A DNA stretch of 64,000 nucleotides from a virus. Lineage: Duplodnaviria > Caudoviricetes. Of the stretch, positions 1 to 64,000 are shown in pieces. The translations under genes were made by a program, and so were the position numbers. The stretch lies in the IMG/VR virus record IMGVR_UViG_3300032288_002134, positions 872 through 64,871 of that record. One strand, 5' to 3'. Every line of letters begins with the position of its first letter. Positions within the stretch are counted from its first letter, which is position 1. The notes under the pieces were generated by a model, which made no database searches, was not told where the DNA came from, and was given only the letters and a program-made list of their open reading frames with translations.

Positions 1-114
1 TTCGATGATGTATTGAGAGTCCTCTCCTGGTTCTTCAAGTGTTGCCTTATACCCTGGGCAGAAGATGTAATCGTTAATGGTTATTGTGAAACCAAGATAA
101 TCAAATGTAATCAT
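1..114 (-). CDS. hypothetical protein, runs off window start (MITFDYLGFTITIND...)
   Basis: Read by eye: ATG at 114 after an A-rich leader, open to position 1. Confidence 0.6.
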   Translation of the reverse strand, partial: MITFDYLGFTITINDYIFCPGYKATLEEPGEDSQYIIE

Positions 115-139
115 TTTTAAAAGTTTAAGTGTTTAGAAA

Positions 140-412
140 TTAAGATAAAAAACTAAAATCAAAATCATTTATAAAATCCTCTGTTAAGGTCGGCAGCGAT
201 TCTTTTCTTAAATATTCGCCGTTAATAACTAAGTTATCGAATGCCTTGCTACTACTGTTACCTTTTACATTATAACAAGCTCCATCGGTATCCATTAAAA
301 TAGTTGTTTCGCCATTAAATTCCTGAATAATAACTAAGCACTCAGGCGTGAAAGTAAATAATTCGTTTGCTGTTTCGATTGTTACGTTGTTGTTTGTGAT
401 AATAATTTTCAT
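140..412 (-). CDS. hypothetical early protein (90 aa)
   Basis: ORF 140..460 trimmed to MKIIIT, which has an A-rich leader like its neighbours. Confidence 0.7.
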   Translation of the reverse strand: MKIIITNNNVTIETANELFTFTPECLVIIQEFNGETTILMDTDGACYNVKGNSSSKAFDNLVINGEYLRKESLPTLTEDFINDFDFSFLS

Positions 413-439
413 TTTTAAAAGTTTTAAAGTTAAAAAATA

Positions 440-468
440 TTGCAGTGTAAGATGCTGCACCCTATTGA
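440..468 (-). ncRNA. repeated intergenic structured RNA motif, copy 1 (TCAATAGGGTGCAGCATCTTACACTGCAA)
   Basis: Similar to 1532-1563 with compensatory changes; directly after a stop codon. Confidence 0.55.
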
Positions 469-469
469 T

Positions 470-709
470 TTACTTTTCTGTTCCGTACTGCTCAATGTAG
501 TATGCAACGTCATTCCAATTTACTCCGAACTCAGCACTATGTTCTTGAATCATATCTATCAAGCACTGCTTTGCCTGTTCTTCGTTTACTTTATGTGTCG
601 GATGTCTATAGTTTACAAAATCATCTGTATCCCATTTGATAGACTCTTTTTTGTACTGCTCAAATTCTACGAGCAAATCTTCGTACATCTTTTTATAATT
701 TTTTCTCAT
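470..709 (-). CDS. hypothetical early protein
   Basis: ORF in the tightly packed minus operon; ACACCATG start. Confidence 0.75.
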   Translation of the reverse strand: MRKNYKKMYEDLLVEFEQYKKESIKWDTDDFVNYRHPTHKVNEEQAKQCLIDMIQEHSAEFGVNWNDVAYYIEQYGTEK

Positions 710-721
710 GGTGTTAATTTT

Positions 722-1177
722 TTAAATGTTGAAATAAAATTCTTCTATGATATAATCTTTGTTCTCATATTCTTCGCCTCTGAAGGTGTATGTATCAGAG
801 TCTTCGTTATACTCTATCTCATCCAGAAAATCTTGAGGCACGTCATTTGTTTCATGTATTCCATCTGTGTTGTATTTTGTAATGCCGTATATCTCCATGC
901 CTTCTTCACTATAATAGTGTTCAGCGGAGACCTTAAACTGCTTACAAACCATTGCAACATCTTCTATATTCGGACACCATTTTGTTTCGTAATGGATTCC
1001 GTATTCATCCTTATAGATTTCAAAAAAGTACCCACTTTTTATGTCAGATTCATGTATCTTCTGACCTTCGTTTGTCTTACTTTCTTGTGCTATCGCTTTG
1101 TCAATAGCAGCATTGAGTCTGTCAATGTTTTCTTTTTCTCCACTGAAGGAGACTGAATTTGAACACCAGTTTGGCAT
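722..1177 (-). CDS. DUF1281/Api92 (YubB)-like ferredoxin-fold protein
   Basis: N-terminal MPNWCSN and internal YETKWCP, typical of the family. Confidence 0.7.
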   Translation of the reverse strand: MPNWCSNSVSFSGEKENIDRLNAAIDKAIAQESKTNEGQKIHESDIKSGYFFEIYKDEYGIHYETKWCPNIEDVAMVCKQFKVSAEHYYSEEGMEIYGITKYNTDGIHETNDVPQDFLDEIEYNEDSDTYTFRGEEYENKDYIIEEFYFNI

Positions 1178-1189
1178 AGTTGTAATGTT

Positions 1190-1498
1190 TTAAATGTTAG
1201 ATAATTTTGTCATTGTCTCTATCTGTTCTCTCTTTCTCTCTACTATTACTGGGTTGTACTTATTCTTTTGGAATGTGTTGCTTTCTCTCATGGCTATTCC
1301 AAAATTGGCATAGCAGAACATAACTCTGTATGTATTTTTATCTGTCTTCTCTATCAGTGCTGTGTCACTGGTGAAGGCAAAACTTTCTTTCTGTACTTGG
1401 CTTATGTTGTCTGTGTTCATCACTTGAATGCAAGCGCAATTTTGTGCTGATGCTTTGATTGTTAGCAGCGTTAAGGCTGCAAAGATTAACTTTCTCAT
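1190..1498 (-). CDS. putative secreted protein (102 aa)
   Basis: Start trimmed to MRKLIFAALTLLTIKASAQ, a signal peptide with AxA-Q cleavage typical of Bacteroidota. Confidence 0.65.
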   Translation of the reverse strand: MRKLIFAALTLLTIKASAQNCACIQVMNTDNISQVQKESFAFTSDTALIEKTDKNTYRVMFCYANFGIAMRESNTFQKNKYNPVIVERKREQIETMTKLSNI

Positions 1499-1531
1499 GT
1501 GTGTGTGATTTTTTGTGTGTGTTGAAAATGT

Positions 1532-1563
1532 TTGCAGTTGTTCGGATGCTGCGCCCCGATTGA
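1532..1563 (-). ncRNA. repeated intergenic structured RNA motif, copy 2 (TCAATCGGGGCGCAGCATCCGAACAACTGCAA)
   Basis: Covaries with 440-468; begins immediately after a TAG stop. Confidence 0.55.
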
Positions 1564-2112
1564 CTATAGAACTCTTTTGCGCAATGTATCTTTGAACTCG
1601 TCTGTGGCGCATAGTTCTTCAATAGTGCTGTACTCTACATCTTTTGTTTCTAATAAACTTATTCTTTTTTCTGTTGTGTAGTAGATGCCAGAGAATTTAT
1701 ATCTATCCTTTGCGCTGTACTCATCATAAAAACTTTCTCTTCTTATCTTTACTTCAATTGTCACGCAATCATTTTTATGTTCAGATACATAGAATGTACC
1801 ATTATTTGTAAATTGTATCCTACAAATTTTTATTTCTCTGCTGTAAGGGTGTATATTAATCATTGTTCTATCTTCGGGTAAGTCTTCTCTCAGTAAGTCA
1901 GCAATTCTATGTAGCTCATTCTTTTGTAGGTCTGTCCAGATTTGGTATTGGATTTTTTCCTCCTCATCAAGTTGTTTAATTCGTTCTTTTTTGTCTTGTA
2001 GTGGCTTAACGTCTACTAAATTAAACTTTGTTTTCGGCTGTGTTGAAGCGTTTAGTTTTTCGAATTGTGCCGATAGCAATTCGATTGTTTTCTGTTGTGT
2101 GTTGGTTAACAT
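1564..2112 (-). CDS. hypothetical protein
   Basis: 182-aa ORF in operon. Confidence 0.75.
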   Translation of the reverse strand: MLTNTQQKTIELLSAQFEKLNASTQPKTKFNLVDVKPLQDKKERIKQLDEEEKIQYQIWTDLQKNELHRIADLLREDLPEDRTMINIHPYSREIKICRIQFTNNGTFYVSEHKNDCVTIEVKIRRESFYDEYSAKDRYKFSGIYYTTEKRISLLETKDVEYSTIEELCATDEFKDTLRKRVL

Positions 2113-2140
2113 TTTTTAAAATTTAAATTGTTTATAATTT

Positions 2141-2203
2141 GGTTTGTCTCATCAGTGCATCGGAAACCATCTCAATGCATAGGGAGTAAAACTCCCTTTC
2201 GAC
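2141..2203 (-). ncRNA. hammerhead ribozyme, type II with pseudoknot
   Basis: GTC-GAAA-GGGAG(TTTTA)CTCCC-TA^-TGCATTG(AGATGGTTTC)CGATGCA-CTGATGA-GAC-AAACC: full core, three stems, loop I GGTTT pairs with the 3' AAACC. Confidence 0.92.
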
Positions 2204-2394
2204 TATTCCAAATCTTCGTTATACTCAAACGAGCCTGTCTCTATGTATTCAAAAATCTCTTCGAGATACACGAATTCGTAAGTCTTTGAGTCAGCGCAAC
2301 AGATTGTAAAAGTCTGACGGTCGTGTATGTTTTCTTTTTTGTCCGGTATTATTGTACCGGCAGCAATCATTAACCAAAAAAATAGTTGTGTCAT
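2203..2394 (-). CDS. hypothetical protein with hydrophobic N-terminus
   Basis: ORF; ACACCATG start. Confidence 0.65.
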   Translation of the reverse strand: MTQLFFWLMIAAGTIIPDKKENIHDRQTFTICCADSKTYEFVYLEEIFEYIETGSFEYNEDLE

Positions 2395-2406
2395 GGTGTG
2401 TTGTGT

Positions 2407-2628
2407 TTAAAATTTGAATGTGAATTTAATATCTGATTTGTTACTATCTATCGAGTTTAAATAGTTTGATATATTTGTAAATTCATTATGATTTTTTACC
2501 CTCCAACTTTTTAAAAATGGGTAATTTTCATGTATTTCAATATCCAATCCTATGCTTTCAATATATTTTGTAGCTTGATTGAAATTCATTTTTTGGGTTT
2601 CTTTTTTTATTTTTTCTGCTGTTATCAT
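2407..2628 (-). CDS. hypothetical early protein
   Basis: ORF; ACACACCACACCATG start. Confidence 0.7.
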   Translation of the reverse strand: MITAEKIKKETQKMNFNQATKYIESIGLDIEIHENYPFLKSWRVKNHNEFTNISNYLNSIDSNKSDIKFTFKF

Positions 2629-2651
2629 GGTGTGGTGTGTGTTTTAAATTG

Positions 2652-2876
2652 TTAGCAATATTTAAAGTCTATTTTTGCATAGCACTTTGTGAGTGCTTCA
2701 AAATTCTTAATTTTATTTTCAAGTTCTATTACTTCAGATTCATCAAGCTCATCTATATCCTCCCAATATCCGCTTATATCATAGCCTATCGCATCGTAAA
2801 AATGGGTAGTAAAATCGTATAAATTTTCTCTTGTTTGTTCGTACCTTTTTAATAGGCTGATAATTTTATTTCTCAT
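2652..2876 (-). CDS. hypothetical early protein
   Basis: ORF; same leader as 2628. Confidence 0.7.
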   Translation of the reverse strand: MRNKIISLLKRYEQTRENLYDFTTHFYDAIGYDISGYWEDIDELDESEVIELENKIKNFEALTKCYAKIDFKYC

Positions 2877-2891
2877 GGTGTGGTGTGTGTT

Positions 2892-3113
2892 TTAAAGTGA
2901 ATAATATTTTATAAATGCTTTAGCCGATAGTGTGTAAAACTCAGCGTACAAATCTGAGTTTTTTAAATTATCTTTAACCTGCTTGATATACATTTTTTTA
3001 GTCTCATTATCGCCCATCTCATAAAGTAGAATACTTTGTTCAAAGATTTTTTTTGCCTTTATAATTGTTACATCACAATTACAATTCTTTTCAATCCATT
3101 TTAAAGGTTTCAT
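2892..3113 (-). CDS. hypothetical early protein
   Basis: ORF; ACACCATG start. Confidence 0.7.
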   Translation of the reverse strand: MKPLKWIEKNCNCDVTIIKAKKIFEQSILLYEMGDNETKKMYIKQVKDNLKNSDLYAEFYTLSAKAFIKYYSL

Positions 3114-3132
3114 GGTGTTATGTTTTAAATGT

Positions 3133-3225
3133 TTATAAAATGATTGCTAATAAATAGCAGTAAGTTAATATTATTGCAGTAATCATAAGACCGCAAAAGA
3201 AATTGTTTAATTCTGTTCTGTCCAT
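3133..3225 (-). CDS. small membrane peptide (30 aa, MDRTELNNFFCGLMITAIILTYCYLLAIIL)
   Basis: Read by eye; ACACCATG start; fills an operon gap. Confidence 0.55.
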   Translation of the reverse strand: MDRTELNNFFCGLMITAIILTYCYLLAIIL

Positions 3226-3245
3226 GGTGTTAAAAATGTTTTAAA

Positions 3246-3434
3246 TTATAAATTGCTTTGATATTCTAAAATTCCATTGATTGCAATCTGCAAAATGTCG
3301 TCATATTCTGACTCGTGAACATCGTTCCAGTCACCGTTACCGTTGTCTAAACTTTTACAGATTGAAACCAAAAGTTCCAAACTACATTTTTTTAGTTCGT
3401 CAATTTTAACGGTTCTAATGTTTATAATTTTCAT
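3246..3434 (-). CDS. hypothetical early protein
   Basis: ORF in operon. Confidence 0.65.
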   Translation of the reverse strand: MKIINIRTVKIDELKKCSLELLVSICKSLDNGNGDWNDVHESEYDDILQIAINGILEYQSNL

Positions 3435-3497
3435 GTTAAGATGTTTTAATGATTAAAAAATATTTGCAGTTTTGGTAAGGTCTGCAAACTTTTATTT

Positions 3498-4229
3498 TTA
3501 ATAGTCAGTTATAACAAAACCTGATTTGTCTTTTCGTGCGCTACCTTTAGCCTTTAAGCCTAAAATGACTCCTTTTGGGCAATCAAGCATCAAATCGTCG
3601 CGTGAATCCCCGTCTAATACTGTAAAACCTTTGTATGTTTTCGGTAGTTCCTTTGCGAAAACCATTGCGACGATGCCACCATTTTTTAGTATATCAATAC
3701 ACTGCTCTTCGTTATCCTCAGAACGTGAAAACGTCACAACATATCTGTGCAAAGTTTCTGTTATACGTTCACCTTGCTTTTGCCAAATTTTTGTGTAATC
3801 ATAAAAGACTACATTTGGCGCAATGTCATACATTGAGCAAAGTTGCTCAACTAACTTAATGTCAGACGTTCCATTGAGTCTTACGGCCAATTCGCCTTTT
3901 GTTTTTTTAGCTTTTTTGTTTATTTCTGTGGCAATTTGTTCTAAAAACTTGAACCTATCTTTTAAGTAGAGTTCAGTTCTGTTAATTCTTGCACTTTGAA
4001 CGTTTAAGTATACGCCACGTCCTGCGGTATAAAGGCAAGCTTTTAAACAGCCTTCCGACGCCATAGGGCATAAATTAATACCTTTGCTGTTTTGCTTTGC
4101 GGGAGATAAGTACAAAATTAACGTTTCACGTTCATTTTTAGCCGTTTTTGTGTTAGTTACACCGTCAGATAATAATTTTTTAACTGATTTGATTTCAGTT
4201 TTTGTCAATTCTAAAGTATTGCAATTCAT
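3498..4229 (-). CDS. phage Gp88-like protein with three-Cys motif (radical-SAM-like)
   Basis: CPMASEGCLKAC, VRLNGTSD, FYDYTK, GLKAKG motifs. Confidence 0.7.
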   Translation of the reverse strand: MNCNTLELTKTEIKSVKKLLSDGVTNTKTAKNERETLILYLSPAKQNSKGINLCPMASEGCLKACLYTAGRGVYLNVQSARINRTELYLKDRFKFLEQIATEINKKAKKTKGELAVRLNGTSDIKLVEQLCSMYDIAPNVVFYDYTKIWQKQGERITETLHRYVVTFSRSEDNEEQCIDILKNGGIVAMVFAKELPKTYKGFTVLDGDSRDDLMLDCPKGVILGLKAKGSARKDKSGFVITDY

Positions 4230-4267
4230 AATAATAAAAGTTTAAATAATTAAAAAAAATTGTTAGC

Positions 4268-4324
4268 GCGCTTTTCAGATTCGAACCAAAAAAAGTATTA
4301 AAATACTTTGCAGCCATGCAGCGC
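4268..4324 (-). ncRNA. small tRNA-like structure in the early leader
   Basis: GCGCT/AGCGC closing stem, two short hairpins, T-arm TTTGG-TTCGAAT-CTGAA. Confidence 0.45.
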
Positions 4325-4976
4325 AAAAATTGTTTTTTACCGTCATTTTTATATCTGATTTTCAAAATTCCCCTCAGATACATATCAAAACCTATCATTT
4401 TTTGATATCGCAAATATTAACTCGGGTTAATATTACGTTTGTGCTTTTCACTAAAAGTTGAATGCCACAAAAAGAATAATACTAAAAAAGTATTTTTACG
4501 GTAACCGATTGTCAAAAAACTAAAGCAATTAAACAAAGATGATGTAAAACTACATTATAAATTAATTGCTTTGCGAGTCTTATTTTTATGCTCTATTGAA
4601 TCGCGTATATTGCCTTTTGCAATCGTATCTGTTGCGATTCTGATGTAAACATAAAACGACTTTTTTTATTATTCAAACTTTTAGCAAAATATTTTTTAAA
4701 ATTGATAAAAATAAATTTCCACCAAATAAAAAAATATGTCCAAGATTGGCTGTTTATCGTGCTTTCAGCCGGAATGCCGATGAATACAGCGTTTGAAACC
4801 AAAAGATAGTAATAATCGGGCTTTCAGCGATTGAAAAAAATTTTAAAAAAAAATTAAAATTGATAATAAAATGATTCAGTAATTAGGATTGTGAAGGCAA
4901 AAAAGAGAGGGTAACTATTCTGTCGAAAATAGTTTTTTGGTAAAAAAATGCGTCTCCCAGTGCGCAAAAAAATGCA

Positions 4977-5041
4977 AAAAGTAAACTATAATTGAGAAAA
5001 TAGTTTAGCGAAAAGTAAACTATAATTGATAAAATAGTTTA
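4977..5041. repeat. two 31-bp direct repeats, each an interrupted palindrome TAAACTAT-N10-ATAGTTTA
   Basis: 4977-5007 and 5011-5041 differ at one base. Confidence 0.85.
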
Positions 5042-5438
5042 CAAACAGAGCGATTAAGCATATACGAAGTGTGCGAAGTGTGTGCGATTTGTGTAATGTA
5101 TGCAATGCGATTAATTTATTATATATATGTTATAAGTTTAGTAACAGCGGAGAGCGAGAGCTACGAAGGTAACGACGTATACGAAGATGGTAGGTAGTAG
5201 TGATAAGGGACGTGAGCGTATACGAATGTAGTATATATATGTGCAGGTCATAGCATATACGATGGCTACAGAAAAAGGCAAAAAATCGTAGATGGCAGGT
5301 CGAATGGCACACCCCCCTGCCTCAAAAAAAATCGGTTTTCGATTTTCGCTATAGCTCGTAAACTCGCTATAGTACCCAAACATTATTATTATCTGAATAA
5401 AATTTGTAACTTTACCGAAACCTTTTAAAATTTATCAT

Positions 5439-5687
5439 ATGAAGCAGAAGTTGAGTATTAAGAACAGTATCTACCAAGGTGGGTACAATGGAGGTGGAAG
5501 TGGTTTAACTGTTCAGGGTGGAAGACTGATCAACAATAGACCATGTGCCGAGTCCGGTATTGCTATTATGGCTAAAGCCAGGAAAGAAGCGAAGCGTCAG
5601 GAGAAGATTGAGACGATCGCTGAAGGCTATGCTAGAGGAGAGATGAGGGTAGAGATGAAGGAGAATATCCTTGGATACCTCATGTAA
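5439..5687 (+). CDS. hypothetical protein, first plus-strand gene
   Basis: 82-aa ORF followed by a terminator. Confidence 0.7.
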   Translation: MKQKLSIKNSIYQGGYNGGGSGLTVQGGRLINNRPCAESGIAIMAKARKEAKRQEKIETIAEGYARGEMRVEMKENILGYLM

Positions 5688-5714
5688 AATCCATGTCGAT
5701 TTTTTTATGTACAG

Positions 5715-5738
5715 GGTGGCTGAAAAGTCACCTTTTTT
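5715..5738 (+). terminator. intrinsic terminator
   Basis: GGTGGCT-GAAA-AGTCACC followed by T6. Confidence 0.75.
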
Positions 5739-5809
5739 GTGTACACGACATTTTTTTGTAGAGATTTCGTAGACTCTTTTATTACTTTATATTATATTAT
5801 TCTTTATTT

Positions 5810-5975
5810 ATGTCAATAATTGACATTAAAATGTCAATAAAATGTCAATAAGAATATAGTAAATACTATAGAATGTCGAAAATGTCGAAAAAAAAAACAG
5901 TTACAGATTTGGTGTTATGTTAAAGAATATAAAAATATATAGAGAGTATATAGGAATTGAAAATCGGTATTCGGG
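5810..5975. repeat. iteron-like element, copy 1 (putative origin)
   Basis: ATGTC(A/G) repeats plus 19-mer and 26-mer identical to those in 56347-56531. Confidence 0.65.
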
Positions 5976-6026
5976 ATAAAACCCAAGATTACCGGTTTTA
6001 TAAAAGTAGAAATTCCTATTGGTATG

Positions 6027-6057
6027 TTTGGTGGTTTAAAAAGAATTATTATCTTTG
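6027..6057 (+). promoter_or_regulatory. Bacteroidota-type sigma-A promoter of groEL
   Basis: TTTG (6027-6030), 19-nt spacer, TATCTTTG (6050-6057). Confidence 0.7.
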
Positions 6058-6104
6058 CTGCACGATAAATATTTTAACATTCTTTAATTCAATTCAATTT
6101 AATT

Positions 6105-7739
6105 ATGTTTGACAACACAGGTTACACTCCGAAGGATTTGTTGTTCGGAGACGATGCTAGAGCCAAGCTCATTAGTGGCATAAACAAGATTGCCAATGCG
6201 GTGAAGAGTACATTAGGTCCTGGAGGGAATACGGTACTGATAGAGTCACCTCATCACACACATGGTATTACAGTTACGAAGGATGGTGTCACAGTTGCGA
6301 GAGCTGTGGACTTGTTTGATCCGGTGGAGAACCTTGCGGTAAGGATGATGAAGGAGGCAGCGGACAGGACTGCTACCAATGCAGGTGATGGTACTACGAC
6401 AGCGATAGTGTTGACAGAGGCACTGGTGCTTGAGGGTATAAAGAGGCTTACGCCAGAGGTGAACAGGACAGAGGTGCTGAGGCACATGGGTGACATAACA
6501 GGGAGTATAGTAGAGCAGCTTCGTAAGAGGGCTAAGAAAGTGACGAACTCGTTATTGTTGGATGTGGCTACCATATCGGCTAATAATGACAAGGAGATAG
6601 GTCGGATAATATCCGAGGTGTATAAAGAGATAGGGAGAACCGGTATCGTTACCGTTGAGAAATCACAGACCTATGAGACCTATGCAGAGACAACGAAAGG
6701 GATAAAGTTCGACAGAGGGTACACATCCAATCTGTTTATCAACGACCATAAGAAAGACGAGTGCGTATTTGAGGATGTGATGGTGTTGGTTGCCGACATT
6801 GAGATAAGTAACATCCTGCAAGTAGAGAACATACTAAAACCAATCATAACCGAGGGCAAAAAATTGCTCATCATTTCCCCCTGTAGCACTAACGTGGTGA
6901 ATACACTGGCTGCCAATGTAGTGAAAGGCAATGTAAAGGTTTGTGCTGTTGCCCCACCAAACTTCGGGTACAAACAACATGAGCTGATGCAAGACATTGC
7001 TGTCAGTGTAGGTGCTACATACTTCAGCGAGAAGACCGGTGATGATCTGTCAATTATGAACTATGGAGACCTGGGTCATGCTGCCAAGGTCATCGTGTCC
7101 AAAGACAGCACTGTGATCCTTAAATCGGAGTTCAAGTCAAAGCCTGAGATGATTGACGAGAGAGTGAAGCAGTTATGGTCTGCTCACGCTGCTGCAAAGC
7201 GCAAGGCAGACAAAGACTTCATCCTTGAGCGTATCGCTTCGCTTACCGGTGGTATTGGTGTCATCTTCGTGGGTGGTAATACTGACCTGGAGCAGAAAGA
7301 GCTTTATGACAGAGTGGATGATGCGGTATGTGCTGTGAGGTCTGCATTAGAGGAGGGTATCCTTCCAGGAGCAGGCAAGGCATTGTACGAGGTGAACGTG
7401 TTTGGTATCATGGGGGATAATCCAAGCCATGAGAGAAAGGTGGCTGCGCATATCATCCATCATGCACTGTCAAGACCACTATGCCAGATCCTTGAGAACG
7501 TAGGGTTGAGAATAGAGCAGATATATGTTGACAACTGCGATGAGGGCTATGGGTATAATGTCAAGACAGAAGACTTTGGAGACCTTATCAAAATGGGGGT
7601 CGTTGACCCATTGAAGGTGACAAGGAGCGCACTCCAAAATGCTGTTAGCGTAGCGACAACAATTCTTAGCACTAATGCCATCGTCACAATGGCAAGAAGC
7701 TTTGAGATTGCTAACGTATCTAAAAACCCAATGCAATGA
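6105..7739 (+). CDS. groEL: chaperonin GroEL
   Basis: STLGPGG, VTKDGVTVA, AGDGTTTA, GVVDPLKVTRSALQNA; lacks the GGM tail. Confidence 0.97.
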   Translation: MFDNTGYTPKDLLFGDDARAKLISGINKIANAVKSTLGPGGNTVLIESPHHTHGITVTKDGVTVARAVDLFDPVENLAVRMMKEAADRTATNAGDGTTTAIVLTEALVLEGIKRLTPEVNRTEVLRHMGDITGSIVEQLRKRAKKVTNSLLLDVATISANNDKEIGRIISEVYKEIGRTGIVTVEKSQTYETYAETTKGIKFDRGYTSNLFINDHKKDECVFEDVMVLVADIEISNILQVENILKPIITEGKKLLIISPCSTNVVNTLAANVVKGNVKVCAVAPPNFGYKQHELMQDIAVSVGATYFSEKTGDDLSIMNYGDLGHAAKVIVSKDSTVILKSEFKSKPEMIDERVKQLWSAHAAAKRKADKDFILERIASLTGGIGVIFVGGNTDLEQKELYDRVDDAVCAVRSALEEGILPGAGKALYEVNVFGIMGDNPSHERKVAAHIIHHALSRPLCQILENVGLRIEQIYVDNCDEGYGYNVKTEDFGDLIKMGVVDPLKVTRSALQNAVSVATTILSTNAIVTMARSFEIANVSKNPMQ

Positions 7740-8098
7740 GCTTAAACATTCTAGCCGAAAGGATACATAATGGGAATAAGAACAGAGGCTTTTGGGATGA
7801 GAAGCGTAACGTAGGCGAGATGCTTATGCTTGTCGTTACAGAGCTGTCAGAGGCTCTTGAAGCACATAGATCCGGAAAGATGTTCAATAAAGCCAACAAG
7901 ATAAACTACGAGGGAGCAGAGGATATGACTCAGGCGTTCAAAGATAATATCAAGGATACCTTTGAGGATGAGATAGCCGATGCGATAATACGCTTGTTGG
8001 ATATGTGTGGTGGTCTAGGTATAGACATAGAGTTTCATGTGTTATCAAAAGTATTATATAACTCTACAAGACCATACAAGCATGGAAAGAAATATTGA
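7736..8098 (+). CDS. MazG-like all-alpha NTP pyrophosphohydrolase
   Basis: LVVTELSEALEA...EDEIADAIIRLLD (ExxE...ExxD). Confidence 0.8.
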   Translation: MSLNILAERIHNGNKNRGFWDEKRNVGEMLMLVVTELSEALEAHRSGKMFNKANKINYEGAEDMTQAFKDNIKDTFEDEIADAIIRLLDMCGGLGIDIEFHVLSKVLYNSTRPYKHGKKY

Positions 8099-8306
8099 AA
8101 TGGTAAACCATCCGGACCATTATGGAGGAAAAGATAACCAATACGAAGCAATAAAAGTAATAGAGGCTTGGAATCTTGACTTCCACCTTGGGAATGCCGT
8201 AAAGTATATCTCAAGAGCAGGTAAAAAAGAGTCTATGATACAAGACCTAGAGAAAGCAAAATGGTATCTTGAAAGAAAAATACAAATCTTAAAAACAAAA
8301 TTCTAA
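8082..8306 (+). CDS. DUF3310 (T7 gp1.7/SaV-like nucleotide kinase family)
   Basis: VNHPDHY, GNAVKYISRAGKK, DLEKAKWYL. Confidence 0.85.
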   Translation: MERNIEMVNHPDHYGGKDNQYEAIKVIEAWNLDFHLGNAVKYISRAGKKESMIQDLEKAKWYLERKIQILKTKF

Positions 8307-9151
8307 TGAAACATTCTCTCCACTCTTCGTTCTATCCACATATTGATGGGCGTAAGTTTACAGCAGTAGTAAAAAAGCTAAGACAGTTCTTTGATGAGAG
8401 AGGCTTTCTTGAGGTACATACTCAGAACAGACTTAGCATCCTATCTGCCTGTGAAGACCCATTTAACATCAGAACATTCTACTATAATCGAAACACCTAT
8501 CCGCTTCCGCAGACTGGGCAGATGTGGCTTGAGCATGAGCTACTGAATAATCCAAAAGAGAAAGGGTTCTATTGTCTTTCGACAAGTTACAGAGATGAAG
8601 CCAATCCGATAGAGGGAAGACACTGCCTCATCTTCCCAATGTTTGAGTTTGAGTTCCCAGGTAGTATGTCAAACCTCCACTTGATGGAGACAGAATTGTT
8701 AGAGTTTCTCGGTTTCAAAGACCATCAGATTGCCAACTATGAAGATCTGTGCAAAGAATACAATGTCGAAATCATAGACTCAGAGGTAGAAGGCAAGATA
8801 GGAAATGAGAAGTCAAACGTATTCTCAATCTTGAACTTTCCGGAAAGAACCAATCCATTCTGGAATATGGCAAGAGCCAATAACGGCAAAGCTAAAAAAA
8901 TTGATGTCATCCTGTACGGACAAGAGACCATTGGAAGCGCAGAGCGTTCTTGCGATAAGGAAGAGATGAGAAAGATATTCTTTGAGATTGAAGGAGGCAG
9001 ATATGCCGATAAGCTATTCAGTCTTTTTGGATATGACAGAGTAATGACTGAGCTAAACGAGTTTCTATCAAATGACTTCTTCCAAAGAGTAGGTGGTGGT
9101 ATTGGTATCACCAGACTTATCAGGGCAATGGAGTTAAATAATATCTTATAG
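8306..9151 (+). CDS. class II aaRS catalytic-domain paralog (AsnRS/AspRS-like, no anticodon domain)
   Basis: Motif 1 FFDERGFLEVHT, motif 2 YRDE...RH..IFPMFEFE, motif 3 GGGIGITRL; 281 aa. Confidence 0.85.
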   Translation: MKHSLHSSFYPHIDGRKFTAVVKKLRQFFDERGFLEVHTQNRLSILSACEDPFNIRTFYYNRNTYPLPQTGQMWLEHELLNNPKEKGFYCLSTSYRDEANPIEGRHCLIFPMFEFEFPGSMSNLHLMETELLEFLGFKDHQIANYEDLCKEYNVEIIDSEVEGKIGNEKSNVFSILNFPERTNPFWNMARANNGKAKKIDVILYGQETIGSAERSCDKEEMRKIFFEIEGGRYADKLFSLFGYDRVMTELNEFLSNDFFQRVGGGIGITRLIRAMELNNIL

Positions 9152-9172
9152 ATTTGAATTTTAGGAATGTTA

Positions 9173-9199
9173 GGGGCTAGGGAAACCTAGTCCTTTTTT
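9173..9199 (+). terminator. intrinsic terminator before groES
   Basis: GGGCTAGG-GAAA-CCTAGTCC followed by T6. Confidence 0.75.
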
Positions 9200-9220
9200 A
9201 AATTAAATCAAATTAAATTT

Positions 9221-9478
9221 ATGCAACCAATAGGTAAATACATCGTGGTCTCCAATATTGACGAGGAGATAAAGACAGACTCAGGAATAATCCTTTCCGG
9301 AGAAGATGCCAATCAGTTCAGATACAAGAAAGGCAAAGTAATAAAGCCAGGTACTGACGTATCTGTCATCAAAGAAGGTGATGTAATCTACTATGACAAA
9401 GGGCAGTCATTCACTATGATCATCAACGATGGTCAGTACACTATAATTCGGGAAGTTGATGTTGTTGTAGTTTCCTAG
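9221..9478 (+). CDS. groES: co-chaperonin GroES
   Basis: MQPIGKYIVV, KTDSGIIL mobile loop, GKVIKPG, IKEGDVIYY. Confidence 0.88.
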   Translation: MQPIGKYIVVSNIDEEIKTDSGIILSGEDANQFRYKKGKVIKPGTDVSVIKEGDVIYYDKGQSFTMIINDGQYTIIREVDVVVVS

Positions 9479-9884
9479 CCTCATTCATTTTCTTTATCAT
9501 TTGCTTATATACCTTGTCGGTATAAGAAACATTCTTTGCGAACATTGGATTATTTGTTACAGTCATTGGAACTAGATCTCCATTGAGCTTCTCATATATT
9601 CCATTGACGATATTCCTTCCCTTTTTAGATAGCTGATAGAGTCTTCTTGAATTTTTATTTTCTCTGAATATTTCAATAAGACCTTTCTCTATCATGTTTT
9701 TTATCCTATTCTTATTCCAAGGCAATATCCCTTGGTAATCTTTTATTTTGATGTAGTCGAAATACCCTTCTGAGTATAAAAACAACAGCATATCCAACTC
9801 TTGTTGCGATATGTCATACTTTCTTTTGTAGAAATAAAATATTACTTTGTAATATTTCAGATAGTCTTTTGGAATTTTTGTCAT
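9441..9884 (-). CDS. MarR-like winged-helix DNA-binding protein
   Basis: ISQQELDMLLFLY...MIEKGLIE...RRLYQLSKKG. Confidence 0.65.
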   Translation of the reverse strand: MTKIPKDYLKYYKVIFYFYKRKYDISQQELDMLLFLYSEGYFDYIKIKDYQGILPWNKNRIKNMIEKGLIEIFRENKNSRRLYQLSKKGRNIVNGIYEKLNGDLVPMTVTNNPMFAKNVSYTDKVYKQMIKKMNEARKLQQHQLPEL

Positions 9885-9964
9885 AAGATTAAATTTAATT
9901 AGATTTTTTTGTAAATATAATAAAGAAAAACATTTATATTTGACCTTAAAATAAATTTTGTACT

Positions 9965-10159
9965 ATGGCAAAAGAAAAAAGTTTATCTCAGAGGCTAAAT
10001 GATATAAATTTTAGCAATAGCCAAATACCTTTGGTTACAAATTTGCAAGAAGGAAAGAAAAAAATGGGTCGTGGATCAAAAAGAACACAGAGTTCTACAA
10101 AGATACAAGGTCTACAGACACTAAAGAATACACTTGGAACGCAGTATATGAAAAAGTAA
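9965..10159 (+). CDS. small basic protein
   Basis: ORF downstream of TATATTTG (9935-9942). Confidence 0.6.
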   Translation: MAKEKSLSQRLNDINFSNSQIPLVTNLQEGKKKMGRGSKRTQSSTKIQGLQTLKNTLGTQYMKK

Positions 10160-10189
10160 AGCAATTGTTAACAACTTAATTTTTAAAAA

Positions 10190-10360
10190 ATGAAAAAGAC
10201 CTCTTCAACTCCAAACTTACCTATGTCTTCTCGTCTTCAGCCTCCTGGTGGAAGCGACAAAACAGCTCCAATGATGGGTGCTAAACCTAAAAAAGGTGCA
10301 ACTAAGAAAGAAATGGGTGGTGCTACCAAAAAAGGAATGGCTAGCAAAAAGAAATACTAG
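10190..10360 (+). CDS. small Lys/Met/Gly-rich protein (56 aa)
   Basis: Read by eye: MKKTSSTPNLP...ASKKKY. Confidence 0.6.
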   Translation: MKKTSSTPNLPMSSRLQPPGGSDKTAPMMGAKPKKGATKKEMGGATKKGMASKKKY

Positions 10361-10623
10361 TGAAAATCGAAAGCCAAAAGCATATGGGGAGAAACCAACT
10401 TGTAGATAGGCTAGCATCGCAAGTTGGGTCTCTTCAAAAAGCCAAAAGTATTCTTATTAGCAGGGGTGACATGAAAAAAGATGGCACTCTTACCGAGGAA
10501 GGGCAAAAAAGAAATAAAATGACAGCTGAAGAACGTGCAATAGACAGAGCGTCTAAGAAATCAAAGCGTTCAAAGTCAGAATACACATACAATCCAATAA
10601 CAAACAGAGCAACTTTAAAATAA
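10360..10623 (+). CDS. small basic protein
   Basis: ORF; GTG start overlaps the previous stop. Confidence 0.65.
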   Translation: MKIESQKHMGRNQLVDRLASQVGSLQKAKSILISRGDMKKDGTLTEEGQKRNKMTAEERAIDRASKKSKRSKSEYTYNPITNRATLK

Positions 10624-10630
10624 AACAACT

Positions 10631-10807
10631 ATGGCAAAGGGAAAAAAGTCATTAGCCGAAAAATCAGAAAACGACATAGAATTACAATCGAAGATAGAGC
10701 AGCAAATAGAGCAACAAGTAGAGCAACAAGTAGAAGAAAAAAATCCTCACAACGAAGGAGTGACATCAAGAGATTATCGTAGCTTAATTAAAAAAGATGG
10801 CGAATAA
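10631..10807 (+). CDS. small protein with (I/V)EQQ repeats (58 aa)
   Basis: Read by eye; 12-nt tandem repeat TAGAGCAACAAG. Confidence 0.5.
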   Translation: MAKGKKSLAEKSENDIELQSKIEQQIEQQVEQQVEEKNPHNEGVTSRDYRSLIKKDGE

Positions 10808-11087
10808 ATCATCAATGAAATGCAATAATCCGGTAGCTTCTGATAGACCTGGAAAGAAAAACATGGTGAAAGCTTGTTCCGGTGGTCAAGAAAAACTGGT
10901 ACACTTTGGTGCTAAGGGTTATGGTAACAACTACTCCGATGCTGCAAGGAAAAGCTTCAAGGCAAGACATAAATGTGATAGCGCAGACGATAAACTAACA
11001 GCAAGATATTGGGCTTGCAAGCATCTGTGGGCAGGTAAAGGTGGATCAACAACAAGTAACCCTAAAAATAGACAAGGCAAATACTAA
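10797..11087 (+). CDS. conserved basic phage protein (DUF6321-like)
   Basis: KLVHFG...ARKSFKARHKC...ARYWACKHLW. Confidence 0.6.
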   Translation: MANKSSMKCNNPVASDRPGKKNMVKACSGGQEKLVHFGAKGYGNNYSDAARKSFKARHKCDSADDKLTARYWACKHLWAGKGGSTTSNPKNRQGKY

Positions 11088-11422
11088 TGAAAGACTCTTG
11101 TTACAAAAAAGTAAAAGCACAATACGATGTGTTTCCTTCAGCAAGGGCTTCACAGGCAATAGCCAAGTGTAGAAAGCAAAGCGGTAATGTAGTAAAGTCA
11201 GAAAAAGGCTCAAGCCTAAAGAGATGGGAGAAAGAAAATTGGGTTGACACAAGAACAGATAAACCTTGTGGCGCAGGTGGCAAGAATGAATATTGCAGAC
11301 CTACAAAACGAGTAAGTTCAGAGACACCAAAGACAAAAAGCGAACTAACCTCATCTCAATTGAAAAGTAAAAAGGCTGAGAAGTCAAGAGTCGGAATGGG
11401 TAACAGAGTAACTAAAGCATAA
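11087..11422 (+). CDS. conserved basic viral protein (DUF5872-like)
   Basis: FPSARAS, LKRWEKENWVD, YCRPTKRVS..TPKT. Confidence 0.55.
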   Translation: MKDSCYKKVKAQYDVFPSARASQAIAKCRKQSGNVVKSEKGSSLKRWEKENWVDTRTDKPCGAGGKNEYCRPTKRVSSETPKTKSELTSSQLKSKKAEKSRVGMGNRVTKA

Positions 11423-11426
11423 CACC

Positions 11427-11600
11427 ATGAAAGAAGAAAATAAAAGCAGAGGTCTAGGAGACACTGTAGAAAAAATAATGAAGGCAACCGGAATCAAAAA
11501 GGTTGTTGATGTTACAACAAAAGCAGTTGGTGTAAAAGACTGTGGTTGTGACAAAAGAAGAGATGCATTAAACAGAATCTTTCCATATAACAACAAATAA
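11427..11600 (+). CDS. small phage protein with GLGDTVEK and DCGC motifs (57 aa)
   Basis: Read by eye; ACACCATG start. Confidence 0.65.
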   Translation: MKEENKSRGLGDTVEKIMKATGIKKVVDVTTKAVGVKDCGCDKRRDALNRIFPYNNK

Positions 11601-11602
11601 AA

Positions 11603-12103
11603 ATGGCAAACGTAAGAATACAACCAGGTAGAGCATTGAATATTATAAATTCTGATGATGCTAATATTCCATTTCCTACAATTAACGCTACCGGAACAGA
11701 TACTACTGCGCCTATTGGCAACCAACTAATTGACAACACAAAAGATTTCGTTGCTTTAAACGTTTGTCCTGGAAATATTGTTTATAATACAACTTCTCAA
11801 CTTGCTGCTACAATAATAGCCTATCCAAATCCTTTAACTCCTGATACCATTGAACTTAATGCAAGCATCTTTACCGGTGCAGGTGACAATTATGTCATCT
11901 ATCAATCAGGTCCTATGGCAGGGGGTGGCTCAAACTTCGGATGTGTCTTATATGTAGGAGGAGTAGGAAGCGTAAGAGTATTAACAACAGATCAAGACGA
12001 TGTAACATTCTTTGGAGTACAGACAGGTACATTTATGCCAGTGCAAGTAGTAAAGGTATTTGCAACAGGAACTTCAGCAACCGATATAGTAGCACTTTGG
12101 TAA
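11603..12103 (+). CDS. putative virion structural protein
   Basis: Beta-rich; C-terminal GTFMPVQVVKVFATGT. Confidence 0.55.
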   Translation: MANVRIQPGRALNIINSDDANIPFPTINATGTDTTAPIGNQLIDNTKDFVALNVCPGNIVYNTTSQLAATIIAYPNPLTPDTIELNASIFTGAGDNYVIYQSGPMAGGGSNFGCVLYVGGVGSVRVLTTDQDDVTFFGVQTGTFMPVQVVKVFATGTSATDIVALW

Positions 12104-13147
12104 ATGATAATAGGGATAGCAAATATTATTGGGTGTAAAAACACTAATGGATCTGGTCAGCCTCCATTGAATATTGTACCTCCTTCATTGTCCGGTAGTC
12201 CGGTAGTGGGGCAGGTATTAACTTGTTCTGATGGTACATGGACAGGAACAATACCTATAACATTTACCTATCAATGGCAAAGAAATGGATCTGATATAAT
12301 AGGAGAAATATCATCCACATACACTTTAGTTCAAGCAGATGCAGGAACTTCCGTTTCTTGTACTGTTTACGCAACAAATATAGTCACTACTAATAGCGTT
12401 TCAAGCGATTCATTGTCAATAATGGATGCTAACGCACAGGCTTTTCTTACAGCAGCAAGCATAACAGATGCAACCATATCAAGTGCAATAAATTCATTAG
12501 TTGTAGGATTTAAGACTAATGGAATATGGGGCAAAATGCAAGCTATCTACCCTTTCGTAGGTGGCACTGCTTCCACTCATAAATGGAACTTGAAAAATCC
12601 ATTAGATACTGATGCAGCATTTAGATTAGTTTTCAATGGTGGATGGACACATACAAGTAATGGTATAACAGGAAATGCAGTTAATGCTTTTGCTAATAGT
12701 TTTTTAAATGCTTCTGTTACTATTTTAAATAATGGGTCAATAGGTATTTATGTAAGAACAAATATCAATGAGATGGCTTATGATTTTACAAATATAGTAG
12801 GTGGTACAGAACAGTCAGTTATATCAAGATGGTCAACTAACTTATTCTATGTAAATTCGGGTTCTGCTACCTATCCAAATGCTGCTAATACAGATTCAAG
12901 AGGATTGTTTAGTATGTGTTATAATAGCAAAGTTTTAGGTTATAAAAATAGTACATTACTGATAACAGAGAATAAAGCATCTACCGGAGCAAACAATACT
13001 TTCAAGATTGGGGGTACTGGATTCAGTAATTATTCTTCTAAAAATTATGCGTTTGCTTATATTGCAGACGAACTAAATGCAACAGAAATAACTTCTTTGT
13101 ATAATTATATTCAAACATTTCAAACTACACTCGGAAGACAGGTATGA
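12104..13147 (+). CDS. putative tail/spike protein with Ig-like and lectin-like domains
   Basis: PSLSGSPVVGQVLTCSDGTW...YQWQRNG Ig-like motif. Confidence 0.6.
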   Translation: MIIGIANIIGCKNTNGSGQPPLNIVPPSLSGSPVVGQVLTCSDGTWTGTIPITFTYQWQRNGSDIIGEISSTYTLVQADAGTSVSCTVYATNIVTTNSVSSDSLSIMDANAQAFLTAASITDATISSAINSLVVGFKTNGIWGKMQAIYPFVGGTASTHKWNLKNPLDTDAAFRLVFNGGWTHTSNGITGNAVNAFANSFLNASVTILNNGSIGIYVRTNINEMAYDFTNIVGGTEQSVISRWSTNLFYVNSGSATYPNAANTDSRGLFSMCYNSKVLGYKNSTLLITENKASTGANNTFKIGGTGFSNYSSKNYAFAYIADELNATEITSLYNYIQTFQTTLGRQV

Positions 13148-13362
13148 TACTAGTCGGGTTTTTAACAGAATATCAACGTAATGAATTAGTTGGACAATTG
13201 TATGACGAAGACAGTTATTTCAATCCTATTCAAGACTTCAATGACAATTGGATTATTTCACAAGAAGAGATGGATTTTTGTACAAACATTGAATTTTTTT
13301 GGGTAAAAGAATTACCTTTGATAGAATTTATTCCTAAAGAACAACCTTTTCCACCTTTATAA
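13144..13362 (+). CDS. small acidic protein, possible fibre chaperone
   Basis: Translationally coupled to the upstream gene. Confidence 0.55.
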   Translation: MILVGFLTEYQRNELVGQLYDEDSYFNPIQDFNDNWIISQEEMDFCTNIEFFWVKELPLIEFIPKEQPFPPL

Positions 13363-13371
13363 ATTATAATC

Positions 13372-13701
13372 ATGGACAACAATTCTTTAATAGACATATC
13401 AGCAGCAGCAGGTCTTTTTCTTTTTACCAGTACTGAAGTAGGAATAGAGTCTACAGTATTTGAAATTATCAGTAAGTTTGGTGTAGTTGCCGTACTTTGG
13501 TTTTGGCTTCGTGATATGAAGATACAAATGAAAGAGCAGCTTACAACATTTAGCACAGAGACAGAGAAGCTAAGAATAGAACACCAAGGAAACTTAAAAG
13601 AGGTTAGCGAAATCCATAAGGACTTTCGTGATAGAATGGAAAAACAAATAACAGTAAAAGACGAGCAGATCAAAACGCTTCAAGATAAACTAAAAGATTA
13701 A
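13372..13701 (+). CDS. holin-like membrane protein
   Basis: Hydrophobic segments plus coiled coil, near the amidase. Confidence 0.45.
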   Translation: MDNNSLIDISAAAGLFLFTSTEVGIESTVFEIISKFGVVAVLWFWLRDMKIQMKEQLTTFSTETEKLRIEHQGNLKEVSEIHKDFRDRMEKQITVKDEQIKTLQDKLKD

Positions 13702-13728
13702 AATGTGGTTTTTTTGGGTATTTAATAG

Positions 13729-13760
13729 GAAAAAGGTTGCCGACAAGTAGCCTTTTTTTT
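13729..13760. terminator. bidirectional terminator
   Basis: A-run, GGTTGC...GTAGCC, T-run between convergent genes. Confidence 0.6.
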
Positions 13761-14094
13761 ATTTTAACAATTTAACGCTTTTGGATATCTCGTTAACTGT
13801 TACAGATGTGATAAGTATCCAATTGATACAAGCCTCTACAATCTTTTCAGTATTCTGATTGCTCAACTTTAATCTTACAGCCACTTCTTTTTTAATCTCA
13901 GCAAGATAAGAATCGTTTACTCCTGCTTTTATTTCATCAATAGCTTGTGGCATTTGACGAACCAACTGAGGGATAGAGAATAACTTACCAGATAATCCAA
14001 GAATCTCTCTGAACTCTACTTTTTTGTCATCCAGGATAACGCCAATCTCGTTAATTAGATCAGCTACGATGCCAACACAATTTTTTAAGTACAT
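13759..14094 (-). CDS. hypothetical protein, inverted in the late region
   Basis: 111-aa ORF with TATATTTG on minus at 14180-14187. Confidence 0.65.
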   Translation of the reverse strand: MYLKNCVGIVADLINEIGVILDDKKVEFREILGLSGKLFSIPQLVRQMPQAIDEIKAGVNDSYLAEIKKEVAVRLKLSNQNTEKIVEACINWILITSVTVNEISKSVKLLK

Positions 14095-14245
14095 AATTTT
14101 TGATTTTAATAGTTATAAAAAACCCTATCACCTTACAGGGCAACAGGGATAACAAATTTTTAATCATTAAACTTTGAAACAAATATAATATTAAAATTTT
14201 AAAAATCAATTTTTAATATTACTTTTGTTTTTACAAAATAATCTT

Positions 14246-14893
14246 ATGAAACAAACCACACTTTTTATTGATGCAGGGCATGGAGGATTAGACCCAATGA
14301 CAAAGGAATACCTTACACCTCCTTCTATTGGTAAGAAAACACTTCATACCAATGGCAAGCCATATCATTATAATGGTTGGTTTTATGAGGGTCATTTTAA
14401 TAGACAGATAGCAACTGAGTTTATATCAGAAGCAACAAAAGCTGGATTCTATTGTATTCCGGTTTATCATCCTTGGAAGGATAACGCAATGAAAGACAGA
14501 ACAGACTTTGCTAATCAGCAGGCAATGAGACTACAGACTCAGTCTATGTTTTTATCTTTTCATGCTAATGCTGCCGGATCTACATCAGGACCTCAAACAT
14601 TTGCAGAAGGAGTATGTTCTTTTGTTTATAAGCTAGGAACAGAAACAGCAATATTAGCATTGGATATAACTCAAAATTTAGAGAAAGTATTTGATACCTA
14701 TGGAAGCAAGCGTAGAGCCGGTTTAGTTTTTGATAACTCTTTACACATGACAAGCCAAACTGCAATGCCGGCAATATTATTTGAACTTGGCTTTTTTGAT
14801 AATCCAAACAATGCAGACTTGCTTGTAAATCCGCAATTTAGAACACTTATTATAAAATCAATGGTAGAAACATTAAAAACAAAGCTACCGTAA
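14246..14893 (+). CDS. N-acetylmuramoyl-L-alanine amidase (Amidase_3), endolysin
   Basis: IDAGHGG, SFHANA, AILFELGF Zn/catalytic motifs. Confidence 0.9.
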   Translation: MKQTTLFIDAGHGGLDPMTKEYLTPPSIGKKTLHTNGKPYHYNGWFYEGHFNRQIATEFISEATKAGFYCIPVYHPWKDNAMKDRTDFANQQAMRLQTQSMFLSFHANAAGSTSGPQTFAEGVCSFVYKLGTETAILALDITQNLEKVFDTYGSKRRAGLVFDNSLHMTSQTAMPAILFELGFFDNPNNADLLVNPQFRTLIIKSMVETLKTKLP

Positions 14894-14908
14894 ATCTAAT
14901 CTAATCAA

Positions 14909-15145
14909 ATGGAAGACTTAAAAATGTACGTTTTAAAAGAAGAGCTTGACAAGATTCAAGGTATGAACTCTGATTTTGCTAAAGCAAAGATGGCATTAGG
15001 CGAATTAGAGTTGAACAAACAAGGTATTTTAAATCAGGTAAATGCCATGAAGATGGAATTTGCTGAGTATGAAAAGATGTTAATATCAAAATACGGTCAA
15101 GATTCCGTTATAAACTTGCAAACAGGCGAAGTAACTAAAAAATAA
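14909..15145 (+). CDS. coiled-coil protein
   Basis: Ends KYGQDSVINLQTGE; precedes tail fibres. Confidence 0.7.
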   Translation: MEDLKMYVLKEELDKIQGMNSDFAKAKMALGELELNKQGILNQVNAMKMEFAEYEKMLISKYGQDSVINLQTGEVTKK

Positions 15146-15167
15146 GTATAATTTAAACCAACATTAA

Positions 15168-16742
15168 ATGGCTAAGATAAGTACATACCCAGGACCTTCT
15201 TCCCCATCACTATCTGATATGCTGATAGGCACAGATGTGAATGACATGAACATGACTAAGAACTTTTCAATATTAGATATATTGTCTGTTTCTGGTTCAA
15301 CTGCTTATGTACCTTATACAGGAGCTACAGGAAATGTTGACTTAGGCTCTTATACTTTAACTACAGATATTTTGTATGCCACTACAAGCGTAGATACAAG
15401 TACAATTACATTCTCAGGTTCTTCATTTGTAATAGCTGATACCGGTTTTACTAATATTGGCTTAAATATAGACTTAGCTTCAAACAAATATTACTTAGGG
15501 GATACTATAGGATCATTAAATTCTACTACTATTGTTGTTGATGACTCTAATAGCAGAATAGAACTTAATGGTTCTATATATACCAATGGGTCAGTAGGAA
15601 CTGCTGGTCGAATATTAACAAGTCAAGGTGCAGGTCTTCCGGCAACTTGGGCTTTACCTAATTTTGTTCCATACACAGGAGCTACTGGAGATGTTTATCT
15701 TAATAATTTTAATATTACAGCAAATTCTTTTGTTGTCCTCGGAGGCAGTTCAAATCAATTTTTAAAAGCTGATGGATCTACAGATAGCAATGTAGTTCCA
15801 TATACCGGTGGGAATAATGACGTATTTCTTCCTGGATATGGATTTTACGCCAACGAGTTTGTTGTTTATGGAGGAACATACACACAGTTTCTTAAAGCAG
15901 ATGGCTCAATTGATAGTAATGCCTATGCTCTTGCGTCTTCTATAACAGGTCTTGTTCCATATACAGGAGCTACAGGAAATGTTGACTTAGGTGCTAATAG
16001 AATAATAACAGATGCAGTTTTAGCAAGAGCAAGTACAGGAATACTTTATTTGTCTCCATCGCCTTTTGATTTTGTAGGTGCAAAGTTTGATTTTCCAACA
16101 TCAGTTTATTCATTTGGAGATTATACTTCCCTTAGTGGTGGTACATATATTAAAATTGACGATGCTAATACTAGAATAGAATTAAGTAAAGGTATATACA
16201 CTAATGGGAGTGAGGGTACAATAGGTGATGTTTTAGTTAGTCAAGGTGCAGGTCTTCCGGCTCAATGGACTTCTGCACTAGCACCTGTTTATGGTTCTTT
16301 TTATGATGTTAATTCACAAACTACATTGGGTACTACAGAAGAACTGATGCAGTTTGGAACGACTGATATATCAGTAGGTGTAACAATTGTAAATAATGGT
16401 CTTGGAGATCCAACGAGAATAACAGTTGCATCAACAGGTGTTTATAATATTCAATTCTCGGCACAACTTACAAAAACAGGTGGTTCTACAGGAGATGTTT
16501 ATATATATCTTAAAAAGAATGGAATTATAGTTCCAAATTCAAATACTCAATTAACATTAGCAAATAACGGTCATTATGTTGTTGCATCGTGGAATTTCTT
16601 TGTTCAATTAAATGCAGGACAATATGCTGAAATAGCATGGTATTCTACAAACGCAAATGTTGAGTTGCATTACAATGCAATACCTGTAGTTGGACTTCCT
16701 GCAATACCTTCAATAATACTTACAGTAAACAGAGTAAGCTAA
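15168..16742 (+). CDS. tail fibre protein with internal repeats
   Basis: VPYTGATG and QFLKADGS repeats; C1q-like C-terminus GVYNIQFSAQL. Confidence 0.75.
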   Translation: MAKISTYPGPSSPSLSDMLIGTDVNDMNMTKNFSILDILSVSGSTAYVPYTGATGNVDLGSYTLTTDILYATTSVDTSTITFSGSSFVIADTGFTNIGLNIDLASNKYYLGDTIGSLNSTTIVVDDSNSRIELNGSIYTNGSVGTAGRILTSQGAGLPATWALPNFVPYTGATGDVYLNNFNITANSFVVLGGSSNQFLKADGSTDSNVVPYTGGNNDVFLPGYGFYANEFVVYGGTYTQFLKADGSIDSNAYALASSITGLVPYTGATGNVDLGANRIITDAVLARASTGILYLSPSPFDFVGAKFDFPTSVYSFGDYTSLSGGTYIKIDDANTRIELSKGIYTNGSEGTIGDVLVSQGAGLPAQWTSALAPVYGSFYDVNSQTTLGTTEELMQFGTTDISVGVTIVNNGLGDPTRITVASTGVYNIQFSAQLTKTGGSTGDVYIYLKKNGIIVPNSNTQLTLANNGHYVVASWNFFVQLNAGQYAEIAWYSTNANVELHYNAIPVVGLPAIPSIILTVNRVS

Positions 16743-16774
16743 ATATATTATAAAACAAATTCAAATATTACAAA

Positions 16775-17620
16775 ATGATAATTCAAAAACTAACAAACGG
16801 TAATTTAATAATACCAGTAAGAGCTACAAGAGCTGACAATCCAAATTATTGTGTAGTCCAACAAACTGGAGTACAATTATATTTAGAAGAAAGTTTTATA
16901 AGAGTAGTTCAAAATGATAATATTGTAGGTTTTATTGCTACATCAGATGTAACTGATACTCAGATATTGCCAAATGCGCCAGTACCATTTACCGGAACTA
17001 CATTTGACTTGCTTGACTTGCTTGCTACTAGCTTTTTTATTTTATCTACTGACCTTGCTGGCATTCAAGCAGAAGTTGATGCACTTCAAGACCTTTTAAA
17101 CTATAAGGTTTATACAGCTTTATTAACTCAATCAGGAGATGGCACAAGTACTTTCACAGTCGGACCATTGAGTGTAGGCAAAACATATGAAATAACAAAC
17201 TACCAAGCAGGTGACGATTTTACGAATGTAGCTAACATAATTAGCGGTACAATCAATACAAATGGTTGTATATTTATAGCGACAGGTACATCTCCTCTTG
17301 ATTGGTCTAATGGTACAGAAGTAACAGACACTTCAGCTCCAGTTTCTACTATCCTGAAAAACACTTTGATTGGTGTTCCGGTTTGGAGTTATGATTCCGT
17401 TGGTACTTATAAATTAACACTATTAGGTGGCTTTTATGGAAATGTTACATTAACTGTAGGAAATCAATTCAATGCAGATGCTTATTGTATATCTACCACA
17501 AGTACTTATACACAAGATGAAATAAACATATTCACTTCGCTGTTAACTAATATCGGAGGTGGCGATGATGGAGTTTTAGAAAATACTTATATAGAAATAA
17601 GAGTATATCCAATAGTATAA
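16775..17620 (+). CDS. putative tail fibre/structural protein
   Basis: YKVYTALLTQSG...IEIRVY module; beta-rich. Confidence 0.55.
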   Translation: MIIQKLTNGNLIIPVRATRADNPNYCVVQQTGVQLYLEESFIRVVQNDNIVGFIATSDVTDTQILPNAPVPFTGTTFDLLDLLATSFFILSTDLAGIQAEVDALQDLLNYKVYTALLTQSGDGTSTFTVGPLSVGKTYEITNYQAGDDFTNVANIISGTINTNGCIFIATGTSPLDWSNGTEVTDTSAPVSTILKNTLIGVPVWSYDSVGTYKLTLLGGFYGNVTLTVGNQFNADAYCISTTSTYTQDEINIFTSLLTNIGGGDDGVLENTYIEIRVYPIV

Positions 17621-17847
17621 TGGACATTAGAAAAATATCAATAGGTCCTGATTATAAGAATAATGCAATGCACTACATTGTAGGTCAAAAGATTTTAAAT
17701 GACAGCAATGAGATACATCTTATAAAAAGAGATTGTGATAATTTTTCAATCAAGATATATATCATAAATAAGAAGGGAGAAATAGTTCTTTGGAAAGAAT
17801 TTAATAGAACAATACCAATTTCAATCGAATTTAATATAGACTTTTAA
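17620..17847 (+). CDS. conserved hypothetical protein
   Basis: IRKISIGPDYK..AMHYIVGQ; coupled to neighbours. Confidence 0.7.
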   Translation: MDIRKISIGPDYKNNAMHYIVGQKILNDSNEIHLIKRDCDNFSIKIYIINKKGEIVLWKEFNRTIPISIEFNIDF

Positions 17848-18410
17848 TGAAATCTCCATATCAATTTATAGTAAAACCTATAAATGGGAGTAGATATAAC
17901 AATGTAAAGACAATTGCAGGTGTTGAATTTATCGTCAACACCTCTGAGGAGGAGCATAAATTCTCCAATCGTCATGCAGAAGTTATAGAGACTCCTATTG
18001 ATTATAAAGGACCAATCAAGAATGGTGACATTCTGATAGTCCATCACAATGTTTTTAAATTTTATAATGACATAAAAGGAAGGCGCAAAAGCGGAAAGAG
18101 CTTTTTTAAAGAAGACCTTTTTTTTATTGACGATGAACAGTTCTTTTTATATAATAGTGAAGGAAAGTGGAATGCTCACGACAGATATTGTTTTGTGAAA
18201 CCACTACCGGCAATAGAAAGTTATATAAAGAAGCCGTTCTCTTTAGAGCCGTTAATGGGTACAATGAAATACCCTAATGAATATTTAAGAAGTAAGGGTG
18301 TCAACGAAGGGGATACAGTCTGCTTCGCTCCAACGGGGGAGTATGAATTTGAAATTGATGGTGAAAAGCTATATAGGATGTTCGATCACTTTGTAACTAT
18401 GAAGCTATGA
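17847..18410 (+). CDS. tandem GroES-like-fold protein
   Basis: Two halves: FIVKP...IKNGDILIV and FVKP...VNEGDTVCF...IDGEKLYRM. Confidence 0.55.
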   Translation: MKSPYQFIVKPINGSRYNNVKTIAGVEFIVNTSEEEHKFSNRHAEVIETPIDYKGPIKNGDILIVHHNVFKFYNDIKGRRKSGKSFFKEDLFFIDDEQFFLYNSEGKWNAHDRYCFVKPLPAIESYIKKPFSLEPLMGTMKYPNEYLRSKGVNEGDTVCFAPTGEYEFEIDGEKLYRMFDHFVTMKL

Positions 18411-18685
18411 ATGTAAGAGAGACTAAACTTAGGATAATAGCTGCCGGACAAAAGGCGATAGACGAGCTTATAAAAGTTGCTGAGGAAAAGATAATAAATC
18501 AGGATGGAGATGATATCTCTGCCGACAAGTTAAAGAATGCAGCAGCGACAAAAAGATTGGCTATTTTTGATGCCTTTGAGATACTTAACAAGATAGAATC
18601 CGAGAAAGAGAATATAGAAAACCTTGAAAAGGGGATTAGTAAAGTAGAATCAAAACAAGGCTTTGCGGAAAGAAGATCAAGATAA
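18407..18685 (+). CDS. putative terminase small subunit
   Basis: Helical protein overlapping the TerL start; call is positional. Confidence 0.45.
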   Translation: MNVRETKLRIIAAGQKAIDELIKVAEEKIINQDGDDISADKLKNAAATKRLAIFDAFEILNKIESEKENIENLEKGISKVESKQGFAERRSR

Positions 18686-20912
18686 TCAACTATACAGAGT
18701 AGTAGAAGGGTTGATACCAAATGCTGCTTTAAATAACAAGAACAGAGTTCGCTCATGGCTTTATGGCTATAATGAGCAATATGATGTTGTTGTTATTTCC
18801 AAGACAGGTCAGATAGGTCAGATAATAAACATTTCCGGACTGAATATCGCTCTACCTCCTCCTCCTGAAAGATGTCATAGAAGAAGTGATGTAGCTTCAG
18901 AGCAATATTGGGAGCGATTGCCTATGCCAAAAGAACTTGAACGAATAAATTCTATATTCAATTGGAATGATAAGTCTGCCGACTTTAAAAATAAGTGGGT
19001 TGACTATATCGAACAAGAGTTTGACTATAGAGAGCAAGGTTTTTGGTTCAAGAATAAAGGTGTTTCTTGTTATATTACCGGTTCTCATTATATGTATCTC
19101 CAATGGTCTAGTATTGACGTAGGTTACCCTGACTTTCGAGAAGCTAATAGAATATTCTTTTTGTTTTGGGAGGCTTGCAAGGCAGACCAAAGGTCGTTTG
19201 GAATGATATACCTCAAGATAAGACGTTCTGGTTTCTCTTTTATGTCATCTTCAGAGTGCGTTAACTTAGCCACATTAGCGAAAGATGCCAGGTTAGGTAT
19301 ATTATCTAAGACCGGTGCTGATGCTAAGAAGATGTTTACCGATAAAGTCGTTCCTATAAATAACAAGCTACCTTTCTTCTTCAAGCCTATCATGGATGGT
19401 ATGGATAAGCCAAAGACAGAGTTGGCTTTTCGTGTTCCTGCATCCAAGATATCAAAAAAGAATATGCACGAAATAGGTAACAATGACATAATGGGATTGG
19501 ATACCACTATAGACTGGAAGAACACAGAAGAGAACTCTTATGATGGCGAAAAGTTATTGTTCCTGGCACATGATGAATCAGGTAAGTGGGTAAAACCAAA
19601 TAATATCCTGAATAATTGGCGTGTAACAAAGACTTGTTTGCGTTTAGGTAGTAAGATAATAGGCAAGTGTATGATGGGGTCAACATCGAATGCTTTATCA
19701 AAAGGTGGTGACAACTTCAAGAAGTTATACGAGGATTCAAACATAGCAGTAAGGAACGCTAACGGACAAACAAAGAGTGGTATGTATGCTTTGTTTATTC
19801 CTATGGAATGGAATATGGAGGGCTTCATAGATGTCTATGGTATGCCGGTGTTTAAAAAGCCTGTAGAACCCATAAAAGGGGTTGATGGTGGCACTGTAAA
19901 GAATGGGGCGGTAGATTATTGGGAAAACGAGGTAGAGTCTCTTAAAAACGATTCAGATGCATTAAACGAGTTCTATAGACAGTTTCCAAGAACAGAGTCT
20001 CATGCGTTCAGAGATGAAAGTAAGCAGGCTTTGTTTAACTTGACAAAGATATATCAGCAGATTGACTATAATGATTCTTTGATAATGGATCATTATGTAA
20101 CTAGAGGATCGTTTTCATGGAAGGATGGCATAAAAGATACTAAGGTTATATGGACACCAAATAGGAACGGTCGTTTCCTTATTAGTTGGTTTCCAAAATC
20201 GAATTATCAAAACAATGTTTATACTCAGAATGGAATAAAGTTTCCAGGTAATGAATACTTAGGGTCTTTCGGTTGTGACTCTTATGATATATCAGCAGTA
20301 GTAGGTGGCAGAGGGTCAAATGGTTCATTACATGGTATGACAAAGTTTCACATGGATGATGCACCGGTAAATGAGTTTTTTTTAGAATATATAGCTAGAC
20401 CACAGACAGCAGAGATATTTTTTGAAGATGTTTTAATGGCGTGTGTTTTTTACGGAATGCCAATATTGATAGAGAATAATAAACCAAGGTTATTGTACCA
20501 TTTTAAGAATAGAGGATATAGAGGATTTTGCATGAACAGACCTGACAGACCATTGGCAAAACTAACAAAGACAGAGCGTGAATTAGGTGGTATCCCTAAC
20601 TCTTCTGAGGATGTTAAGCAGGCTCATGCTTCAGCGATAGAAAGCTATATCGAAAAGTATATTGGTTATGACCAAACAGGAACGTATAGAGACACAGACC
20701 AAATAGGGTCAATGTATTTTGCAAGGACATTAGAAGATTGGGCAAAGTTTGATATTAACGATAGAACTAAATTTGATGCATCTATAAGCTCAGGACTAGC
20801 TATAATGGCTAACCAAAAGCACCTTTATATGCCGGAAAAGAAAGAATCAAAAATTATTATTAACTTTGCGAGATATGCAAACGATGGGTTAACAAGTCAA
20901 CTAATCAAATGA
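18663..20912 (+). CDS. terL: terminase large subunit
   Basis: Walker A LKIRRSGFS, Walker B LAHDESGK, RNaseH-like GCDSYD; start codon uncertain. Confidence 0.88.
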   Translation: MRKEDQDNQLYRVVEGLIPNAALNNKNRVRSWLYGYNEQYDVVVISKTGQIGQIINISGLNIALPPPPERCHRRSDVASEQYWERLPMPKELERINSIFNWNDKSADFKNKWVDYIEQEFDYREQGFWFKNKGVSCYITGSHYMYLQWSSIDVGYPDFREANRIFFLFWEACKADQRSFGMIYLKIRRSGFSFMSSSECVNLATLAKDARLGILSKTGADAKKMFTDKVVPINNKLPFFFKPIMDGMDKPKTELAFRVPASKISKKNMHEIGNNDIMGLDTTIDWKNTEENSYDGEKLLFLAHDESGKWVKPNNILNNWRVTKTCLRLGSKIIGKCMMGSTSNALSKGGDNFKKLYEDSNIAVRNANGQTKSGMYALFIPMEWNMEGFIDVYGMPVFKKPVEPIKGVDGGTVKNGAVDYWENEVESLKNDSDALNEFYRQFPRTESHAFRDESKQALFNLTKIYQQIDYNDSLIMDHYVTRGSFSWKDGIKDTKVIWTPNRNGRFLISWFPKSNYQNNVYTQNGIKFPGNEYLGSFGCDSYDISAVVGGRGSNGSLHGMTKFHMDDAPVNEFFLEYIARPQTAEIFFEDVLMACVFYGMPILIENNKPRLLYHFKNRGYRGFCMNRPDRPLAKLTKTERELGGIPNSSEDVKQAHASAIESYIEKYIGYDQTGTYRDTDQIGSMYFARTLEDWAKFDINDRTKFDASISSGLAIMANQKHLYMPEKKESKIIINFARYANDGLTSQLIK

Positions 20913-23344
20913 AAGACATAGTAATAGATATACAGTATTCAGATTTCCCTAACCAATGGGCTACAGATGCAGAAAAGGCTTCTGAAGGGTATGGCTTACA
21001 GGTAGGACAAGCAATTCAATATGAATGGTTTAGAAAAGATGGTACTTCGTGTAGATACTATAGTCGCTGGAGAGATTACCATAGGGTAAGACTCTATGCA
21101 AGGGGCGAACAACCGATAGGAAAGTATAAAGACGAACTTGCTATAGATGGTGACTTGTCTTATCTTAATATAGACTGGACTCCTGTTCCGGTCATACCAA
21201 AGTTTGTTGACATCGTTGTCAATGGAATGACAGAGAGGTTATTCAAGCCAAAAGCATACGCTCAAGATGCTATGTCCTTGGCTAAAAGGAATAAGTATCA
21301 GGAAATGATTGAGACTCAGATGGCAGGTAAACCTGTCCTTGAGAAGGTACAACAACTTACTGGTATCAATCCATTTATGATGAACCCTGAACAGCTTCCT
21401 CAAAACGATGAGGAGCTTTCATTGTATATGCAGATACATTATAAGCCTGCAATAGAGATAGCGGAAGAGGTTGCAATAAATACAATATTTGACGAGAACC
21501 ACTACGATGACATAAGAAAAAGACTTGATTATGACATGACCGTTATCGGTATTGGCATAGCAAAGCATGAGTTTTTATTAGGTGAAGGTGTAAAAATATC
21601 TTATGTTGATCCTGCTAACATGGTATATAGTTATACTGAAGACCCATTCTTCAAGGATTGTTTCTATTGGGGTGAGATAAAGACAGTTCCATTAACAGAA
21701 CTTTATAAGATAAACCCAAAACTAACAAAGGATGACTTACAGCAAATATCAAAATATAGCCAAGGATGGTATGACTATTATAATGTTGCTCGTTATTATG
21801 AGAATAGCTTATTCTTCAGAGACACTTGCACGTTATTGTATTTCAACTATAAGACAACCAAAAAGGTTGTATATAAAAAGAAAAAGTTAGAGGGTGGTGG
21901 TGAAAGAGTAATACCAAAAGATGATACGTTTAATCCTCCGACAGAGATGATGGAAGAGGGTAACTTTGAAAAGTTAGAAAAGACTATTGATGTATGGTAC
22001 GAAGGTGTCATGGTCATGGGAACTAACTATCTTTTGAAGTGGCAGATGGCAGAGAATATGGTAAGACCAAAATCTTCAAGCCAACACGCCATGCCAATGT
22101 ATGTAGCTTGCGCTCCAAGAATGTACAAGGGAGTAATAGAGTCATTAGTAAGAAGGATGATACCTTTTGCTGACCTTATACAGATAACCCACTTAAAGTT
22201 ACAACAAGTAATAAACAGGATAGTACCTGATGGTGTATTCATTGATGCCGATGGTCTTAACGAGGTTGACCTAGGTACAGGTAACGCCTATAATCCGGAA
22301 GATGCTTTGCGTTTGTATTTTCAAACAGGTAGTGTTATTGGTAGGAGCTTTACTCAGGATGGTGACTTTAACAATGCGAGAGTTCCCATAACTCAACTTA
22401 CGTCAAACTCTGGTGCTGCCAAAACACAAATGTTGATAGCTAACTACCAACACTATATGGATATGATTAGGACTGTAACAGGTCTTAATGAGGCAAGGGA
22501 TGGATCTACGCCAGACCCTAACTCTTTGGTTGGTTTACAAAAGATGGCTGCCCTTAACTCAAATACTGCGACAAGGCATATATTGGATAGCGGTCTATAT
22601 ATCTACAGGACATTAGCAGAGGCTATAACATACAGAGTAGCTGACGTATTAGAATACTCTGATTTTAAAGATGATTTTGCCACAAGGATAGGTCGTTATA
22701 ATGTATCAATACTTGATGACATAAAGGAACTTTATCTTTATGACTTTGGTATCTTTATTGAGGTATCTCCGGATGAAGAGCAGAAAGCACAATTGGAAGC
22801 AAATATACAAGTTGCTTTGGCAAAAGGTGGTATAGACTTAGAAGATGCTATAGACATCAGAGAGCTGAAGAATATAAAACTTGCTAATCAATTACTTAAA
22901 GTAAAGCGTGTAAAAAACAAAGAGCAGCAACAGCAACAGCAAATGCAATTGCAAGCTATGCAGGCACAACAAGCTATGCAGGTACAACAGATGGCTTCTG
23001 AGACTGCTATGAAAAAGATACAGATGGAGGCTCAGTCAAAAGTACAAGTATTCCAGGCACAGGCAGAAGTAGAGATGAAAAAGATGCAGTTTGAAGCTAA
23101 TTTAAAATCTCAGTTGATGGCAGAGGAATACCAATACAACATGGAAATGTATAATATGGAATCAGGTACATTGACTGATAGAGACAAGATGAAAGAGGAA
23201 GAGAAGAAGAAAAGGATAGGTATTCAGAATACTCAACAGTCAAAATTGATAAACCAAAGAAAGAATAATCTACCTCCTATGAACTTTGAATCTAACGAAG
23301 ATAGTTTGGATGGATTTGATTTAGCAGAATTTAATCCTAGATAA
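20909..23344 (+). CDS. portal protein
   Basis: 811 aa after TerL; PVIPKFVDIVV; Q-rich C-terminal coiled coil. Confidence 0.8.
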   Translation: MKDIVIDIQYSDFPNQWATDAEKASEGYGLQVGQAIQYEWFRKDGTSCRYYSRWRDYHRVRLYARGEQPIGKYKDELAIDGDLSYLNIDWTPVPVIPKFVDIVVNGMTERLFKPKAYAQDAMSLAKRNKYQEMIETQMAGKPVLEKVQQLTGINPFMMNPEQLPQNDEELSLYMQIHYKPAIEIAEEVAINTIFDENHYDDIRKRLDYDMTVIGIGIAKHEFLLGEGVKISYVDPANMVYSYTEDPFFKDCFYWGEIKTVPLTELYKINPKLTKDDLQQISKYSQGWYDYYNVARYYENSLFFRDTCTLLYFNYKTTKKVVYKKKKLEGGGERVIPKDDTFNPPTEMMEEGNFEKLEKTIDVWYEGVMVMGTNYLLKWQMAENMVRPKSSSQHAMPMYVACAPRMYKGVIESLVRRMIPFADLIQITHLKLQQVINRIVPDGVFIDADGLNEVDLGTGNAYNPEDALRLYFQTGSVIGRSFTQDGDFNNARVPITQLTSNSGAAKTQMLIANYQHYMDMIRTVTGLNEARDGSTPDPNSLVGLQKMAALNSNTATRHILDSGLYIYRTLAEAITYRVADVLEYSDFKDDFATRIGRYNVSILDDIKELYLYDFGIFIEVSPDEEQKAQLEANIQVALAKGGIDLEDAIDIRELKNIKLANQLLKVKRVKNKEQQQQQQMQLQAMQAQQAMQVQQMASETAMKKIQMEAQSKVQVFQAQAEVEMKKMQFEANLKSQLMAEEYQYNMEMYNMESGTLTDRDKMKEEEKKKRIGIQNTQQSKLINQRKNNLPPMNFESNEDSLDGFDLAEFNPR

Positions 23345-23393
23345 ATACAATTTAAAATAATTTTTATAATTTTGTCAAATAAAATCTAATCAA

Positions 23394-24467
23394 ATGGAAT
23401 TTAAAGTAAGAGAAGTAAAACTAGACGAACCAAAAAGCGTTCAAGAGATAGAAAAAGAATTGATTGAAAAACATGAACAATCTTTGGATCAACAACAAGA
23501 GTCACAGATTATCATGGATAATCCTCAAGATGTTGAACTAAGAGAAGAAGATGTTCTTTCATATATAGGTAAAAGATATAACAAGCAGATAAACTCTTTT
23601 GATGAGTTAATGTCAGAGCGTAACAATTCTGAAGAACTACCTGAAGATGTTGCTGCTTTTTTGAAGTATAAAAAAGAAACAGGCAGAGGCTTTGATGACT
23701 TTCTCAAGTTGAGAAAAGATTTTGATGCTATGCCTGAAGATCAATTGTTAAAAGACTATTTAGTATCCACTCAAGAAGGTCTTGATGCCGATGACATTGA
23801 GTCTATGATGGATGACTATAGATATGATGAGGATTATGATGATGAGTCTCATATCAAAAAGACTAAGATAGCAAGAAAGAAAGCTATTAACGAAGCGAAA
23901 AAATTTTTTAATTCTCAGAAAGAGCAATATAAAATGCCACTTGAGTCAAGTCCGGCTAATATGTCTAGAGAGGAGAAGGAGGAATTTGAATCGTATCGTC
24001 AATATATTAAGCAATCTAAAACTTACGAAGAGGAGATTAGCCGTAAACGTGAATGGTTTGAACAAAAAACAAACGAAATTTTCGGTTCAGAATTCAAAGG
24101 TTTTGAATTTAGTCTGAACAACAAAAAGGTTTCTTTCTCCCCTGGCGATGCCAATGAGTTAAAAAGATTACATTCTAATCCTTCTGGTTTTATCGGGAAG
24201 TTCCTGGATGAGAATGGTATGATTAAAGATGCTCAAGGGTATCATAGAGCTTTAGCTGTTGCTATGAATCCAGAACGCTTTGCCAAGTTCTTTTACGAAC
24301 AAGGTCAAGCAGATGCGACAGATGACCTTATGAAGAAGACAAAAAATATAAATATGTCTGAGCGTAAGGCTACTGAAGCAACAAAAACAAATGATGGCTT
24401 CCAAGTGAAAGAACTTAATCCGGATCATGGAAAAAGTCTAAAAATTAAAAGCATTAGAAAATTTTAA
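23394..24467 (+). CDS. putative scaffolding protein
   Basis: Acidic helical protein between portal and capsid. Confidence 0.55.
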   Translation: MEFKVREVKLDEPKSVQEIEKELIEKHEQSLDQQQESQIIMDNPQDVELREEDVLSYIGKRYNKQINSFDELMSERNNSEELPEDVAAFLKYKKETGRGFDDFLKLRKDFDAMPEDQLLKDYLVSTQEGLDADDIESMMDDYRYDEDYDDESHIKKTKIARKKAINEAKKFFNSQKEQYKMPLESSPANMSREEKEEFESYRQYIKQSKTYEEEISRKREWFEQKTNEIFGSEFKGFEFSLNNKKVSFSPGDANELKRLHSNPSGFIGKFLDENGMIKDAQGYHRALAVAMNPERFAKFFYEQGQADATDDLMKKTKNINMSERKATEATKTNDGFQVKELNPDHGKSLKIKSIRKF

Positions 24468-24479
24468 AAATTAAAAATC

Positions 24480-25910
24480 ATGGCTTTATTAAACAATCCT
24501 ACGTTTGCGTTGCAACCATCTGCGGAAAGGATGGTTTTGTCAACAAACTACATTACTAACTTTAACTTTTTAAATCAGTATCTTCCAGATACTTACGAGA
24601 AAGAATTTGAGCGTTATGGTAACAGAACTATTGCCTCTTTCTTGCGTATGGTAGGTGCTGAAATGCCTTCTAATTCAGACCAAGTAAGATGGGCTGAACA
24701 AGGTCGTTTGCACATTAAATATAGACTTTGTAATGCTACTGCTGTTGCCGGTGGTGTTGGTACTTTTACTATTACTGACCCTGGTGCTACAACTGCTGCT
24801 ATCCGTATCGGTCAAACGGTATTTATTCAAAACAATGCCACAGGTGTATCAAATAAAGCAGTAGTAACTGCTGCTGCCGGTTTGGTTATTACTGTTGCAT
24901 TTTACGAAGCTGTTGTTAACATTGTTAACACTAATGTTTGTACTATCTTTATCTACGGTTCTGAATTTAGAAAAGGAACTACAGGTATGGTTGGTTCAAT
25001 CGAAAGCGAAGATACTATTTTTTCTAACAAGCCAATAATTATCAAAGACAGATATATTGTCAATGGTTCTGACATGGCTCAGATTGGTTGGGTTGAAGTA
25101 ACAACTGAAAACGGGGCTACAGGGTATCTTTGGTATTTGAAGAGCGAGCATGAGACAAGACTTCGTTTTGAAGACTACCTTGAAACATCTATGATTGAGA
25201 CTGTTCCTGCTGAAGTTGGTTCAGGTGCTATTTCAGTATTAGGTGTAGTCGGTCAAGCCGGATCTGCTGGTTCAGAAGGAGTATTTTTTGTTGTTAACAA
25301 TCGTGGTAACGTATGGGGTGCAGGTACACCAACCACTTTGCCTGATTGGGATACTATCGTTCAACGTCTTGACTTCCAAGGTGCTATCGAAGAGAATGTT
25401 GTATTTGTAAATCGTCAATTCAGCTTTGACATTGATGGTATGCTTGCCGGATTAAACGGTGCAAGTACAGCTGCTCCTGCTACTCCTTCATTTGGTGCTT
25501 CTTATGGTCTGTTTGACAATGACATGACTATGGCTTTGAACCTTGGCTTCTCAGGTTTCAGACGTGGTTATGACTTCTACAAGTCAGATTGGAAATACTT
25601 GAATGACCCAACCATGCGTGGTGGTCTTTCTACTGCTGTTACGGCTGCCGGTACAGTAACAGGTCTTCTTGTTCCTGCTGGTTCTACAAGTGTTTATGAC
25701 CAAATCATGGGTAAAAACGCTAAGAGACCATTCTTACACGTTAGATATCGTGCTACAGAGACAGAAGATAGACGTTACAAGACTTGGATCACAGGTTCTG
25801 CCGGTGGTGCTGCCAATAGCGATTTAGATGCTATGGAGGTAAACTTCTTGTCTGAGCGTTGTATTTGTACTCTTGGTGCTAACAACTTTGTATTGTTTAG
25901 ATACGGATAG
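24480..25910 (+). CDS. major capsid protein
   Basis: Position, strongly biased codons, downstream terminator, WAEQGRLH motif. Confidence 0.8.
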   Translation: MALLNNPTFALQPSAERMVLSTNYITNFNFLNQYLPDTYEKEFERYGNRTIASFLRMVGAEMPSNSDQVRWAEQGRLHIKYRLCNATAVAGGVGTFTITDPGATTAAIRIGQTVFIQNNATGVSNKAVVTAAAGLVITVAFYEAVVNIVNTNVCTIFIYGSEFRKGTTGMVGSIESEDTIFSNKPIIIKDRYIVNGSDMAQIGWVEVTTENGATGYLWYLKSEHETRLRFEDYLETSMIETVPAEVGSGAISVLGVVGQAGSAGSEGVFFVVNNRGNVWGAGTPTTLPDWDTIVQRLDFQGAIEENVVFVNRQFSFDIDGMLAGLNGASTAAPATPSFGASYGLFDNDMTMALNLGFSGFRRGYDFYKSDWKYLNDPTMRGGLSTAVTAAGTVTGLLVPAGSTSVYDQIMGKNAKRPFLHVRYRATETEDRRYKTWITGSAGGAANSDLDAMEVNFLSERCICTLGANNFVLFRYG

Positions 25911-25931
25911 TCGTAAGTCCATTATATTTTG

Positions 25932-25960
25932 GAGAGTGTCAGAAATGGCACTCTCTTTTT
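25932..25960 (+). terminator. intrinsic terminator
   Basis: GAGAGTGTCA-GAAA-TGGCACTCTC followed by T5. Confidence 0.8.
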
Positions 25961-25986
25961 AAAAATCTAATTAAATTAAATCAATT

Positions 25987-26736
25987 ATGTCAGAAGTAAA
26001 AAAAGCTACGCCTTTAGATAAGGTATATAGATTAAAAAATGGAACTCCATTAGCATATACATTAGCATCAAGGAATCATCCTCGCTTCCCTTTGTTATGG
26101 TTTGATGAAAAAAATAACGTAAACAGACCATTAAGATATGCTTCAAATCAAAAGTCTCCTTTTGAGGATGAGCAAGATGGAAATGCTATTCTTGAGCCAA
26201 TTATATTTGACGATGGATTTTTGACTGTTCCAAAAAATAATCCGGTATTGCAAGCATTTTTGCATTATCATCCTTTGAATGGTAGGATATTTGAAGAAGT
26301 AGATAAGGAAAGAGAAGCAAAAGACGAAGTAGATGAATTGAATATAGAAGTAGATGCTTTGCTTTCAGCTAGACAGTTAAGTATAGAGCAAGTTGAGATG
26401 ATGACAAGGGTATTGTTTGATAGAGACCCAAGTTATATCACTACTGCGGAACTAAGAAGAGATATTCTTGTTTTTGCTAAGAACAATCCAAAAGAGTTTT
26501 TGCAAATATTGAATGATCCTGAATTGAATTATCAGGCAAAAATAAAAACATTCTTTGAGAATAAGTTATTGGTATTCCGTAATGCCGACAAAGAGATTTG
26601 GTTCAATACTGCTACTAACAAGAAAAAGATGTGTTCTATACCATACGGTACAGACCCTTATGAGTTTGCCGGTTTGTATTTAAAGAGTGACGATGGTTTA
26701 GATTACTTGAAGATGTTAGAGACGTTTTTAGTGTAA
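25987..26736 (+). CDS. conserved hypothetical protein
   Basis: 249-aa ORF after the capsid gene. Confidence 0.75.
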   Translation: MSEVKKATPLDKVYRLKNGTPLAYTLASRNHPRFPLLWFDEKNNVNRPLRYASNQKSPFEDEQDGNAILEPIIFDDGFLTVPKNNPVLQAFLHYHPLNGRIFEEVDKEREAKDEVDELNIEVDALLSARQLSIEQVEMMTRVLFDRDPSYITTAELRRDILVFAKNNPKEFLQILNDPELNYQAKIKTFFENKLLVFRNADKEIWFNTATNKKKMCSIPYGTDPYEFAGLYLKSDDGLDYLKMLETFLV

Positions 26737-26761
26737 TTAAATAATATATTTTTTAGTTTTG

Positions 26762-26794
26762 AAAAGAGGGTTTTATTTTATTCCCTCTTTTTTT
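26762..26794 (+). terminator. terminator followed by TATATTTG promoter box
   Basis: AAGAGGG...CCCTCTT plus T-run; TATATTTG at 26795-26802. Confidence 0.6.
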
Positions 26795-26816
26795 TATATT
26801 TGTAAAAAATAAGCAA

Positions 26817-27788
26817 ATGATAAACTCGGTAAGAAACACAGTTCTGTCCGTTGCTAACAAAAACAACTACGGATATATCTCTCCACAAGACTTCAACCTA
26901 TATGCCAAGCAGGCACAGATGGAGATTTATGAAGAATACTTTGGTGCTTATAATAAGATTATAAACATGGAGAATGCTCGTATGGCAGGCACAGACTATG
27001 CCGATATAGAGCAACCTGTCGCTGAAGTATTGGAGACGTTTTTGACTTCAAACTTTATCATTCCAATATTTACTCCATCCGGCATTGTAACCAATCAATA
27101 TTATGCCCCATCTTTTATCACAGTAGGTAATGATTACTACTTGATAAACAAGTTGTTATGTTATACAAGGTTACTTGTAAGTGGTGTAAATAGTAATATA
27201 TCACCGGCTTATGTCTTGATAGATCCGGCAGCAAATTATTTGACAGCAGGTGTTTCTGTAGGTGACATTATAGTTAATACTACTACATATCAATCTGCCA
27301 ATGTTACTGCCATATTGAATGCCACTACATTAAATATATCAGATAGTATATTCACTGTTATTGGTCAAGGTTATGCCATCTATTCTGCATCTAGTGCGAA
27401 CGAGGCAGAGAAGGTCTCTGTAGGCAAGATAACAATGTTGAATACTTCGCTGCTTACTGCACCATCAAATATGTATCCGGCTTATACAATGTCTAACAAC
27501 ATATTGACATTGTACCCTAATACCATTAAAGGTTATGGTGCAACTAATATTGTCTATTTCAGATATCCAAAAGACCCTAAGTGGACTTATATAACTCTTG
27601 CAAATGGAGAGCCTGTATTCGATCAAACGCAATTAGACTATCAGGACTTTGAGCTTCCTTTGGAGGATGAGTATAAGTTGGCTGTGAAGATATTACAATA
27701 CTGTGGTATGTCTATAAGGGAAACTGAACTTACTCAGTTTGGAATGGTTCAAGAACAACAACAAGGAACAATACTTAATCCGCAATAA
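26817..27788 (+). CDS. tail tubular/ring (head-tail adaptor) protein
   Basis: GYISPQDFNLYAKQAQ...YFRYPKDPKW; position. Confidence 0.6.
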   Translation: MINSVRNTVLSVANKNNYGYISPQDFNLYAKQAQMEIYEEYFGAYNKIINMENARMAGTDYADIEQPVAEVLETFLTSNFIIPIFTPSGIVTNQYYAPSFITVGNDYYLINKLLCYTRLLVSGVNSNISPAYVLIDPAANYLTAGVSVGDIIVNTTTYQSANVTAILNATTLNISDSIFTVIGQGYAIYSASSANEAEKVSVGKITMLNTSLLTAPSNMYPAYTMSNNILTLYPNTIKGYGATNIVYFRYPKDPKWTYITLANGEPVFDQTQLDYQDFELPLEDEYKLAVKILQYCGMSIRETELTQFGMVQEQQQGTILNPQ

Positions 27789-27790
27789 TT

Positions 27791-28714
27791 ATGCCGTACA
27801 TACCTCCGTTTCAATACTATACCAACAATGGCAACGCACCTCAAGATGCTAATTGGGGTTCATACCAATATGTCAGTTTGCAAGATATTGTGAACAACTT
27901 CTTGTTGATGTATACCGGAAATCATTCTTTGGTAAACAACGAAGAGCGATATAAAATTCTGTTTCACGCTAAAAGAGCGATACAAGAATTGAATTATGAT
28001 GCTTTTAAGGAAATAAAAGTATTGGAACTTAGCGTATGTGACCAATTAAGATATGTTCTACCTCCGGACTATGTGAACTGGGTTAGGATATCATTATACC
28101 AAGATGGATGGTTAAGACCATTGACAGAGAATATACAGACATTGTCATCAAGGGCTTATCTTCAAGACCACAACTGTAACATTTTGTTTGACCAAAACGG
28201 TAATATCCTTGAGCCACAGTTCTCAAACATTGACTATGACAGGATTAAGAAAACTAAGAAGAGTATCTATCTGAATCAAGGCAACCAATTTAACGGTCAG
28301 GAAGGTTGGTGCGTTGATGGGATGTGGTATTTTGATTATGGTATTGGTGGTGCTGTAGGATTAAACACAGAGACAGCTAACTTTAACCCTACGTTTAATG
28401 TTGACAAGAAAGCCGGAGTTATAAACTTTGACTCTCATGTAGCCGGTCATACTATAATTCTTGAGTATGTCTCTGATGGTATGGAGAATGGTGACAACTC
28501 TGCTATCAGCGTAAACAAGTTATTTGAGCAGTATGTGTATGCTTATATAAGATATGAGATACTAAACTCTAAGGTAGGCGTTCAGGAATACATTGTGGCA
28601 AGAGCGAGAAAAGAGAGAGGTGCTTTGCTTCGCAATGCCAAGATAAGAATAAGTAATATGCACCCTGGCAGGTTATTGATGAACCTAAGAGGATTGGATA
28701 AAGTAATAAAATAA
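27791..28714 (+). CDS. second tail ring/adaptor protein
   Basis: LPPDYVNWVRIS, ILEYVSDG; position. Confidence 0.55.
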   Translation: MPYIPPFQYYTNNGNAPQDANWGSYQYVSLQDIVNNFLLMYTGNHSLVNNEERYKILFHAKRAIQELNYDAFKEIKVLELSVCDQLRYVLPPDYVNWVRISLYQDGWLRPLTENIQTLSSRAYLQDHNCNILFDQNGNILEPQFSNIDYDRIKKTKKSIYLNQGNQFNGQEGWCVDGMWYFDYGIGGAVGLNTETANFNPTFNVDKKAGVINFDSHVAGHTIILEYVSDGMENGDNSAISVNKLFEQYVYAYIRYEILNSKVGVQEYIVARARKERGALLRNAKIRISNMHPGRLLMNLRGLDKVIK

Positions 28715-28717
28715 GAC

Positions 28718-31700
28718 ATGGCAAATTTTACCAGGAATTTTGTTTTAGGCAAAATGAATAAGACATTCGATGAGCGTGTAGTTCCTGAAGGGGAATACAT
28801 AGATGCCATGAATGTTCGTATGGGTTCTACCGAAAAGTCAGAGGTTGGTGTTATCGAAAACACGAAAGGCAACTTGCCATTGACTACGTTGACGTACACT
28901 GATGGAACTCCATTAAGCACAGAAGCAAGATGTATAGGAGCAATTGATGATAGTGCGAGAGAGACAATCTATTGGTTTGTGCATGATCCCAATTTTTCTA
29001 AATCAAATACCGGTAAGTTAGATTTGGTAGTGTCTTATAACATTTCTACTTTGATATTGACCTATCACATTGTCAGTGTTGACGATGGTGGTGGTGTTAA
29101 TACTACGTTGAATTTCAATCCACAATACTTAATAACAGGTGTTGATTTGATTGAGAATCTTATTTTTTGGACCGATGACTATAACCAACCGAGATTTATA
29201 AATATTAACCGTAACTATGACAACCCTGATGGAGCAGGCATTGACTATAATGGTCAGCCTGCTATATTAGCGGAATCTATTTTGGTTATTAAGAAGCCAC
29301 CGGTAACATCTCCATCAATAACGCTATTAAATACTATAGGTCAAGAGAATTATTTAAGCGATAGGTTTATATGCTTTGCTTATAGGTATAAGTATGCCGA
29401 TGGTGAATACAGTGCTACGTCACAATGGTCAGAGCCGGCATTTGTACCACAGTCATTTAACTTCAGTTCAAATAATTATTTGAACGAAGGAATGACAAAT
29501 GAATATAATGCAGTAGATATTTTTTATAACTCTGGAGGTCCTTTGGTTGTTGGTATAGATTTATTATTTAAACAAGCGACAAATAATATAATTAAGGTAA
29601 TTGAGAAGATTGATAAAGTGGTTGCAGGACTTTCCGACAATACTACTTATTCGTATTTTTTTAATAATAGTAAAATTTTTACTATTCTTTCTGAGTCAGA
29701 GTTGCTGAGGTTATACGATAATGTACCAAGGCTTGCGAAGGCTCAGACTGTTATGGGCAACAGGTTGATGTATGGCAACTATGTTGATGGATATGACGTA
29801 CCTACAAGAATGGATTATTATACACAGTTAGTTTCAGAAAATATAAATATTACAGAAGTGCCAACTTCTTTAGATTCAGTGACATATAATATAGATACAA
29901 CTCATATTGTATTAAATGCTGCATTGAATATATTTTTAGCAGGAATTAATTTTAATTCAGGATCTTCTATTGAATTAAATATAACAATAATTCATGATTC
30001 TTTTACGGGAACTCCTATAACACATACAGAGCAAACTCCTGCTACAAATATACAATTTTCAATATATCTTCAAAATAATTATACATCTGTTTATGATTTT
30101 GCAACAAGTGTTGAATTTCAAGAAGCTATAGGAACTTCGTTGCCAGGTGGTAATATACAAGTTGTTTACAATCCAACACCTGGAGGAGATAATTCATGCG
30201 ATGGAAACACGTTAACAGATAGATTTAACTGTTTTTTACCTTTAACATTAGATGCTTTTATAAAATATGAAAGCGGAATAAATGCTCCAGGGCAAGCTAT
30301 TTTAATTACAACATCTCCATCTTCTGATATTATAACATTATCTATTTTGGCAATGAGATATGTTGATAATCCATCAAGTATAACTCAATCTTTTTATGAA
30401 TATTATAGAATAACAAATTATAATGTTTATTATTCAACTTTAGGTGTTCCAAAAAGTCTTCATAGTAATAGAGGTTATGAGATTGGTATCATTTATATGG
30501 ATGAGTTTAATAGAGCTACTACAACTTTTTGTAGTCCTAATAACACTGTATTTGTACCATGTGAATATTCTAAATATGCAAATTCAGTTACAGTAAATAT
30601 ACCTCCTACACAAGTTGCTCCACCTTGGGCTAAGAGATATAAGTTTGTATGTAAGGCTGACATGGCAGGATATGAAACAATATATTCATATATTTATTAT
30701 AAAAATAATAGTTCTTTTTGGTTTTTATTATTAGGAGAAAGTGCAAGAAAGGTAGAAGTTGGAGATAGGCTTATAGTAAAAGCAGATTCTTCAGGACCTA
30801 CAAATCAGTGTATTTATGTTACGGTATTAGAGAAAGAAGCAAAGCAAGCAAACACTATACCTTCATTAAATAGTAATCCTGAAGGAGTGTATATGAAAAT
30901 AATTTCAACTGAATTAAATGTCTCTTTACCTACAGTTACAAGATATTCAAATGATGAAATTAAATCAGTCTCACAAGGTGTTCCAGAATTAGAATTATTA
31001 GTAAATATACCTGGTACAAATCCATTACAACCAACATGGACATATATTGATTTTGCAAATGGAATACCAAGAGGTAGTAAAGTATCATTTGGTTTATATT
31101 CAAGAATACCTGGAGATTTATTTTGCAATCAAAGAAATTTCCCACTTAATGCACAATATTCAAGCTTTATAAAAGATTTTACATCTAATGCTGATTACGA
31201 TAGTTTTTATGATTGGTTTGTTTCAAGTAATATTGAATATTATATTGGAGGTAATTTTTTACCAGGATTAGGACCAATACCAAATCCACCTTTTCCTGGT
31301 TATAATCCAGAATACGATGTAGTTTATAGATTTGATAGAAATGTAATTACAAACAAGTTAGTATTAAGATTTAAAGGATTAAAGGCGTGTAATGCTTGGT
31401 TTCCAAATGAATATACATCTTCCTTAAATAAAATGTATTATAGTGTAACATATCCATTAAATATTAATCCTTTTATCTTTGAAACGATGCCATTGGATAC
31501 ATTACCTGATGTGTTCTATGAAAACAATCTATCTTTCCCTATTGATGTAGATGGTAATCACTTGTCTAATGGTGCTGCCGGAGACCAATCACAGGACATA
31601 GCATTGGGCATACCTGCTATCATACAGACAGACTTCTTCAACTGCTTTGCTTTCGGTAACGGTGCAGAGAGCTACAAGATAAGAGACTCCATAATAGGCA

Positions 31701-33373
31701 GAGACTTTAACTTAGGAAACAGAATAACAACAGTAGCAGCGCAAGACTATAAAGAGTCAAGGCGCATAGCTGACATTACATATAGTGGTGTGTACAACCC
31801 TGAGACCAATGTAAACAAACTCAATGAGTTTAACTCAGGTCTTTTGAACTACAAGAACCTTGAACTGTCATTCGGTGCTATCCAAAAGATGGATGGAAGG
31901 GAGACTGATGTATTAGTTCTTCAAGAGGACAAGATATCTTATGTGTTAGCCGGTAAGAACCTATTGTCTGATGCTGCTGCCGGTGGTGCTATCACCTCTG
32001 TTCCGGAGGTTTTAGGTACACAGATAGCAAGGACAGAGAAGTATGGTATTAGTTTCAATCCGGAAAGCTATGTTCAATGGGGTTACGATAGATTCTTTAC
32101 GGATGCCAAGCGTGGTGCTGTACTACAGCTAAGAGGTAACTCATACAACAGCGATCAGCTTGCTGCAATCTCTGACATGAACATGAGGACATGGTTTAGA
32201 GATGAGTTTAATAACTCTTTCAACACTCAGAAGTTGGGCGGTTATGACCCTTACATGAATGAGTATGTGTTGACTATAAATGACATAGACCTTCCGTTTG
32301 AGGTAGAGTGTATCAAGTGTGGTACTACTCAGACCTTTACTTTTGCTCAAGGCGAAAAGGGTAAAACTATATATAACTATTGCATTGACACAGGAGTATA
32401 TATAGGTAATGTTACAATTGATTGGTTTTTAACGTCTATAGATCCTACGTCAAACTTTGTCATAGATGCTACTTATAATGGTATAACTTATTCTAGTGGA
32501 GTTCAAAACTCTGCCGGTCAGCTTACATTCTTAAAGTATCTTACTGAAGGATTAGTGGATATTCAATTGACAGTAACAGGTAATGCGGTAATAAACATCA
32601 CAGTTGCTTGTCCGGTAAAAGAGCCTTTGAATTTAGTTCAGGTAGTGTTGACAAACAACTACGAAGCAGGCACAGGTCTTGTTACTCAGTTCTATTATAC
32701 CAATCCACCATACATCTCACCTACCGGATACAACTTCTTCACTTTCTTGAGTGGTCCAAGTAATCCATTGGTATCATTGTATAGCATCACGTCTGGATTT
32801 GTGGGAACAGGAATAATGCCTCCTGAAGGAGCAACTATGACATTGCAGACAAACATAAATTTCCCTTGGGCTTCTTTTGTATTCGACACTGCTACAGATA
32901 GGTTTAAGTATCACAGATCAACAACTTTGTATAATAACAATAGTGTTGACATGAATGCTTTACTTGCCGTAGCTTCTACTGCGATGCCAATAAGCAATCC
33001 TAGTAGTGGCATATATAATGCCCCATTCACTGTACCTCCTTCAGTAAATGGAGACTATCTTTATCTGATATGGGATTTGAGGTCATCTACTGAGGTTCAG
33101 CTTTGTCAAAGTGATTCGCTTGAGGATGTGTGCTGTAATTGTATTCCATGTACAGAGACTTGCTCTTATTATGTATTTACCAATCCTGAGACAGCGACAG
33201 AGAATGCTATTATAGAGTTTCCATTAGGTACTTGCTTTGAGCCTGTATTATTCACTCAGACATTAGAACCTGGTAACTCAATAGGATTTTGCTTATTAAA
33301 TGATGATAATAATTATGTTATAATACAAGGCAATCCAATCGTTTATATGGACAATTGCTATTGTGGTTTTTAA
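28718..33373 (+). CDS. tail stabilisation/nozzle protein (P22 gp10 / crAss muzzle-like)
   Basis: GKMNK..DER.VPEGEYIDAMN, GNRLMYGNY, YGISFNPES, GGYDPY. Confidence 0.7.
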   Translation: MANFTRNFVLGKMNKTFDERVVPEGEYIDAMNVRMGSTEKSEVGVIENTKGNLPLTTLTYTDGTPLSTEARCIGAIDDSARETIYWFVHDPNFSKSNTGKLDLVVSYNISTLILTYHIVSVDDGGGVNTTLNFNPQYLITGVDLIENLIFWTDDYNQPRFININRNYDNPDGAGIDYNGQPAILAESILVIKKPPVTSPSITLLNTIGQENYLSDRFICFAYRYKYADGEYSATSQWSEPAFVPQSFNFSSNNYLNEGMTNEYNAVDIFYNSGGPLVVGIDLLFKQATNNIIKVIEKIDKVVAGLSDNTTYSYFFNNSKIFTILSESELLRLYDNVPRLAKAQTVMGNRLMYGNYVDGYDVPTRMDYYTQLVSENINITEVPTSLDSVTYNIDTTHIVLNAALNIFLAGINFNSGSSIELNITIIHDSFTGTPITHTEQTPATNIQFSIYLQNNYTSVYDFATSVEFQEAIGTSLPGGNIQVVYNPTPGGDNSCDGNTLTDRFNCFLPLTLDAFIKYESGINAPGQAILITTSPSSDIITLSILAMRYVDNPSSITQSFYEYYRITNYNVYYSTLGVPKSLHSNRGYEIGIIYMDEFNRATTTFCSPNNTVFVPCEYSKYANSVTVNIPPTQVAPPWAKRYKFVCKADMAGYETIYSYIYYKNNSSFWFLLLGESARKVEVGDRLIVKADSSGPTNQCIYVTVLEKEAKQANTIPSLNSNPEGVYMKIISTELNVSLPTVTRYSNDEIKSVSQGVPELELLVNIPGTNPLQPTWTYIDFANGIPRGSKVSFGLYSRIPGDLFCNQRNFPLNAQYSSFIKDFTSNADYDSFYDWFVSSNIEYYIGGNFLPGLGPIPNPPFPGYNPEYDVVYRFDRNVITNKLVLRFKGLKACNAWFPNEYTSSLNKMYYSVTYPLNINPFIFETMPLDTLPDVFYENNLSFPIDVDGNHLSNGAAGDQSQDIALGIPAIIQTDFFNCFAFGNGAESYKIRDSIIGRDFNLGNRITTVAAQDYKESRRIADITYSGVYNPETNVNKLNEFNSGLLNYKNLELSFGAIQKMDGRETDVLVLQEDKISYVLAGKNLLSDAAAGGAITSVPEVLGTQIARTEKYGISFNPESYVQWGYDRFFTDAKRGAVLQLRGNSYNSDQLAAISDMNMRTWFRDEFNNSFNTQKLGGYDPYMNEYVLTINDIDLPFEVECIKCGTTQTFTFAQGEKGKTIYNYCIDTGVYIGNVTIDWFLTSIDPTSNFVIDATYNGITYSSGVQNSAGQLTFLKYLTEGLVDIQLTVTGNAVINITVACPVKEPLNLVQVVLTNNYEAGTGLVTQFYYTNPPYISPTGYNFFTFLSGPSNPLVSLYSITSGFVGTGIMPPEGATMTLQTNINFPWASFVFDTATDRFKYHRSTTLYNNNSVDMNALLAVASTAMPISNPSSGIYNAPFTVPPSVNGDYLYLIWDLRSSTEVQLCQSDSLEDVCCNCIPCTETCSYYVFTNPETATENAIIEFPLGTCFEPVLFTQTLEPGNSIGFCLLNDDNNYVIIQGNPIVYMDNCYCGF

Positions 33374-33383
33374 AATTTAATCA

Positions 33384-34331
33384 ATGCCTACTCAACAAAC
33401 ATACTACCTTAACGGTCCTACATTAGCAACTGCTACAGCAGTGTTCTTAGATTCGGGAATGACTACCTGCGCTCCGGATGGATACTACTTTGATGGCACT
33501 ATAGCAAGACAGCAATTTAGTTGTAGCCTACTACCGGCAGAGGCTTGTCCTACTTGTGGTGATCCATGTAAGGATTCGATAGACGAGCTTGTATCTAACG
33601 AAGGTGTTTACTATGTTACCTTTGATGCAGGTACGACCATATATGATACCGGTGCTATAATAATTGCATTTGCAGTTGATAGCGGTTCAGTTAATGGTAT
33701 AAGAGTAAACTTTGATGGTGTATTATACAATGAGCTTAGTTCTCCAATATATGGCTACTTAGCAGGAACGCCAAGTACAGCATTTACTTATATAGGTACT
33801 GTTGCAAATGATTGTGGTATAGAAGGCACTACATTTACTTTGGATGAATATGCTTATCTACCTCCTCCTCCTGCTTATGTTCCAATGGGTAGCACTACAA
33901 ACATAACTGTTACAGCAGGAGAGATGCAGTTGACTCCAGGAGATCCTGGCGTATGTATCATGGTTATACCTAAGCCTACTACAATACCAAATACCATTGA
34001 CATAACGATTGTCGGTCCTTGTCCTACGTCAACTGCCATCATAAGTGTGTCATGTCCGGTAAAGCTACCATCATTCCAAAGTACATTGGGAGTAACTGCG
34101 GTTGTTACTGCTATCTTTTGTATCTTACCTTTTGCTTATACCTACTATGTAGCTCCGGTAAATGGTGATGGTGTAACATTAGGATTGTACGACTGGGTAT
34201 TCTCGGATATAAACGGAGCGAATGTGTTACCTGATGGGTTCTACCGATCTCCGGCAGTACCTGTTCCTTTTGACACCTATGAGGTACAGAACGGTGTTAT
34301 CGTAGCGTTCCATAGTTATTGTGCATTATAA
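33384..34331 (+). CDS. Cys/Thr/Pro-rich virion protein
   Basis: CAPDGYY motif; lies between nozzle parts. Confidence 0.6.
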   Translation: MPTQQTYYLNGPTLATATAVFLDSGMTTCAPDGYYFDGTIARQQFSCSLLPAEACPTCGDPCKDSIDELVSNEGVYYVTFDAGTTIYDTGAIIIAFAVDSGSVNGIRVNFDGVLYNELSSPIYGYLAGTPSTAFTYIGTVANDCGIEGTTFTLDEYAYLPPPPAYVPMGSTTNITVTAGEMQLTPGDPGVCIMVIPKPTTIPNTIDITIVGPCPTSTAIISVSCPVKLPSFQSTLGVTAVVTAIFCILPFAYTYYVAPVNGDGVTLGLYDWVFSDINGANVLPDGFYRSPAVPVPFDTYEVQNGVIVAFHSYCAL

Positions 34332-34341
34332 AAAATAAAAC

Positions 34342-35166
34342 ATGGCAGTAATAGAAAATTTTTATACATTAACTTATAGTCAGGCTGTTACCGGTTGGGT
34401 ATCATTCTATTCCTTCAATCCGGATTGGATGATAGGGATGAATCAATATTTCTATACCTTCAAAGGTGGCAATCTATACAGACATAGCGTTAATACGTTC
34501 AGAAATACATTTTATCAGCCTTGGTGGACTTTAATGGGAGATAAGGCAGGTTCATTTACTCCTACGTCATTGACGAGTGTGTTCAATAATATACCACTTG
34601 AGAATAAGTTGTTCAAGACTTTAAACCTTGAGGGTGACTCTGTATGGGATGCCACACTTACAACGGACATACAGTCATCAGGATTTATTGACAGCAAATG
34701 GTTTGAGAAGAAAGAGCAGTCGTACTTTGCCTTTGTAAGAAATGACAAGACCGGTGAGTTGTCTATACGAAGCACGAATGGTATCGGTAAGAGCTATCAA
34801 GTGAATGTAGCAGGTGATACCATAGACTTCTCTATCAATCCATTGGTTGACATTGGGTCTATTATAAGCATAGGTGACTACTTGTATTTCTCATTGCCTC
34901 CTTATACTGCTATACAGTTAGCAGGTAGCGTATTGCAGATAAACAGAAACTATCCGGCAGGTATAAACCAATTAGTGATAGACATCACTATTCCTGGTGC
35001 TATTCCTATTCCGGTACAAGATGCTTATTATCTGTACACTAAGAACTCTGTGGCAGAGTCACATGGTGTATTGGGTCACTACTGTGTGTTCAAGATTGAC
35101 AATTTCTCAAAAGATAAAATAGAATTATTTGCAGTTGAGTCAGAAGTTATGAAAAGTTATCCATAA
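34342..35166 (+). CDS. nozzle C-terminal-like protein
   Basis: TLTYS...GWVSFYSF.PDWM, KLFKTLNLEG, KIELFAV. Confidence 0.6.
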   Translation: MAVIENFYTLTYSQAVTGWVSFYSFNPDWMIGMNQYFYTFKGGNLYRHSVNTFRNTFYQPWWTLMGDKAGSFTPTSLTSVFNNIPLENKLFKTLNLEGDSVWDATLTTDIQSSGFIDSKWFEKKEQSYFAFVRNDKTGELSIRSTNGIGKSYQVNVAGDTIDFSINPLVDIGSIISIGDYLYFSLPPYTAIQLAGSVLQINRNYPAGINQLVIDITIPGAIPIPVQDAYYLYTKNSVAESHGVLGHYCVFKIDNFSKDKIELFAVESEVMKSYP

Positions 35167-35182
35167 TTTATATCTTTGTTTT

Positions 35183-35587
35183 ATGGAAGTTAGAAAGATA
35201 CAACACGATGACTATGACAATATTCTTGTCAAATGGTGGAACGACTGGGCGTGGGATGCTCCAACGAGAGACTTCCTACCGGACAATGGTGAAGGTGGTA
35301 TCATAATCTATGACGAAGATATACCTGTTTGTGCCGGATACATATATGTGACCAACTCAAAGGTGGCATGGGTAGATTGGGTCATATCGAACAAGGAATA
35401 TAAAAAAAAGCCACAAAGAAGTGAGGCAATTAAGTTATTGGTATTAACTTTGACAGAAATAAGTACTAACTTAGGGAGCAAATATTGTTACGCATTGATT
35501 AAACATAAAAGCCTTATAGAGGTCTATCAAGAACTTGGATATATCAAGGGAGATGACTATGTAGGGGAAATGATAAAAATAATATAA
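35183..35587 (+). CDS. GNAT-fold protein preceding the ejection proteins
   Basis: AWVDWVISN...YQELGY; T7 gp13-like position. Confidence 0.55.
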   Translation: MEVRKIQHDDYDNILVKWWNDWAWDAPTRDFLPDNGEGGIIIYDEDIPVCAGYIYVTNSKVAWVDWVISNKEYKKKPQRSEAIKLLVLTLTEISTNLGSKYCYALIKHKSLIEVYQELGYIKGDDYVGEMIKII

Positions 35588-35589
35588 CT

Positions 35590-36441
35590 ATGGCAGCAGG
35601 AACGGCAGCAATTATCGGAGCAGTATCTAGTGGTGTAGGTGCTGTGATGTCTTTCGCTCAGGTAGCGGAACAGCAAAAGAATATACAGAAGGCGCAAGAG
35701 TCAGCAGCAAAATTCATGTCTGAGGCTCGCAAAAAGATTGAGGTCAACTATATGGACCAACTATCTATAAACAAAGAGCCGTATGAGCTACAGAGAGAGG
35801 CTCTGTTGTCATCAGGTGCGCAGGCTATACAAGCAGCAGCCGAAGGTGACAGAGGCGCAGCAGCAGCAGCCGGAAGGGTTCAGATGGCACAGACTGAGGC
35901 TCAAGGTCAGATAAGAACAGAGATGGGTAAGGAGCTATCCGACTTAGAGAAGCTATCAGCTCAGGAGGAGTCAAGACTTAGAGATATAGGTGTACAGTTG
36001 GACTTAGGTGAGGTTGAGGGAGCGCAGAGAGCTATGGCTGATGCTGAGGAGGCAAAGGCTAGGTCTATGACACAAGGCTTTCAAGGATTACAAGGCATAG
36101 CTACAAACGTAGCACAACTCGTTCCATTGTATATGCAGACAGGAGCAGGCAAGGCTTATGATAAGTCTGAGGCTGCTTACAAAAATGCTGCTGCTACAGA
36201 AGGTGGTTTATCTAAAGCGTTTTATGACAAAAATAATAATCCATTGTCATATCAACAAGCGATGTCAATAGCTAAAGGTGAATCAGGATTAGGTACTATG
36301 CAGCCAAATAGATTCTATGATTATACTATTGGTAGAGGTAAGGATTATTTCAATGTAGATTGGTCTCAATCACCAACAGGATATAATCCAAATCAAAATC
36401 AAAATCAAGCTCCAACAATGATAGCTCCTTGGTTAAAATAA
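35590..36441 (+). CDS. internal virion/ejection protein
   Basis: Gly/Ala-rich hydrophobic N-terminus, Ala/Gln coiled coil. Confidence 0.6.
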   Translation: MAAGTAAIIGAVSSGVGAVMSFAQVAEQQKNIQKAQESAAKFMSEARKKIEVNYMDQLSINKEPYELQREALLSSGAQAIQAAAEGDRGAAAAAGRVQMAQTEAQGQIRTEMGKELSDLEKLSAQEESRLRDIGVQLDLGEVEGAQRAMADAEEAKARSMTQGFQGLQGIATNVAQLVPLYMQTGAGKAYDKSEAAYKNAAATEGGLSKAFYDKNNNPLSYQQAMSIAKGESGLGTMQPNRFYDYTIGRGKDYFNVDWSQSPTGYNPNQNQNQAPTMIAPWLK

Positions 36442-36466
36442 ATAGGATTGGTAATAAGTTTAAATT

Positions 36467-37816
36467 ATGAGAGAGGATTATATAGATTTCTTATTTTATC
36501 TAGCAAAACAAGAAAAATATCCTGGAAGCAGAGATGAGTTTGTAGAAAAAATACAGACCGATGACTCTTATTTTAAATATGCTCTCTATATGGCTAGGAA
36601 TAATAAAGATCAATACAAAGGTACTGACGAAGAGTTCTCTATTGCCATAGGTAAAACAAAGCCTCAAAGCACTCAGCCAGAAACGGTAGCTACAGAAGAA
36701 ACTGCTAAGGCAGAACCTACTACAACAGAGCCTGCTAAGGTAGAACCTACTAAGGTAGAGCCTCAGGCAACTGAGACTGTAACTGCTAAGGTAGAAGAGC
36801 CGGTAAAAGAGGTAGAAGCTCCAAAAGATGAGGTTGTAAAGAAAGAAATGCCTATTGGTGAGAACCTACTTCCTATTACCGAGAAGACAGAGGTCAAATC
36901 TGTTGAGACACCAAGTAACAAATTAGTTGTAAAGTCAGAGAAGAAAGAGGAAGTAAAAGAGAAGCCAAAGCCAGAGGGTAAACCTCAGATGCAGGTAAAG
37001 GATATAACGAAAGAAGAGCCTAAGAACTTGAAAGTTAAACTAAGGGATATTGAAACAGTTCCTTTTGAACCTAGCAAGAAATATAAGCCTTATGGTGAGA
37101 AAGGTCCTGATGTCTATTATTATGAAGACTACGACCAATATGTAATAAAAGAAGGAGACAAGAATATCATAGCTAAGAAAGGCTCTGATAAATATAACGA
37201 GCTTGATAGTAAAATTGGAGAATCTGTAAAGGGAACTAAATATGGGAAAGGAGAATGTCCTGAGTATCAAGGTGGCTGTCCAAAAAATATAGATGAAGTA
37301 AGAGAGTATTTTCAAAAAAAAGGTAGAGGTAGCTATGAAACAATTATTGTTGATAAAGAAGCAAATTTAGTGGAAGAAATTGATGGTTTTCTAACTCAAT
37401 TGAATCCTGAAACAAAAAAAATTGAAAGACTTGAATATCCTAGTTCTATGATAGAATCATACGAAAGTGGAGAATATAAGAGAATAGGTAAAACACGCAG
37501 ATACGTTGCAGAAGAACCCCCTAAAAGCGAAAGATTTAGTATATATAAACCTTTTGGAGAAAATGGAAGATCATTTATATATGATAATAATACAGAGGTT
37601 ATAATGCAAGAAACGGATGATAAAATAATGTCAAAAGATGGTAAACCTATGACTACATGGATAGATATACCAATGCCAGAACCAGAATACAAAGAAGCAA
37701 AAGCTCTTATAGAAGGTCTTAAATTTCAAAAAGAGAAAGGTTCTAAGAATACTTTTGTACCTTTGACAACAACACCAGGAATGCAAGAATGGTCACCTAT
37801 TCCAAATAAAAAATAA
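36467..37816 (+). CDS. putative cargo protein with N-terminal helical repeat and E/P/K/T linker
   Basis: 449-aa ORF; KVEP repeats. Confidence 0.65.
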   Translation: MREDYIDFLFYLAKQEKYPGSRDEFVEKIQTDDSYFKYALYMARNNKDQYKGTDEEFSIAIGKTKPQSTQPETVATEETAKAEPTTTEPAKVEPTKVEPQATETVTAKVEEPVKEVEAPKDEVVKKEMPIGENLLPITEKTEVKSVETPSNKLVVKSEKKEEVKEKPKPEGKPQMQVKDITKEEPKNLKVKLRDIETVPFEPSKKYKPYGEKGPDVYYYEDYDQYVIKEGDKNIIAKKGSDKYNELDSKIGESVKGTKYGKGECPEYQGGCPKNIDEVREYFQKKGRGSYETIIVDKEANLVEEIDGFLTQLNPETKKIERLEYPSSMIESYESGEYKRIGKTRRYVAEEPPKSERFSIYKPFGENGRSFIYDNNTEVIMQETDDKIMSKDGKPMTTWIDIPMPEPEYKEAKALIEGLKFQKEKGSKNTFVPLTTTPGMQEWSPIPNKK

Positions 37817-37823
37817 ATAATAT

Positions 37824-39788
37824 ATGCCAACATATTTCGGTTACGTTGAAAGAGAAGCGGATAGCTATATAAATTGGGCAGAGATAGGCAAGGGTATCTC
37901 TGACACTGTCAATGAGATAGACAAGGTAAGGAACGAGAAGAAAGCAGCACTTGACCAGGTGTCAAGAGACTTCCAAACAAAGCTCTCCGAATACCCTTCC
38001 GGTCAGGATAAGAATGCAAATAGATTTGCATATAACTATAGCGACAATGCTTCTCAGTTTATGCTTATGCAACAGAGACTTTTAAAGCAAGGTAAGCTAA
38101 AACTAAAAGACTATCTTAACAATACTCAGAACATAATGGATGACACTGAGACTGCTTTCTCTTTGGTAAAGACATATCAGGAGCAGTACGGTAAAAAGAT
38201 GGAGCAGTACCGGAATGGAGAGATATCAATAGCAGAGGTAGAGAACTTTGCTCTTATGGAAAGTTTTGGTGGCTTTACAGACACTGACTTGTATATCAAT
38301 CCACTAGATGGCTCTGTAAATCTTGCAAAGTCAAAAATAGAAAGAGTAGCTGGGAAAGAGGTAAGGACAATGGCTGAAGGTCAGGAAAATGTTATGAGTG
38401 TAGGAGTAATGAAGCAACTAATGAATACTCCTATACCAAGATATAACATGGAGAAACAAAGTACAGCCATAGCGGATGGTCTTGGAAAAGAGATACAGAT
38501 AATGATGGAAGGTGGCTTAATAACATCTTATGAGGATATAAGAAGACGTATCTCTACAAAAGGCGCACTACAATCAAATGATCCGGATGTAATTTCAGAG
38601 GCTTTGATAAATGCAGGTATAAATACAAGTGGTATATCTCTTACTGAGATTACTAAGAAAGAAGACCCAACGACAAAGGCACAAATAGAAGTAAAGACAA
38701 CAAAGACATTTGATGGTAGAGAGGATGAGTTAGCATCTGAATATGTAAGGATAAAAGGTAAACCTAAAGAACAACGTACTCAAGATGAAAGTAATTTATT
38801 TTTTCAAGTAGAGAAGTCTTTAAAAGACAGTGAAAAAATGATTGCTTCTTATGATGAAACTTTAAGAGGAATTGTACAATCTAACCTTAACACGCCATAT
38901 AATTATATGTCTGCATTGAGGGATAACAATGTAAAAAACTCACAGAATAAGCAATTGTACAATGGTTATACTTTCGATGCTAAAGAGAGAGATAAGAATC
39001 CAAATTTGATTTTGGCAAAATATGAAAATGGAACTATAACCTATGAGCTTACTCCTGAACAAAAGAAGGATGCTGAAGATGCTGTGATGGAACAAGCCGA
39101 GATGAGGCTAGATATAAAAGAGGAATACAAGGCTACCTATAAGACTCCGGAACAGATAGCTGAAGAAAATGCTATAAAGCGTCAGGAGTTAGCGATTAAA
39201 CAACAACAAGCTAATAATCGAGAGATTCCCGAATGGCAATATAAAGCAGCTAAAGAAGATAAAGAAATTGTATATGCTGCTAGGCTTATTGCAAATTTAT
39301 ATAATGGAACAGATGCTGAAGTAGAAACAGCTATTGAGCATTTTAAAGGAGACGAATCTTTGGGCATAAAAGACATAATAAGAACTGATGAAGGAATTAA
39401 AATAATATATGATTGGACCGATCCAAACAGAATACCAAAAGGAGAGGATTATTTTTCTTTTTATACATCAGGAACTGATAATCCTGTAGGTAATTTACAA
39501 TTTTACGATCGTATTTCAAAAGCATTAACACCTTCAAAGCAAAAAGATAGAGAAGGGTTTATTAATAGAGGTAGAGAGGTATTAAAACCATACGAAGGAC
39601 ATCCTAACTTAAAGGTTTTAGCAAATCCTAAAAGCCTTTGGTGGGATATGGATGGTAAAGTTGGCGAAACTCCAATTATAAAAGAAAGATTAAATAGAAG
39701 ATTAGGATTATCAGGAGCTTATGTGACTGGTTCAGCAGCAGGTACAGGGGGAACAGGTGGTGCAAGCAGATTCAATAAAAATAAATAA
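37824..39788 (+). CDS. internal virion/ejection protein
   Basis: 654-aa helical ORF in the cargo cluster. Confidence 0.6.
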   Translation: MPTYFGYVEREADSYINWAEIGKGISDTVNEIDKVRNEKKAALDQVSRDFQTKLSEYPSGQDKNANRFAYNYSDNASQFMLMQQRLLKQGKLKLKDYLNNTQNIMDDTETAFSLVKTYQEQYGKKMEQYRNGEISIAEVENFALMESFGGFTDTDLYINPLDGSVNLAKSKIERVAGKEVRTMAEGQENVMSVGVMKQLMNTPIPRYNMEKQSTAIADGLGKEIQIMMEGGLITSYEDIRRRISTKGALQSNDPDVISEALINAGINTSGISLTEITKKEDPTTKAQIEVKTTKTFDGREDELASEYVRIKGKPKEQRTQDESNLFFQVEKSLKDSEKMIASYDETLRGIVQSNLNTPYNYMSALRDNNVKNSQNKQLYNGYTFDAKERDKNPNLILAKYENGTITYELTPEQKKDAEDAVMEQAEMRLDIKEEYKATYKTPEQIAEENAIKRQELAIKQQQANNREIPEWQYKAAKEDKEIVYAARLIANLYNGTDAEVETAIEHFKGDESLGIKDIIRTDEGIKIIYDWTDPNRIPKGEDYFSFYTSGTDNPVGNLQFYDRISKALTPSKQKDREGFINRGREVLKPYEGHPNLKVLANPKSLWWDMDGKVGETPIIKERLNRRLGLSGAYVTGSAAGTGGTGGASRFNKNK

Positions 39789-39799
39789 AATATAATAAA

Positions 39800-42700
39800 A
39801 TGAACGAAGAGGCAGTAAAATACGCTTTTGATTTATTTGTAAAAGATGGATATGGTGATAATATAGATGATTTTAGAAATCTAATGAAATCAGATCCAAA
39901 AGCAATTGATTATGTTTTTAATTTATTTGTAAAAAATGGATATGGTGATAATATAAATGATTTTAAAAATCTATTAGGAATTACTCAATCCCAAGCAATC
40001 ACTCCAAAAAAAAAAGGAGAGAGTATGGTATCCGACTCGGAAGTTTCTTCTTCGGGTTTACCATCGGGTGAACAGCCTAAGCTTGAAGAGATACCTTTCT
40101 CTTTGGATTATCAGAAGCAACAGCAGCAAGTACCATTTAAGCCTTCAACTCCGGTAACTCAACCTGAGCAGAAAAGAGACGTGTCTAAACTAAAAGAATA
40201 TGATACTACTCAACAGTATGACAGATATGGTGTGCCTGTTACTCAGTTTCCTACAGCACAAAGAGAAGAGTATTTAGCTAAACCGGTACAGCAGATTGAG
40301 ACAAAAGTCAAGTTTGAAGAAAAGAAAGAGGAGCTTGAGAAACAAGTACCTGGTTTCTTAAAGCCATCTGTAGAGACAATAGACAAAAACTTTTTAGCTA
40401 GAACTTCACTTCCAATAATAAGCGATTTAAACAGACAATACAAAGAAGCAGGTTTTGAGTTTTCAGGCAATCCTGCTGATAAAACATATTTAATAGCAAA
40501 AGCTCCAAATGGACAAACATTAAATATCAATTTAGGATATTTTAATAATGCAGGATATATAAATGATATATCAGATGAAGCAGAAAGGTTAAAAGTTTTT
40601 ATCAAAGAAAATTCTCCATCTATACCGACTGAAAAAGTAAATAAATTACAAAAGGAATACGAGGAAGGTAAGCAAGAATTTCTTACACAAAAACAAATAG
40701 ATGAATCGAATAAATCTCTTTCAAAAGATTTAGAAGATTATGGCAAAAGAAATTTATCTTATACTCAGAGTTTAGATAATTTAAAAAAATCAATTGATGA
40801 ATTTAATGCAATACCTGAAAGTCAAAGAAATACTCCTGAATATATAAATAGAAGAAATGAAATTCAAAAACAAACTGATATATTGATTTCAGAGGAGAAC
40901 AGTCTTAAGCAATTTGAGAAAGATATAGAAGCTAAACAAAGTAATTTAAAAAAGTCACTAGGAGAATATACAAAGTATAAAGAAAATCAAGGTACTTTTG
41001 CAGGTGGTATTTGGAATTCAATATCAAATACAATAAGTTCAATGGTCGCAGGAACTGTTGCTGCCGGATCTGATATTATAACAGGGGCAACTCCTGCTGA
41101 ATGGTTATTAGGTAAAGAAGAATATGAAAAGCAATTCACTCAGATTGCCAAAGAAAAATATGGAATAGAAGGAGATAAATTTGATGACATAATAAGAAAT
41201 GATAAGTTAACAGAAGGAAGAGCAGCTCTTATAAATAGTGAATTAAAAGACAGAGTAAAGAAAGAACGAAAATATGGCAAAGAAGGGGAAGAAGGTGTAA
41301 TAAAATATCTAAGAGGTAGTGTGTATGATTTATTGGCAGATAAAAGCACTACTGAACAATGGGCTGAATTAAAAAATAAATCATTTATACCTCAAGCTAT
41401 ATTGGGTGTTAGTGGTAGCCTTCCAAATATGTTGATGCCTGGGGGTTGGATAGGTCGTGCTTTAGGTACTTTTATATCTACTTCTGATGGTGTATTTAAA
41501 GAAATGGAAAATAGTCCTAATTTCCAAAATATATCTGAAAATGAAAAATGGGCTGTTGCTGCTCCTTTAGGAATGGCTTCTGCTACATTAGAAGAGATAG
41601 GTTTATCTTCATTGTTAAAAGGAACTAATATAACAAAATATATAACAAAGATGGCATTAGACAAAGCAGGTGCTAATGTTACTCCAAATATATTTAAAGG
41701 ATTAGTAAAAAAAGAAGTTCAGGATTTAATATCTAATGGTACTCTAAAAGTAGTAAATGGTTTTTTAGCTGAAGCAGAAACAGGTGCTTTGCAAACAATA
41801 GCGGAATTTTCAATAAAGGATATATACAATACGGTAAAAGATAAAAAAGACGAAAACGGAAACCCTGTAAAGATGTTTGATACGCCTGATACTGTAACTG
41901 AATGGGTTACTGATGTATTGTATGGAGGTGCTGTTGAAGGTGTTGGAGGTCTTATGATTTCATCTGGTATGGCTGCTGCAAGTGCTTTTAATAATGACAA
42001 TTTTGTCAATATGGATAGCGATACTTTCAAGGCATTTGTTAATTCTTCAAATGATTTGAATGTAGAAAAAGCATTTATATCTGATTTGAAAAATAAGATT
42101 GCATCTGGAGATATGACAATGGCTGAAGGCAAGGATTTATTAAATAAATATAGACAAGCCAAAGGACTATTAAATTCATTGCCTAGCGAATTGGATGAAA
42201 AAGATAAAAGAGTAGCTTTAGATTTATTGAGTAAAAGAAAAAAGTTAGAGGATAAGATCCAAGGAAAAGATACAGCATTAGCTAAACCTATTCAGAATAG
42301 AATTGATCAAATTAACGAACAACTAAATCAAATAACAGAGAATGCCATTCAAAAGCAAACAGCAGGTGAAGTACCTGTACAGCCAGAAGCCGGAGTTGGC
42401 GAAGAAGTGGTCCAAGGAAAACCCGAAACAGGACTTGAAGTCACTTCCGAACAAGTTGTCACCGAAGAAAAGCCAAAAGAAGAGGTAGTAACACCTGAAG
42501 GTGTAGTAGAAAAAAAAGATATACAAGTTTACAGAGGTACATCTACTGGAAATAAATCTGATAAAGACGGAGTATCTTACCATACAACAGATAGAGGGTA
42601 TGCAGCGTTTTATGAAACAGGAAAAGAAAAGCCTGATAATAAAGCTTTAGAAGAACTTGAAGCCTTAACTCCTCCGAATAAACCAAATAAAGTAGAATTA

Positions 42701-45700
42701 TCAACTGAAGAGGAAGTAGATGCTTATGTTGATCAATGGATTTCTGACTATGAAGACGCAAAAAGATTCAAACCTGAGACTAAAATACCTTCAAGAGAAG
42801 AAGCTATATCAGAAATGAAACAGAGCGGTTATCCAATATTTCTTACTCAAGAAGAGGTTGATAACGAAAACAAAAAACAAGAGAAAAAATATAATTCTGA
42901 TTTAGAGAAATACAATCAAAAGAAATTAGAACTTGAAGATAAGGCTAAAAATTATTTATCACCCAAAAAAATATCTGGCAATTTCTTTAATCTTGGGATT
43001 GATTTTTCAAAAATGAATCCTCAACAGATATTTGAAAAATTGAAATCATTAGGAATATCAAGTGTGTTTAAAGGCGGTAATTTTTTAGACAATTATCATT
43101 CTGACTTAACAGAATATGCAAGAAAAAATAACATAGATTTCTATGATGGCATAACCGGTGGTGTTCAAGGTAGTATGAATACTGCTCCTCAAGAGATAAT
43201 TGAAGTTTCTAAATTAGAACAAGCACCTGCTGAGGTAAAGACTCCTGAGCAGGAAGCTGACCTATTGGAGGAATTACTGACCGGAAAGAAGAAAGAGCCG
43301 GCAATGACACCTCAAGTGGAAACAATGACACCTGGGGAAAAAGTAATGACACCTGAAGCGAAAGCGGAAGAAGAGATGATAGTTCAGCCTGAGTTTACCG
43401 AGCAGGATCAGGCAAGGAAGAGAGAGCTTGAAGATGCTCTGAAGAAGGCTGACAAGCGTAAGAAGAATGTTATGGTAGGTGAGGTGTCAATGCCAAAGGC
43501 TGAGGTTAAAGCAGAGCTTGATGCATTGAGACAGAAGGAGCAGGCTGTTGTTGAGGCAGAAGTTCAATCTATAGAAAAAATGTTATCAGCTCCTGAGCAA
43601 AAAGACAAAGGAAAGATAAGACAAGCTGTAACAAATGCAGTTAAGGCTATTGCTAAAATATTACCGAATACAAAGATAGTATTACACGAAACTAGTCAAG
43701 ATTATGTAAACGCTACCGGTGATACTGACAATGCATCAGGATTATATGTACCAAGCGCAGATGGAGGTACTATTCATATAAACTTATCTAATGCCAATAC
43801 AAGAACAGTAGGGCATGAGGTATTTCATGCTACATTACTCAGAGGTATTAAGACAGATGCTGAAGCTCAGAGATTAGCGAAAGCAATGATAGGAGCTGTA
43901 GCTAAGTCATTAAAACAATCAGGCGCAAATCAAGAGTTATTAAATGAACTTGAAAATTTCTTGTCTAACTATGATGAGAATATTCAAAATGAGGAATACT
44001 TAGCTGAAGTATTTGGATATCTCGCTGATGGATACCCACAGTTGACAGCACCTGAAAAAAGTATTATCAATAGATTCATTGAGAGAATAATGAAACTGTT
44101 TGGCTTAAAGCCAATGACAGACAAAGAGGTTATTGATTTTATGAATACCCTATCAAGGAAGGTAGCTACCGGTGAAGAGATAACAGAGAAAGAAGCAGGT
44201 ATTACAAAAAGAACTAAAGGAATATCTAATATAACAAAAAGATTTCAAGCAAATTTTATAGATCCTATTTCAAGACTTTCATTTGTTTATGATAAAAATA
44301 GTGAAAAATTTGAAAATTTAAAAAAGCAAGGATTTATAACTACAGATAAATCATTATCTGATTTTAATGGGAAATTTATATTCCTACATCAACCTGATGC
44401 AGCTTTTTCAGGTATGATTTATAAAAATAATGAACTTCTTGTTGAGGGAAAAGGAGGTGTTTTTTATCCTATTAAATTCCATGAAGATGGATATTTTTGG
44501 GCAAGTACATCAAAAACTGCCAAAAAAATGGCAGACGATTTAAATAAAGTATTAAAACAAAACAATGGAATTATTTATATGGCATTAACCTCTGCGCCAT
44601 ATGATAAACTAATGTCAAGCACAACAATGTCAAATGCAATACTTGATTTTTTCTCATCAAAAGCATTTGATAAAAATTTTAATATAACTCAAAAACAATT
44701 AAAAAATGCACTAATATTAGCTGCAAATAATGTAAAAGAAAAACAAAAAAAAGATAAAAAAACGGGAGAAATTACTACTAAAACTATAGGGTTAAATTTA
44801 AATATAAAACAAAATATTTCTTTAGAAAACATTCAAACTTTAATTAAAGAAAAATTAAATCCTGATAATAGTTCATTTGCAGATAGAAAGAATTTTGCTG
44901 AAGAGTTAATAAGAATAATGGCTGAGAATATTAAAGAAGATTCTAAGGCTATTGAACAATTTGGTAAATTATTCTCTGAAGGAATTCAAAATAAATATTT
45001 TAAAGGAATAACAAAAACAGGTAAATTAAGCATTAGTGCTGCAAATATGACTCAAGCACTATCTGAAATGTTTACTGAACCAATTTTAAAAGAAGGAATT
45101 GATAGAGAAAAAGGAGGTCAAGTATATGCTATATTAGAATTGAATGGTAAAGTTAAACCTGTTGAATCTAATAAACACGAATCATATCCTATGGCTATAC
45201 AGTCAGAAGGAAGTGAAAAAGTAAAAGTTCATGTTCTGAATGATAGACAGAATTGGTATGATGTATTTGAAGATTTTGAAACAAATGACATAGTAACTGA
45301 AGATAGAAAAAATAAAATATATCCTACTTCAGGAGTTTCGACAAGAGGATTAAAATTAAATACATCAAAAGTTGATGGCATATCACCTCGTCAGCAGAAA
45401 TCTACTGAAATAACAACAGATAAAGATGCTAAACCTGGCTTTGAAAAAGCTCTTAATTCGCTTAATGAAACTGAACAACAAAGAGAAGAATGGAGAAAAA
45501 CGCATAAAGTAAATCAAAAACAAAAACGTAATCCCATAGTAGAACAAGCTGTAAAAGATTATTATAATGAAAAAATAACTCAAGAAGAATATCTTGATAT
45601 AGTTTCTAAAAACCAACCTATTAAATCTTTTAAAAATGTTCCAAAATTACCAACTTTAAGAGAAATAACAAATTCTTTAGACAGCTCTAAAGTTGCCACA

Positions 45701-48700
45701 GGTATAATTGGATTAACTAAAAATTTAGAAGATGGAGAAAAAGTAGCTTGCAGATTAGATATACCTGCATATGAAGATTTTGATACTTGGGTTGTTTCTA
45801 TACATGATGGAAATAAAGAAGGAAAATCAATTGCATACGGTCAGACAGCTGTACTAAAAAATGTTGATTTTAAAACATTTCCTGGACCTGCAATGAAAAT
45901 TGCAATGGGTACTCAAAGTAAATCTACAATTGCTAGAATGTTTGGTAATTGGGTTAATGAAGATCCAGAATCAGTTCATGCAAGAGCAAAAGAACTAATG
46001 AATGACCCTGCTTGGACACAAGTAGGAATGAATCCATTTAGATATAGTTGGTTTTATGATAAGGCAGATGGAACGCCTATTTCTACAGCTGATGAAGTTA
46101 TTCAAGTGGGTGCATTAGTATTGGCTAAAAATGCAAAAAAAGTATCTACTAAAGATATAATGTTTGAAACTAAATCATCAACAGGATTATCAATAAGGTT
46201 TCAAAAAAATAATTCACAAGAAATTGTAAAACAAGCAAGAGCTAATGGTATATCAGATGCAGGCATAAGAGCCTATTTTAAAAAGAATGGTTTGTCTGAT
46301 ATTGAAATTGATGAATTACTTGAAGGAGAAAAAGGAGCAGGCAAAAAAATTGAGCTTTCTGAAGAGACTCTTCCTGGATACACCAAACTGATGAACAGAA
46401 TAAATGGTCTCATCTCAAGGGGTAGAAAAAGCGGAAAGTCTGATGATGTAATAATGCAAGGTGTTATTGCCAATGTAGAAGCAAACTCACCGGAATATGC
46501 CAATGCTACCGATCAACAGCGTGAGCAGATAATTCGTGACATCAGAAAGATGTTCGGAAAGAAAGAAAAGGCAGCACCATCAGCAGAGAAAATAACCGGT
46601 AAACCTAAATCTAAAAAGGTTACTGTAAATGAAATGGCTGCACTCAAAGACCAAATAAGATTAGAGGCAAGAGCTGCTAGAGAAGCTAAGGGTGATCTTA
46701 ATGCTAAACGTAAAATGTTAGCTGAGGCTATCAATAAACTCGTTGCTAAAGGTACTATTACCTTAAGACAAGCTAACGCTATTATCAAAAGGGTGAACCT
46801 GGTCAACCTTGACAATCCTATAATGGTTGAGAGATTACTTAATTATGCAGAAAAAGTATTTAAAGATGCTGAATATGCGGATAAATTAAGCGAAGCAAAT
46901 AAATTATTTTCATCTATAAAGCAATCGTCAAAGTCAAAAGAAAAGAATGCTGATTTAGTAACTCTTGCAAAAGAATTTTTAGGAATAGACCCATCTATGG
47001 TTGAGAATATAGATGAGTATATTCAAAAGGCTTCTGAGTTAGATAGTAGTTTAAAAGGTTCTAAGGCTACGGCAAAAGGTATGTCTGCTTCTGAAATGAT
47101 AAACATACAAGAAGCTACTGAATACATATCTGAAACAATAAAAGCTCAGGAGCAAAAGATAAAAGAACAGACTGCTGCTGAGATAGAGTCTACAATGGGT
47201 GTAGATGCATCTGATTTGACTTATGAACAAATGCTTGAGTTACTTGAAGATGAAAGTAAACCTATCAATAAAGATAAAGAAAAGGTTATCAGGAGTTTAG
47301 TTAATAAAATGTTTGATACATATTCAAGTATTATCGAATATATGTTTAAGACTGGTAAAAATCCTTTTGTTGTTTATGATGAGAATCTAAAATACGAACC
47401 GGTAACATTTAAAGAATCGGATAAGCAGATTGTTCGTGAATTTATGAAAATGGATCTCGGTAAGCTCAGTGTCAGAGAGGCATTGAAAGCTATGGATGCA
47501 TTAAATAACTTTATTGTCAATCGTTCAGTTGCCAATATGGGTTCTGTAGTAGCCCAATATAAAGCAAAACAAAACGCTGAAATAGTTGACAAAAAAAATA
47601 TAAGAAGCAAACCTGTAAAGTATTTATGGAGTAATACTTTGGGTAAAATGCTATTTGACAATTTTGCTTCATTCCCATTATTGATAGAAAGATTCTTTAA
47701 AAGTAAAGACATTGGTTTGTATGTATCCAGAATGATGGGTTTAAATGATTTGTTTAATGGTGCTTCTTCTGCAAAAACGATAACCGGTGTTGTAGTTAAA
47801 AACTATCTTGACCTATTCTCAAAAACAAAACCAAATGGTAAAGTATTTAATGATGCTTTTAACTTGGTAGAAAGGGGAATGGTTGCATTCATGTCAAGAC
47901 ACAAGATAGGAACGGATGCTCAGATAAAAGAAGAATTTAATGACAGAAAAAATGAAATTGAAGAGTCTATAAAAGCATTGTCTACAGGTACTAAAAGAGA
48001 ACAGGAAAAAGCTAAGGTTTATAAAGAAGTATATGACAAGTTGTTTAAAGATGCAAAGAACGCAGATGACATCAGAAATAATGCGGATAATAAAAATATA
48101 GAAGCTGTAGATTGGTGGGTTAACGAATGGAAAAATCATTATGATGAGTTAGCTGATGTATCATTAAAAATATACAATACAAAACTGGATAAGGATTCTT
48201 ATTACACCACCGATAGATATTCTAAATTGGAAGGGGTAGAAAAAGAAATAGATCTTGAGGATAATGTTTCAGCATTTAGCTTTAACAATGGAAATATATC
48301 TGAAAAGAAAGCAGGATCTTTAATGGAGACAAGAGATAAGAAATCGGGTCTTCCAAAAAATAAAGATGGAGAAGTCACAAGGTTTGTTGATTTATCTTTT
48401 GATGCCGTAAATGCAAATTCATTATACGATGCACTGACAGACATTAAAACTGCCTATGCTATTAAACAAGTAAAAGCATTTATGAAAACAGATGCTTTCA
48501 AAAGAATTGTACCTGATAAAGAAGAAAGAGATATATTAGGAAATAGAATAAACTTAGCTGTTAGAAATTTAAGAAATCAAAAATTATTTGATTCAAGTAC
48601 AATGAGTAAAGCTGTAAAGGGATTAAATAAATTTTCAAGCATTGGGTCTACAATGGCATTAGCCGGTATAGTGCAACCTTTTAAACAAACTATTCCTATA

Positions 48701-50125
48701 GCATTTAATACTGCTATAAATACAGGTAGATTTTTTGATTTATTACGGATACTAACAAATTCAGATGTAAAAGATTTTATTAACAATTCAGGATATTCAA
48801 TAGCAAATAGAGGTATAGAATCAAGTGTTCACCTTGAAAGTATAAATAAAAAATTAGATGAGGCTGCAAAGACAAAAGCTGAATATTTAGGTAATAAAAT
48901 ATTAGAATTGAATGAGATGTATATGAAACTTTTCTTGGCGAATCCTGATGCTTGGATAGCTAGAGCATCTTGGATGGCTTATTATGAAAAAGGGTTAAGA
49001 AAACAAGGTCTATACAAAACAACTGAAACAATAAAAACAGCTTCAGGAACTCGTGAGGTTACTAAAAAAGGAATTGATTATAGTAAGCATAAAATAAACA
49101 AAGAAGCTGCTGATTATGCTCAGATGATGATTGACAGACAGCAAAACATAACCGATACTAGATTGGCAGGTTCTATATATTCAGGTGAAAATGCCTTCCA
49201 AACTATGATGACAAAAATATTTTTGCCACTCGCCAGTTTTAGAATAAATCAACATTTGAGAATGTCTAATGACTTAGCAACTACATTTAGTAAAACTACA
49301 AGTTGGCAAGAAAAAAGAGAAGCATTAACATCTCTTTCAGGTGCAATAGTAGAAATGATTGTATTTAGAGCCATAGGAATAGGTGCTAGTTATTTATTTT
49401 TTGAATTAGCATCAATGATAAGAGGAGAAGAAGAAGATGAGGAGAAAAAGAAAAGAAAAGAAAAAATGGCTTCAAATACATTAAAAGGTATATTAACTGG
49501 AGCTGTAACAGATATATTATCTCCTATTCCTGTTACAGATTATCCGGTAAAGTATTCTGTTAATGCTGCAATGGATTTCACTCAGGATTTGATTGGAATG
49601 GGTGATGAAGATAAACTATCTTTATATGTTGAAAATATTCCTTCATTTTCAAGTGTATTAGGGACTGCCGGTATCTTTTTAGATAAAGTAGCAGATATAA
49701 AAGAAACAGCTCAAATGGCTGCTACAGGTAAGTTTGAACAAGATGTATTTGGTAAAAAAATTGAGAAAGAGATAAGCGAAAAGGACAGACAAATATTAGC
49801 ATGGTCTTTAATCCCATCAATACTCACAAATACTATATTACCTGGTGCGCCAGAGACAAATAATATTATGAGTAAAGTTAAAAAAGCTATTAAGAAAGAA
49901 GGTAAAACTGCCGATCAAAAAGAAAAATATGATGCATTTGGTGGGCATTCTTCTGAAAAAGAATTTAGAACGGAAAATCCTGAAAAGTACATGGAATCTT
50001 TGCAGCCAGGTGGTAGTTTATATGAATACAAAATGAGAGAAAATCAGAAAAAAATGGAAGAACTTCCAGAGAAATTACAAAAAAAGATGGAGGAGACTAT
50101 GAAAAAAGCAAATAAAATGCAGTAA
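39800..50125 (+). CDS. giant polyvalent virion protein (3441 aa) with zincin HExxH and possible ADP-ribosyltransferase-like segment
   Basis: TVGHEVFH...EEYLAE; VYRGT...SYHTTDRGYAAFY. Confidence 0.75.
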   Translation: MNEEAVKYAFDLFVKDGYGDNIDDFRNLMKSDPKAIDYVFNLFVKNGYGDNINDFKNLLGITQSQAITPKKKGESMVSDSEVSSSGLPSGEQPKLEEIPFSLDYQKQQQQVPFKPSTPVTQPEQKRDVSKLKEYDTTQQYDRYGVPVTQFPTAQREEYLAKPVQQIETKVKFEEKKEELEKQVPGFLKPSVETIDKNFLARTSLPIISDLNRQYKEAGFEFSGNPADKTYLIAKAPNGQTLNINLGYFNNAGYINDISDEAERLKVFIKENSPSIPTEKVNKLQKEYEEGKQEFLTQKQIDESNKSLSKDLEDYGKRNLSYTQSLDNLKKSIDEFNAIPESQRNTPEYINRRNEIQKQTDILISEENSLKQFEKDIEAKQSNLKKSLGEYTKYKENQGTFAGGIWNSISNTISSMVAGTVAAGSDIITGATPAEWLLGKEEYEKQFTQIAKEKYGIEGDKFDDIIRNDKLTEGRAALINSELKDRVKKERKYGKEGEEGVIKYLRGSVYDLLADKSTTEQWAELKNKSFIPQAILGVSGSLPNMLMPGGWIGRALGTFISTSDGVFKEMENSPNFQNISENEKWAVAAPLGMASATLEEIGLSSLLKGTNITKYITKMALDKAGANVTPNIFKGLVKKEVQDLISNGTLKVVNGFLAEAETGALQTIAEFSIKDIYNTVKDKKDENGNPVKMFDTPDTVTEWVTDVLYGGAVEGVGGLMISSGMAAASAFNNDNFVNMDSDTFKAFVNSSNDLNVEKAFISDLKNKIASGDMTMAEGKDLLNKYRQAKGLLNSLPSELDEKDKRVALDLLSKRKKLEDKIQGKDTALAKPIQNRIDQINEQLNQITENAIQKQTAGEVPVQPEAGVGEEVVQGKPETGLEVTSEQVVTEEKPKEEVVTPEGVVEKKDIQVYRGTSTGNKSDKDGVSYHTTDRGYAAFYETGKEKPDNKALEELEALTPPNKPNKVELSTEEEVDAYVDQWISDYEDAKRFKPETKIPSREEAISEMKQSGYPIFLTQEEVDNENKKQEKKYNSDLEKYNQKKLELEDKAKNYLSPKKISGNFFNLGIDFSKMNPQQIFEKLKSLGISSVFKGGNFLDNYHSDLTEYARKNNIDFYDGITGGVQGSMNTAPQEIIEVSKLEQAPAEVKTPEQEADLLEELLTGKKKEPAMTPQVETMTPGEKVMTPEAKAEEEMIVQPEFTEQDQARKRELEDALKKADKRKKNVMVGEVSMPKAEVKAELDALRQKEQAVVEAEVQSIEKMLSAPEQKDKGKIRQAVTNAVKAIAKILPNTKIVLHETSQDYVNATGDTDNASGLYVPSADGGTIHINLSNANTRTVGHEVFHATLLRGIKTDAEAQRLAKAMIGAVAKSLKQSGANQELLNELENFLSNYDENIQNEEYLAEVFGYLADGYPQLTAPEKSIINRFIERIMKLFGLKPMTDKEVIDFMNTLSRKVATGEEITEKEAGITKRTKGISNITKRFQANFIDPISRLSFVYDKNSEKFENLKKQGFITTDKSLSDFNGKFIFLHQPDAAFSGMIYKNNELLVEGKGGVFYPIKFHEDGYFWASTSKTAKKMADDLNKVLKQNNGIIYMALTSAPYDKLMSSTTMSNAILDFFSSKAFDKNFNITQKQLKNALILAANNVKEKQKKDKKTGEITTKTIGLNLNIKQNISLENIQTLIKEKLNPDNSSFADRKNFAEELIRIMAENIKEDSKAIEQFGKLFSEGIQNKYFKGITKTGKLSISAANMTQALSEMFTEPILKEGIDREKGGQVYAILELNGKVKPVESNKHESYPMAIQSEGSEKVKVHVLNDRQNWYDVFEDFETNDIVTEDRKNKIYPTSGVSTRGLKLNTSKVDGISPRQQKSTEITTDKDAKPGFEKALNSLNETEQQREEWRKTHKVNQKQKRNPIVEQAVKDYYNEKITQEEYLDIVSKNQPIKSFKNVPKLPTLREITNSLDSSKVATGIIGLTKNLEDGEKVACRLDIPAYEDFDTWVVSIHDGNKEGKSIAYGQTAVLKNVDFKTFPGPAMKIAMGTQSKSTIARMFGNWVNEDPESVHARAKELMNDPAWTQVGMNPFRYSWFYDKADGTPISTADEVIQVGALVLAKNAKKVSTKDIMFETKSSTGLSIRFQKNNSQEIVKQARANGISDAGIRAYFKKNGLSDIEIDELLEGEKGAGKKIELSEETLPGYTKLMNRINGLISRGRKSGKSDDVIMQGVIANVEANSPEYANATDQQREQIIRDIRKMFGKKEKAAPSAEKITGKPKSKKVTVNEMAALKDQIRLEARAAREAKGDLNAKRKMLAEAINKLVAKGTITLRQANAIIKRVNLVNLDNPIMVERLLNYAEKVFKDAEYADKLSEANKLFSSIKQSSKSKEKNADLVTLAKEFLGIDPSMVENIDEYIQKASELDSSLKGSKATAKGMSASEMINIQEATEYISETIKAQEQKIKEQTAAEIESTMGVDASDLTYEQMLELLEDESKPINKDKEKVIRSLVNKMFDTYSSIIEYMFKTGKNPFVVYDENLKYEPVTFKESDKQIVREFMKMDLGKLSVREALKAMDALNNFIVNRSVANMGSVVAQYKAKQNAEIVDKKNIRSKPVKYLWSNTLGKMLFDNFASFPLLIERFFKSKDIGLYVSRMMGLNDLFNGASSAKTITGVVVKNYLDLFSKTKPNGKVFNDAFNLVERGMVAFMSRHKIGTDAQIKEEFNDRKNEIEESIKALSTGTKREQEKAKVYKEVYDKLFKDAKNADDIRNNADNKNIEAVDWWVNEWKNHYDELADVSLKIYNTKLDKDSYYTTDRYSKLEGVEKEIDLEDNVSAFSFNNGNISEKKAGSLMETRDKKSGLPKNKDGEVTRFVDLSFDAVNANSLYDALTDIKTAYAIKQVKAFMKTDAFKRIVPDKEERDILGNRINLAVRNLRNQKLFDSSTMSKAVKGLNKFSSIGSTMALAGIVQPFKQTIPIAFNTAINTGRFFDLLRILTNSDVKDFINNSGYSIANRGIESSVHLESINKKLDEAAKTKAEYLGNKILELNEMYMKLFLANPDAWIARASWMAYYEKGLRKQGLYKTTETIKTASGTREVTKKGIDYSKHKINKEAADYAQMMIDRQQNITDTRLAGSIYSGENAFQTMMTKIFLPLASFRINQHLRMSNDLATTFSKTTSWQEKREALTSLSGAIVEMIVFRAIGIGASYLFFELASMIRGEEEDEEKKKRKEKMASNTLKGILTGAVTDILSPIPVTDYPVKYSVNAAMDFTQDLIGMGDEDKLSLYVENIPSFSSVLGTAGIFLDKVADIKETAQMAATGKFEQDVFGKKIEKEISEKDRQILAWSLIPSILTNTILPGAPETNNIMSKVKKAIKKEGKTADQKEKYDAFGGHSSEKEFRTENPEKYMESLQPGGSLYEYKMRENQKKMEELPEKLQKKMEETMKKANKMQ
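42342..42488 (+). CDS. overprinted 48-aa basic protein (MPFKSKQQVKYLYSQKPELAKKW...) in the +1 frame of the giant gene
   Basis: ATG after AACTAAATCAAATAACAGAGA leader; TAG at 42486-42488. Confidence 0.6.
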   Translation: MPFKSKQQVKYLYSQKPELAKKWSKENPKQDLKSLPNKLSPKKSQKKR

Positions 50126-50130
50126 AAGTG

Positions 50131-50511
50131 CTAATACCTCACATACTTTGTTCCTTTCTGCTTATCGAAATACATCATTAGTTCGTCAATACATTCAGTA
50201 AGTGGGGCATCACAGCCCCACATTACTGTACCTGTAATATCATTCGCCTTAGCATAGATAATGCCATCCTCACAAGCCCATATCACTATAGGATTGAGTC
50301 TCTTGTCGCACAGCTTAACCATTCTTTTTGCCGGTATAGGCAGAGGGTAGGCATTGTAGATAGTCCTTACTCTCTCCCTTACCTCGGCATAGGCTATGAG
50401 TTTCTTGTCAACATTGAATACTTTATAGTCAATGTCGTTATCATCAAGCTTTTGATACGATCCGTTGAATACGGATACAAAGCAATCAATGGCTTTTTTC
50501 TTTTTGCTCAT
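50131..50511 (-). CDS. PD-(D/E)xK-like nuclease
   Basis: IDY...YAEVR motif. Confidence 0.5.
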   Translation of the reverse strand: MSKKKKAIDCFVSVFNGSYQKLDDNDIDYKVFNVDKKLIAYAEVRERVRTIYNAYPLPIPAKRMVKLCDKRLNPIVIWACEDGIIYAKANDITGTVMWGCDAPLTECIDELMMYFDKQKGTKYVRY

Positions 50512-50848
50512 TTGATTTTACTCTTTCTATTGATTCAAGTGCTAGCTTATTTACTTCCTCTATAAACCAATCTACCTCCATAGGTGGTATAAGAGCCATT
50601 ACTGACATTATTACTGTCATGGCTTCTACGTTATTGAAATTATAAGCGTGTAGTTCAGCTAACTGTTCTTTTGTGACCTTACGTTCAAGACCTACTAAGA
50701 AGTTTTTCATAAATTGTCTTAGGTTCTTATACTTGTACTTGTCCTCTCTACCCATTCTGTCGGGTTCAAGTTCTGTGATGGCATAACAACCTGCATTGAG
50801 GCAGCTTATAAGTAGATATAAGTCTGCTGCTTTTTTACTTTTACTCAT
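50486..50848 (-). CDS. hypothetical protein
   Basis: 120-aa ORF. Confidence 0.7.
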   Translation of the reverse strand: MSKSKKAADLYLLISCLNAGCYAITELEPDRMGREDKYKYKNLRQFMKNFLVGLERKVTKEQLAELHAYNFNNVEAMTVIMSVMALIPPMEVDWFIEEVNKLALESIERVKSNEQKEKSH

Positions 50849-50908
50849 TTGAATTTGATTTTATTTAATTAAAAAATATATGCGCCACGTTATGAGGCTT
50901 AGCGATTA

Positions 50909-51661
50909 GTTAGCACCAATACTACCATCCTGCACATTTGAGAATATGTAGTCCTAATTTTGGCTCAACACAATTATTTAATAAGGTTCTTTTATCCCCT
51001 TTGTAATTGTGCCAATCTTTTATTTCATACCCTTTTGCATCCATTTTTATTTTTAGCGTTATACCTTTATTGTTGCCAGTATCATTAGTTTTTATTTCTA
51101 TTTTAGGTATTTCAAAGTTTGTCCAAAATGAATGTCTGCCAATATATTGCGGAGTTATAAGTGGTTCGTACCAACTTTTTACATTTTCTACTACAAATTT
51201 TATTTCTTTTCCTTTTGTATATTGTTGCAAAAACAATATTTCTTCATACAATTTCATATCAGGAAATAATGCTTTACCCTTACCATTGCAATATGCTTTA
51301 AATCTCATTCTGCTATGTGTTGGACAAGGCGGTGAACACCATATAAAATCATAATTCATAAAATTATCTTGTAAATATTGATGAGCATCGGCAACAATCA
51401 CCTTATCGTTTGGATAAAAGTCTTGATATATTTTAGCAATACTCTCATTATATTCAACTGCGGTTACTTCTACATTTTCCCAAAGTTTGCGATTACCTCC
51501 TATGCCACAATACAGATTAAGAACCCGTACTGGTGCTAACAGCACATTGCCAAAAGTGGGGGTTTCCGTTTTCAAATCAAGTTTATCTTTCATATTAAAT
51601 TTAGTTTTTCAATTAAAGTTTAGTGGTACAATGCCCCACCTTCGGCAATCTGCAAAACGTT
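50909..51661 (+). mobile_element. integron-like gene cassette 1 (attC-like site 51527-51661) carrying a reversed methyltransferase gene
   Basis: GTTAGCACCAATAC start complements GTACTGGTGCTAAC; inner arms TTGCCAAAAGTGGGG/CCCCACCTTCGGCAA; ends at GTT. Confidence 0.65.
50922..51593 (-). CDS. C5 cytosine DNA methyltransferase
   Basis: LYCGIGG (motif I), SPPC (IV), ENV (VI). Confidence 0.85.
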   Translation of the reverse strand: MKDKLDLKTETPTFGNVLLAPVRVLNLYCGIGGNRKLWENVEVTAVEYNESIAKIYQDFYPNDKVIVADAHQYLQDNFMNYDFIWCSPPCPTHSRMRFKAYCNGKGKALFPDMKLYEEILFLQQYTKGKEIKFVVENVKSWYEPLITPQYIGRHSFWTNFEIPKIEIKTNDTGNNKGITLKIKMDAKGYEIKDWHNYKGDKRTLLNNCVEPKLGLHILKCAGW

Positions 51662-51899
51662 ATCCTTTAAATATTTCTACTTTTATTCCTTTGTCTGTCA
51701 GCTCTTTATGTCTGTACTCTTGTAGTTTTGTCGCTTTACCTCCAGGTGTCTTCACCTCTATGAATAGAACATCAGAGTTCGGTGGTATGGCGATAAGATC
51801 TGGTATGCCATTCTTGTTTGTCTTAGTCAGCTTGATGACGTAGTATCCTTGAGCCTCCAATTCTTTAATCTTCTTGGTCTGTATCTGTTGCTCCGTCAT
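51660..51899 (-). CDS. VRR-NUC nuclease
   Basis: EQQIQ...GIPDL...FIEVK...LQ. Confidence 0.85.
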   Translation of the reverse strand: MTEQQIQTKKIKELEAQGYYVIKLTKTNKNGIPDLIAIPPNSDVLFIEVKTPGGKATKLQEYRHKELTDKGIKVEIFKG

Positions 51900-51947
51900 A
51901 TACCATTGTTATTATTGAGAAGATTAAAAATATAAGTATAGCCATTG

Positions 51948-52238
51948 TCACGACATTATAACCTGTTTGTAGAATTCATTCGCCTCAGCAGAGTCCATGA
52001 CTAATTTCTCAAGTTTCTCTCTGTCTTCAAAGTCTATGGCGAACCTGTAAGCGGAGAAGAATTGGTATGGGTAGCAGGTATTGTCAAGGTCTATCTCATG
52101 CAGTTGAAATGCCAGTAGCCCTTGAGGTAGCACAACGGTGGCAAAGATAATATGGTATTCTTCACCTTCCTTTACCCATTTGCTCAAAGGTATGTCATTG
52201 GGTCTTGCAATGTCATCAATACATATACATCTTATCAT
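51948..52238 (-). CDS. hypothetical protein
   Basis: 96-aa ORF, CICIDD start. Confidence 0.7.
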   Translation of the reverse strand: MIRCICIDDIARPNDIPLSKWVKEGEEYHIIFATVVLPQGLLAFQLHEIDLDNTCYPYQFFSAYRFAIDFEDREKLEKLVMDSAEANEFYKQVIMS

Positions 52239-52522
52239 TTTTTTGTTGATTTTTTATTGTGACCATTTCTTGCTCTGTTGGTGCTTTTGGACTCAGAGAC
52301 AAGCTTTCCTGATTTGGTATGGCTCATGTCTTTGCCATCACCGTTGCCGTATGTACCGGCATCTCTGTTTTTACGATTGAGTTCTACCCTGTAGTTCTTA
52401 CGCTCCTCTGTCTCGTGGTATGCCTTGTCGTAGGCAAGCTTCTTCTTCCTGCGTTCTTCTGACATACCAAGTTTGTCATAAGATGGGTGCTTACCGGCTA
52501 ATGAGTTCTTTTTACTTTTCAT
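52235..52522 (-). CDS. HNH-like basic protein
   Basis: GDGKDMSH...STNRARN. Confidence 0.55.
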   Translation of the reverse strand: MKSKKNSLAGKHPSYDKLGMSEERRKKKLAYDKAYHETEERKNYRVELNRKNRDAGTYGNGDGKDMSHTKSGKLVSESKSTNRARNGHNKKSTKK

Positions 52523-53739
52523 AGTGTTCTTCTAAAATGGTTAACGGTATAATCTTTTTTCTTTGTCACTGCTCTATATACATCGTATTCGATGCCTCCC
52601 TTTGCGAATATCCAATAGACGTTGTTCTCAAGCCTCTCCTTGGTGGTCATACGGTCTTTAGACTGCCAATAACTCGTTGCGCTGAAGTCTATGTTGTAGT
52701 AGACCAAGAACTCTGCGTTACGCAGGGAAATCCCCTCACGCCCAGAAACAATCTGCAATGCGATCGACTTGTCGGTGTTGTTGAACTCGTCAAGCTCTGT
52801 AGTCAAACTATCATCAAAAACATCTTTTAACGCAGTTAGTTCCGCTTTGAATTTATAGAAGATACCAATCTTCTTACCGGCAAAATGCTCCTTTATAAAA
52901 TCAGCCTTTGACGTGTCTATTATCATGGAATTTCCACTCTCAAATTTTATCGTGCCGGAGTATAATTGGTGTAATTTCATCATCAACTTAACTGGAGTAT
53001 CTGCCAGGATAACTTCCTCTCTACCTTCTACTACTAAACTTTTCTTGAGCTTATTTATCAGGAAGTAGGTCGAATCTTTTAGCTCCACCTCTAATACCTC
53101 CTCTGTCACGTTTGAGGCGAACCCTGCCTCCTTTTGAGTATAGGAGATGGTGTATAGCTTCATCATTTTTAAGATGGTCTCCTTGCCATTGGAATAGTCT
53201 CTGATGAACAGGCTGTTTATCTTCTTCTCCTTCACGTCAACGTAGTCGTTGGCAAACCTGTAGAAGTTAGCGTATTGTTCAAACGGATTACCTTTGATGC
53301 CATATACCTGATGGTACATCTGAGAGTAAGACTCCGGTGTAGGTGTTCCGGACAATAGTATTACTTTCATTCTGTTCTTGCTCAGGATAGCTTTGATGTC
53401 TTTGGCTCTCTTGTTTGGTTTAGGGAATGCTCCCATGCCATGTGCTTCGTCAAGGATTAGCATATCCCATTTTTGATTGTCTATGGTATGAAGGCTCTCG
53501 TAGTTTATGACTGTTATGTTGTATGCAGGAGATAGCATTTCGTAGTCTGCTGTGATTGTGCTTATTGCTTTTTTCTTTGTGATGAACAGTACGTTTTTTT
53601 CGTTCATTTGCTGTGCTATGCCAAGGCTTGTGAGTGTCTTACCGGTTCGTACCTCCATTGCAAGGTATAAGAAATTATACTTCCTTAGTATTTCACAGCC
53701 TTCAGATATGATGTTCTTTTGATAGTCTCTAAATTCCAT
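52519..53739 (-). CDS. SF2 (SNF2-like) helicase
   Basis: FRDYQ, RTGKT, LDEAH, LSGTP, REGISL, QSKDR; start trimmed to MEFRDYQ. Confidence 0.88.
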   Translation of the reverse strand: MEFRDYQKNIISEGCEILRKYNFLYLAMEVRTGKTLTSLGIAQQMNEKNVLFITKKKAISTITADYEMLSPAYNITVINYESLHTIDNQKWDMLILDEAHGMGAFPKPNKRAKDIKAILSKNRMKVILLSGTPTPESYSQMYHQVYGIKGNPFEQYANFYRFANDYVDVKEKKINSLFIRDYSNGKETILKMMKLYTISYTQKEAGFASNVTEEVLEVELKDSTYFLINKLKKSLVVEGREEVILADTPVKLMMKLHQLYSGTIKFESGNSMIIDTSKADFIKEHFAGKKIGIFYKFKAELTALKDVFDDSLTTELDEFNNTDKSIALQIVSGREGISLRNAEFLVYYNIDFSATSYWQSKDRMTTKERLENNVYWIFAKGGIEYDVYRAVTKKKDYTVNHFRRTL

Positions 53740-53956
53740 TTTCTTGTTCGTATAGTTTTTTGTAATAGGCAAGGCTGTTCACTGCTCTGTCGTACACTTC
53801 TTTATGTGTCTTATATTTTTTTACCAATACAGTAGTTACAGCCTTACCTCTTCCGGTAGTTTTTTCGATCTTGGTATCCAAGATACTCAATATCATGGCA
53901 CACTTTTCTACCATCTCCTTGTTTGAATACCCTGGTATCCTTTCAAATATATCCAT
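53729..53956 (-). CDS. hypothetical protein
   Basis: ORF in operon. Confidence 0.65.
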   Translation of the reverse strand: MDIFERIPGYSNKEMVEKCAMILSILDTKIEKTTGRGKAVTTVLVKKYKTHKEVYDRAVNSLAYYKKLYEQENGI

Positions 53957-53972
53957 CAGAAATCTATGTGTG

Positions 53973-56348
53973 TTATTCTTTAAAGATTATCCATCTACCC
54001 ATTTGATCTCTACCTTCTTCCGGAATTAAATCTTTAAATGTAGCATAGGAGATAAGCCATTTATAAAATTTTGTTCTACTTATTGTCATCTTTGCTTTTG
54101 GTCCATAGTCCGGATGTTCCTCCACAAAGTTATAATATAAATCATTTTTATACAGCCTTTCATCTGTTTTCAATAAATAATTTTTCTCAGTCTTATCCAC
54201 AAGACCACACCACTCTATGAACTCATGGCAGGTCTCTGCTGATAACTTACGGACATTCAGGTTGATTAGCTTGGCTTTTACTAAGCCGGTGTCAAGATAG
54301 TTCCTAAGACAGTTTATCATGTAGTTGTCAAACTCACACCAGTCTATGTCATCCCAATCCCCGAACATAAGCTTGCCGAACTCATCCAATGGAGTGAAAC
54401 TCTTGGAGTAGTATTGGTGTAACTCAAGCTCCCACTTACGTCTCTCAAAGGAATTGCCTGCTCCTTTTATGGCATAGTTGGTAGTGATGGCTATCTTAGG
54501 TGACTTACTCAATGGTATCTTTATGGCATCCTTGTTCTTCTTCTCAAGGGTCAGACCCTCAGTGATGAGAGAGAATAGTCGCTCAAACTCAAAGTGCTTC
54601 TTCACGTCATCGAATACCAATATCTGAGTGTCTGCCGATACAAGCTGATAGGCAAATGATTTCTCAAAGTTGAACAGCTTACCATCTATGGTTACTACCT
54701 TTTTCATTTTACCTAAAGCATTGATGATGAGACCTTTGCCAGTGCCACCTTCAGGATTATCGGAGATGACCTCATCGTTAAGTATGACTGCCGGACAGAA
54801 CGAAAGGTTCTTGAAGCCATGCATCAGGAATCCTATTGTGCTTTCCATTGATGCAATCCTGTTGGAGTCATTCCGGTTAATGTTGTAGATAAACTTTTTA
54901 AAGTCGCATTGATCGGAGATGTTACATAGGGAGAAGTTACGGTCAATGACATGGTCTTTCCATACATAGCCACCAAGGTCAAGGTAATCTATTGGTCTTA
55001 TCTCCTCCTTTGTAATCTTGACAGCGCAGTTCTTGTAGTACAAGTATGAACTTGTCTTGGTATCTTCAATGAAGTATATTTCTATTGTGGCGAGCAGAGA
55101 TAAGAACTCCTCCTTGAAGAATCTGGTGTTGTCGGCAAAGTAATTATAGACACTGACATCGTCAATCTCAAGTAGGTAGTTTAGGACAAAGTCTTTTATC
55201 TCCTTCTCAGAGGTGTGGTCTATCAGGTTATTTGTTACCTTTATGAAGATATGGTTCTTGCTACCTTCCGGAAAGTATTTGTAGAAGCCTGAGTCCTCCA
55301 AGAAGTTCTTGAAGAGGATATGTTCTATCCTTGTTGAGCCTTTGTCGTTCTTAGACCAAAAGGTAAAGATAGAGTTCTCTTGTTCTACTTTGTTAAGCAC
55401 TGCATCTATGACATCAACTTCAAGGCTTGACTCTTGTAGCTGATATCTAAGTTCGTTTTTTGTTGCTCCCCTCCGAAGTTTTGCTCTTATGTTATTTATC
55501 TTCTCTTCGTCTTCGTAGTACTTTGTTCCAAAGTTAGCTACGTTCTTATAGGCAGAGTCTACCAATTGTGCTATCTCTCTATGGTCAAAGCCATCGGTAG
55601 CATATTGGTTTAGTACATACAAGGCAAGGCTTTTGTTTATACCAAAGTCATTCATAGCCATCGCCAGTACATATCCATTGTGGTTTCGCTGACCTTCAAT
55701 CATAGGGTACTTCTTATACCACCACTTGACAAGGATGTCCACTATCTTGTTCTCATCTGTTATCGGGATGGTTGGCTTGTCTCTGTACTTGTTCACCTCT
55801 GTGTATTCAATCTCTTCTATGATATCCCATACGGAGGACTTGTCATTCACATGAATCAATGGGTCGTATGACTCGTAGCATACACGAGACACGTTCTTGG
55901 ATGTCTTGTCAAAGTATTCTGAGTTGAAATACTTCTCTAATGAGTTGAAGTAGTTGACGTGGTTGTCCGGATCTGCCGGTATCTTTACCAATACCTTCAG
56001 CCCATTGCCGGAAGGCGATATGAATACCGAAAAGACATACTTGTTTTTGGATAGTATCTCCTTGTCGTTTAGTAAGTCCTTCTGTTTATTGTACCCATCG
56101 AAGTCAAGACAGATAAGACCAGAATGCTCAAGAAGGGAATTGTCTAATCTCTTTTTAAATGTTCCGGAGAAGCATATCGCAGGTAGCAATTTTTTTATCT
56201 CATTGCGCTCATTTTTATTCTTCTCACTGCGTATTCTTTTGACGATTTCTTTAGATGCCCCATCTCGGATTCGCACTAATATCGCATTTACGTCTCTGTA
56301 GAAAGGAGTATCAGTGTCCTTAATATTTTTAAATATAGTTACATTCAT
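53973..56348 (-). CDS. primase-helicase (BT4734/VirE-N primase domain, PriCT, SF3-type helicase)
   Basis: SGLICLDFD, FISPSGNGLK, EGQRN, GGTGKG, FDD, ITTN. Confidence 0.85.
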   Translation of the reverse strand: MNVTIFKNIKDTDTPFYRDVNAILVRIRDGASKEIVKRIRSEKNKNERNEIKKLLPAICFSGTFKKRLDNSLLEHSGLICLDFDGYNKQKDLLNDKEILSKNKYVFSVFISPSGNGLKVLVKIPADPDNHVNYFNSLEKYFNSEYFDKTSKNVSRVCYESYDPLIHVNDKSSVWDIIEEIEYTEVNKYRDKPTIPITDENKIVDILVKWWYKKYPMIEGQRNHNGYVLAMAMNDFGINKSLALYVLNQYATDGFDHREIAQLVDSAYKNVANFGTKYYEDEEKINNIRAKLRRGATKNELRYQLQESSLEVDVIDAVLNKVEQENSIFTFWSKNDKGSTRIEHILFKNFLEDSGFYKYFPEGSKNHIFIKVTNNLIDHTSEKEIKDFVLNYLLEIDDVSVYNYFADNTRFFKEEFLSLLATIEIYFIEDTKTSSYLYYKNCAVKITKEEIRPIDYLDLGGYVWKDHVIDRNFSLCNISDQCDFKKFIYNINRNDSNRIASMESTIGFLMHGFKNLSFCPAVILNDEVISDNPEGGTGKGLIINALGKMKKVVTIDGKLFNFEKSFAYQLVSADTQILVFDDVKKHFEFERLFSLITEGLTLEKKNKDAIKIPLSKSPKIAITTNYAIKGAGNSFERRKWELELHQYYSKSFTPLDEFGKLMFGDWDDIDWCEFDNYMINCLRNYLDTGLVKAKLINLNVRKLSAETCHEFIEWCGLVDKTEKNYLLKTDERLYKNDLYYNFVEEHPDYGPKAKMTISRTKFYKWLISYATFKDLIPEEGRDQMGRWIIFKE

Positions 56349-56531
56349 GTCGTTTTATTATTTTTTATGTCGAAAAAATGTCAGTTTAATGTCAATATAT
56401 TTATTATAACTTATTGATTTTCTTTTCTTATGTCGAAAATGTCGAAAATAGAAATGAAATGAAATTCATAGAATTTTATAAATAGTAAAAAATATATAGA
56501 GAGTATATAGGAAAAAAATTCGGTTTTTCGG
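56347..56531. repeat. iteron-like element, copy 2 (putative origin), directly upstream of the primase-helicase
   Basis: ATGTC at 56347, 56367, 56378, 56389, 56430, 56439; shared 19-mer and 26-mer. Confidence 0.65.
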
Positions 56532-56537
56532 TTGGGT

Positions 56538-56565
56538 AAAAAAGGGGAAGCCTAAACTTCCCCCT
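56538..56565 (-). terminator. intrinsic terminator after SSB
   Basis: AGGGGAAG-TTTAGG-CTTCCCCT followed by a T-run. Confidence 0.75.
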
Positions 56566-56595
56566 AACACACATGAGACACACACACAATAATTT

Positions 56596-56898
56596 TTAAA
56601 ATGGCAAATCTTCATCAGGTTCTTCTGACTTTGTCTTTTTGGAAGACTGTGCCTTATTTGTTATTTGTTTGGCTTCTGTGACACTTTCACCACCTTTCGG
56701 GGTGTATGTATCCAACTCTAAATAAAAGTTGCCTGTACGGGCTTTTTTTACGTTCAAGTTTATCCAGCCATTTTTTTCATGTTGTTTCATAAACCTGATG
56801 GCATCATCAAGTTTGACTGAGAGTCTTCCGACTACGAACTCTGGAGCATTTTCGTTTCTCTTAAATGAGAATCCATCGGCAAATAATTTTTCTTCCAT
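56596..56898 (-). CDS. single-stranded DNA-binding protein (putative)
   Basis: Beta-rich; acidic C-terminus EPDEDLPF. Confidence 0.65.
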   Translation of the reverse strand: MEEKLFADGFSFKRNENAPEFVVGRLSVKLDDAIRFMKQHEKNGWINLNVKKARTGNFYLELDTYTPKGGESVTEAKQITNKAQSSKKTKSEEPDEDLPF

Positions 56899-56926
56899 TT
56901 GATTAAATTTTAGAATGTGAAAATAA

Positions 56927-57562
56927 TTAAAAATTTAGAGCTTTAGAAATGTTTGGAAACTTTTCTGTGAATATATTTTTTATCTCATCGGCTATCTCTC
57001 GGTGTTCAAGTTGGGTATGTTCATCGCATCTGATTTGCAAGTAGTGTATCCAACTTCTGACAGAGCCTTTCATGTACAGCGTGGTCTGAGTTGCCAATGG
57101 CAGAATCATCCTGGCGCATTCTCTTGCTATGTCATTGTCAATCATTGCATTGTATAACTCTTGTGCTTGTGCTATCAGGCTCTCAATCTTTTGTCCGAAG
57201 TATAGTTGGTCTTCCAGATCTGCGAGATTCTCGGATGACTGTCTGTTGGTTTTACCTTTGTATCTCAGATTGATTGATTCAATACCTGTGGCTTTAGAAT
57301 AACGCTGTGAGAACTCTTGGAAGGAGAACGACCGGTGTCTAAGAATCTGTTGCGCTATCGCCCTGCTTGTGACTATCTCAACGGTCATATCAACCATCTC
57401 AAAGGGAGACCAATGTTTGTTTTTAATGAGGTAGCTGATTAGTCTGTCGGATGTTTCTGTGTTGTGTTGGTTTTCCGGATTGCTCACCCTTGCTGTATAG
57501 ACAATAAGTTGTTCCGGAGTCATATTCGCTGCCTGTGTGAGGCTTATGAGCTTTGCTTTCAT
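56927..57562 (-). CDS. thyX: FAD-dependent thymidylate synthase
   Basis: HWSPFE, RHRSFSFQEFSQRY, ECARMILP. Confidence 0.95.
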   Translation of the reverse strand: MKAKLISLTQAANMTPEQLIVYTARVSNPENQHNTETSDRLISYLIKNKHWSPFEMVDMTVEIVTSRAIAQQILRHRSFSFQEFSQRYSKATGIESINLRYKGKTNRQSSENLADLEDQLYFGQKIESLIAQAQELYNAMIDNDIARECARMILPLATQTTLYMKGSVRSWIHYLQIRCDEHTQLEHREIADEIKNIFTEKFPNISKALNF

Positions 57563-57798
57563 ATTAAAATTTTATCTAAGTTAATGTTTTTGTTTTCAAG
57601 GATACCATAGAACTCTTCAAATACCTTATCAAGTAGTTCGTGACTATCCATCTGTTTGTGGTCTAATTGGTTTTCAATTTGCTTCCTGATGCTTCGTATC
57701 TCCCATAAGGCTAAAGCCATGTCAAGTGCTTGGACACATCTCATGTGCGCTACAGAGTCATCGAAGTCATCAAGGTTAAATTCTAATATTGCTTTCAT
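57559..57798 (-). CDS. hypothetical protein
   Basis: MKAILEFNL ORF coupled to thyX. Confidence 0.7.
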   Translation of the reverse strand: MKAILEFNLDDFDDSVAHMRCVQALDMALALWEIRSIRKQIENQLDHKQMDSHELLDKVFEEFYGILENKNINLDKILI

Positions 57799-57846
57799 AT
57801 CGTTTTGTTGATGTTACCATTTCGTTGATGTCAACGCTACGGTTGT

Positions 57847-58086
57847 TTATAAATCTTTGTTTAGTTCGTTGTACACTTCAAACCACCAATCAAAGGTAGA
57901 GTTAAGTTCGGTGTTGAATGGATTTGAATGTGGATTACCGGATAAGACAGTTCTAACTGTTAACCTTGCTGCTTTAATTGCAATCAAAGTGCATAGAATC
58001 TCATTTCCGCAATCGGTATCTTCATCCTGGAGCAGGTTTTTAAACTCTGCTATTAGTTGTTCTGCTTTTTCTTTCGGATTAATCAT
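57847..58086 (-). CDS. hypothetical protein (MINPKEKAEQL...)
   Basis: Start trimmed to the ATG overlapping the upstream stop. Confidence 0.65.
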   Translation of the reverse strand: MINPKEKAEQLIAEFKNLLQDEDTDCGNEILCTLIAIKAARLTVRTVLSGNPHSNPFNTELNSTFDWWFEVYNELNKDL

Positions 58087-58288
58087 AATATTTTTTAAAA
58101 GTTGTGTTATAATAATCTTCGTATGATTTATATTTTTCCCAAAAATCATCTTGCCTAGCAATTCTTGTAGCATCTATTATCTGCTCTTTCTCCATTTTTA
58201 TGACTTTTTCTATTAGCCATGGAGGTAACTGGAATTTAAGTGAAGACCATTCTTCAATTAACCATTCTACTGCTGTTAGTTTTTCCAT
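58079..58288 (-). CDS. hypothetical protein (TAVEWL type)
   Basis: TAVEWL...MEKEQIIDA...YYNTTF. Confidence 0.7.
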   Translation of the reverse strand: MEKLTAVEWLIEEWSSLKFQLPPWLIEKVIKMEKEQIIDATRIARQDDFWEKYKSYEDYYNTTFKKYYD

Positions 58289-58338
58289 GTTATTTGTTTT
58301 AAGTTATCAGGGGGACATTGATGTCCCTCTGTGAAAAA

Positions 58339-58422
58339 TAGTCAGGACAGGATTCGAACCTGCATCCCCATACTATTGGGTAAACGGATTTGCACCGTAT
58401 GTTAACTTTACACTACCTGACT
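58339..58422 (-). tRNA. atypical tRNA or tRNA-like RNA, possibly Leu(CAA)
   Basis: AGTCAGG/CCTGACT acceptor, GCAGG-TTCGAAT-CCTGT T-arm, ACGG-TGCAAAT-CCGT arm, long variable arm; no CCA, non-canonical D-loop. Confidence 0.5.
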
Positions 58423-58495
58423 TTACCGTTCCTGCCTACTTTATGTACATACGGTAAAAGATGCATCCTCATAACCTTCGGGCAGGTAAGTTATT

Positions 58496-58547
58496 AGTTA
58501 GGACATAATTTGAACATCTATTGCCCATGCCATTCCGCCACCTGACA
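58496..58547 (-). pseudogene. degenerate copy of the tRNA-like element
   Basis: TGTCAGG-TGGCGGAATGG...GTTCAAAT..TGTCCTAACT; central arms missing. Confidence 0.4.
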
Positions 58548-58584
58548 TAAAAAATATCCGCCATAACGTGAGGTTTAGCGATTA

Positions 58585-58878
58585 GTTAGCGGTAATGCGC
58601 CTAACCATGTATAGGTTTATTACAAGTTGCGCAAATATACTTACCATTCATTTCATAACATTGTGAAGTAGTACAGGCGCACATACCGCTAACAAGCGGT
58701 TGGCGCAATGCTACTTCACGGTACTTTGACAATGCTTGGCAAAAAGCCCAGTGTTCTCTTTGAAGGTCTTTGTCCTCTAAACAAACCTCAATCTTGTTTT
58801 CAAGCCATTTTATATATTCTTCCATTCTATTGATATTTAGTTGTTAATAATACGCACTTCGCCAACCGCCCATCCGTT
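58585..58878 (+). mobile_element. integron-like gene cassette 2 (attC-like site 58677-58878)
   Basis: GTTAGCGGTAATGCGC start complements GCGCACATACCGCTAAC; arms GCGGTTGGCG/CGCCAACCGC; ends at GTT. Confidence 0.65.
58601..58825 (-). CDS. small zinc-ribbon protein in cassette 2
   Basis: CAC...C...CATC at the C-terminus. Confidence 0.6.
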   Translation of the reverse strand: MEEYIKWLENKIEVCLEDKDLQREHWAFCQALSKYREVALRQPLVSGMCACTTSQCYEMNGKYICATCNKPIHG

Positions 58879-58978
58879 ATAAAAAAAGGCTGATGTCGTA
58901 ATTACAGATGCTATCCATAAATACAGCGAATTAAAGAAACATCATTTTCGCCACACCTTTTATCCTATTATGGTACGG

Positions 58979-59410
58979 TTAAATATCTTTCGCCACCTTC
59001 ACTATGTGCTGCCAGTACATACAAGATTCACCGTATCCTCTGAGCTTCGCCCATTCTTCATATGGCTTGTAACATACTGATTTATAGTGGTAGTACAAGA
59101 ACTTTGCATGGTCTATATATCCCTCTATGACCGTACTGTATTTCCTCCATTCCACTCCGGCTCTATCAGTAAAGCATTCGCCTCTGAATGCCTCCGGAAA
59201 GTATCTGATACCAAAATGATTGTTACTATGTGCTGAGATATATGACTTACCACCACCGGATTCGACCAATGCCTGCGCTAATTGTATGGAGGTCGGTACT
59301 CCATACACATACTCACAAACCTTTGCTATTGGGTAGTATTTGATAGTGTACTCTTCCTGACTTTTTGGTGTAAGGAAAAGCACCAAAGCGATTTTATAAA
59401 ATATTGTCAT
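58979..59410 (-). CDS. GH73 glucosaminidase/FlgJ-like hydrolase (divergent)
   Basis: SIQLAQALVESGGG...NNHFGIR; hydrophobic N-terminus. Confidence 0.75.
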   Translation of the reverse strand: MTIFYKIALVLFLTPKSQEEYTIKYYPIAKVCEYVYGVPTSIQLAQALVESGGGKSYISAHSNNHFGIRYFPEAFRGECFTDRAGVEWRKYSTVIEGYIDHAKFLYYHYKSVCYKPYEEWAKLRGYGESCMYWQHIVKVAKDI

Positions 59411-60048
59411 AGTTCAAATAAACTTTTTTGATTTGAGATTTTGCTATTGTGAATACCTCTTGCGGTATTATAGATAGTCAATCCCACCTCATAGTCAACT
59501 AAATTTCTTGCAATCTTATCTATCCTTTGTTCTCCTTTGTATTTCTTGAAGTCAACACCATGAAATTCACAGAGTCTATTCACCTCATCTTTCCCTTCGA
59601 TGATACCACTCTCTCTTTCACCTAAGTTACTTGGCAGGTTAAAGTTAGTCCAATAAAGATGTCTTCCTCTTTTCTTTGCCGGTATCAATGGGTCATAGTA
59701 TGGTATCACATTCTCAACAACCCATTTACCATTAAACCAATTGTCTAAGAATATAACTTCTTGGTATAGTGTCATGTCCGGATATTCCGGAGTAGTAGTA
59801 TCTTTTCTTGCAAACCTTGATCTGGAATGGGTAGGGCATGGAGGACTGCTCCAAATGAAATCAAAATCCTTATAGTTTTCAAGCAGGTATTGATGTGCAT
59901 CACCCATCACCACCCTATCGTCAGGAAATCTTTCTTGATACATCTTTACTAACTCAGGGTCTATCTCTACGGCAGTCACCTCGCAGTCTGTCCAAAGTAA
60001 TCTGTTGCCACCCAAACAAGCATAAAGGTTTAAAACTTTATAACTCAT
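59407..60048 (-). CDS. C5 cytosine DNA methyltransferase
   Basis: LYACLGG, SPPCPTHS, ENV; start trimmed to MSYKVLN. Confidence 0.85.
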   Translation of the reverse strand: MSYKVLNLYACLGGNRLLWTDCEVTAVEIDPELVKMYQERFPDDRVVMGDAHQYLLENYKDFDFIWSSPPCPTHSRSRFARKDTTTPEYPDMTLYQEVIFLDNWFNGKWVVENVIPYYDPLIPAKKRGRHLYWTNFNLPSNLGERESGIIEGKDEVNRLCEFHGVDFKKYKGEQRIDKIARNLVDYEVGLTIYNTARGIHNSKISNQKSLFEL

Positions 60049-60052
60049 AGTG

Positions 60053-60352
60053 TTAAGGATTATATTTGTCAGATAAAGCATTTACCATAGCTGAGTGACA
60101 ATCTTCTGCGTTAGCATAATAGCAATTACCCAACCTGCTGTCAATCACCATCTCATTCCCTTCCTCTATGTGAAAGCACCATCTCCCATCGGGTATGTTT
60201 ATCAACTCAATGGTCAACAACCTTTCAAGAAATCTTGCCTTTACATAGTACGCTGTATTACCATCAAGTCCTTCATGGTATTTGTAGTATTTAAAAGCCT
60301 TCACATTCAATGGAGTCTTAGACACATTTTTTGGCTTATAGAACTTCAGCAT
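60053..60352 (-). CDS. hypothetical protein
   Basis: 99-aa ORF. Confidence 0.65.
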   Translation of the reverse strand: MLKFYKPKNVSKTPLNVKAFKYYKYHEGLDGNTAYYVKARFLERLLTIELINIPDGRWCFHIEEGNEMVIDSRLGNCYYANAEDCHSAMVNALSDKYNP

Positions 60353-60354
60353 AG

Positions 60355-61086
60355 CTATAATCTTTCAAAGATGAAATAATTAGCAATGTCATCTTTAGGA
60401 CTCTCCCCAAAGTACTTTCGGTACATCTCAATGGCTTTGCCTACCTTACGCTCACCCGATTGGATGAACTCTACCGTAGGCTCAAAGATACCAAGTTGCG
60501 CAGTGACCTTGTCAATCACCAGGAACACCAGAGGCTTACCGAAAAGTTGTTGGTAGACGTAGCATTGGCTGTCGTAGTTATAATTTCGTGCAGACCATTT
60601 GAATTTGTTGATGTCGCTTGTAGTTTTTAGGTCTATCAAACTATCATCGCAAACGATGTCCGCTTTGCCTTTCCACATCTCCCCTTGTATCTCTCCATAT
60701 GCAGGCTGTTCAAATACATTCCCATCTCTGAAAATCATATCGTAAAAAGTGATGTTGGCTTTCATCACCCCGACTAACTTCTCTATATCCTCCATCTCTT
60801 TCTTTAGCAGGCAGAAGTCTATATTATTGATCTCGCAGAAGGATTTGTATTCCTTGGTAGTTCTTGTGCTGACATCACAGTAAAGCATCTGAGATGCCTT
60901 CTCAGGCTCTAATATCAGCTGATGGAAGTATCTCCCCTCGGCAAAGGATTTGTTGTCCTCTCTGACTTTGCCGAAGTCCTGTGGGTTATTCAGCAGGACT
61001 CCGACATCAGAGTTAGACAAAAACTTTTTACCTATGCCAGAGTAATACTCAGCATCATTCTTTAAAAGTTCTATTGTCTTATCCAT
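60355..61086 (-). CDS. PD-(D/E)xK exonuclease (RecE/exonuclease VIII-like)
   Basis: LSNS, KGKAD...IDLKTT, YDSQCYVY. Confidence 0.8.
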   Translation of the reverse strand: MDKTIELLKNDAEYYSGIGKKFLSNSDVGVLLNNPQDFGKVREDNKSFAEGRYFHQLILEPEKASQMLYCDVSTRTTKEYKSFCEINNIDFCLLKKEMEDIEKLVGVMKANITFYDMIFRDGNVFEQPAYGEIQGEMWKGKADIVCDDSLIDLKTTSDINKFKWSARNYNYDSQCYVYQQLFGKPLVFLVIDKVTAQLGIFEPTVEFIQSGERKVGKAIEMYRKYFGESPKDDIANYFIFERL

Positions 61087-61717
61087 TGCTTACGATTTTA
61101 GCGATTTCGCTTTTAATGTCAGCGGAAATAGTGTACTTACGGCTTAGTTGCTGAAGGATTTTCTCTATGCCTAACGACTTATTGTCGGCAACATATTTAG
61201 ATACCTTTGTCCAATTGTCAGAGCCTTTGACTAACTCAGATACCTCATCAACAGAAGCAGTCTTCTTCTGTACCGGAGCAACCTCACCTTCCGGTAAGTC
61301 CTCACCAGAGTAGATGTAGATACCCAATCCGAACATTGCCAAGTTCTTCACCAAGCAGCGCATAATGGTCTTGTTGATATCGAACATAGTAGCAGCCTCA
61401 ACGGTCTTGTTGCCGTACTTGGTGGCATACTCATAGTCTTCAGACTTCATAGCTTTATTTGCCCCATCCATCACCGGCAGCCACATGGTATGCGACTTGT
61501 CTCCGATAGTCACCTTGGTGAATACCATATACCCAGTGATTGGGTCATAGACATAAGGGTAGCCATGGAAGAACAACACCTCGTAGCTTGCATCGGGATA
61601 GTGTTTCATTACCTCTGACCAAGCATAAGTCCACGATAGGTAGGTAAGGTCTTTTTTCTTCTCAGTCTTGTCGTTGAGATTGATAGCCGAGAGTGTTTGG
61701 AATACATTGTGTGTCAT
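61079..61717 (-). CDS. Sak/Rad52-like single-strand annealing protein (DUF1071)
   Basis: LTYLSWTYAW, MWLPVMD, INKTIMRCLVKNLAMFGLGIYIYSGEDLP. Confidence 0.88.
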   Translation of the reverse strand: MTHNVFQTLSAINLNDKTEKKKDLTYLSWTYAWSEVMKHYPDASYEVLFFHGYPYVYDPITGYMVFTKVTIGDKSHTMWLPVMDGANKAMKSEDYEYATKYGNKTVEAATMFDINKTIMRCLVKNLAMFGLGIYIYSGEDLPEGEVAPVQKKTASVDEVSELVKGSDNWTKVSKYVADNKSLGIEKILQQLSRKYTISADIKSEIAKIVSNG

Positions 61718-61736
61718 GGTGTTAAAAATTTAATGG

Positions 61737-62051
61737 TTAAATAAATGTTGAATCTTCAATACGTTTCATTACTTTAAAGTAGTCATCATCGGAATCAACC
61801 AGTGCTTGCGCTCTCTTGACTCCTTTCTGTATGTTAGCCATATGGATATTGAATCCATGCTTCTGACCTGCCAATACCATCATCTCTCTGATTGCAGAGA
61901 CTCTCATCTGTCTCTTACTGCACATATAGTACAGCAGTTGTTTGGCATCCACTATACTTCTGTTCTTAGTGGAGCTAAAGAAGTCCTTCTCTTCAATCCT
62001 AAATACCTTTAGGATGTCTGCGAGGTACTTATCGAATATTTTGTGTTTCAT
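61737..62051 (-). CDS. DnaA domain-IV-like HTH protein
   Basis: FRIEEKDFFSSTKNRSIVDAKQLLYY resembles the DnaA C-terminal domain. Confidence 0.55.
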   Translation of the reverse strand: MKHKIFDKYLADILKVFRIEEKDFFSSTKNRSIVDAKQLLYYMCSKRQMRVSAIREMMVLAGQKHGFNIHMANIQKGVKRAQALVDSDDDYFKVMKRIEDSTFI

Positions 62052-62095
62052 TTAGTAGTTCTTTTAATGATTAAACGATGCGTAAATATAATAAT

Positions 62096-62311
62096 TTATT
62101 TGTATTCTTCTATATTTTCTCTAATAAAATCTTTGATAATAAATATCAATAACTTTGTTGTCATGAATATAGAGCCGAACACAAACAGATACATTAGAAA
62201 GCATTCTTTTGCTTTGATAAACTCAAACGAATTGATAATCAAGAATATATACAATGCTAAAAGCATTATGATCTGGAATATACCAAGGATTATATCTATT
62301 ACTCTTCTCAT
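62096..62311 (-). CDS. two-TM membrane protein
   Basis: Two hydrophobic helices. Confidence 0.55.
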   Translation of the reverse strand: MRRVIDIILGIFQIIMLLALYIFLIINSFEFIKAKECFLMYLFVFGSIFMTTKLLIFIIKDFIRENIEEYK

Positions 62312-62323
62312 GTTATTGGTTTA

Positions 62324-62875
62324 TTAGTTATCGAATCTGTTTAGTTTATATCTCTCTATGACTGAGATAAGAATCTTATCATAGCTTTTGTTGGTGGCAT
62401 AGCCACACTTCTTCAGACCTCTTGCCCATCCTTTGTAGTCATCGCACCGGAGCTTGAACAAGTGGTTGTATCTCTCATTCATCAGTAGCTTTGAATGGTC
62501 TCTGAACGAATACCATGCAGTCTTATACACCACAAACTTATCTTTAGGACTATCGTCATGGTAGATGGCATACTTTTCTTTTCTGCCTTTCCTCCATTTC
62601 ATACCAAAATGATTGTTACATTTGACCGACAGCGAACTTGTACCGGAATTTGACTCTACTATACCCTGCGCCAGGGTTATGCTTGCAGGGATACCATACA
62701 GACTCTGCTCTGTCAGTGCAGTCTTTAGGTACTTGTCCACATAGGCTTGAACCTTATCCACTTTCTTGAGTGTAGACTTCTGTTTGTTGTATGACTCAGT
62801 TGCAATGGGGTATTTTCTACCCCTTGCAAAACTGAAACAAACCAATAGACATATAACAAAAAATATTATTCTCAT
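62324..62875 (-). CDS. GH73 glucosaminidase/FlgJ-like hydrolase with signal peptide
   Basis: IPASITLAQGIVES, NNHFGMK, GYATNKSY. Confidence 0.88.
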   Translation of the reverse strand: MRIIFFVICLLVCFSFARGRKYPIATESYNKQKSTLKKVDKVQAYVDKYLKTALTEQSLYGIPASITLAQGIVESNSGTSSLSVKCNNHFGMKWRKGRKEKYAIYHDDSPKDKFVVYKTAWYSFRDHSKLLMNERYNHLFKLRCDDYKGWARGLKKCGYATNKSYDKILISVIERYKLNRFDN

Positions 62876-63072
62876 ACCAATTCGTTTTTAGATTCGTGAA
62901 TGCTATTCTCTGAATACCAACCTATTAACCCATCAATCTTGTACAGAAACTTGTACGACTCTGTGAACTTGATGTCTGTAATGGTGGTGGTGATTGGCTT
63001 TGCAATACCAGTGCTGAAGGTTACAACATCACCGATGTTGAACTTACTTTCAAACTTGATTATGGTTGTCAT
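62872..63072 (-). CDS. small SH3-like protein
   Basis: SKFNIGDVV motif. Confidence 0.6.
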   Translation of the reverse strand: MTTIIKFESKFNIGDVVTFSTGIAKPITTTITDIKFTESYKFLYKIDGLIGWYSENSIHESKNELV

Positions 63073-63073
63073 G

Positions 63074-63175
63074 CTAATGGTTTTTTGGTTCGTTAAAATT
63101 ATTATTGTCTTTCATTATTGCCTTAGTCAGTGCCAAGATGACTATGACAAACATCACACAAAGTATTCCTATCAT
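63074..63175 (-). CDS. small membrane peptide (33 aa)
   Basis: Read by eye: MIGILCVMFVIVILAL; ATGA overlap with the upstream gene. Confidence 0.5.
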   Translation of the reverse strand: MIGILCVMFVIVILALTKAIMKDNNNFNEPKNH

Positions 63176-63648
63176 AGCATCAGATAGGTTGCATCGTCTT
63201 GATAATCATCCATGAAGAGTATCTCTTCTGAGTCATACTCTTCGTCAGCATTGGCATCCTGCATGATGTTAACACAGATGTCCTTTGGTATGTATCCACA
63301 ATTTTTGAACAGGTCGAATGCAGTCAGAGATATCTTTCCGTTCCTTCTCAGATACATCTTTGAATCCTGCATAAGGTCGTAGAATGTATCCATGTCGTTG
63401 AGATACCAATCTATAAACGTAGTGGCTCTCACTACGGCTTTCTTAATAGATTGTGTATGCACCAGAGTGTTTGCCTCAAAGAACTCCTCAGAGACCTCGT
63501 AGACATTTATAATGTTTTTAGTCATCTCTACACATACGACAAACAATTTGTCTATGGTAATGACCTCCGTTCTCTGAACGGCATTGGTGTTGATAGGCAA
63601 TGCAAAGTTATACTCTTTGCCAGAGTGATTGAATTGAATGTGTGTCAT
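63172..63648 (-). CDS. hypothetical protein
   Basis: 158-aa ORF. Confidence 0.7.
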   Translation of the reverse strand: MTHIQFNHSGKEYNFALPINTNAVQRTEVITIDKLFVVCVEMTKNIINVYEVSEEFFEANTLVHTQSIKKAVVRATTFIDWYLNDMDTFYDLMQDSKMYLRRNGKISLTAFDLFKNCGYIPKDICVNIMQDANADEEYDSEEILFMDDYQDDATYLML

Positions 63649-63671
63649 GGTTAAAAAAGATTAAATGATTA

Positions 63672-63779
63672 TTAGATTTTGTTATTACGTTTTTTGAATT
63701 TTCTCTGAGGCTCATTGACTGCTAAAAGCAGACCTGCAATGAGACAAGTTACTGAGATAGACAATAGTAATCCGAGCAT
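63672..63779 (-). CDS. small membrane peptide (35 aa)
   Basis: Read by eye: MLGLLLSISVTCLIAGLLLAV. Confidence 0.5.
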   Translation of the reverse strand: MLGLLLSISVTCLIAGLLLAVNEPQRKFKKRNNKI

Positions 63780-63789
63780 AGTAATCGTT

Positions 63790-63882
63790 TTAATTGTTAA
63801 GTAAAATTATAGTGTATGCGTAGATGCATACAACATACACTATAACCAATATGAAAAATAGTTTTGATAGTATCTTAGTCAT
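63790..63882 (-). CDS. small membrane peptide (30 aa)
   Basis: Read by eye: MTKILSKLFFILVIVYVV. Confidence 0.45.
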   Translation of the reverse strand: MTKILSKLFFILVIVYVVCIYAYTIILLNN

Positions 63883-64000
63883 AACTGAACAGAGGGTACA
63901 TCTCTTTAATCTGAGCATTCGTTCTGGTCACTCTGATAGCATCTTTGTACTGCTCCTTCCATTTGTGATATGCTTTCTCTTGTGATTCCAGATCCACAAA
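63875..64000 (-). CDS. 3' end of a hypothetical gene starting beyond the window
   Basis: Open frame from 64000 to TAA at 63875-63877. Confidence 0.5.
   Translation of the reverse strand, partial: FVDLESQEKAYHKWKEQYKDAIRVTRTNAQIKEMYPLFSYD

Follow-up and report, generated by a model that had tools for sequence, protein, structure and literature searches.

A methyltransferase gene in a tailed-phage genome lies behind a solitary member of a large integron-like cassette family of Bacteroidota phages

The attC site of an integron cassette is an imperfect palindrome of ~57-141 bp that forms a stem-loop and is conserved in structure. Its cores follow the consensus GTTRRRY (R′) and RYYYAAC (R″), the choice of strand is set by extrahelical bases together with an unpaired central spacer, and the site lies 3′ of the cassette gene, which is carried on the top strand. 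A folded single strand is also the substrate when CTX phage, which encodes no integrase, integrates at dif by Xer recombination on its single-stranded DNA. According to the excerpted text of Qi et al. 2023 (PMC9892861), clusters of attC sites without an integrase (CALINs) occur in 17 virulent phages with methyltransferase cargo, and five of six tested phage attC sites, one of them from Polaribacter phage P12002L, recombined with IntI1. Stem-loop motifs of another kind, the PeSLs of T4-like phages, border small variable genes and are tied to their gain, loss and swapping (PeSL, promoter-early stem-loop; recurrent regulatory motifs), as excerpted from Comeau, Arbiol and Krisch 2014 (PMC4122927).

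The stretch of DNA analysed here (the window, 64,000 nt) makes up nearly all of the 64,871-bp genome of a freshwater phage, which is complete and has direct terminal repeats. The locus of interest is composed of the following parts, a slash marking a putative point of exchange.

51660-51899, minus strand: VRR-NUC open reading frame
51659-51662, minus strand: upstream core TAAC (sense), with a probable crossover at TAA/C
51528-51668, minus strand: structured site of the long class, 141 nt, made up of an R-box pair UAACG/UGUUA, a 4-nt U bulge, a 3-bp lower stem, a 16-bp main stem and a loop of ~72 nt
51634-51649 and 51546-51561, plus-strand coordinates: arms of the main stem
51547-51561 and 51634-51648: inner arms TTGCCAAAAGTGGGG and CCCCACCTTCGGCAA, named without coordinates in the initial annotation
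51591-51593, minus strand: ATG of the methyltransferase gene, inside the loop of the site
51543-51545: GTG, a possible alternative start of the methyltransferase
51527-51540, minus strand: left inverted repeat, sense GTTAGCACCAGTAC (plus strand GTACTGGTGCTAAC), coding, specifies LAPV
50922-51593, minus strand: cargo open reading frame, 223 aa
50909-50922, minus strand: right inverted repeat, sense GTATTGGTGCTAAC (plus strand GTTAGCACCAATAC), directly after the stop codon TAG and ending in the core TAAC
50876-50908, minus strand: extra sequence of ~33 nt between the cassette end and an intergenic stretch common to relatives

The initial annotation, made from the letters alone, had read this locus as an integrated cassette with outer repeats, inner arms, a closing GTT and a VRR-NUC stop codon supplied by GTTA, and all of its statements about the sequence were confirmed. 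GTTATCC begins at position 51659; read on the opposite strand, its TTA gives the VRR-NUC stop codon TAA. The outer repeats GTTAGCACCAATAC and GTACTGGTGCTAAC are complementary at 13 of 14 positions and lie 604 nt apart. The gene does start in the loop, at 51593, and its N-terminus is encoded by the site, the residues TPTFGNVLLAPV being specified by the 3′ arm and the inverted repeat. The ~33 nt of extra sequence include a second TAACG, similar to the way a site begins at its 5′ end, and a repeat at 50878-50893 matches 51648-51663 at 75%. No convincing further copy of the 5′ motif of the site or of the repeat 14-mer was found in the window, Rfam, which includes no curated attC model, gave no family above threshold either for the window site or for seven array loci, and a pattern scan of viral contigs returned no relatives of the neighbouring 120-aa protein.

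The window site is a solitary member of a large integron-like cassette family in Bacteroidota phages. As in integrons and CALINs, the family consists of small, mostly single-gene units in same-strand arrays, one family of sites accompanies many unrelated genes, and methyltransferases are among the cargo in phages. The site resembles attC in being a folded imperfect palindrome whose structure is more conserved than its sequence, and the units resemble integron cassettes in their GTT/AAC cores, in a start that is complementary to the inverse core and in borders that fall at the core. Unlike attC, the family site precedes the gene at its 5′ side on the strand that folds, frequently with the start codon inside it, and its split stem of 9-14 bp is cassette-specific. 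In the place of the extrahelical bases and central bubble of attC it shows a one-sided 4-nt bulge, a 1×1 mismatch and two conserved G-U pairs, which may be a further difference. The family also differs from a complete integron in that neither the phage nor five site-bearing Bacteroidota genomes yielded an IntI. While a CALIN requires at least two nearby attC sites, the window has exactly one and arrays in the family contain up to 15. The CTX/dif reaction would share with these units a recombinase of the IntI clade acting on a hairpin of one strand, and differs in that a whole phage enters a single chromosomal site rather than gene-sized cassettes moving within phage genomes. PeSLs share with the family a repeated stem-loop at gene borders. 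They are promoter/terminator composites said to work through homologous recombination, and neither gene-spanning repeats nor a 4-nt core are described for them in the excerpted text (PMC4122927). No published description of the cassette family was found in the open-access literature searched, and it is seemingly undescribed so far.

Considered by itself, the window locus gives a suggestive signal, modestly above chance. Allowing up to three mismatches, the 14-mer occurs 10 times in the window where 3.65 copies are expected; with at most one mismatch there are just two, one at either end of the cassette. The minus strand folded as RNA reaches −35.5 kcal/mol (z = −2.09; an equally good value is reached by 5 of 200 shuffles), while the plus strand folded as DNA does no better than shuffles (z = −0.37). 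Both mismatches between the arms are G-U wobbles on the sense strand of the gene only. The strength of the finding lies in comparative data rather than in the window locus alone.

The cargo is a C5 cytosine DNA methyltransferase (PF00145, E = 1.5e-08), with a match of 34.9 bits against a cut-off of 22 that covers residues 23-113 and the N-terminal third of the profile only. Orphan phage methyltransferases protect phage DNA from host restriction enzymes, and this most likely is what the cargo enzyme does, judging from that analogy. Viral contigs hold 541 relatives of the gene. Among the best 80 of these homologues, 53 begin with an ATG at the position corresponding to residue 22, which counts against the loop ATG as the start, and no repeat or hairpin was detected in the flanks of these 53 that were examined. 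TGTTA is present at most 20 nt upstream of the residue-22 position in five of the same 80. Four of the five (viral contigs L001, L040, L057 and L060) have the layout of the window; the left repeat of the window is identical in them even though the genes share 49-91% protein identity. The fifth, L077, has this layout with different repeats. Upstream genes differ among these methyltransferase loci, each having its stop codon in the conserved TAAC.

The comparison with L001, where the gene stands in an unrelated context, delimits the unit. DNA identity spans the interval from the left to the right inverted repeat only and stops 1 nt past the closing TAAC. The body is 93% identical and the hairpin 64%, with the stem of L001 maintained by compensating changes. 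The pattern is reversed with L040, where the hairpin is 82% identical and the body 68%. In L077 the right repeat of the methyltransferase is directly followed by a second hairpin and then by GTTAGCCGCTGGCC. The next gene was accordingly predicted to close with the inverse of this sequence, and it does: the unrelated ORF of 62 aa that opens with GTTAGCCGCTGGCC has TAG GCTTGCGGCTAAC at its end. Upstream in the same contig there is a third unit (GTTAGTGGC...GCCACTAAC).

A 16-nt seed from the 5′ end of the site matched in more than 118 viral contigs, some of these matches being expected by chance. A gapless stem of at least 11 bp was present in 63 of 123 seed matches, mostly followed by GCTGTTA. 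Of the two covariance models that we built (R1 and R2), R1 recognized only one site in the window (139.3 bits, E = 1.6e-29), 52 sites in viral contigs L001-L100 and 239 in L101-L198, where arrays comprise up to 9-11 sites, all on the same strand. Fifteen R1 sites, the largest same-strand array in the family, are found in the cultured Flavobacterium phage vB_FspS_hemulen6-1 between positions 2695 and 9941, about one fifth of the genome. A further 106 matches came from 40 genome contigs, mostly Bacteroidota metagenome-assembled genomes together with two Pedobacter isolates. Altogether the family amounts to several hundred sites across viral contigs, Bacteroidota genome contigs and cultured Flavobacterium phages.

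On Polaribacter phage P12002L neither R1 nor R2 had a match at E up to 1. By eye, the methyltransferase gene gp35 of this phage is preceded by a compact hairpin that lies between TTGCTAAC and GTTAGGCAC, and it is followed by GTGCCTAAC; the putative link between the family and the published IntI1-active attC of P12002L is this resemblance by eye only.

The fold is maintained by covariation. In 18 long sites aligned by hand, 96.8% of cells are paired compared with 78.8% after shuffling, 14 pairs have changed on both sides (reached in none of 500 shuffles), and controls with slid partners give 39-50% pairing. For 113 sites aligned with R1, an alignment biased towards the model, the corresponding values are 95.2% and 68.1%, with both-sided change in 18 of the 19 pairs of the main helix. 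Two G-U pairs are nearly invariant, being retained in 111 and 109 of the 113 sites. The lower 3-bp stem covaries as well (GCAG...GTGC vs GCGG...CCGC). TAACG is invariant in 112-113 of the 113 sites. GTTA and TAAC are nearly invariant throughout the family, the next three bases being cassette-specific; some cores fit GTTRRRY (GTTAGGC, GTTAGGT).

On the sense strand a unit reads TAAC/G, the 4-nt bulge, the 3-bp lower stem, a stem of ~16 bp and a loop of 20-75 nt, followed by T-GTTA with ~9 cassette-specific bases, the gene, and finally the same bases in inverted form, closing with TAAC. The gene is thus bracketed by cassette-specific repeats of the form GTTAxxxxx...xxxxxTAAC. Among 84 sites with at least 1500 nt of downstream sequence, an inverted 13-mer ending in TAAC with no more than three mismatches was found for 78 (50 of them with one) compared with 12 in the shuffled control. 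The same layout therefore flanks unrelated genes many times, the two ends being halves of one stem, which supports the integrated-cassette layout proposed initially. The median body length is 436 nt. The suggestion that the window cassette had been captured in reverse did not hold: the longest ORF shares the strand of the site, which lies 5′ of it, in 76 of 78 family cassettes, so that this orientation is the rule of the family and no accident of capture.

Stop codons are frequently provided by the TAA of the closing TAAC, or are situated 13-14 nt before its end. An in-frame ATG inside the loop starts 38 of 77 distinct cargo ORFs, so a gene starting within its own site is a family trait. Translation of these ORFs then covers the 3′ arm, GTTA and the left repeat, read in one of two frames in otherwise unrelated proteins. 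The site also serves gene expression; it carries the putative start codon and the first ~17 codons of the gene. Methyltransferase families account for 21 of the 77 ORFs (17 PF01555, 2 PF00145, 1 Dam and 1 TRM); among the rest, a few have domains of unknown function, and for most there is no Pfam match.

Closely related cultured phages differ by whole units. Flavobacterium phages hemulen6-1 and stinky9-1 are 99.9-100% identical save for a block of 1165 nt made of two units, one of which carries a methyltransferase, and bounded by TAACG. The only difference between sniff9-1 and snork6-1, otherwise 100% identical, is one unit of 433 nt that has nothing more than ATAACG at its borders. All pairs of five cultured Baltic Flavobacterium phages gave 69 breakpoints, which are not independent events; 31 of the 69 lie within 10 nt of TAAC/G compared with 5.8% of random positions, while 5 of the 69 are located directly after TGTTA compared with 5.4% of random positions. 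Several others occur 14-26 nt inside the hairpin or at the start of the right repeat. Breakpoints of close relatives lacking a unit thus fall at GTT/AAC cores, and similar repeats flank unrelated genes; breakpoints away from the GTT sites in relatives lacking the gene, with no such repeats elsewhere, would have spoken against the cassette reading. In the excerpted text of the paper describing these phages (PMC7077304), their differing methyltransferase content tracks the plating efficiency on alternative hosts, and the words hairpin, stem-loop and cassette are not used.

Contigs of four freshwater metagenome runs were compared with positions 49800-52800 of the window. They diverge from it at 50901/50907, 51535/51537, 51547 and 51662/51663, which are the borders of the modules. 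The cassette is in place within a 7.8-kb contig of run X2. Contigs pile up on the two repeat regions, which indicates that the hairpin and the body are reused elsewhere. No circle and no bridge across an empty site was seen in the contigs of the four runs, which cannot show rare forms. Joints of high depth (50925 to 51525; 51556/51565 to 51636/51639) were rejected as excision products; they are read as other copies of the repeats because their sides are under 30 nt.

In the lineage of the window phage itself, 80 relatives were recovered through the neighbouring helicase (~66-73% protein identity). Of these, 75 encode VRR-NUC and none the methyltransferase, and R1 has a single weak match. Two viral contigs, L262 and L266, have the gene order of the window without the cassette. 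In L262 the GGATAA that contains the VRR-NUC stop codon is directly followed by the leader of the next gene, whereas in the window the site starts directly after GGATAA. Relative to L262, the insertion thus has a left border in exact agreement with TAA/C. On the right, ~33 nt past the closing TAAC, including the second TAACG, are absent from L262. The empty site that had been predicted, GCGATTAG/TTATCC, is therefore borne out on its left side, with a border exactly after GGATAA, and fails on its right side, where ~33 further nt are missing from L262. The nearest GenBank relative, MW202828, was too rearranged to serve as a source of the empty site.

The initial annotation had noted no integrase in the window, and indeed no PF00589 tyrosine recombinase is encoded even in the whole 64,871-bp genome. 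Its proposal that an integron-type recombinase of a host or helper brings in the genes is unproven, given the absence of an integrase from the phage and of any integron integrase above the TIGR02249 cut-off in the five site-bearing Bacteroidota genomes. Xer-like enzymes are present in these five genomes. Among five array-bearing phage records, a PF00589 recombinase was found in one, serine recombinases (PF00239) in none and Y1 transposases (PF01797) over the cut-off in none, with one weak match of 13.2 bits. The gene of the single tyrosine recombinase, of 266 aa (viral contig L334, positions 1465-2265, minus strand), adjoins the last cassette on its far side. Among NCBIfam models the enzyme comes closest to XerA, XerD and XerC and, through a match in two pieces, to integron integrase, none of these scores reaching the cut-off. 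Homologues occur in seven further loci, and in all eight the gene is on the downstream side of the array, a position that may be plain synteny of temperate phages.

The covarying fold, the cassette-specific repeats, the arrays, the whole-unit differences at TAAC/G and the absence of the gene from relatives are observed. The best explanation, in which we place middling confidence, is that the methyltransferase is the cargo of a mobile cassette, belonging to an integron-like family native to Bacteroidota phages and moved by site-specific recombination. The two repeats would most simply be the halves of one long stem that is whole only in a circular unit, and the circle would be opened at TAA/C on integration, as integron cassettes are at the R′ box. 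Units would leave and enter the genome through site-specific recombination, with the folded sense strand as substrate. The most likely enzyme, at roughly even odds, is a tyrosine recombinase of the Xer/IntI clade supplied in trans; it would come from the host or a co-infecting phage since this phage is without one. The split-stem reading covers, in addition, the fixed cores, the strand asymmetry, the arrays, the association of one site family with many genes and the unit-sized differences between phages.

Several observations speak against this explanation. They include the recombinase searches in the phage, the five site-bearing genomes and the five array-bearing phage records, the departures of the site from canonical attC, the failure of R1 and R2 on P12002L, and the lack of circles and empty sites in the metagenome contigs. 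The hairpin and the gene body assort separately in the comparisons with L001 and L040, the right border of the window insertion is away from the TAAC of the cassette, and wobbles restricted to the sense strand are as compatible with a structured RNA as with a folded DNA strand. Moreover, breakpoints directly after TGTTA or inside hairpins are not predicted by a single crossover point and are predicted by homologous exchange between similar hairpins. We put forward only tentatively, and with more doubt than the explanation above, the wider proposal that Bacteroidota phages carry a cassette system of their own that is independent of IntI. The folded 5′ site would be both a recombination site and a translation start or leader, circles would reinsert at TAA/C through a Xer-like enzyme acting on single-stranded DNA (that of the host or the 266-aa phage enzyme of the eight loci), and arrays making up about one fifth of some genomes would trade anti-restriction methyltransferases and small unknown genes.

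The same assortment of hairpin and gene would be expected if the site were first an expression element of the mRNA or the promoter region, a start and leader and perhaps a promoter or insulator, whose ends TAACGTTTTGC... and ...GCTGTTA provide short portable homology for general recombination between phages, as proposed for PeSLs in the excerpted text of PMC4122927. This possibility is the main rival and is somewhat unlikely. In its favour, the wobbles are on the transcribed strand only and two of them are nearly invariant, the start codon in the loop is in frame in half of the cargo ORFs counted above, every site is 5′ of a gene and co-oriented with it, some breakpoints are within hairpins or at GTTA, and the annotation of hemulen6-1 contains a recombination protein and an exonuclease with no integrase. 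However, shuffling by homology leaves unaccounted for the covarying, cassette-specific repeats that span the genes (78/84 vs 12/84), the 6-nt repeat at the sniff/snork unit is very short for homologous exchange, and breakpoints cluster at TAAC/G and not along the ~100-nt hairpins. The cassette reading and homologous shuffling may both be partly true.

A canonical integron cassette with a true attC, brought in by a host IntI and left as a solitary site of the kind recorded in CALIN/SALIN surveys, is improbable. The outer cores of the window site are 133 nt apart, inside the size range of attC, the cores are of the form GTTA.../...TAAC and the bases at the start of the cassette complement the inverse core. 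Nevertheless, the orientation of the gene is opposite to that of integron cassettes throughout the family, the bases after GTTA at the window cores (GTTAGCA, GTTATCC) are off the RRRY consensus, and searches of the phage and of five host genomes found IntI in none. Integrons are reported in Bacteroidota (excerpted text of PMC8618304) and IntI1 recombines phage attC sites (excerpted text of PMC9892861). As an indirect point against, a screen of 10,705 phage genomes with IntegronFinder/HattCI yielded 17 CALINs, and the main text of that study makes no mention of Flavobacterium phages despite the 15 sites of hemulen6-1.

A hairpin that adjoins a short, conserved, cleavage-like tetranucleotide and folds in a strand-specific manner would also suit a single-strand transposon (IS200/IS605 or another kind with an HUH enzyme) or a MITE-like element recognized through the hairpin, yet this is highly improbable with one hairpin per unit rather than one per end, no PF01797 match over the cut-off in the five array-bearing phage records, and repeats that, being cassette-specific, a transposase would not recognize. 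Comparative data rule out a chance inverted repeat; an RNase III site is ruled out because the 3′ arm is coding, and an invertible (phase-variable) gene segment because the same repeat-bounded gene is present in unrelated contexts.

If the units move as proposed, they would represent a second, phage-borne cassette platform beside integrons, in a family that occurs abundantly in Bacteroidota viruses from freshwater, marine and soil habitats. Such a platform would account for near-identical phages that differ by whole methyltransferase genes. For annotation, many small phage genes begin within a conserved structured element, and their true N-termini are easily miscalled. The availability of cultured phage-host pairs with arrays of 15 sites and natural gain and loss variants makes the proposal directly testable. 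The family bears on the origin of attC sites and cassettes, and on the question of whether Xer-type enzymes can run cassettes without IntI.

The site family extends to cultured Flavobacterium phages. Arrays of up to 15 sites are present in the hemulen/sniff/snork/stinky/mumin group of cultured Flavobacterium phages (L200 and L201-L204 among the genomes compared), which are distinguished from one another by entire cassettes, several of these variable cassettes encoding methyltransferases. A layout that looks similar by eye occurs at methyltransferase gp35 of Polaribacter phage P12002L, which is bracketed by GTTAGGCAC...GTGCCTAAC and preceded by a 62-nt hairpin; its neighbour gp36 has only the right repeat, in degenerate form.

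L200 (MN812208, vB_FspS_hemulen6-1), 2695-9941: array of 15 sites in a cultured Flavobacterium phage
L199 (NC_028924, Polaribacter phage P12002L), 29150-31000: region around methyltransferase gp35

At long-class sites (for example the viral contig loci L106:5147-5875, L117:4283-4528 and L187:514-909) unrelated proteins carry one common in-frame leader peptide of the type M..DLKNETPxFGNVLL, encoded by the loop. Other sites use a second reading frame, which passes through the conserved 3′ end GCTGTTA to give ..GAVS.., and the third frame yields Cys-Cys followed by Tyr or a stop.

Past the window cassette lie about 33 nt (50876-50908) that are missing in L262, a relative without the cassette. They contain a second TAACG, similar to the first bases of a site, and are perhaps left over from a second unit or from the target. 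The minus-strand gene block containing the cassette converges on a very long ORF that ends 6 nt from it.

Window 39800-50125, plus strand: single 3441-aa ORF

The two repeat regions (window 50810-51011 and 51517-51617) reach a summed contig depth 10-20 times that of their flanks in three metagenome runs from freshwater or lakes, so the repeats and hairpin ends are common to many other elements in those communities.

On one contig the last cassette of an array is directly followed by a small recombinase gene, homologues of which (38-53% identity) lie downstream of arrays at seven further loci.

L334:1465-2265, minus strand (equal to L112:6886-7686): Xer-like tyrosine recombinase, 266 aa
L218, L229, L177, L173, L160, L190 and L206: further loci with a homologue

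This enzyme may act as the cassette system's recombinase, or may simply be the integrase that related temperate phages use for lysogeny.

Follow-up and report, generated by a model that had tools for sequence, protein, structure and literature searches.

Probable integron-type gene cassettes at a conserved attI-like flank in an integrase-less flavobacterial podophage

The window analysed here is a stretch of 64,000 nucleotides that corresponds to bases 872-64871 of a viral record of 64,871 bp, which has direct terminal repeats and is rated complete. The structural genes are encoded on the plus strand, the last of them being a 3441-aa ORF in which no polymerase domain was detected, and the minus strand carries a block of replication and accessory genes between 64000 and 50131. 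The gene content of the phage includes a Sak annealing protein, a PDDEXK nuclease, two methyltransferase-like paralogues sharing 42% protein identity and two glucosaminidase genes. Its terminase is nearest to that of an uncultured podovirus (78%) and then to those of Flavobacterium and Cellulophaga phages, so the host is probably a member of the Flavobacteriia. No near-identical phage was found in the named phage collection. The Rfam 15 search of the window returned one tRNA and nothing else, and the profile of single-subunit RNA polymerases (PF00940) was unmatched in the phage, as it was in its control. The profiles of tyrosine recombinases (PF00589, for which the control matched in 14/14 genomes) and serine recombinases (PF00239) gave zero matches across the 64,871-bp record. 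A complete integron has an integron integrase gene (intI) next to its array, which this phage lacks.

Two cassettes lie 7.7 kb apart in the window, with their attC-like sites 7.1 kb apart (Table 1). They had been singled out in a sequence-only reading, whose coordinates, arms and 74-aa ORF all match the sequence, and the borders that it placed at 58585 and 58876 fall exactly on G|TT when the plus strand is taken as the integron top strand; the GTTAT that it reported behind both cassettes is likewise present on the plus strand. In this orientation, the flank reads ...TTAGCGATTA-G and the cassette starts from G|TT. Cassette 2 consists, in order, of a cargo segment, the 74-aa gene in reversed orientation and an imperfect palindrome of the attC-like type, 204 nt long, that closes at the next G|TTAT, and a second cassette carrying a reversed orphan cytosine-methyltransferase-like gene occupies the other copy of the flank.

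Table 1. Positions of the cassettes, attC-like sites, flanks and ORFs in the window.
Feature	Position	Strand	Remarks
Cassette 2, 291 nt	58586..58876	+	G|TT at both borders
attC-like site of cassette 2, 204 nt	58682..58885	-	covariance-model match, repeats, fold
Parts of the attC-like site of cassette 2 (plus-strand order)	R'' 58684-58693, L'' 58696-58711, loop, L' 58854-58869, R' GTTAT 58876-58880		
Cassette-proximal arm (distal R', belongs to cassette 2)	58585..58600	+	complementary to R'' at 58677-58693
74-aa ORF	58601..58825	-	reversed relative to the integron top strand; Cys-rich C-terminus in the cargo part
Motif copy 2, attI-like flank	58570..58590	+	inferred crossover G|TT at 58585|58586; exact match
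Motif copy 1	50894..50914	+	crossover G|TT at 50909|50910
Extended flank	58546..58590 vs 50870-50914	+	ungapped, 35/45 identical, extends leftward from the motif
Cassette 1, 750 nt	50910..51659	+	G|TT-bounded; GTTAT at 51659-51663
attC-like site of cassette 1	51529..51668	-	model score 132 bits, but sequence was in the training set
C5-cytosine-methyltransferase-like ORF, 223 aa, reversed, cargo of cassette 1	50922..51593	-	PF00145 E 1.5e-8; PHROG DNA methyltransferase

The arms of cassette 2 are complementary at 10/10 bases (58585-58594 with 58684-58693), or at 15/17 with one mismatch and one gap when extended by eye to 58600 and 58677, and a further pair of 16 nt (58696-58711 with 58854-58869) matches at 88%. 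In cassette 1, the arms 50909-50922 and 51527-51540 (14 nt) match at 93%, and the attC-like stem has 20 bp including 2 G.T pairs. A total of 52 inverted pairs of at least 12 nt were counted in 14 kb of the window, and arms this short are unremarkable alone; that they are not due to chance is argued by the covariation across loci, the recovery of an untrained site by the covariance model and the fold of the cassette. Whichever strand is folded, the segment 58580-58885 forms the two long-range helices (z -3.8 for the minus and -4.5 for the plus strand, each with 0/100 shuffles as good), and the two DNA strands of cassette 2 fold about equally (-43.9 vs -40.0 kcal/mol). Of the 74-aa ORF, the first loop contains the C-terminal 25 codons and the second loop the leader and the first 38 codons.

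The sequence-only reading had also claimed that one motif precedes both cassettes, and the 21-nt sequence GAGGYTTAGCGATTAGTTAGC indeed has exact matches at these two sites, with no third site in the window even at up to three mismatches, 0 matches in 100 shuffles and 0 expected by chance; the whole 64,871-bp record holds the same 2 copies. The copies are identical at 20 of 21 positions, and within the extended flank to their left the 9 nt at 58555-58563 are, by reading, the reverse complement of 50879-50887. The motif has the sequence GCTAACTAATCGCTAA... on the minus strand, which is the coding one, and lies 7-13 nt past the stop codons of the 223-aa and 74-aa ORFs. It can only be intergenic, since it has stop codons in all six frames, and the coding strand of the flank, which contains direct TTAG repeats, has TAA in all three frames, so that genes reading out of a cassette would terminate there.

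Several other roles for the motif were considered and set aside. Folding of the motif alone was insignificant (z -0.84 and -1.47), which speaks against a terminator or structured RNA, and a sigma-70-type promoter or terminator was dropped because a consensus scan, which does not model Bacteroidetes promoters, found no enrichment of promoter-like (44 vs 45.5 expected) or terminator-like (12 vs 8.1) sites. The 21-mer was absent from other IMG/VR contigs, and a 16-mer of the motif was present in one copy in each of six contigs. At up to two mismatches, this 16-mer occurred in 0 of the best 80 of 541 loci of methyltransferase relatives, which rules out a tie to the methyltransferase gene. The closest named relative of the phage, MW202828.1, also lacks the motif. 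A scan of one genome per species yielded 52 scattered matches of the 16-mer in unrelated genomes, a large part of which are tandem arrays with an 11-nt period in MAGs of Paludibacteraceae, and these matches show no conserved site, so that the motif was discarded as the attP of a host tRNA gene or another single host site.

The units have a common plan, described here for the coding strand. They comprise TAAC and G, followed by a stem of 17-27 bp with a loop of 60-190 nt, and after the stem come T, GTTA with about 6-10 variable bases and then the cargo; the unit ends in the reverse complement of its own variable bases, closing in TAAC. The loop contains an AT-rich stretch, an ATG and the first codons of the cassette gene. 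The methyltransferase unit has the same plan, and the arm sequences vary between homologous loci yet remain complementary; contigs L158, L159, L161, L163, L165 and L167 keep the arm pairing with other sequences. A scan of the window for TAAC...GTTA hairpins found exactly two on the minus strand (58879-58693 and 51662-51540) and one on the plus strand, with 13 matches summed over 20 shuffles and both strands as the control, and both minus-strand hairpins belong to units ending at a motif copy and lie just upstream of the motif. Because the scan required TAAC and GTT ends, the invariance of these ends is due to selection of the data and was given no weight.

In 27 distinct modules from phage and metagenome loci, the stems of 17-27 bp comprise 467 Watson-Crick, 63 G.T, 4 A.C and 20 other pairs, and the excess of G.T over A.C indicates that the hairpin structure is selected on one strand. 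When 19 modules were aligned, 95.0% of the cells were paired, compared with 71.2% in shuffles (0/500 as high) and 41-47% in slid controls; both sides had changed in 15/20 stem pairs, and one G.U pair was invariant. The covariance model R1 recovered 58682-58885, which was outside the training set, with 41.8 bits (E 1.6e-7), and the only other matches above 17 bits in the window were the site used for training (132 bits) and, at the same place on the opposite strand, its echo of 34 bits. The attC consensus is RYYYAAC, and the sites seen here, which measure 120-200 nt and have large coding loops and stems of 17-27 bp, exceed most described attC sites in size. As in integron cassettes, the units have an R''-L''...L'-R' palindrome with AAC/GTT cores and a G|TT crossover, and the R'' of a cassette pairs with the bases that follow G|TT at the start of that cassette, in the window, in bacterial arrays and in motif-adjacent cassettes. 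The flanking bases loosely fit the published crossover consensus, which is quoted as G|TTRRRY in PMC9892861.

Following the suggestion of the sequence-only reading that variable cassettes should adjoin the motif elsewhere, we found that in other phage contigs the motif core (coding-strand sequence TAATCGCTAA) comes immediately after the ends of cassettes. These ends have at least 14 different sequences, and the core is in every case on the array side where an attI is predicted. For a count across viral contigs, the 14-mer TAACTAATCGCTAA was searched, since it leaves the cassette end free. Among its 80 instances, a same-strand module was located within 1.5 kb upstream in 18, downstream in 2 and on the other strand in 0; no module was detected near 62 of the 80, which may be chance occurrences. 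By eye, the GTTA-arm of 16 of the 18 motif-adjacent modules, in 14 different sequences, is complementary to the bases that precede the motif. A complementary partner matching 9 nt of the cassette end exactly was found upstream in 20/78 instances, downstream in 1/78 and in 27/1584 controls. The upstream bias of the modules and these partner counts place the motif, as judged from the contigs, at the end of the array, on the side expected of an attI and beside many different cassettes.

Related contigs illustrate the behaviour of this site. In contig L272, a glucosaminidase gene is followed by 31 nt, by the motif with its extended flank and then by a gene homologous to the one at 58079-58288. The search for modules within 6 kb was negative (filters off, E up to 1), and this copy looks like an unoccupied site. 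Contig L262 is a closer relative than L272, with flanking genes that reach 87% protein identity with the window, and its first cassette, next to the motif, is a different one, whereas its second belongs to the 74-aa family. In a further relative, contig L017, a gene for a phage-type integrase lies 1 kb from the motif.

The integrase gene of L017 could be taken to mean that the motif is a prophage attachment site, and the methyltransferase-like paralogues and two glucosaminidase genes, which show duplication in the region, could be taken to mean that the motif copies, each downstream of a methyltransferase-like paralogue, are leftovers of an internal duplication; in either case they would have no role in capture. 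We find this hardly credible. The motif is 20/21 identical between loci whose paralogous proteins share 42%, so it must be conserved or recently copied, and it recurs in unrelated contexts by different cassettes. The genome has direct terminal repeats and no integrase, the genome-wide scan did not point to one conserved site in hosts, for instance a tRNA gene, and no prophage junction with the motif was present among the 52 genome matches. The earlier designation of the motif as a phage attachment site is thus unsupported if it is read as a prophage attP.

Modules of the same kind form arrays in other phages. Among 100 phage or metagenome loci, 43 module matches were obtained at E <0.001, 42 of them on the gene strand and in arrays of 4-7, and contig L203 carries ten modules in succession on the same strand. 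The cultured Flavobacterium phage vB_FspS_hemulen6-1 carries 15 modules within 2696-9941, every one of them on the gene strand, and four annotated DNA methyltransferase genes lie in the same stretch. Polaribacter phage P12002L gave 10 weaker matches, of which 9 fall on the gene strand within the methyltransferase region (30000-40955). The presence of integron attC clusters in phages is itself known. Qi et al. (2023; PMC9892861) found, among 10,705 phage genomes, 17 attC clusters that lack an integrase; in their account, virulent phages with such clusters (CALINs, defined as at least two attC sites within 3 kb) include Polaribacter phage P12002L with methyltransferase cassettes, and IntI1 recombined 5/6 tested phage attC sites with attI1. 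The phage studied here resembles these phages, and especially P12002L as portrayed there, in its Flavobacteriaceae-type setting: P12002L is a phage of a Flavobacteriaceae host, has no integrase and carries attC-type palindromes flanking orphan DNA methyltransferase genes. Unlike the CALINs of that account, the sites of the window are solitary and 140-204 nt in length, share a 21-nt flank and carry reversed genes that start in the attC-like loop. Since the two sites are 7.1 kb apart and the model finds no third, they do not form a CALIN and each represents a solitary cassette.

The modules are also widespread in bacteria. One Bacteroidetes MAG gave four module matches, with solitary copies in intergenic DNA, and 108/121 genomes sampled from the Bacteroidetes order of this MAG have model matches, up to at least 27 per genome. 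Five regions from three bacterial genomes (93 kb) contained 53 matches at E up to 0.01, which form same-strand arrays of 14-27 sites; 49/53 are on one strand per region, with a spacing of 0.2-2.5 kb where none was missed, and the other 4/53 are weak, on the opposite strand and at or beside same-strand ones. Cassette ends were compared by aligning the ten bases from the GTT of a module with the ten ending at the AAC of the next module, and complementarity was found in 32/43 neighbouring pairs, compared with 67/1806 mismatched combinations. The neighbouring pairs that failed mostly span large gaps, where a module was probably missed. In the one bacterial array that was mapped, the long ORFs (at least 115 aa) are on the strand opposite to the modules. 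The phage cassettes differ from the bacterial ones in that their reversed genes run with the neighbouring phage genes and start in their own attC-like loop.

A search for the cognate tyrosine recombinase, as the sequence-only reading had proposed, was negative for the phage and found Xer/IntI-like candidates beside two bacterial arrays. In 2/3 genomes examined, a tyrosine recombinase (PF13495+PF00589) is encoded 2-5 kb from the last module, and no recombinase was found on the contig of the third genome (G058 contig 7). Integron integrases are recognised by the curated cut-offs of TIGR02249 and NF040815, and both array-linked recombinases fall below them: their best family matches are 'site-specific tyrosine recombinase/integron integrase' with 190-215 bits (cut-off 220) and the TIGR02249 integron integrase with 187-197 bits (cut-off 265), so they may not be IntI. 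Considering the orientation of the modules, both lie at the end of the array that corresponds to the side on which phages have the motif. An attI is the place of cassette insertion at the integrase-proximal end of an array; the motif, of which an empty-looking copy exists, would be a candidate for such a site, and the phage has no integrase in cis. The motif core was absent from the two recombinase-adjacent bacterial regions, which implies that the phage flank is not the attI of the hosts. The earlier proposal of an attI-like landing site is supported by the varied cassettes and the empty-looking site of L272, and does not extend to these bacterial regions.

The bacterial arrays resemble sedentary chromosomal integrons in that sites recur on one strand every 0.2-2.5 kb, each cassette has complementary ends, cargo occupies the other strand in the mapped array and a tyrosine recombinase is found at the motif-equivalent end. 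They differ in the sub-threshold scores of the recombinases, in one array whose recombinase is co-directional with its cargo and in the clade concerned, which is reported as integron-poor, with one complete integron in Bacteroidetes, by Néron et al. (2022; PMC9024848); the searched text of Cury et al. (2016; PMC4889954) does not mention Bacteroidetes. The copy numbers of at least 27 per genome, the solitary intergenic copies in the Bacteroidetes MAG and the inverted repeats formed by the module ends would also suit miniature inverted-repeat transposable elements, or cargo with terminal inverted repeats, moved by a transposase for which the motif is a preferred target or element end. This origin seems very improbable, as no target-site duplication is present at the junctions examined, the strand asymmetry of the stems (63 G.T vs 4 A.C) does not suit the double-strand recognition of terminal repeats, and ordered same-strand arrays with complementary ends in each cassette are the pattern of integrons. 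The single-strand promoters of conjugative elements were dropped as a model too, because the array logic and the adjacency of recombinases fit integrons better.

The comparison of cassette 1 with contig L023 adds a complication. The two share 92% nucleotide homology that stops at 50908, and the homology of the methyltransferase cargo begins 18 nt before the cargo, with different attC-like sites. Joint inheritance of site and cargo, as expected under a strict cassette model, is thus not universal, and on the sequences compared L023 runs against it, which suggests that recombination also occurs between site and cargo, for which the Sak and nuclease genes of the phage could be the source. The same uncoupling, together with these two genes, would fit a different explanation in which the hairpins are structured mRNA or regulatory junction modules, with the start codon in the loop and possible processing sites, mosaicism arises by homologous recombination between such intergenic modules and the motif is a gene-end or regulatory sequence. 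In phages, the G.T-rich and better-paired strand is the coding strand (63 G.T vs 4 A.C), the loop holds an AT-rich region, the ATG and leader codons, and shuffling mediated by PeSLs, the promoter-plus-stem-loop cassettes of T4-type phages, is documented by Arbiol et al. (2010; PMC2839356). Like PeSLs as set out there, the units described here are conserved intergenic modules in a phage that looks lytic; they flank accessory genes of small size, and mosaic breakpoints coincide with them. PeSLs consist in that account of a sigma-70-like promoter and a local terminator hairpin and recombine by homology, whereas the stems described here span 60-190 nt, covary, are antisense to cargo in the mapped array and follow the cassette logic of integrons. 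We regard the regulatory explanation as unlikely: the bacterial elements are antisense to long cargo genes in the mapped array, so that their well-paired strand is not the mRNA of these genes; the arrays of 14-27 sites, the end complementarity of neighbours and the adjacent Xer/IntI-like recombinases are left unexplained; and the motif has no significant fold, nor did the consensus scan, which is not modelled on Bacteroidetes promoters, find promoter-like or terminator-like sites enriched. The hairpins may nevertheless have an additional role at the RNA level.

The anatomy of the units, their covariation and strand asymmetry, the array logic, the association of flank and cassette, the empty-looking site and the breakpoints at cassette edges are, in our view, best explained by integron-type gene cassettes at a conserved attI-like flank in an integrase-less flavobacterial podophage, presumably moved by a host enzyme, and we consider this explanation probable. 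The cassette-capture system envisaged by the sequence-only reading is thereby supported in its integron anatomy and in the occurrence of the same palindromes as arrays in Bacteroidetes and flavobacterial phages, and the recombinase that it called for is not encoded by the phage. Under the integron-type explanation, the flank would act as an attI-like site or as a preferred secondary site, which integron integrases can use. As in insertions at attI or secondary sites, a conserved flank ends in G|TT, varied cassettes lie beyond it and an empty version is seen in a relative; unlike attI, this flank has no integrase gene in cis and carries direct TTAG repeats and six-frame stops, and the binding of a recombinase to it is putative. 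The cassette would enter as a folded single strand, probably the minus strand of the window, which pairs better, and insertion would probably be catalysed in trans, while the phage infects, by an Xer/IntI-type tyrosine recombinase of the host. Capture would be the direction of transfer, at that time, and the benefit of the cargo might be methylation against restriction. As the attC-like loop of the phage units also bears the beginning of the cassette's own gene, with an AT-rich start region, an ATG and the initial codons, each cassette would be a self-contained expression unit.

A broader proposal can be made more tentatively, and we hold it as possible rather than probable: that an order-wide and so far overlooked family of Bacteroidetes integrons, with large attC sites (120-200 nt), an invariant G.T pair and a sub-threshold Xer/IntI-like recombinase, is shared with phages that keep attI-like sites with stops in all frames, at which a host recombinase loads self-expressing reversed cassettes, such as methyltransferases and small zinc-ribbon proteins, into lytic genomes that lack an integrase. 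Reports of integron components in phages are recent and concern a handful of genomes, and here one structural model joins the two cassettes of the window, the arrays of a cultured Flavobacterium phage and the arrays of one Bacteroidetes order, found in 108/121 genomes. Provided that the sites are active, this clade's hosts and their phages would share a pool of cassettes that includes anti-restriction methyltransferases, and a landing sequence would suffice for the phage, with no need for an integrase of its own. In a limited search of the open-access literature, we found no integron-like arrays in Flavobacteriia and no conserved phage landing motif; within that search, four features were not found described. 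A phage without an integrase uses one conserved attI-like flank at two places; its cassettes are reversed and provide their own gene start; the attC variant is large and keeps one G.T pair invariant; and this variant is abundant throughout an order of Bacteroidetes.

The 74-aa protein of cassette 2 shows how such a site may shape protein sequences. Blastn of 58682-58885 against named phages returned no match, and at the protein level 179 homologues were recovered, in which residues 1-47 are near-invariant and the C-termini are unrelated in sequence and length. These residues are encoded within the attC-like loop and the 3' arm, and the break between the constant and variable parts coincides with the codons that hold the inverted arm 58684-58693. 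The constant N-terminus and the varied C-termini are thus accounted for if the recombination site encodes the former and the cargo the latter, which offers a concrete reason for the many small phage proteins with an invariant N-terminus and unrelated C-termini. A diversity-generating retroelement or an invertible segment was rejected as the source of the varied C-termini, since their lengths differ, they are unrelated and the phage has no invertase. Metagenomic contigs from public runs, compared over 57800-59500 at 88% likeness and hence from relatives rather than from the same phage, have breakpoints at the cassette edge: in two runs from different studies, contigs join 58493/58494 straight to 58877/58879, and others depart from the window sequence at 58597, 58685 and 58865-58870, which are the cargo and R' boundaries.

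The second copy of the attI-like motif (58570-58590) has a type II tRNA-like gene beside it, which was detected with the Rfam tRNA model, and its anticodon loop was read by eye as Leu-CAA; ARAGORN did not call this gene. The segment of approximately 215 nt that contains this gene is missing in three relatives (L013, L262, and L272), and one public contig skips it and carries the same segment across the motif, on the other side. The tRNA-bearing segment thus acts as a movable unit would. Additionally, the flanks of the two motif copies are collinear except for nine bases (58555-58563 versus 50879-50887) that are exact reverse complements, an inversion that converts a GTTA core into a TAAC one.

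The 16-mer, the shorter search form of the motif, corresponds to 1.45 units of an 11-nt repeat according to the genome scan (loci L106-L157), which also found this repeat in tandem arrays at many loci of Paludibacteraceae and other Bacteroidales MAGs, with the sequence beyond the arrays being alike between loci. Chromosomal arrays of 14-27 attC-like modules were observed in three Bacteroidetes genomes: G030 (contig 2, 0-64 kb), G041 (1.53-1.56 Mb), and G058 (contig 7). Their cargo, called by eye from the N-termini, includes small lipoproteins, glyoxalase-like and DUF1801-like proteins, and by the same visual judgment is typical of cassettes. Relative to the cargo, the recombinase gene is oriented divergently in one array genome and in the same direction in another. 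In the relative L017, a complete viral record of 73 kb with one motif copy, a phage-type integrase gene is located 1 kb from the motif, and its product does not resemble the integrases of integrons.

The 74-aa protein of the second cassette belongs to a family of 179 small proteins that matched neither Pfam nor PHROG, in which the N-terminus of 47 residues is nearly invariant and the C-termini are unrelated, often with a CxxC. In two metagenome loci (L176 and L177), the gene of this family is flanked by tRNA genes that have acceptor and T-arm sequence in common.

Features of the phage genome and of the relative L017
Feature	Position	Strand	Remarks
tRNA-like gene	58339-58422	-	42.7 bits; within 58334-58548
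74-aa ORF	58601-58825	-
Short direct-repeat clusters	5688-5956; 56349-56465		in two long intergenic gaps; words like GACAT / TGTCAATAA
Short C5-methyltransferase-like genes, paralogous pair	50922-51593; 59407-60081		42% identity
Glucosaminidase genes, pair	58979-59410; 62324-62875
3441-aa ORF	39800-50125	+	last of structural block; almost no family matches
GroEL-type chaperonin gene	6105-7739	+
432-aa integrase	L017 1501-2799		Arm-DNA-bind_5, SAM_5, PF00589

Elsewhere in the phage genome, the direct-repeat clusters look like iterons and may mark origins of replication or sites where regulators bind. Both methyltransferase-like paralogues and both glucosaminidase genes lie within one 14-kb block, and only one of the two methyltransferase-like genes is located in a cassette.
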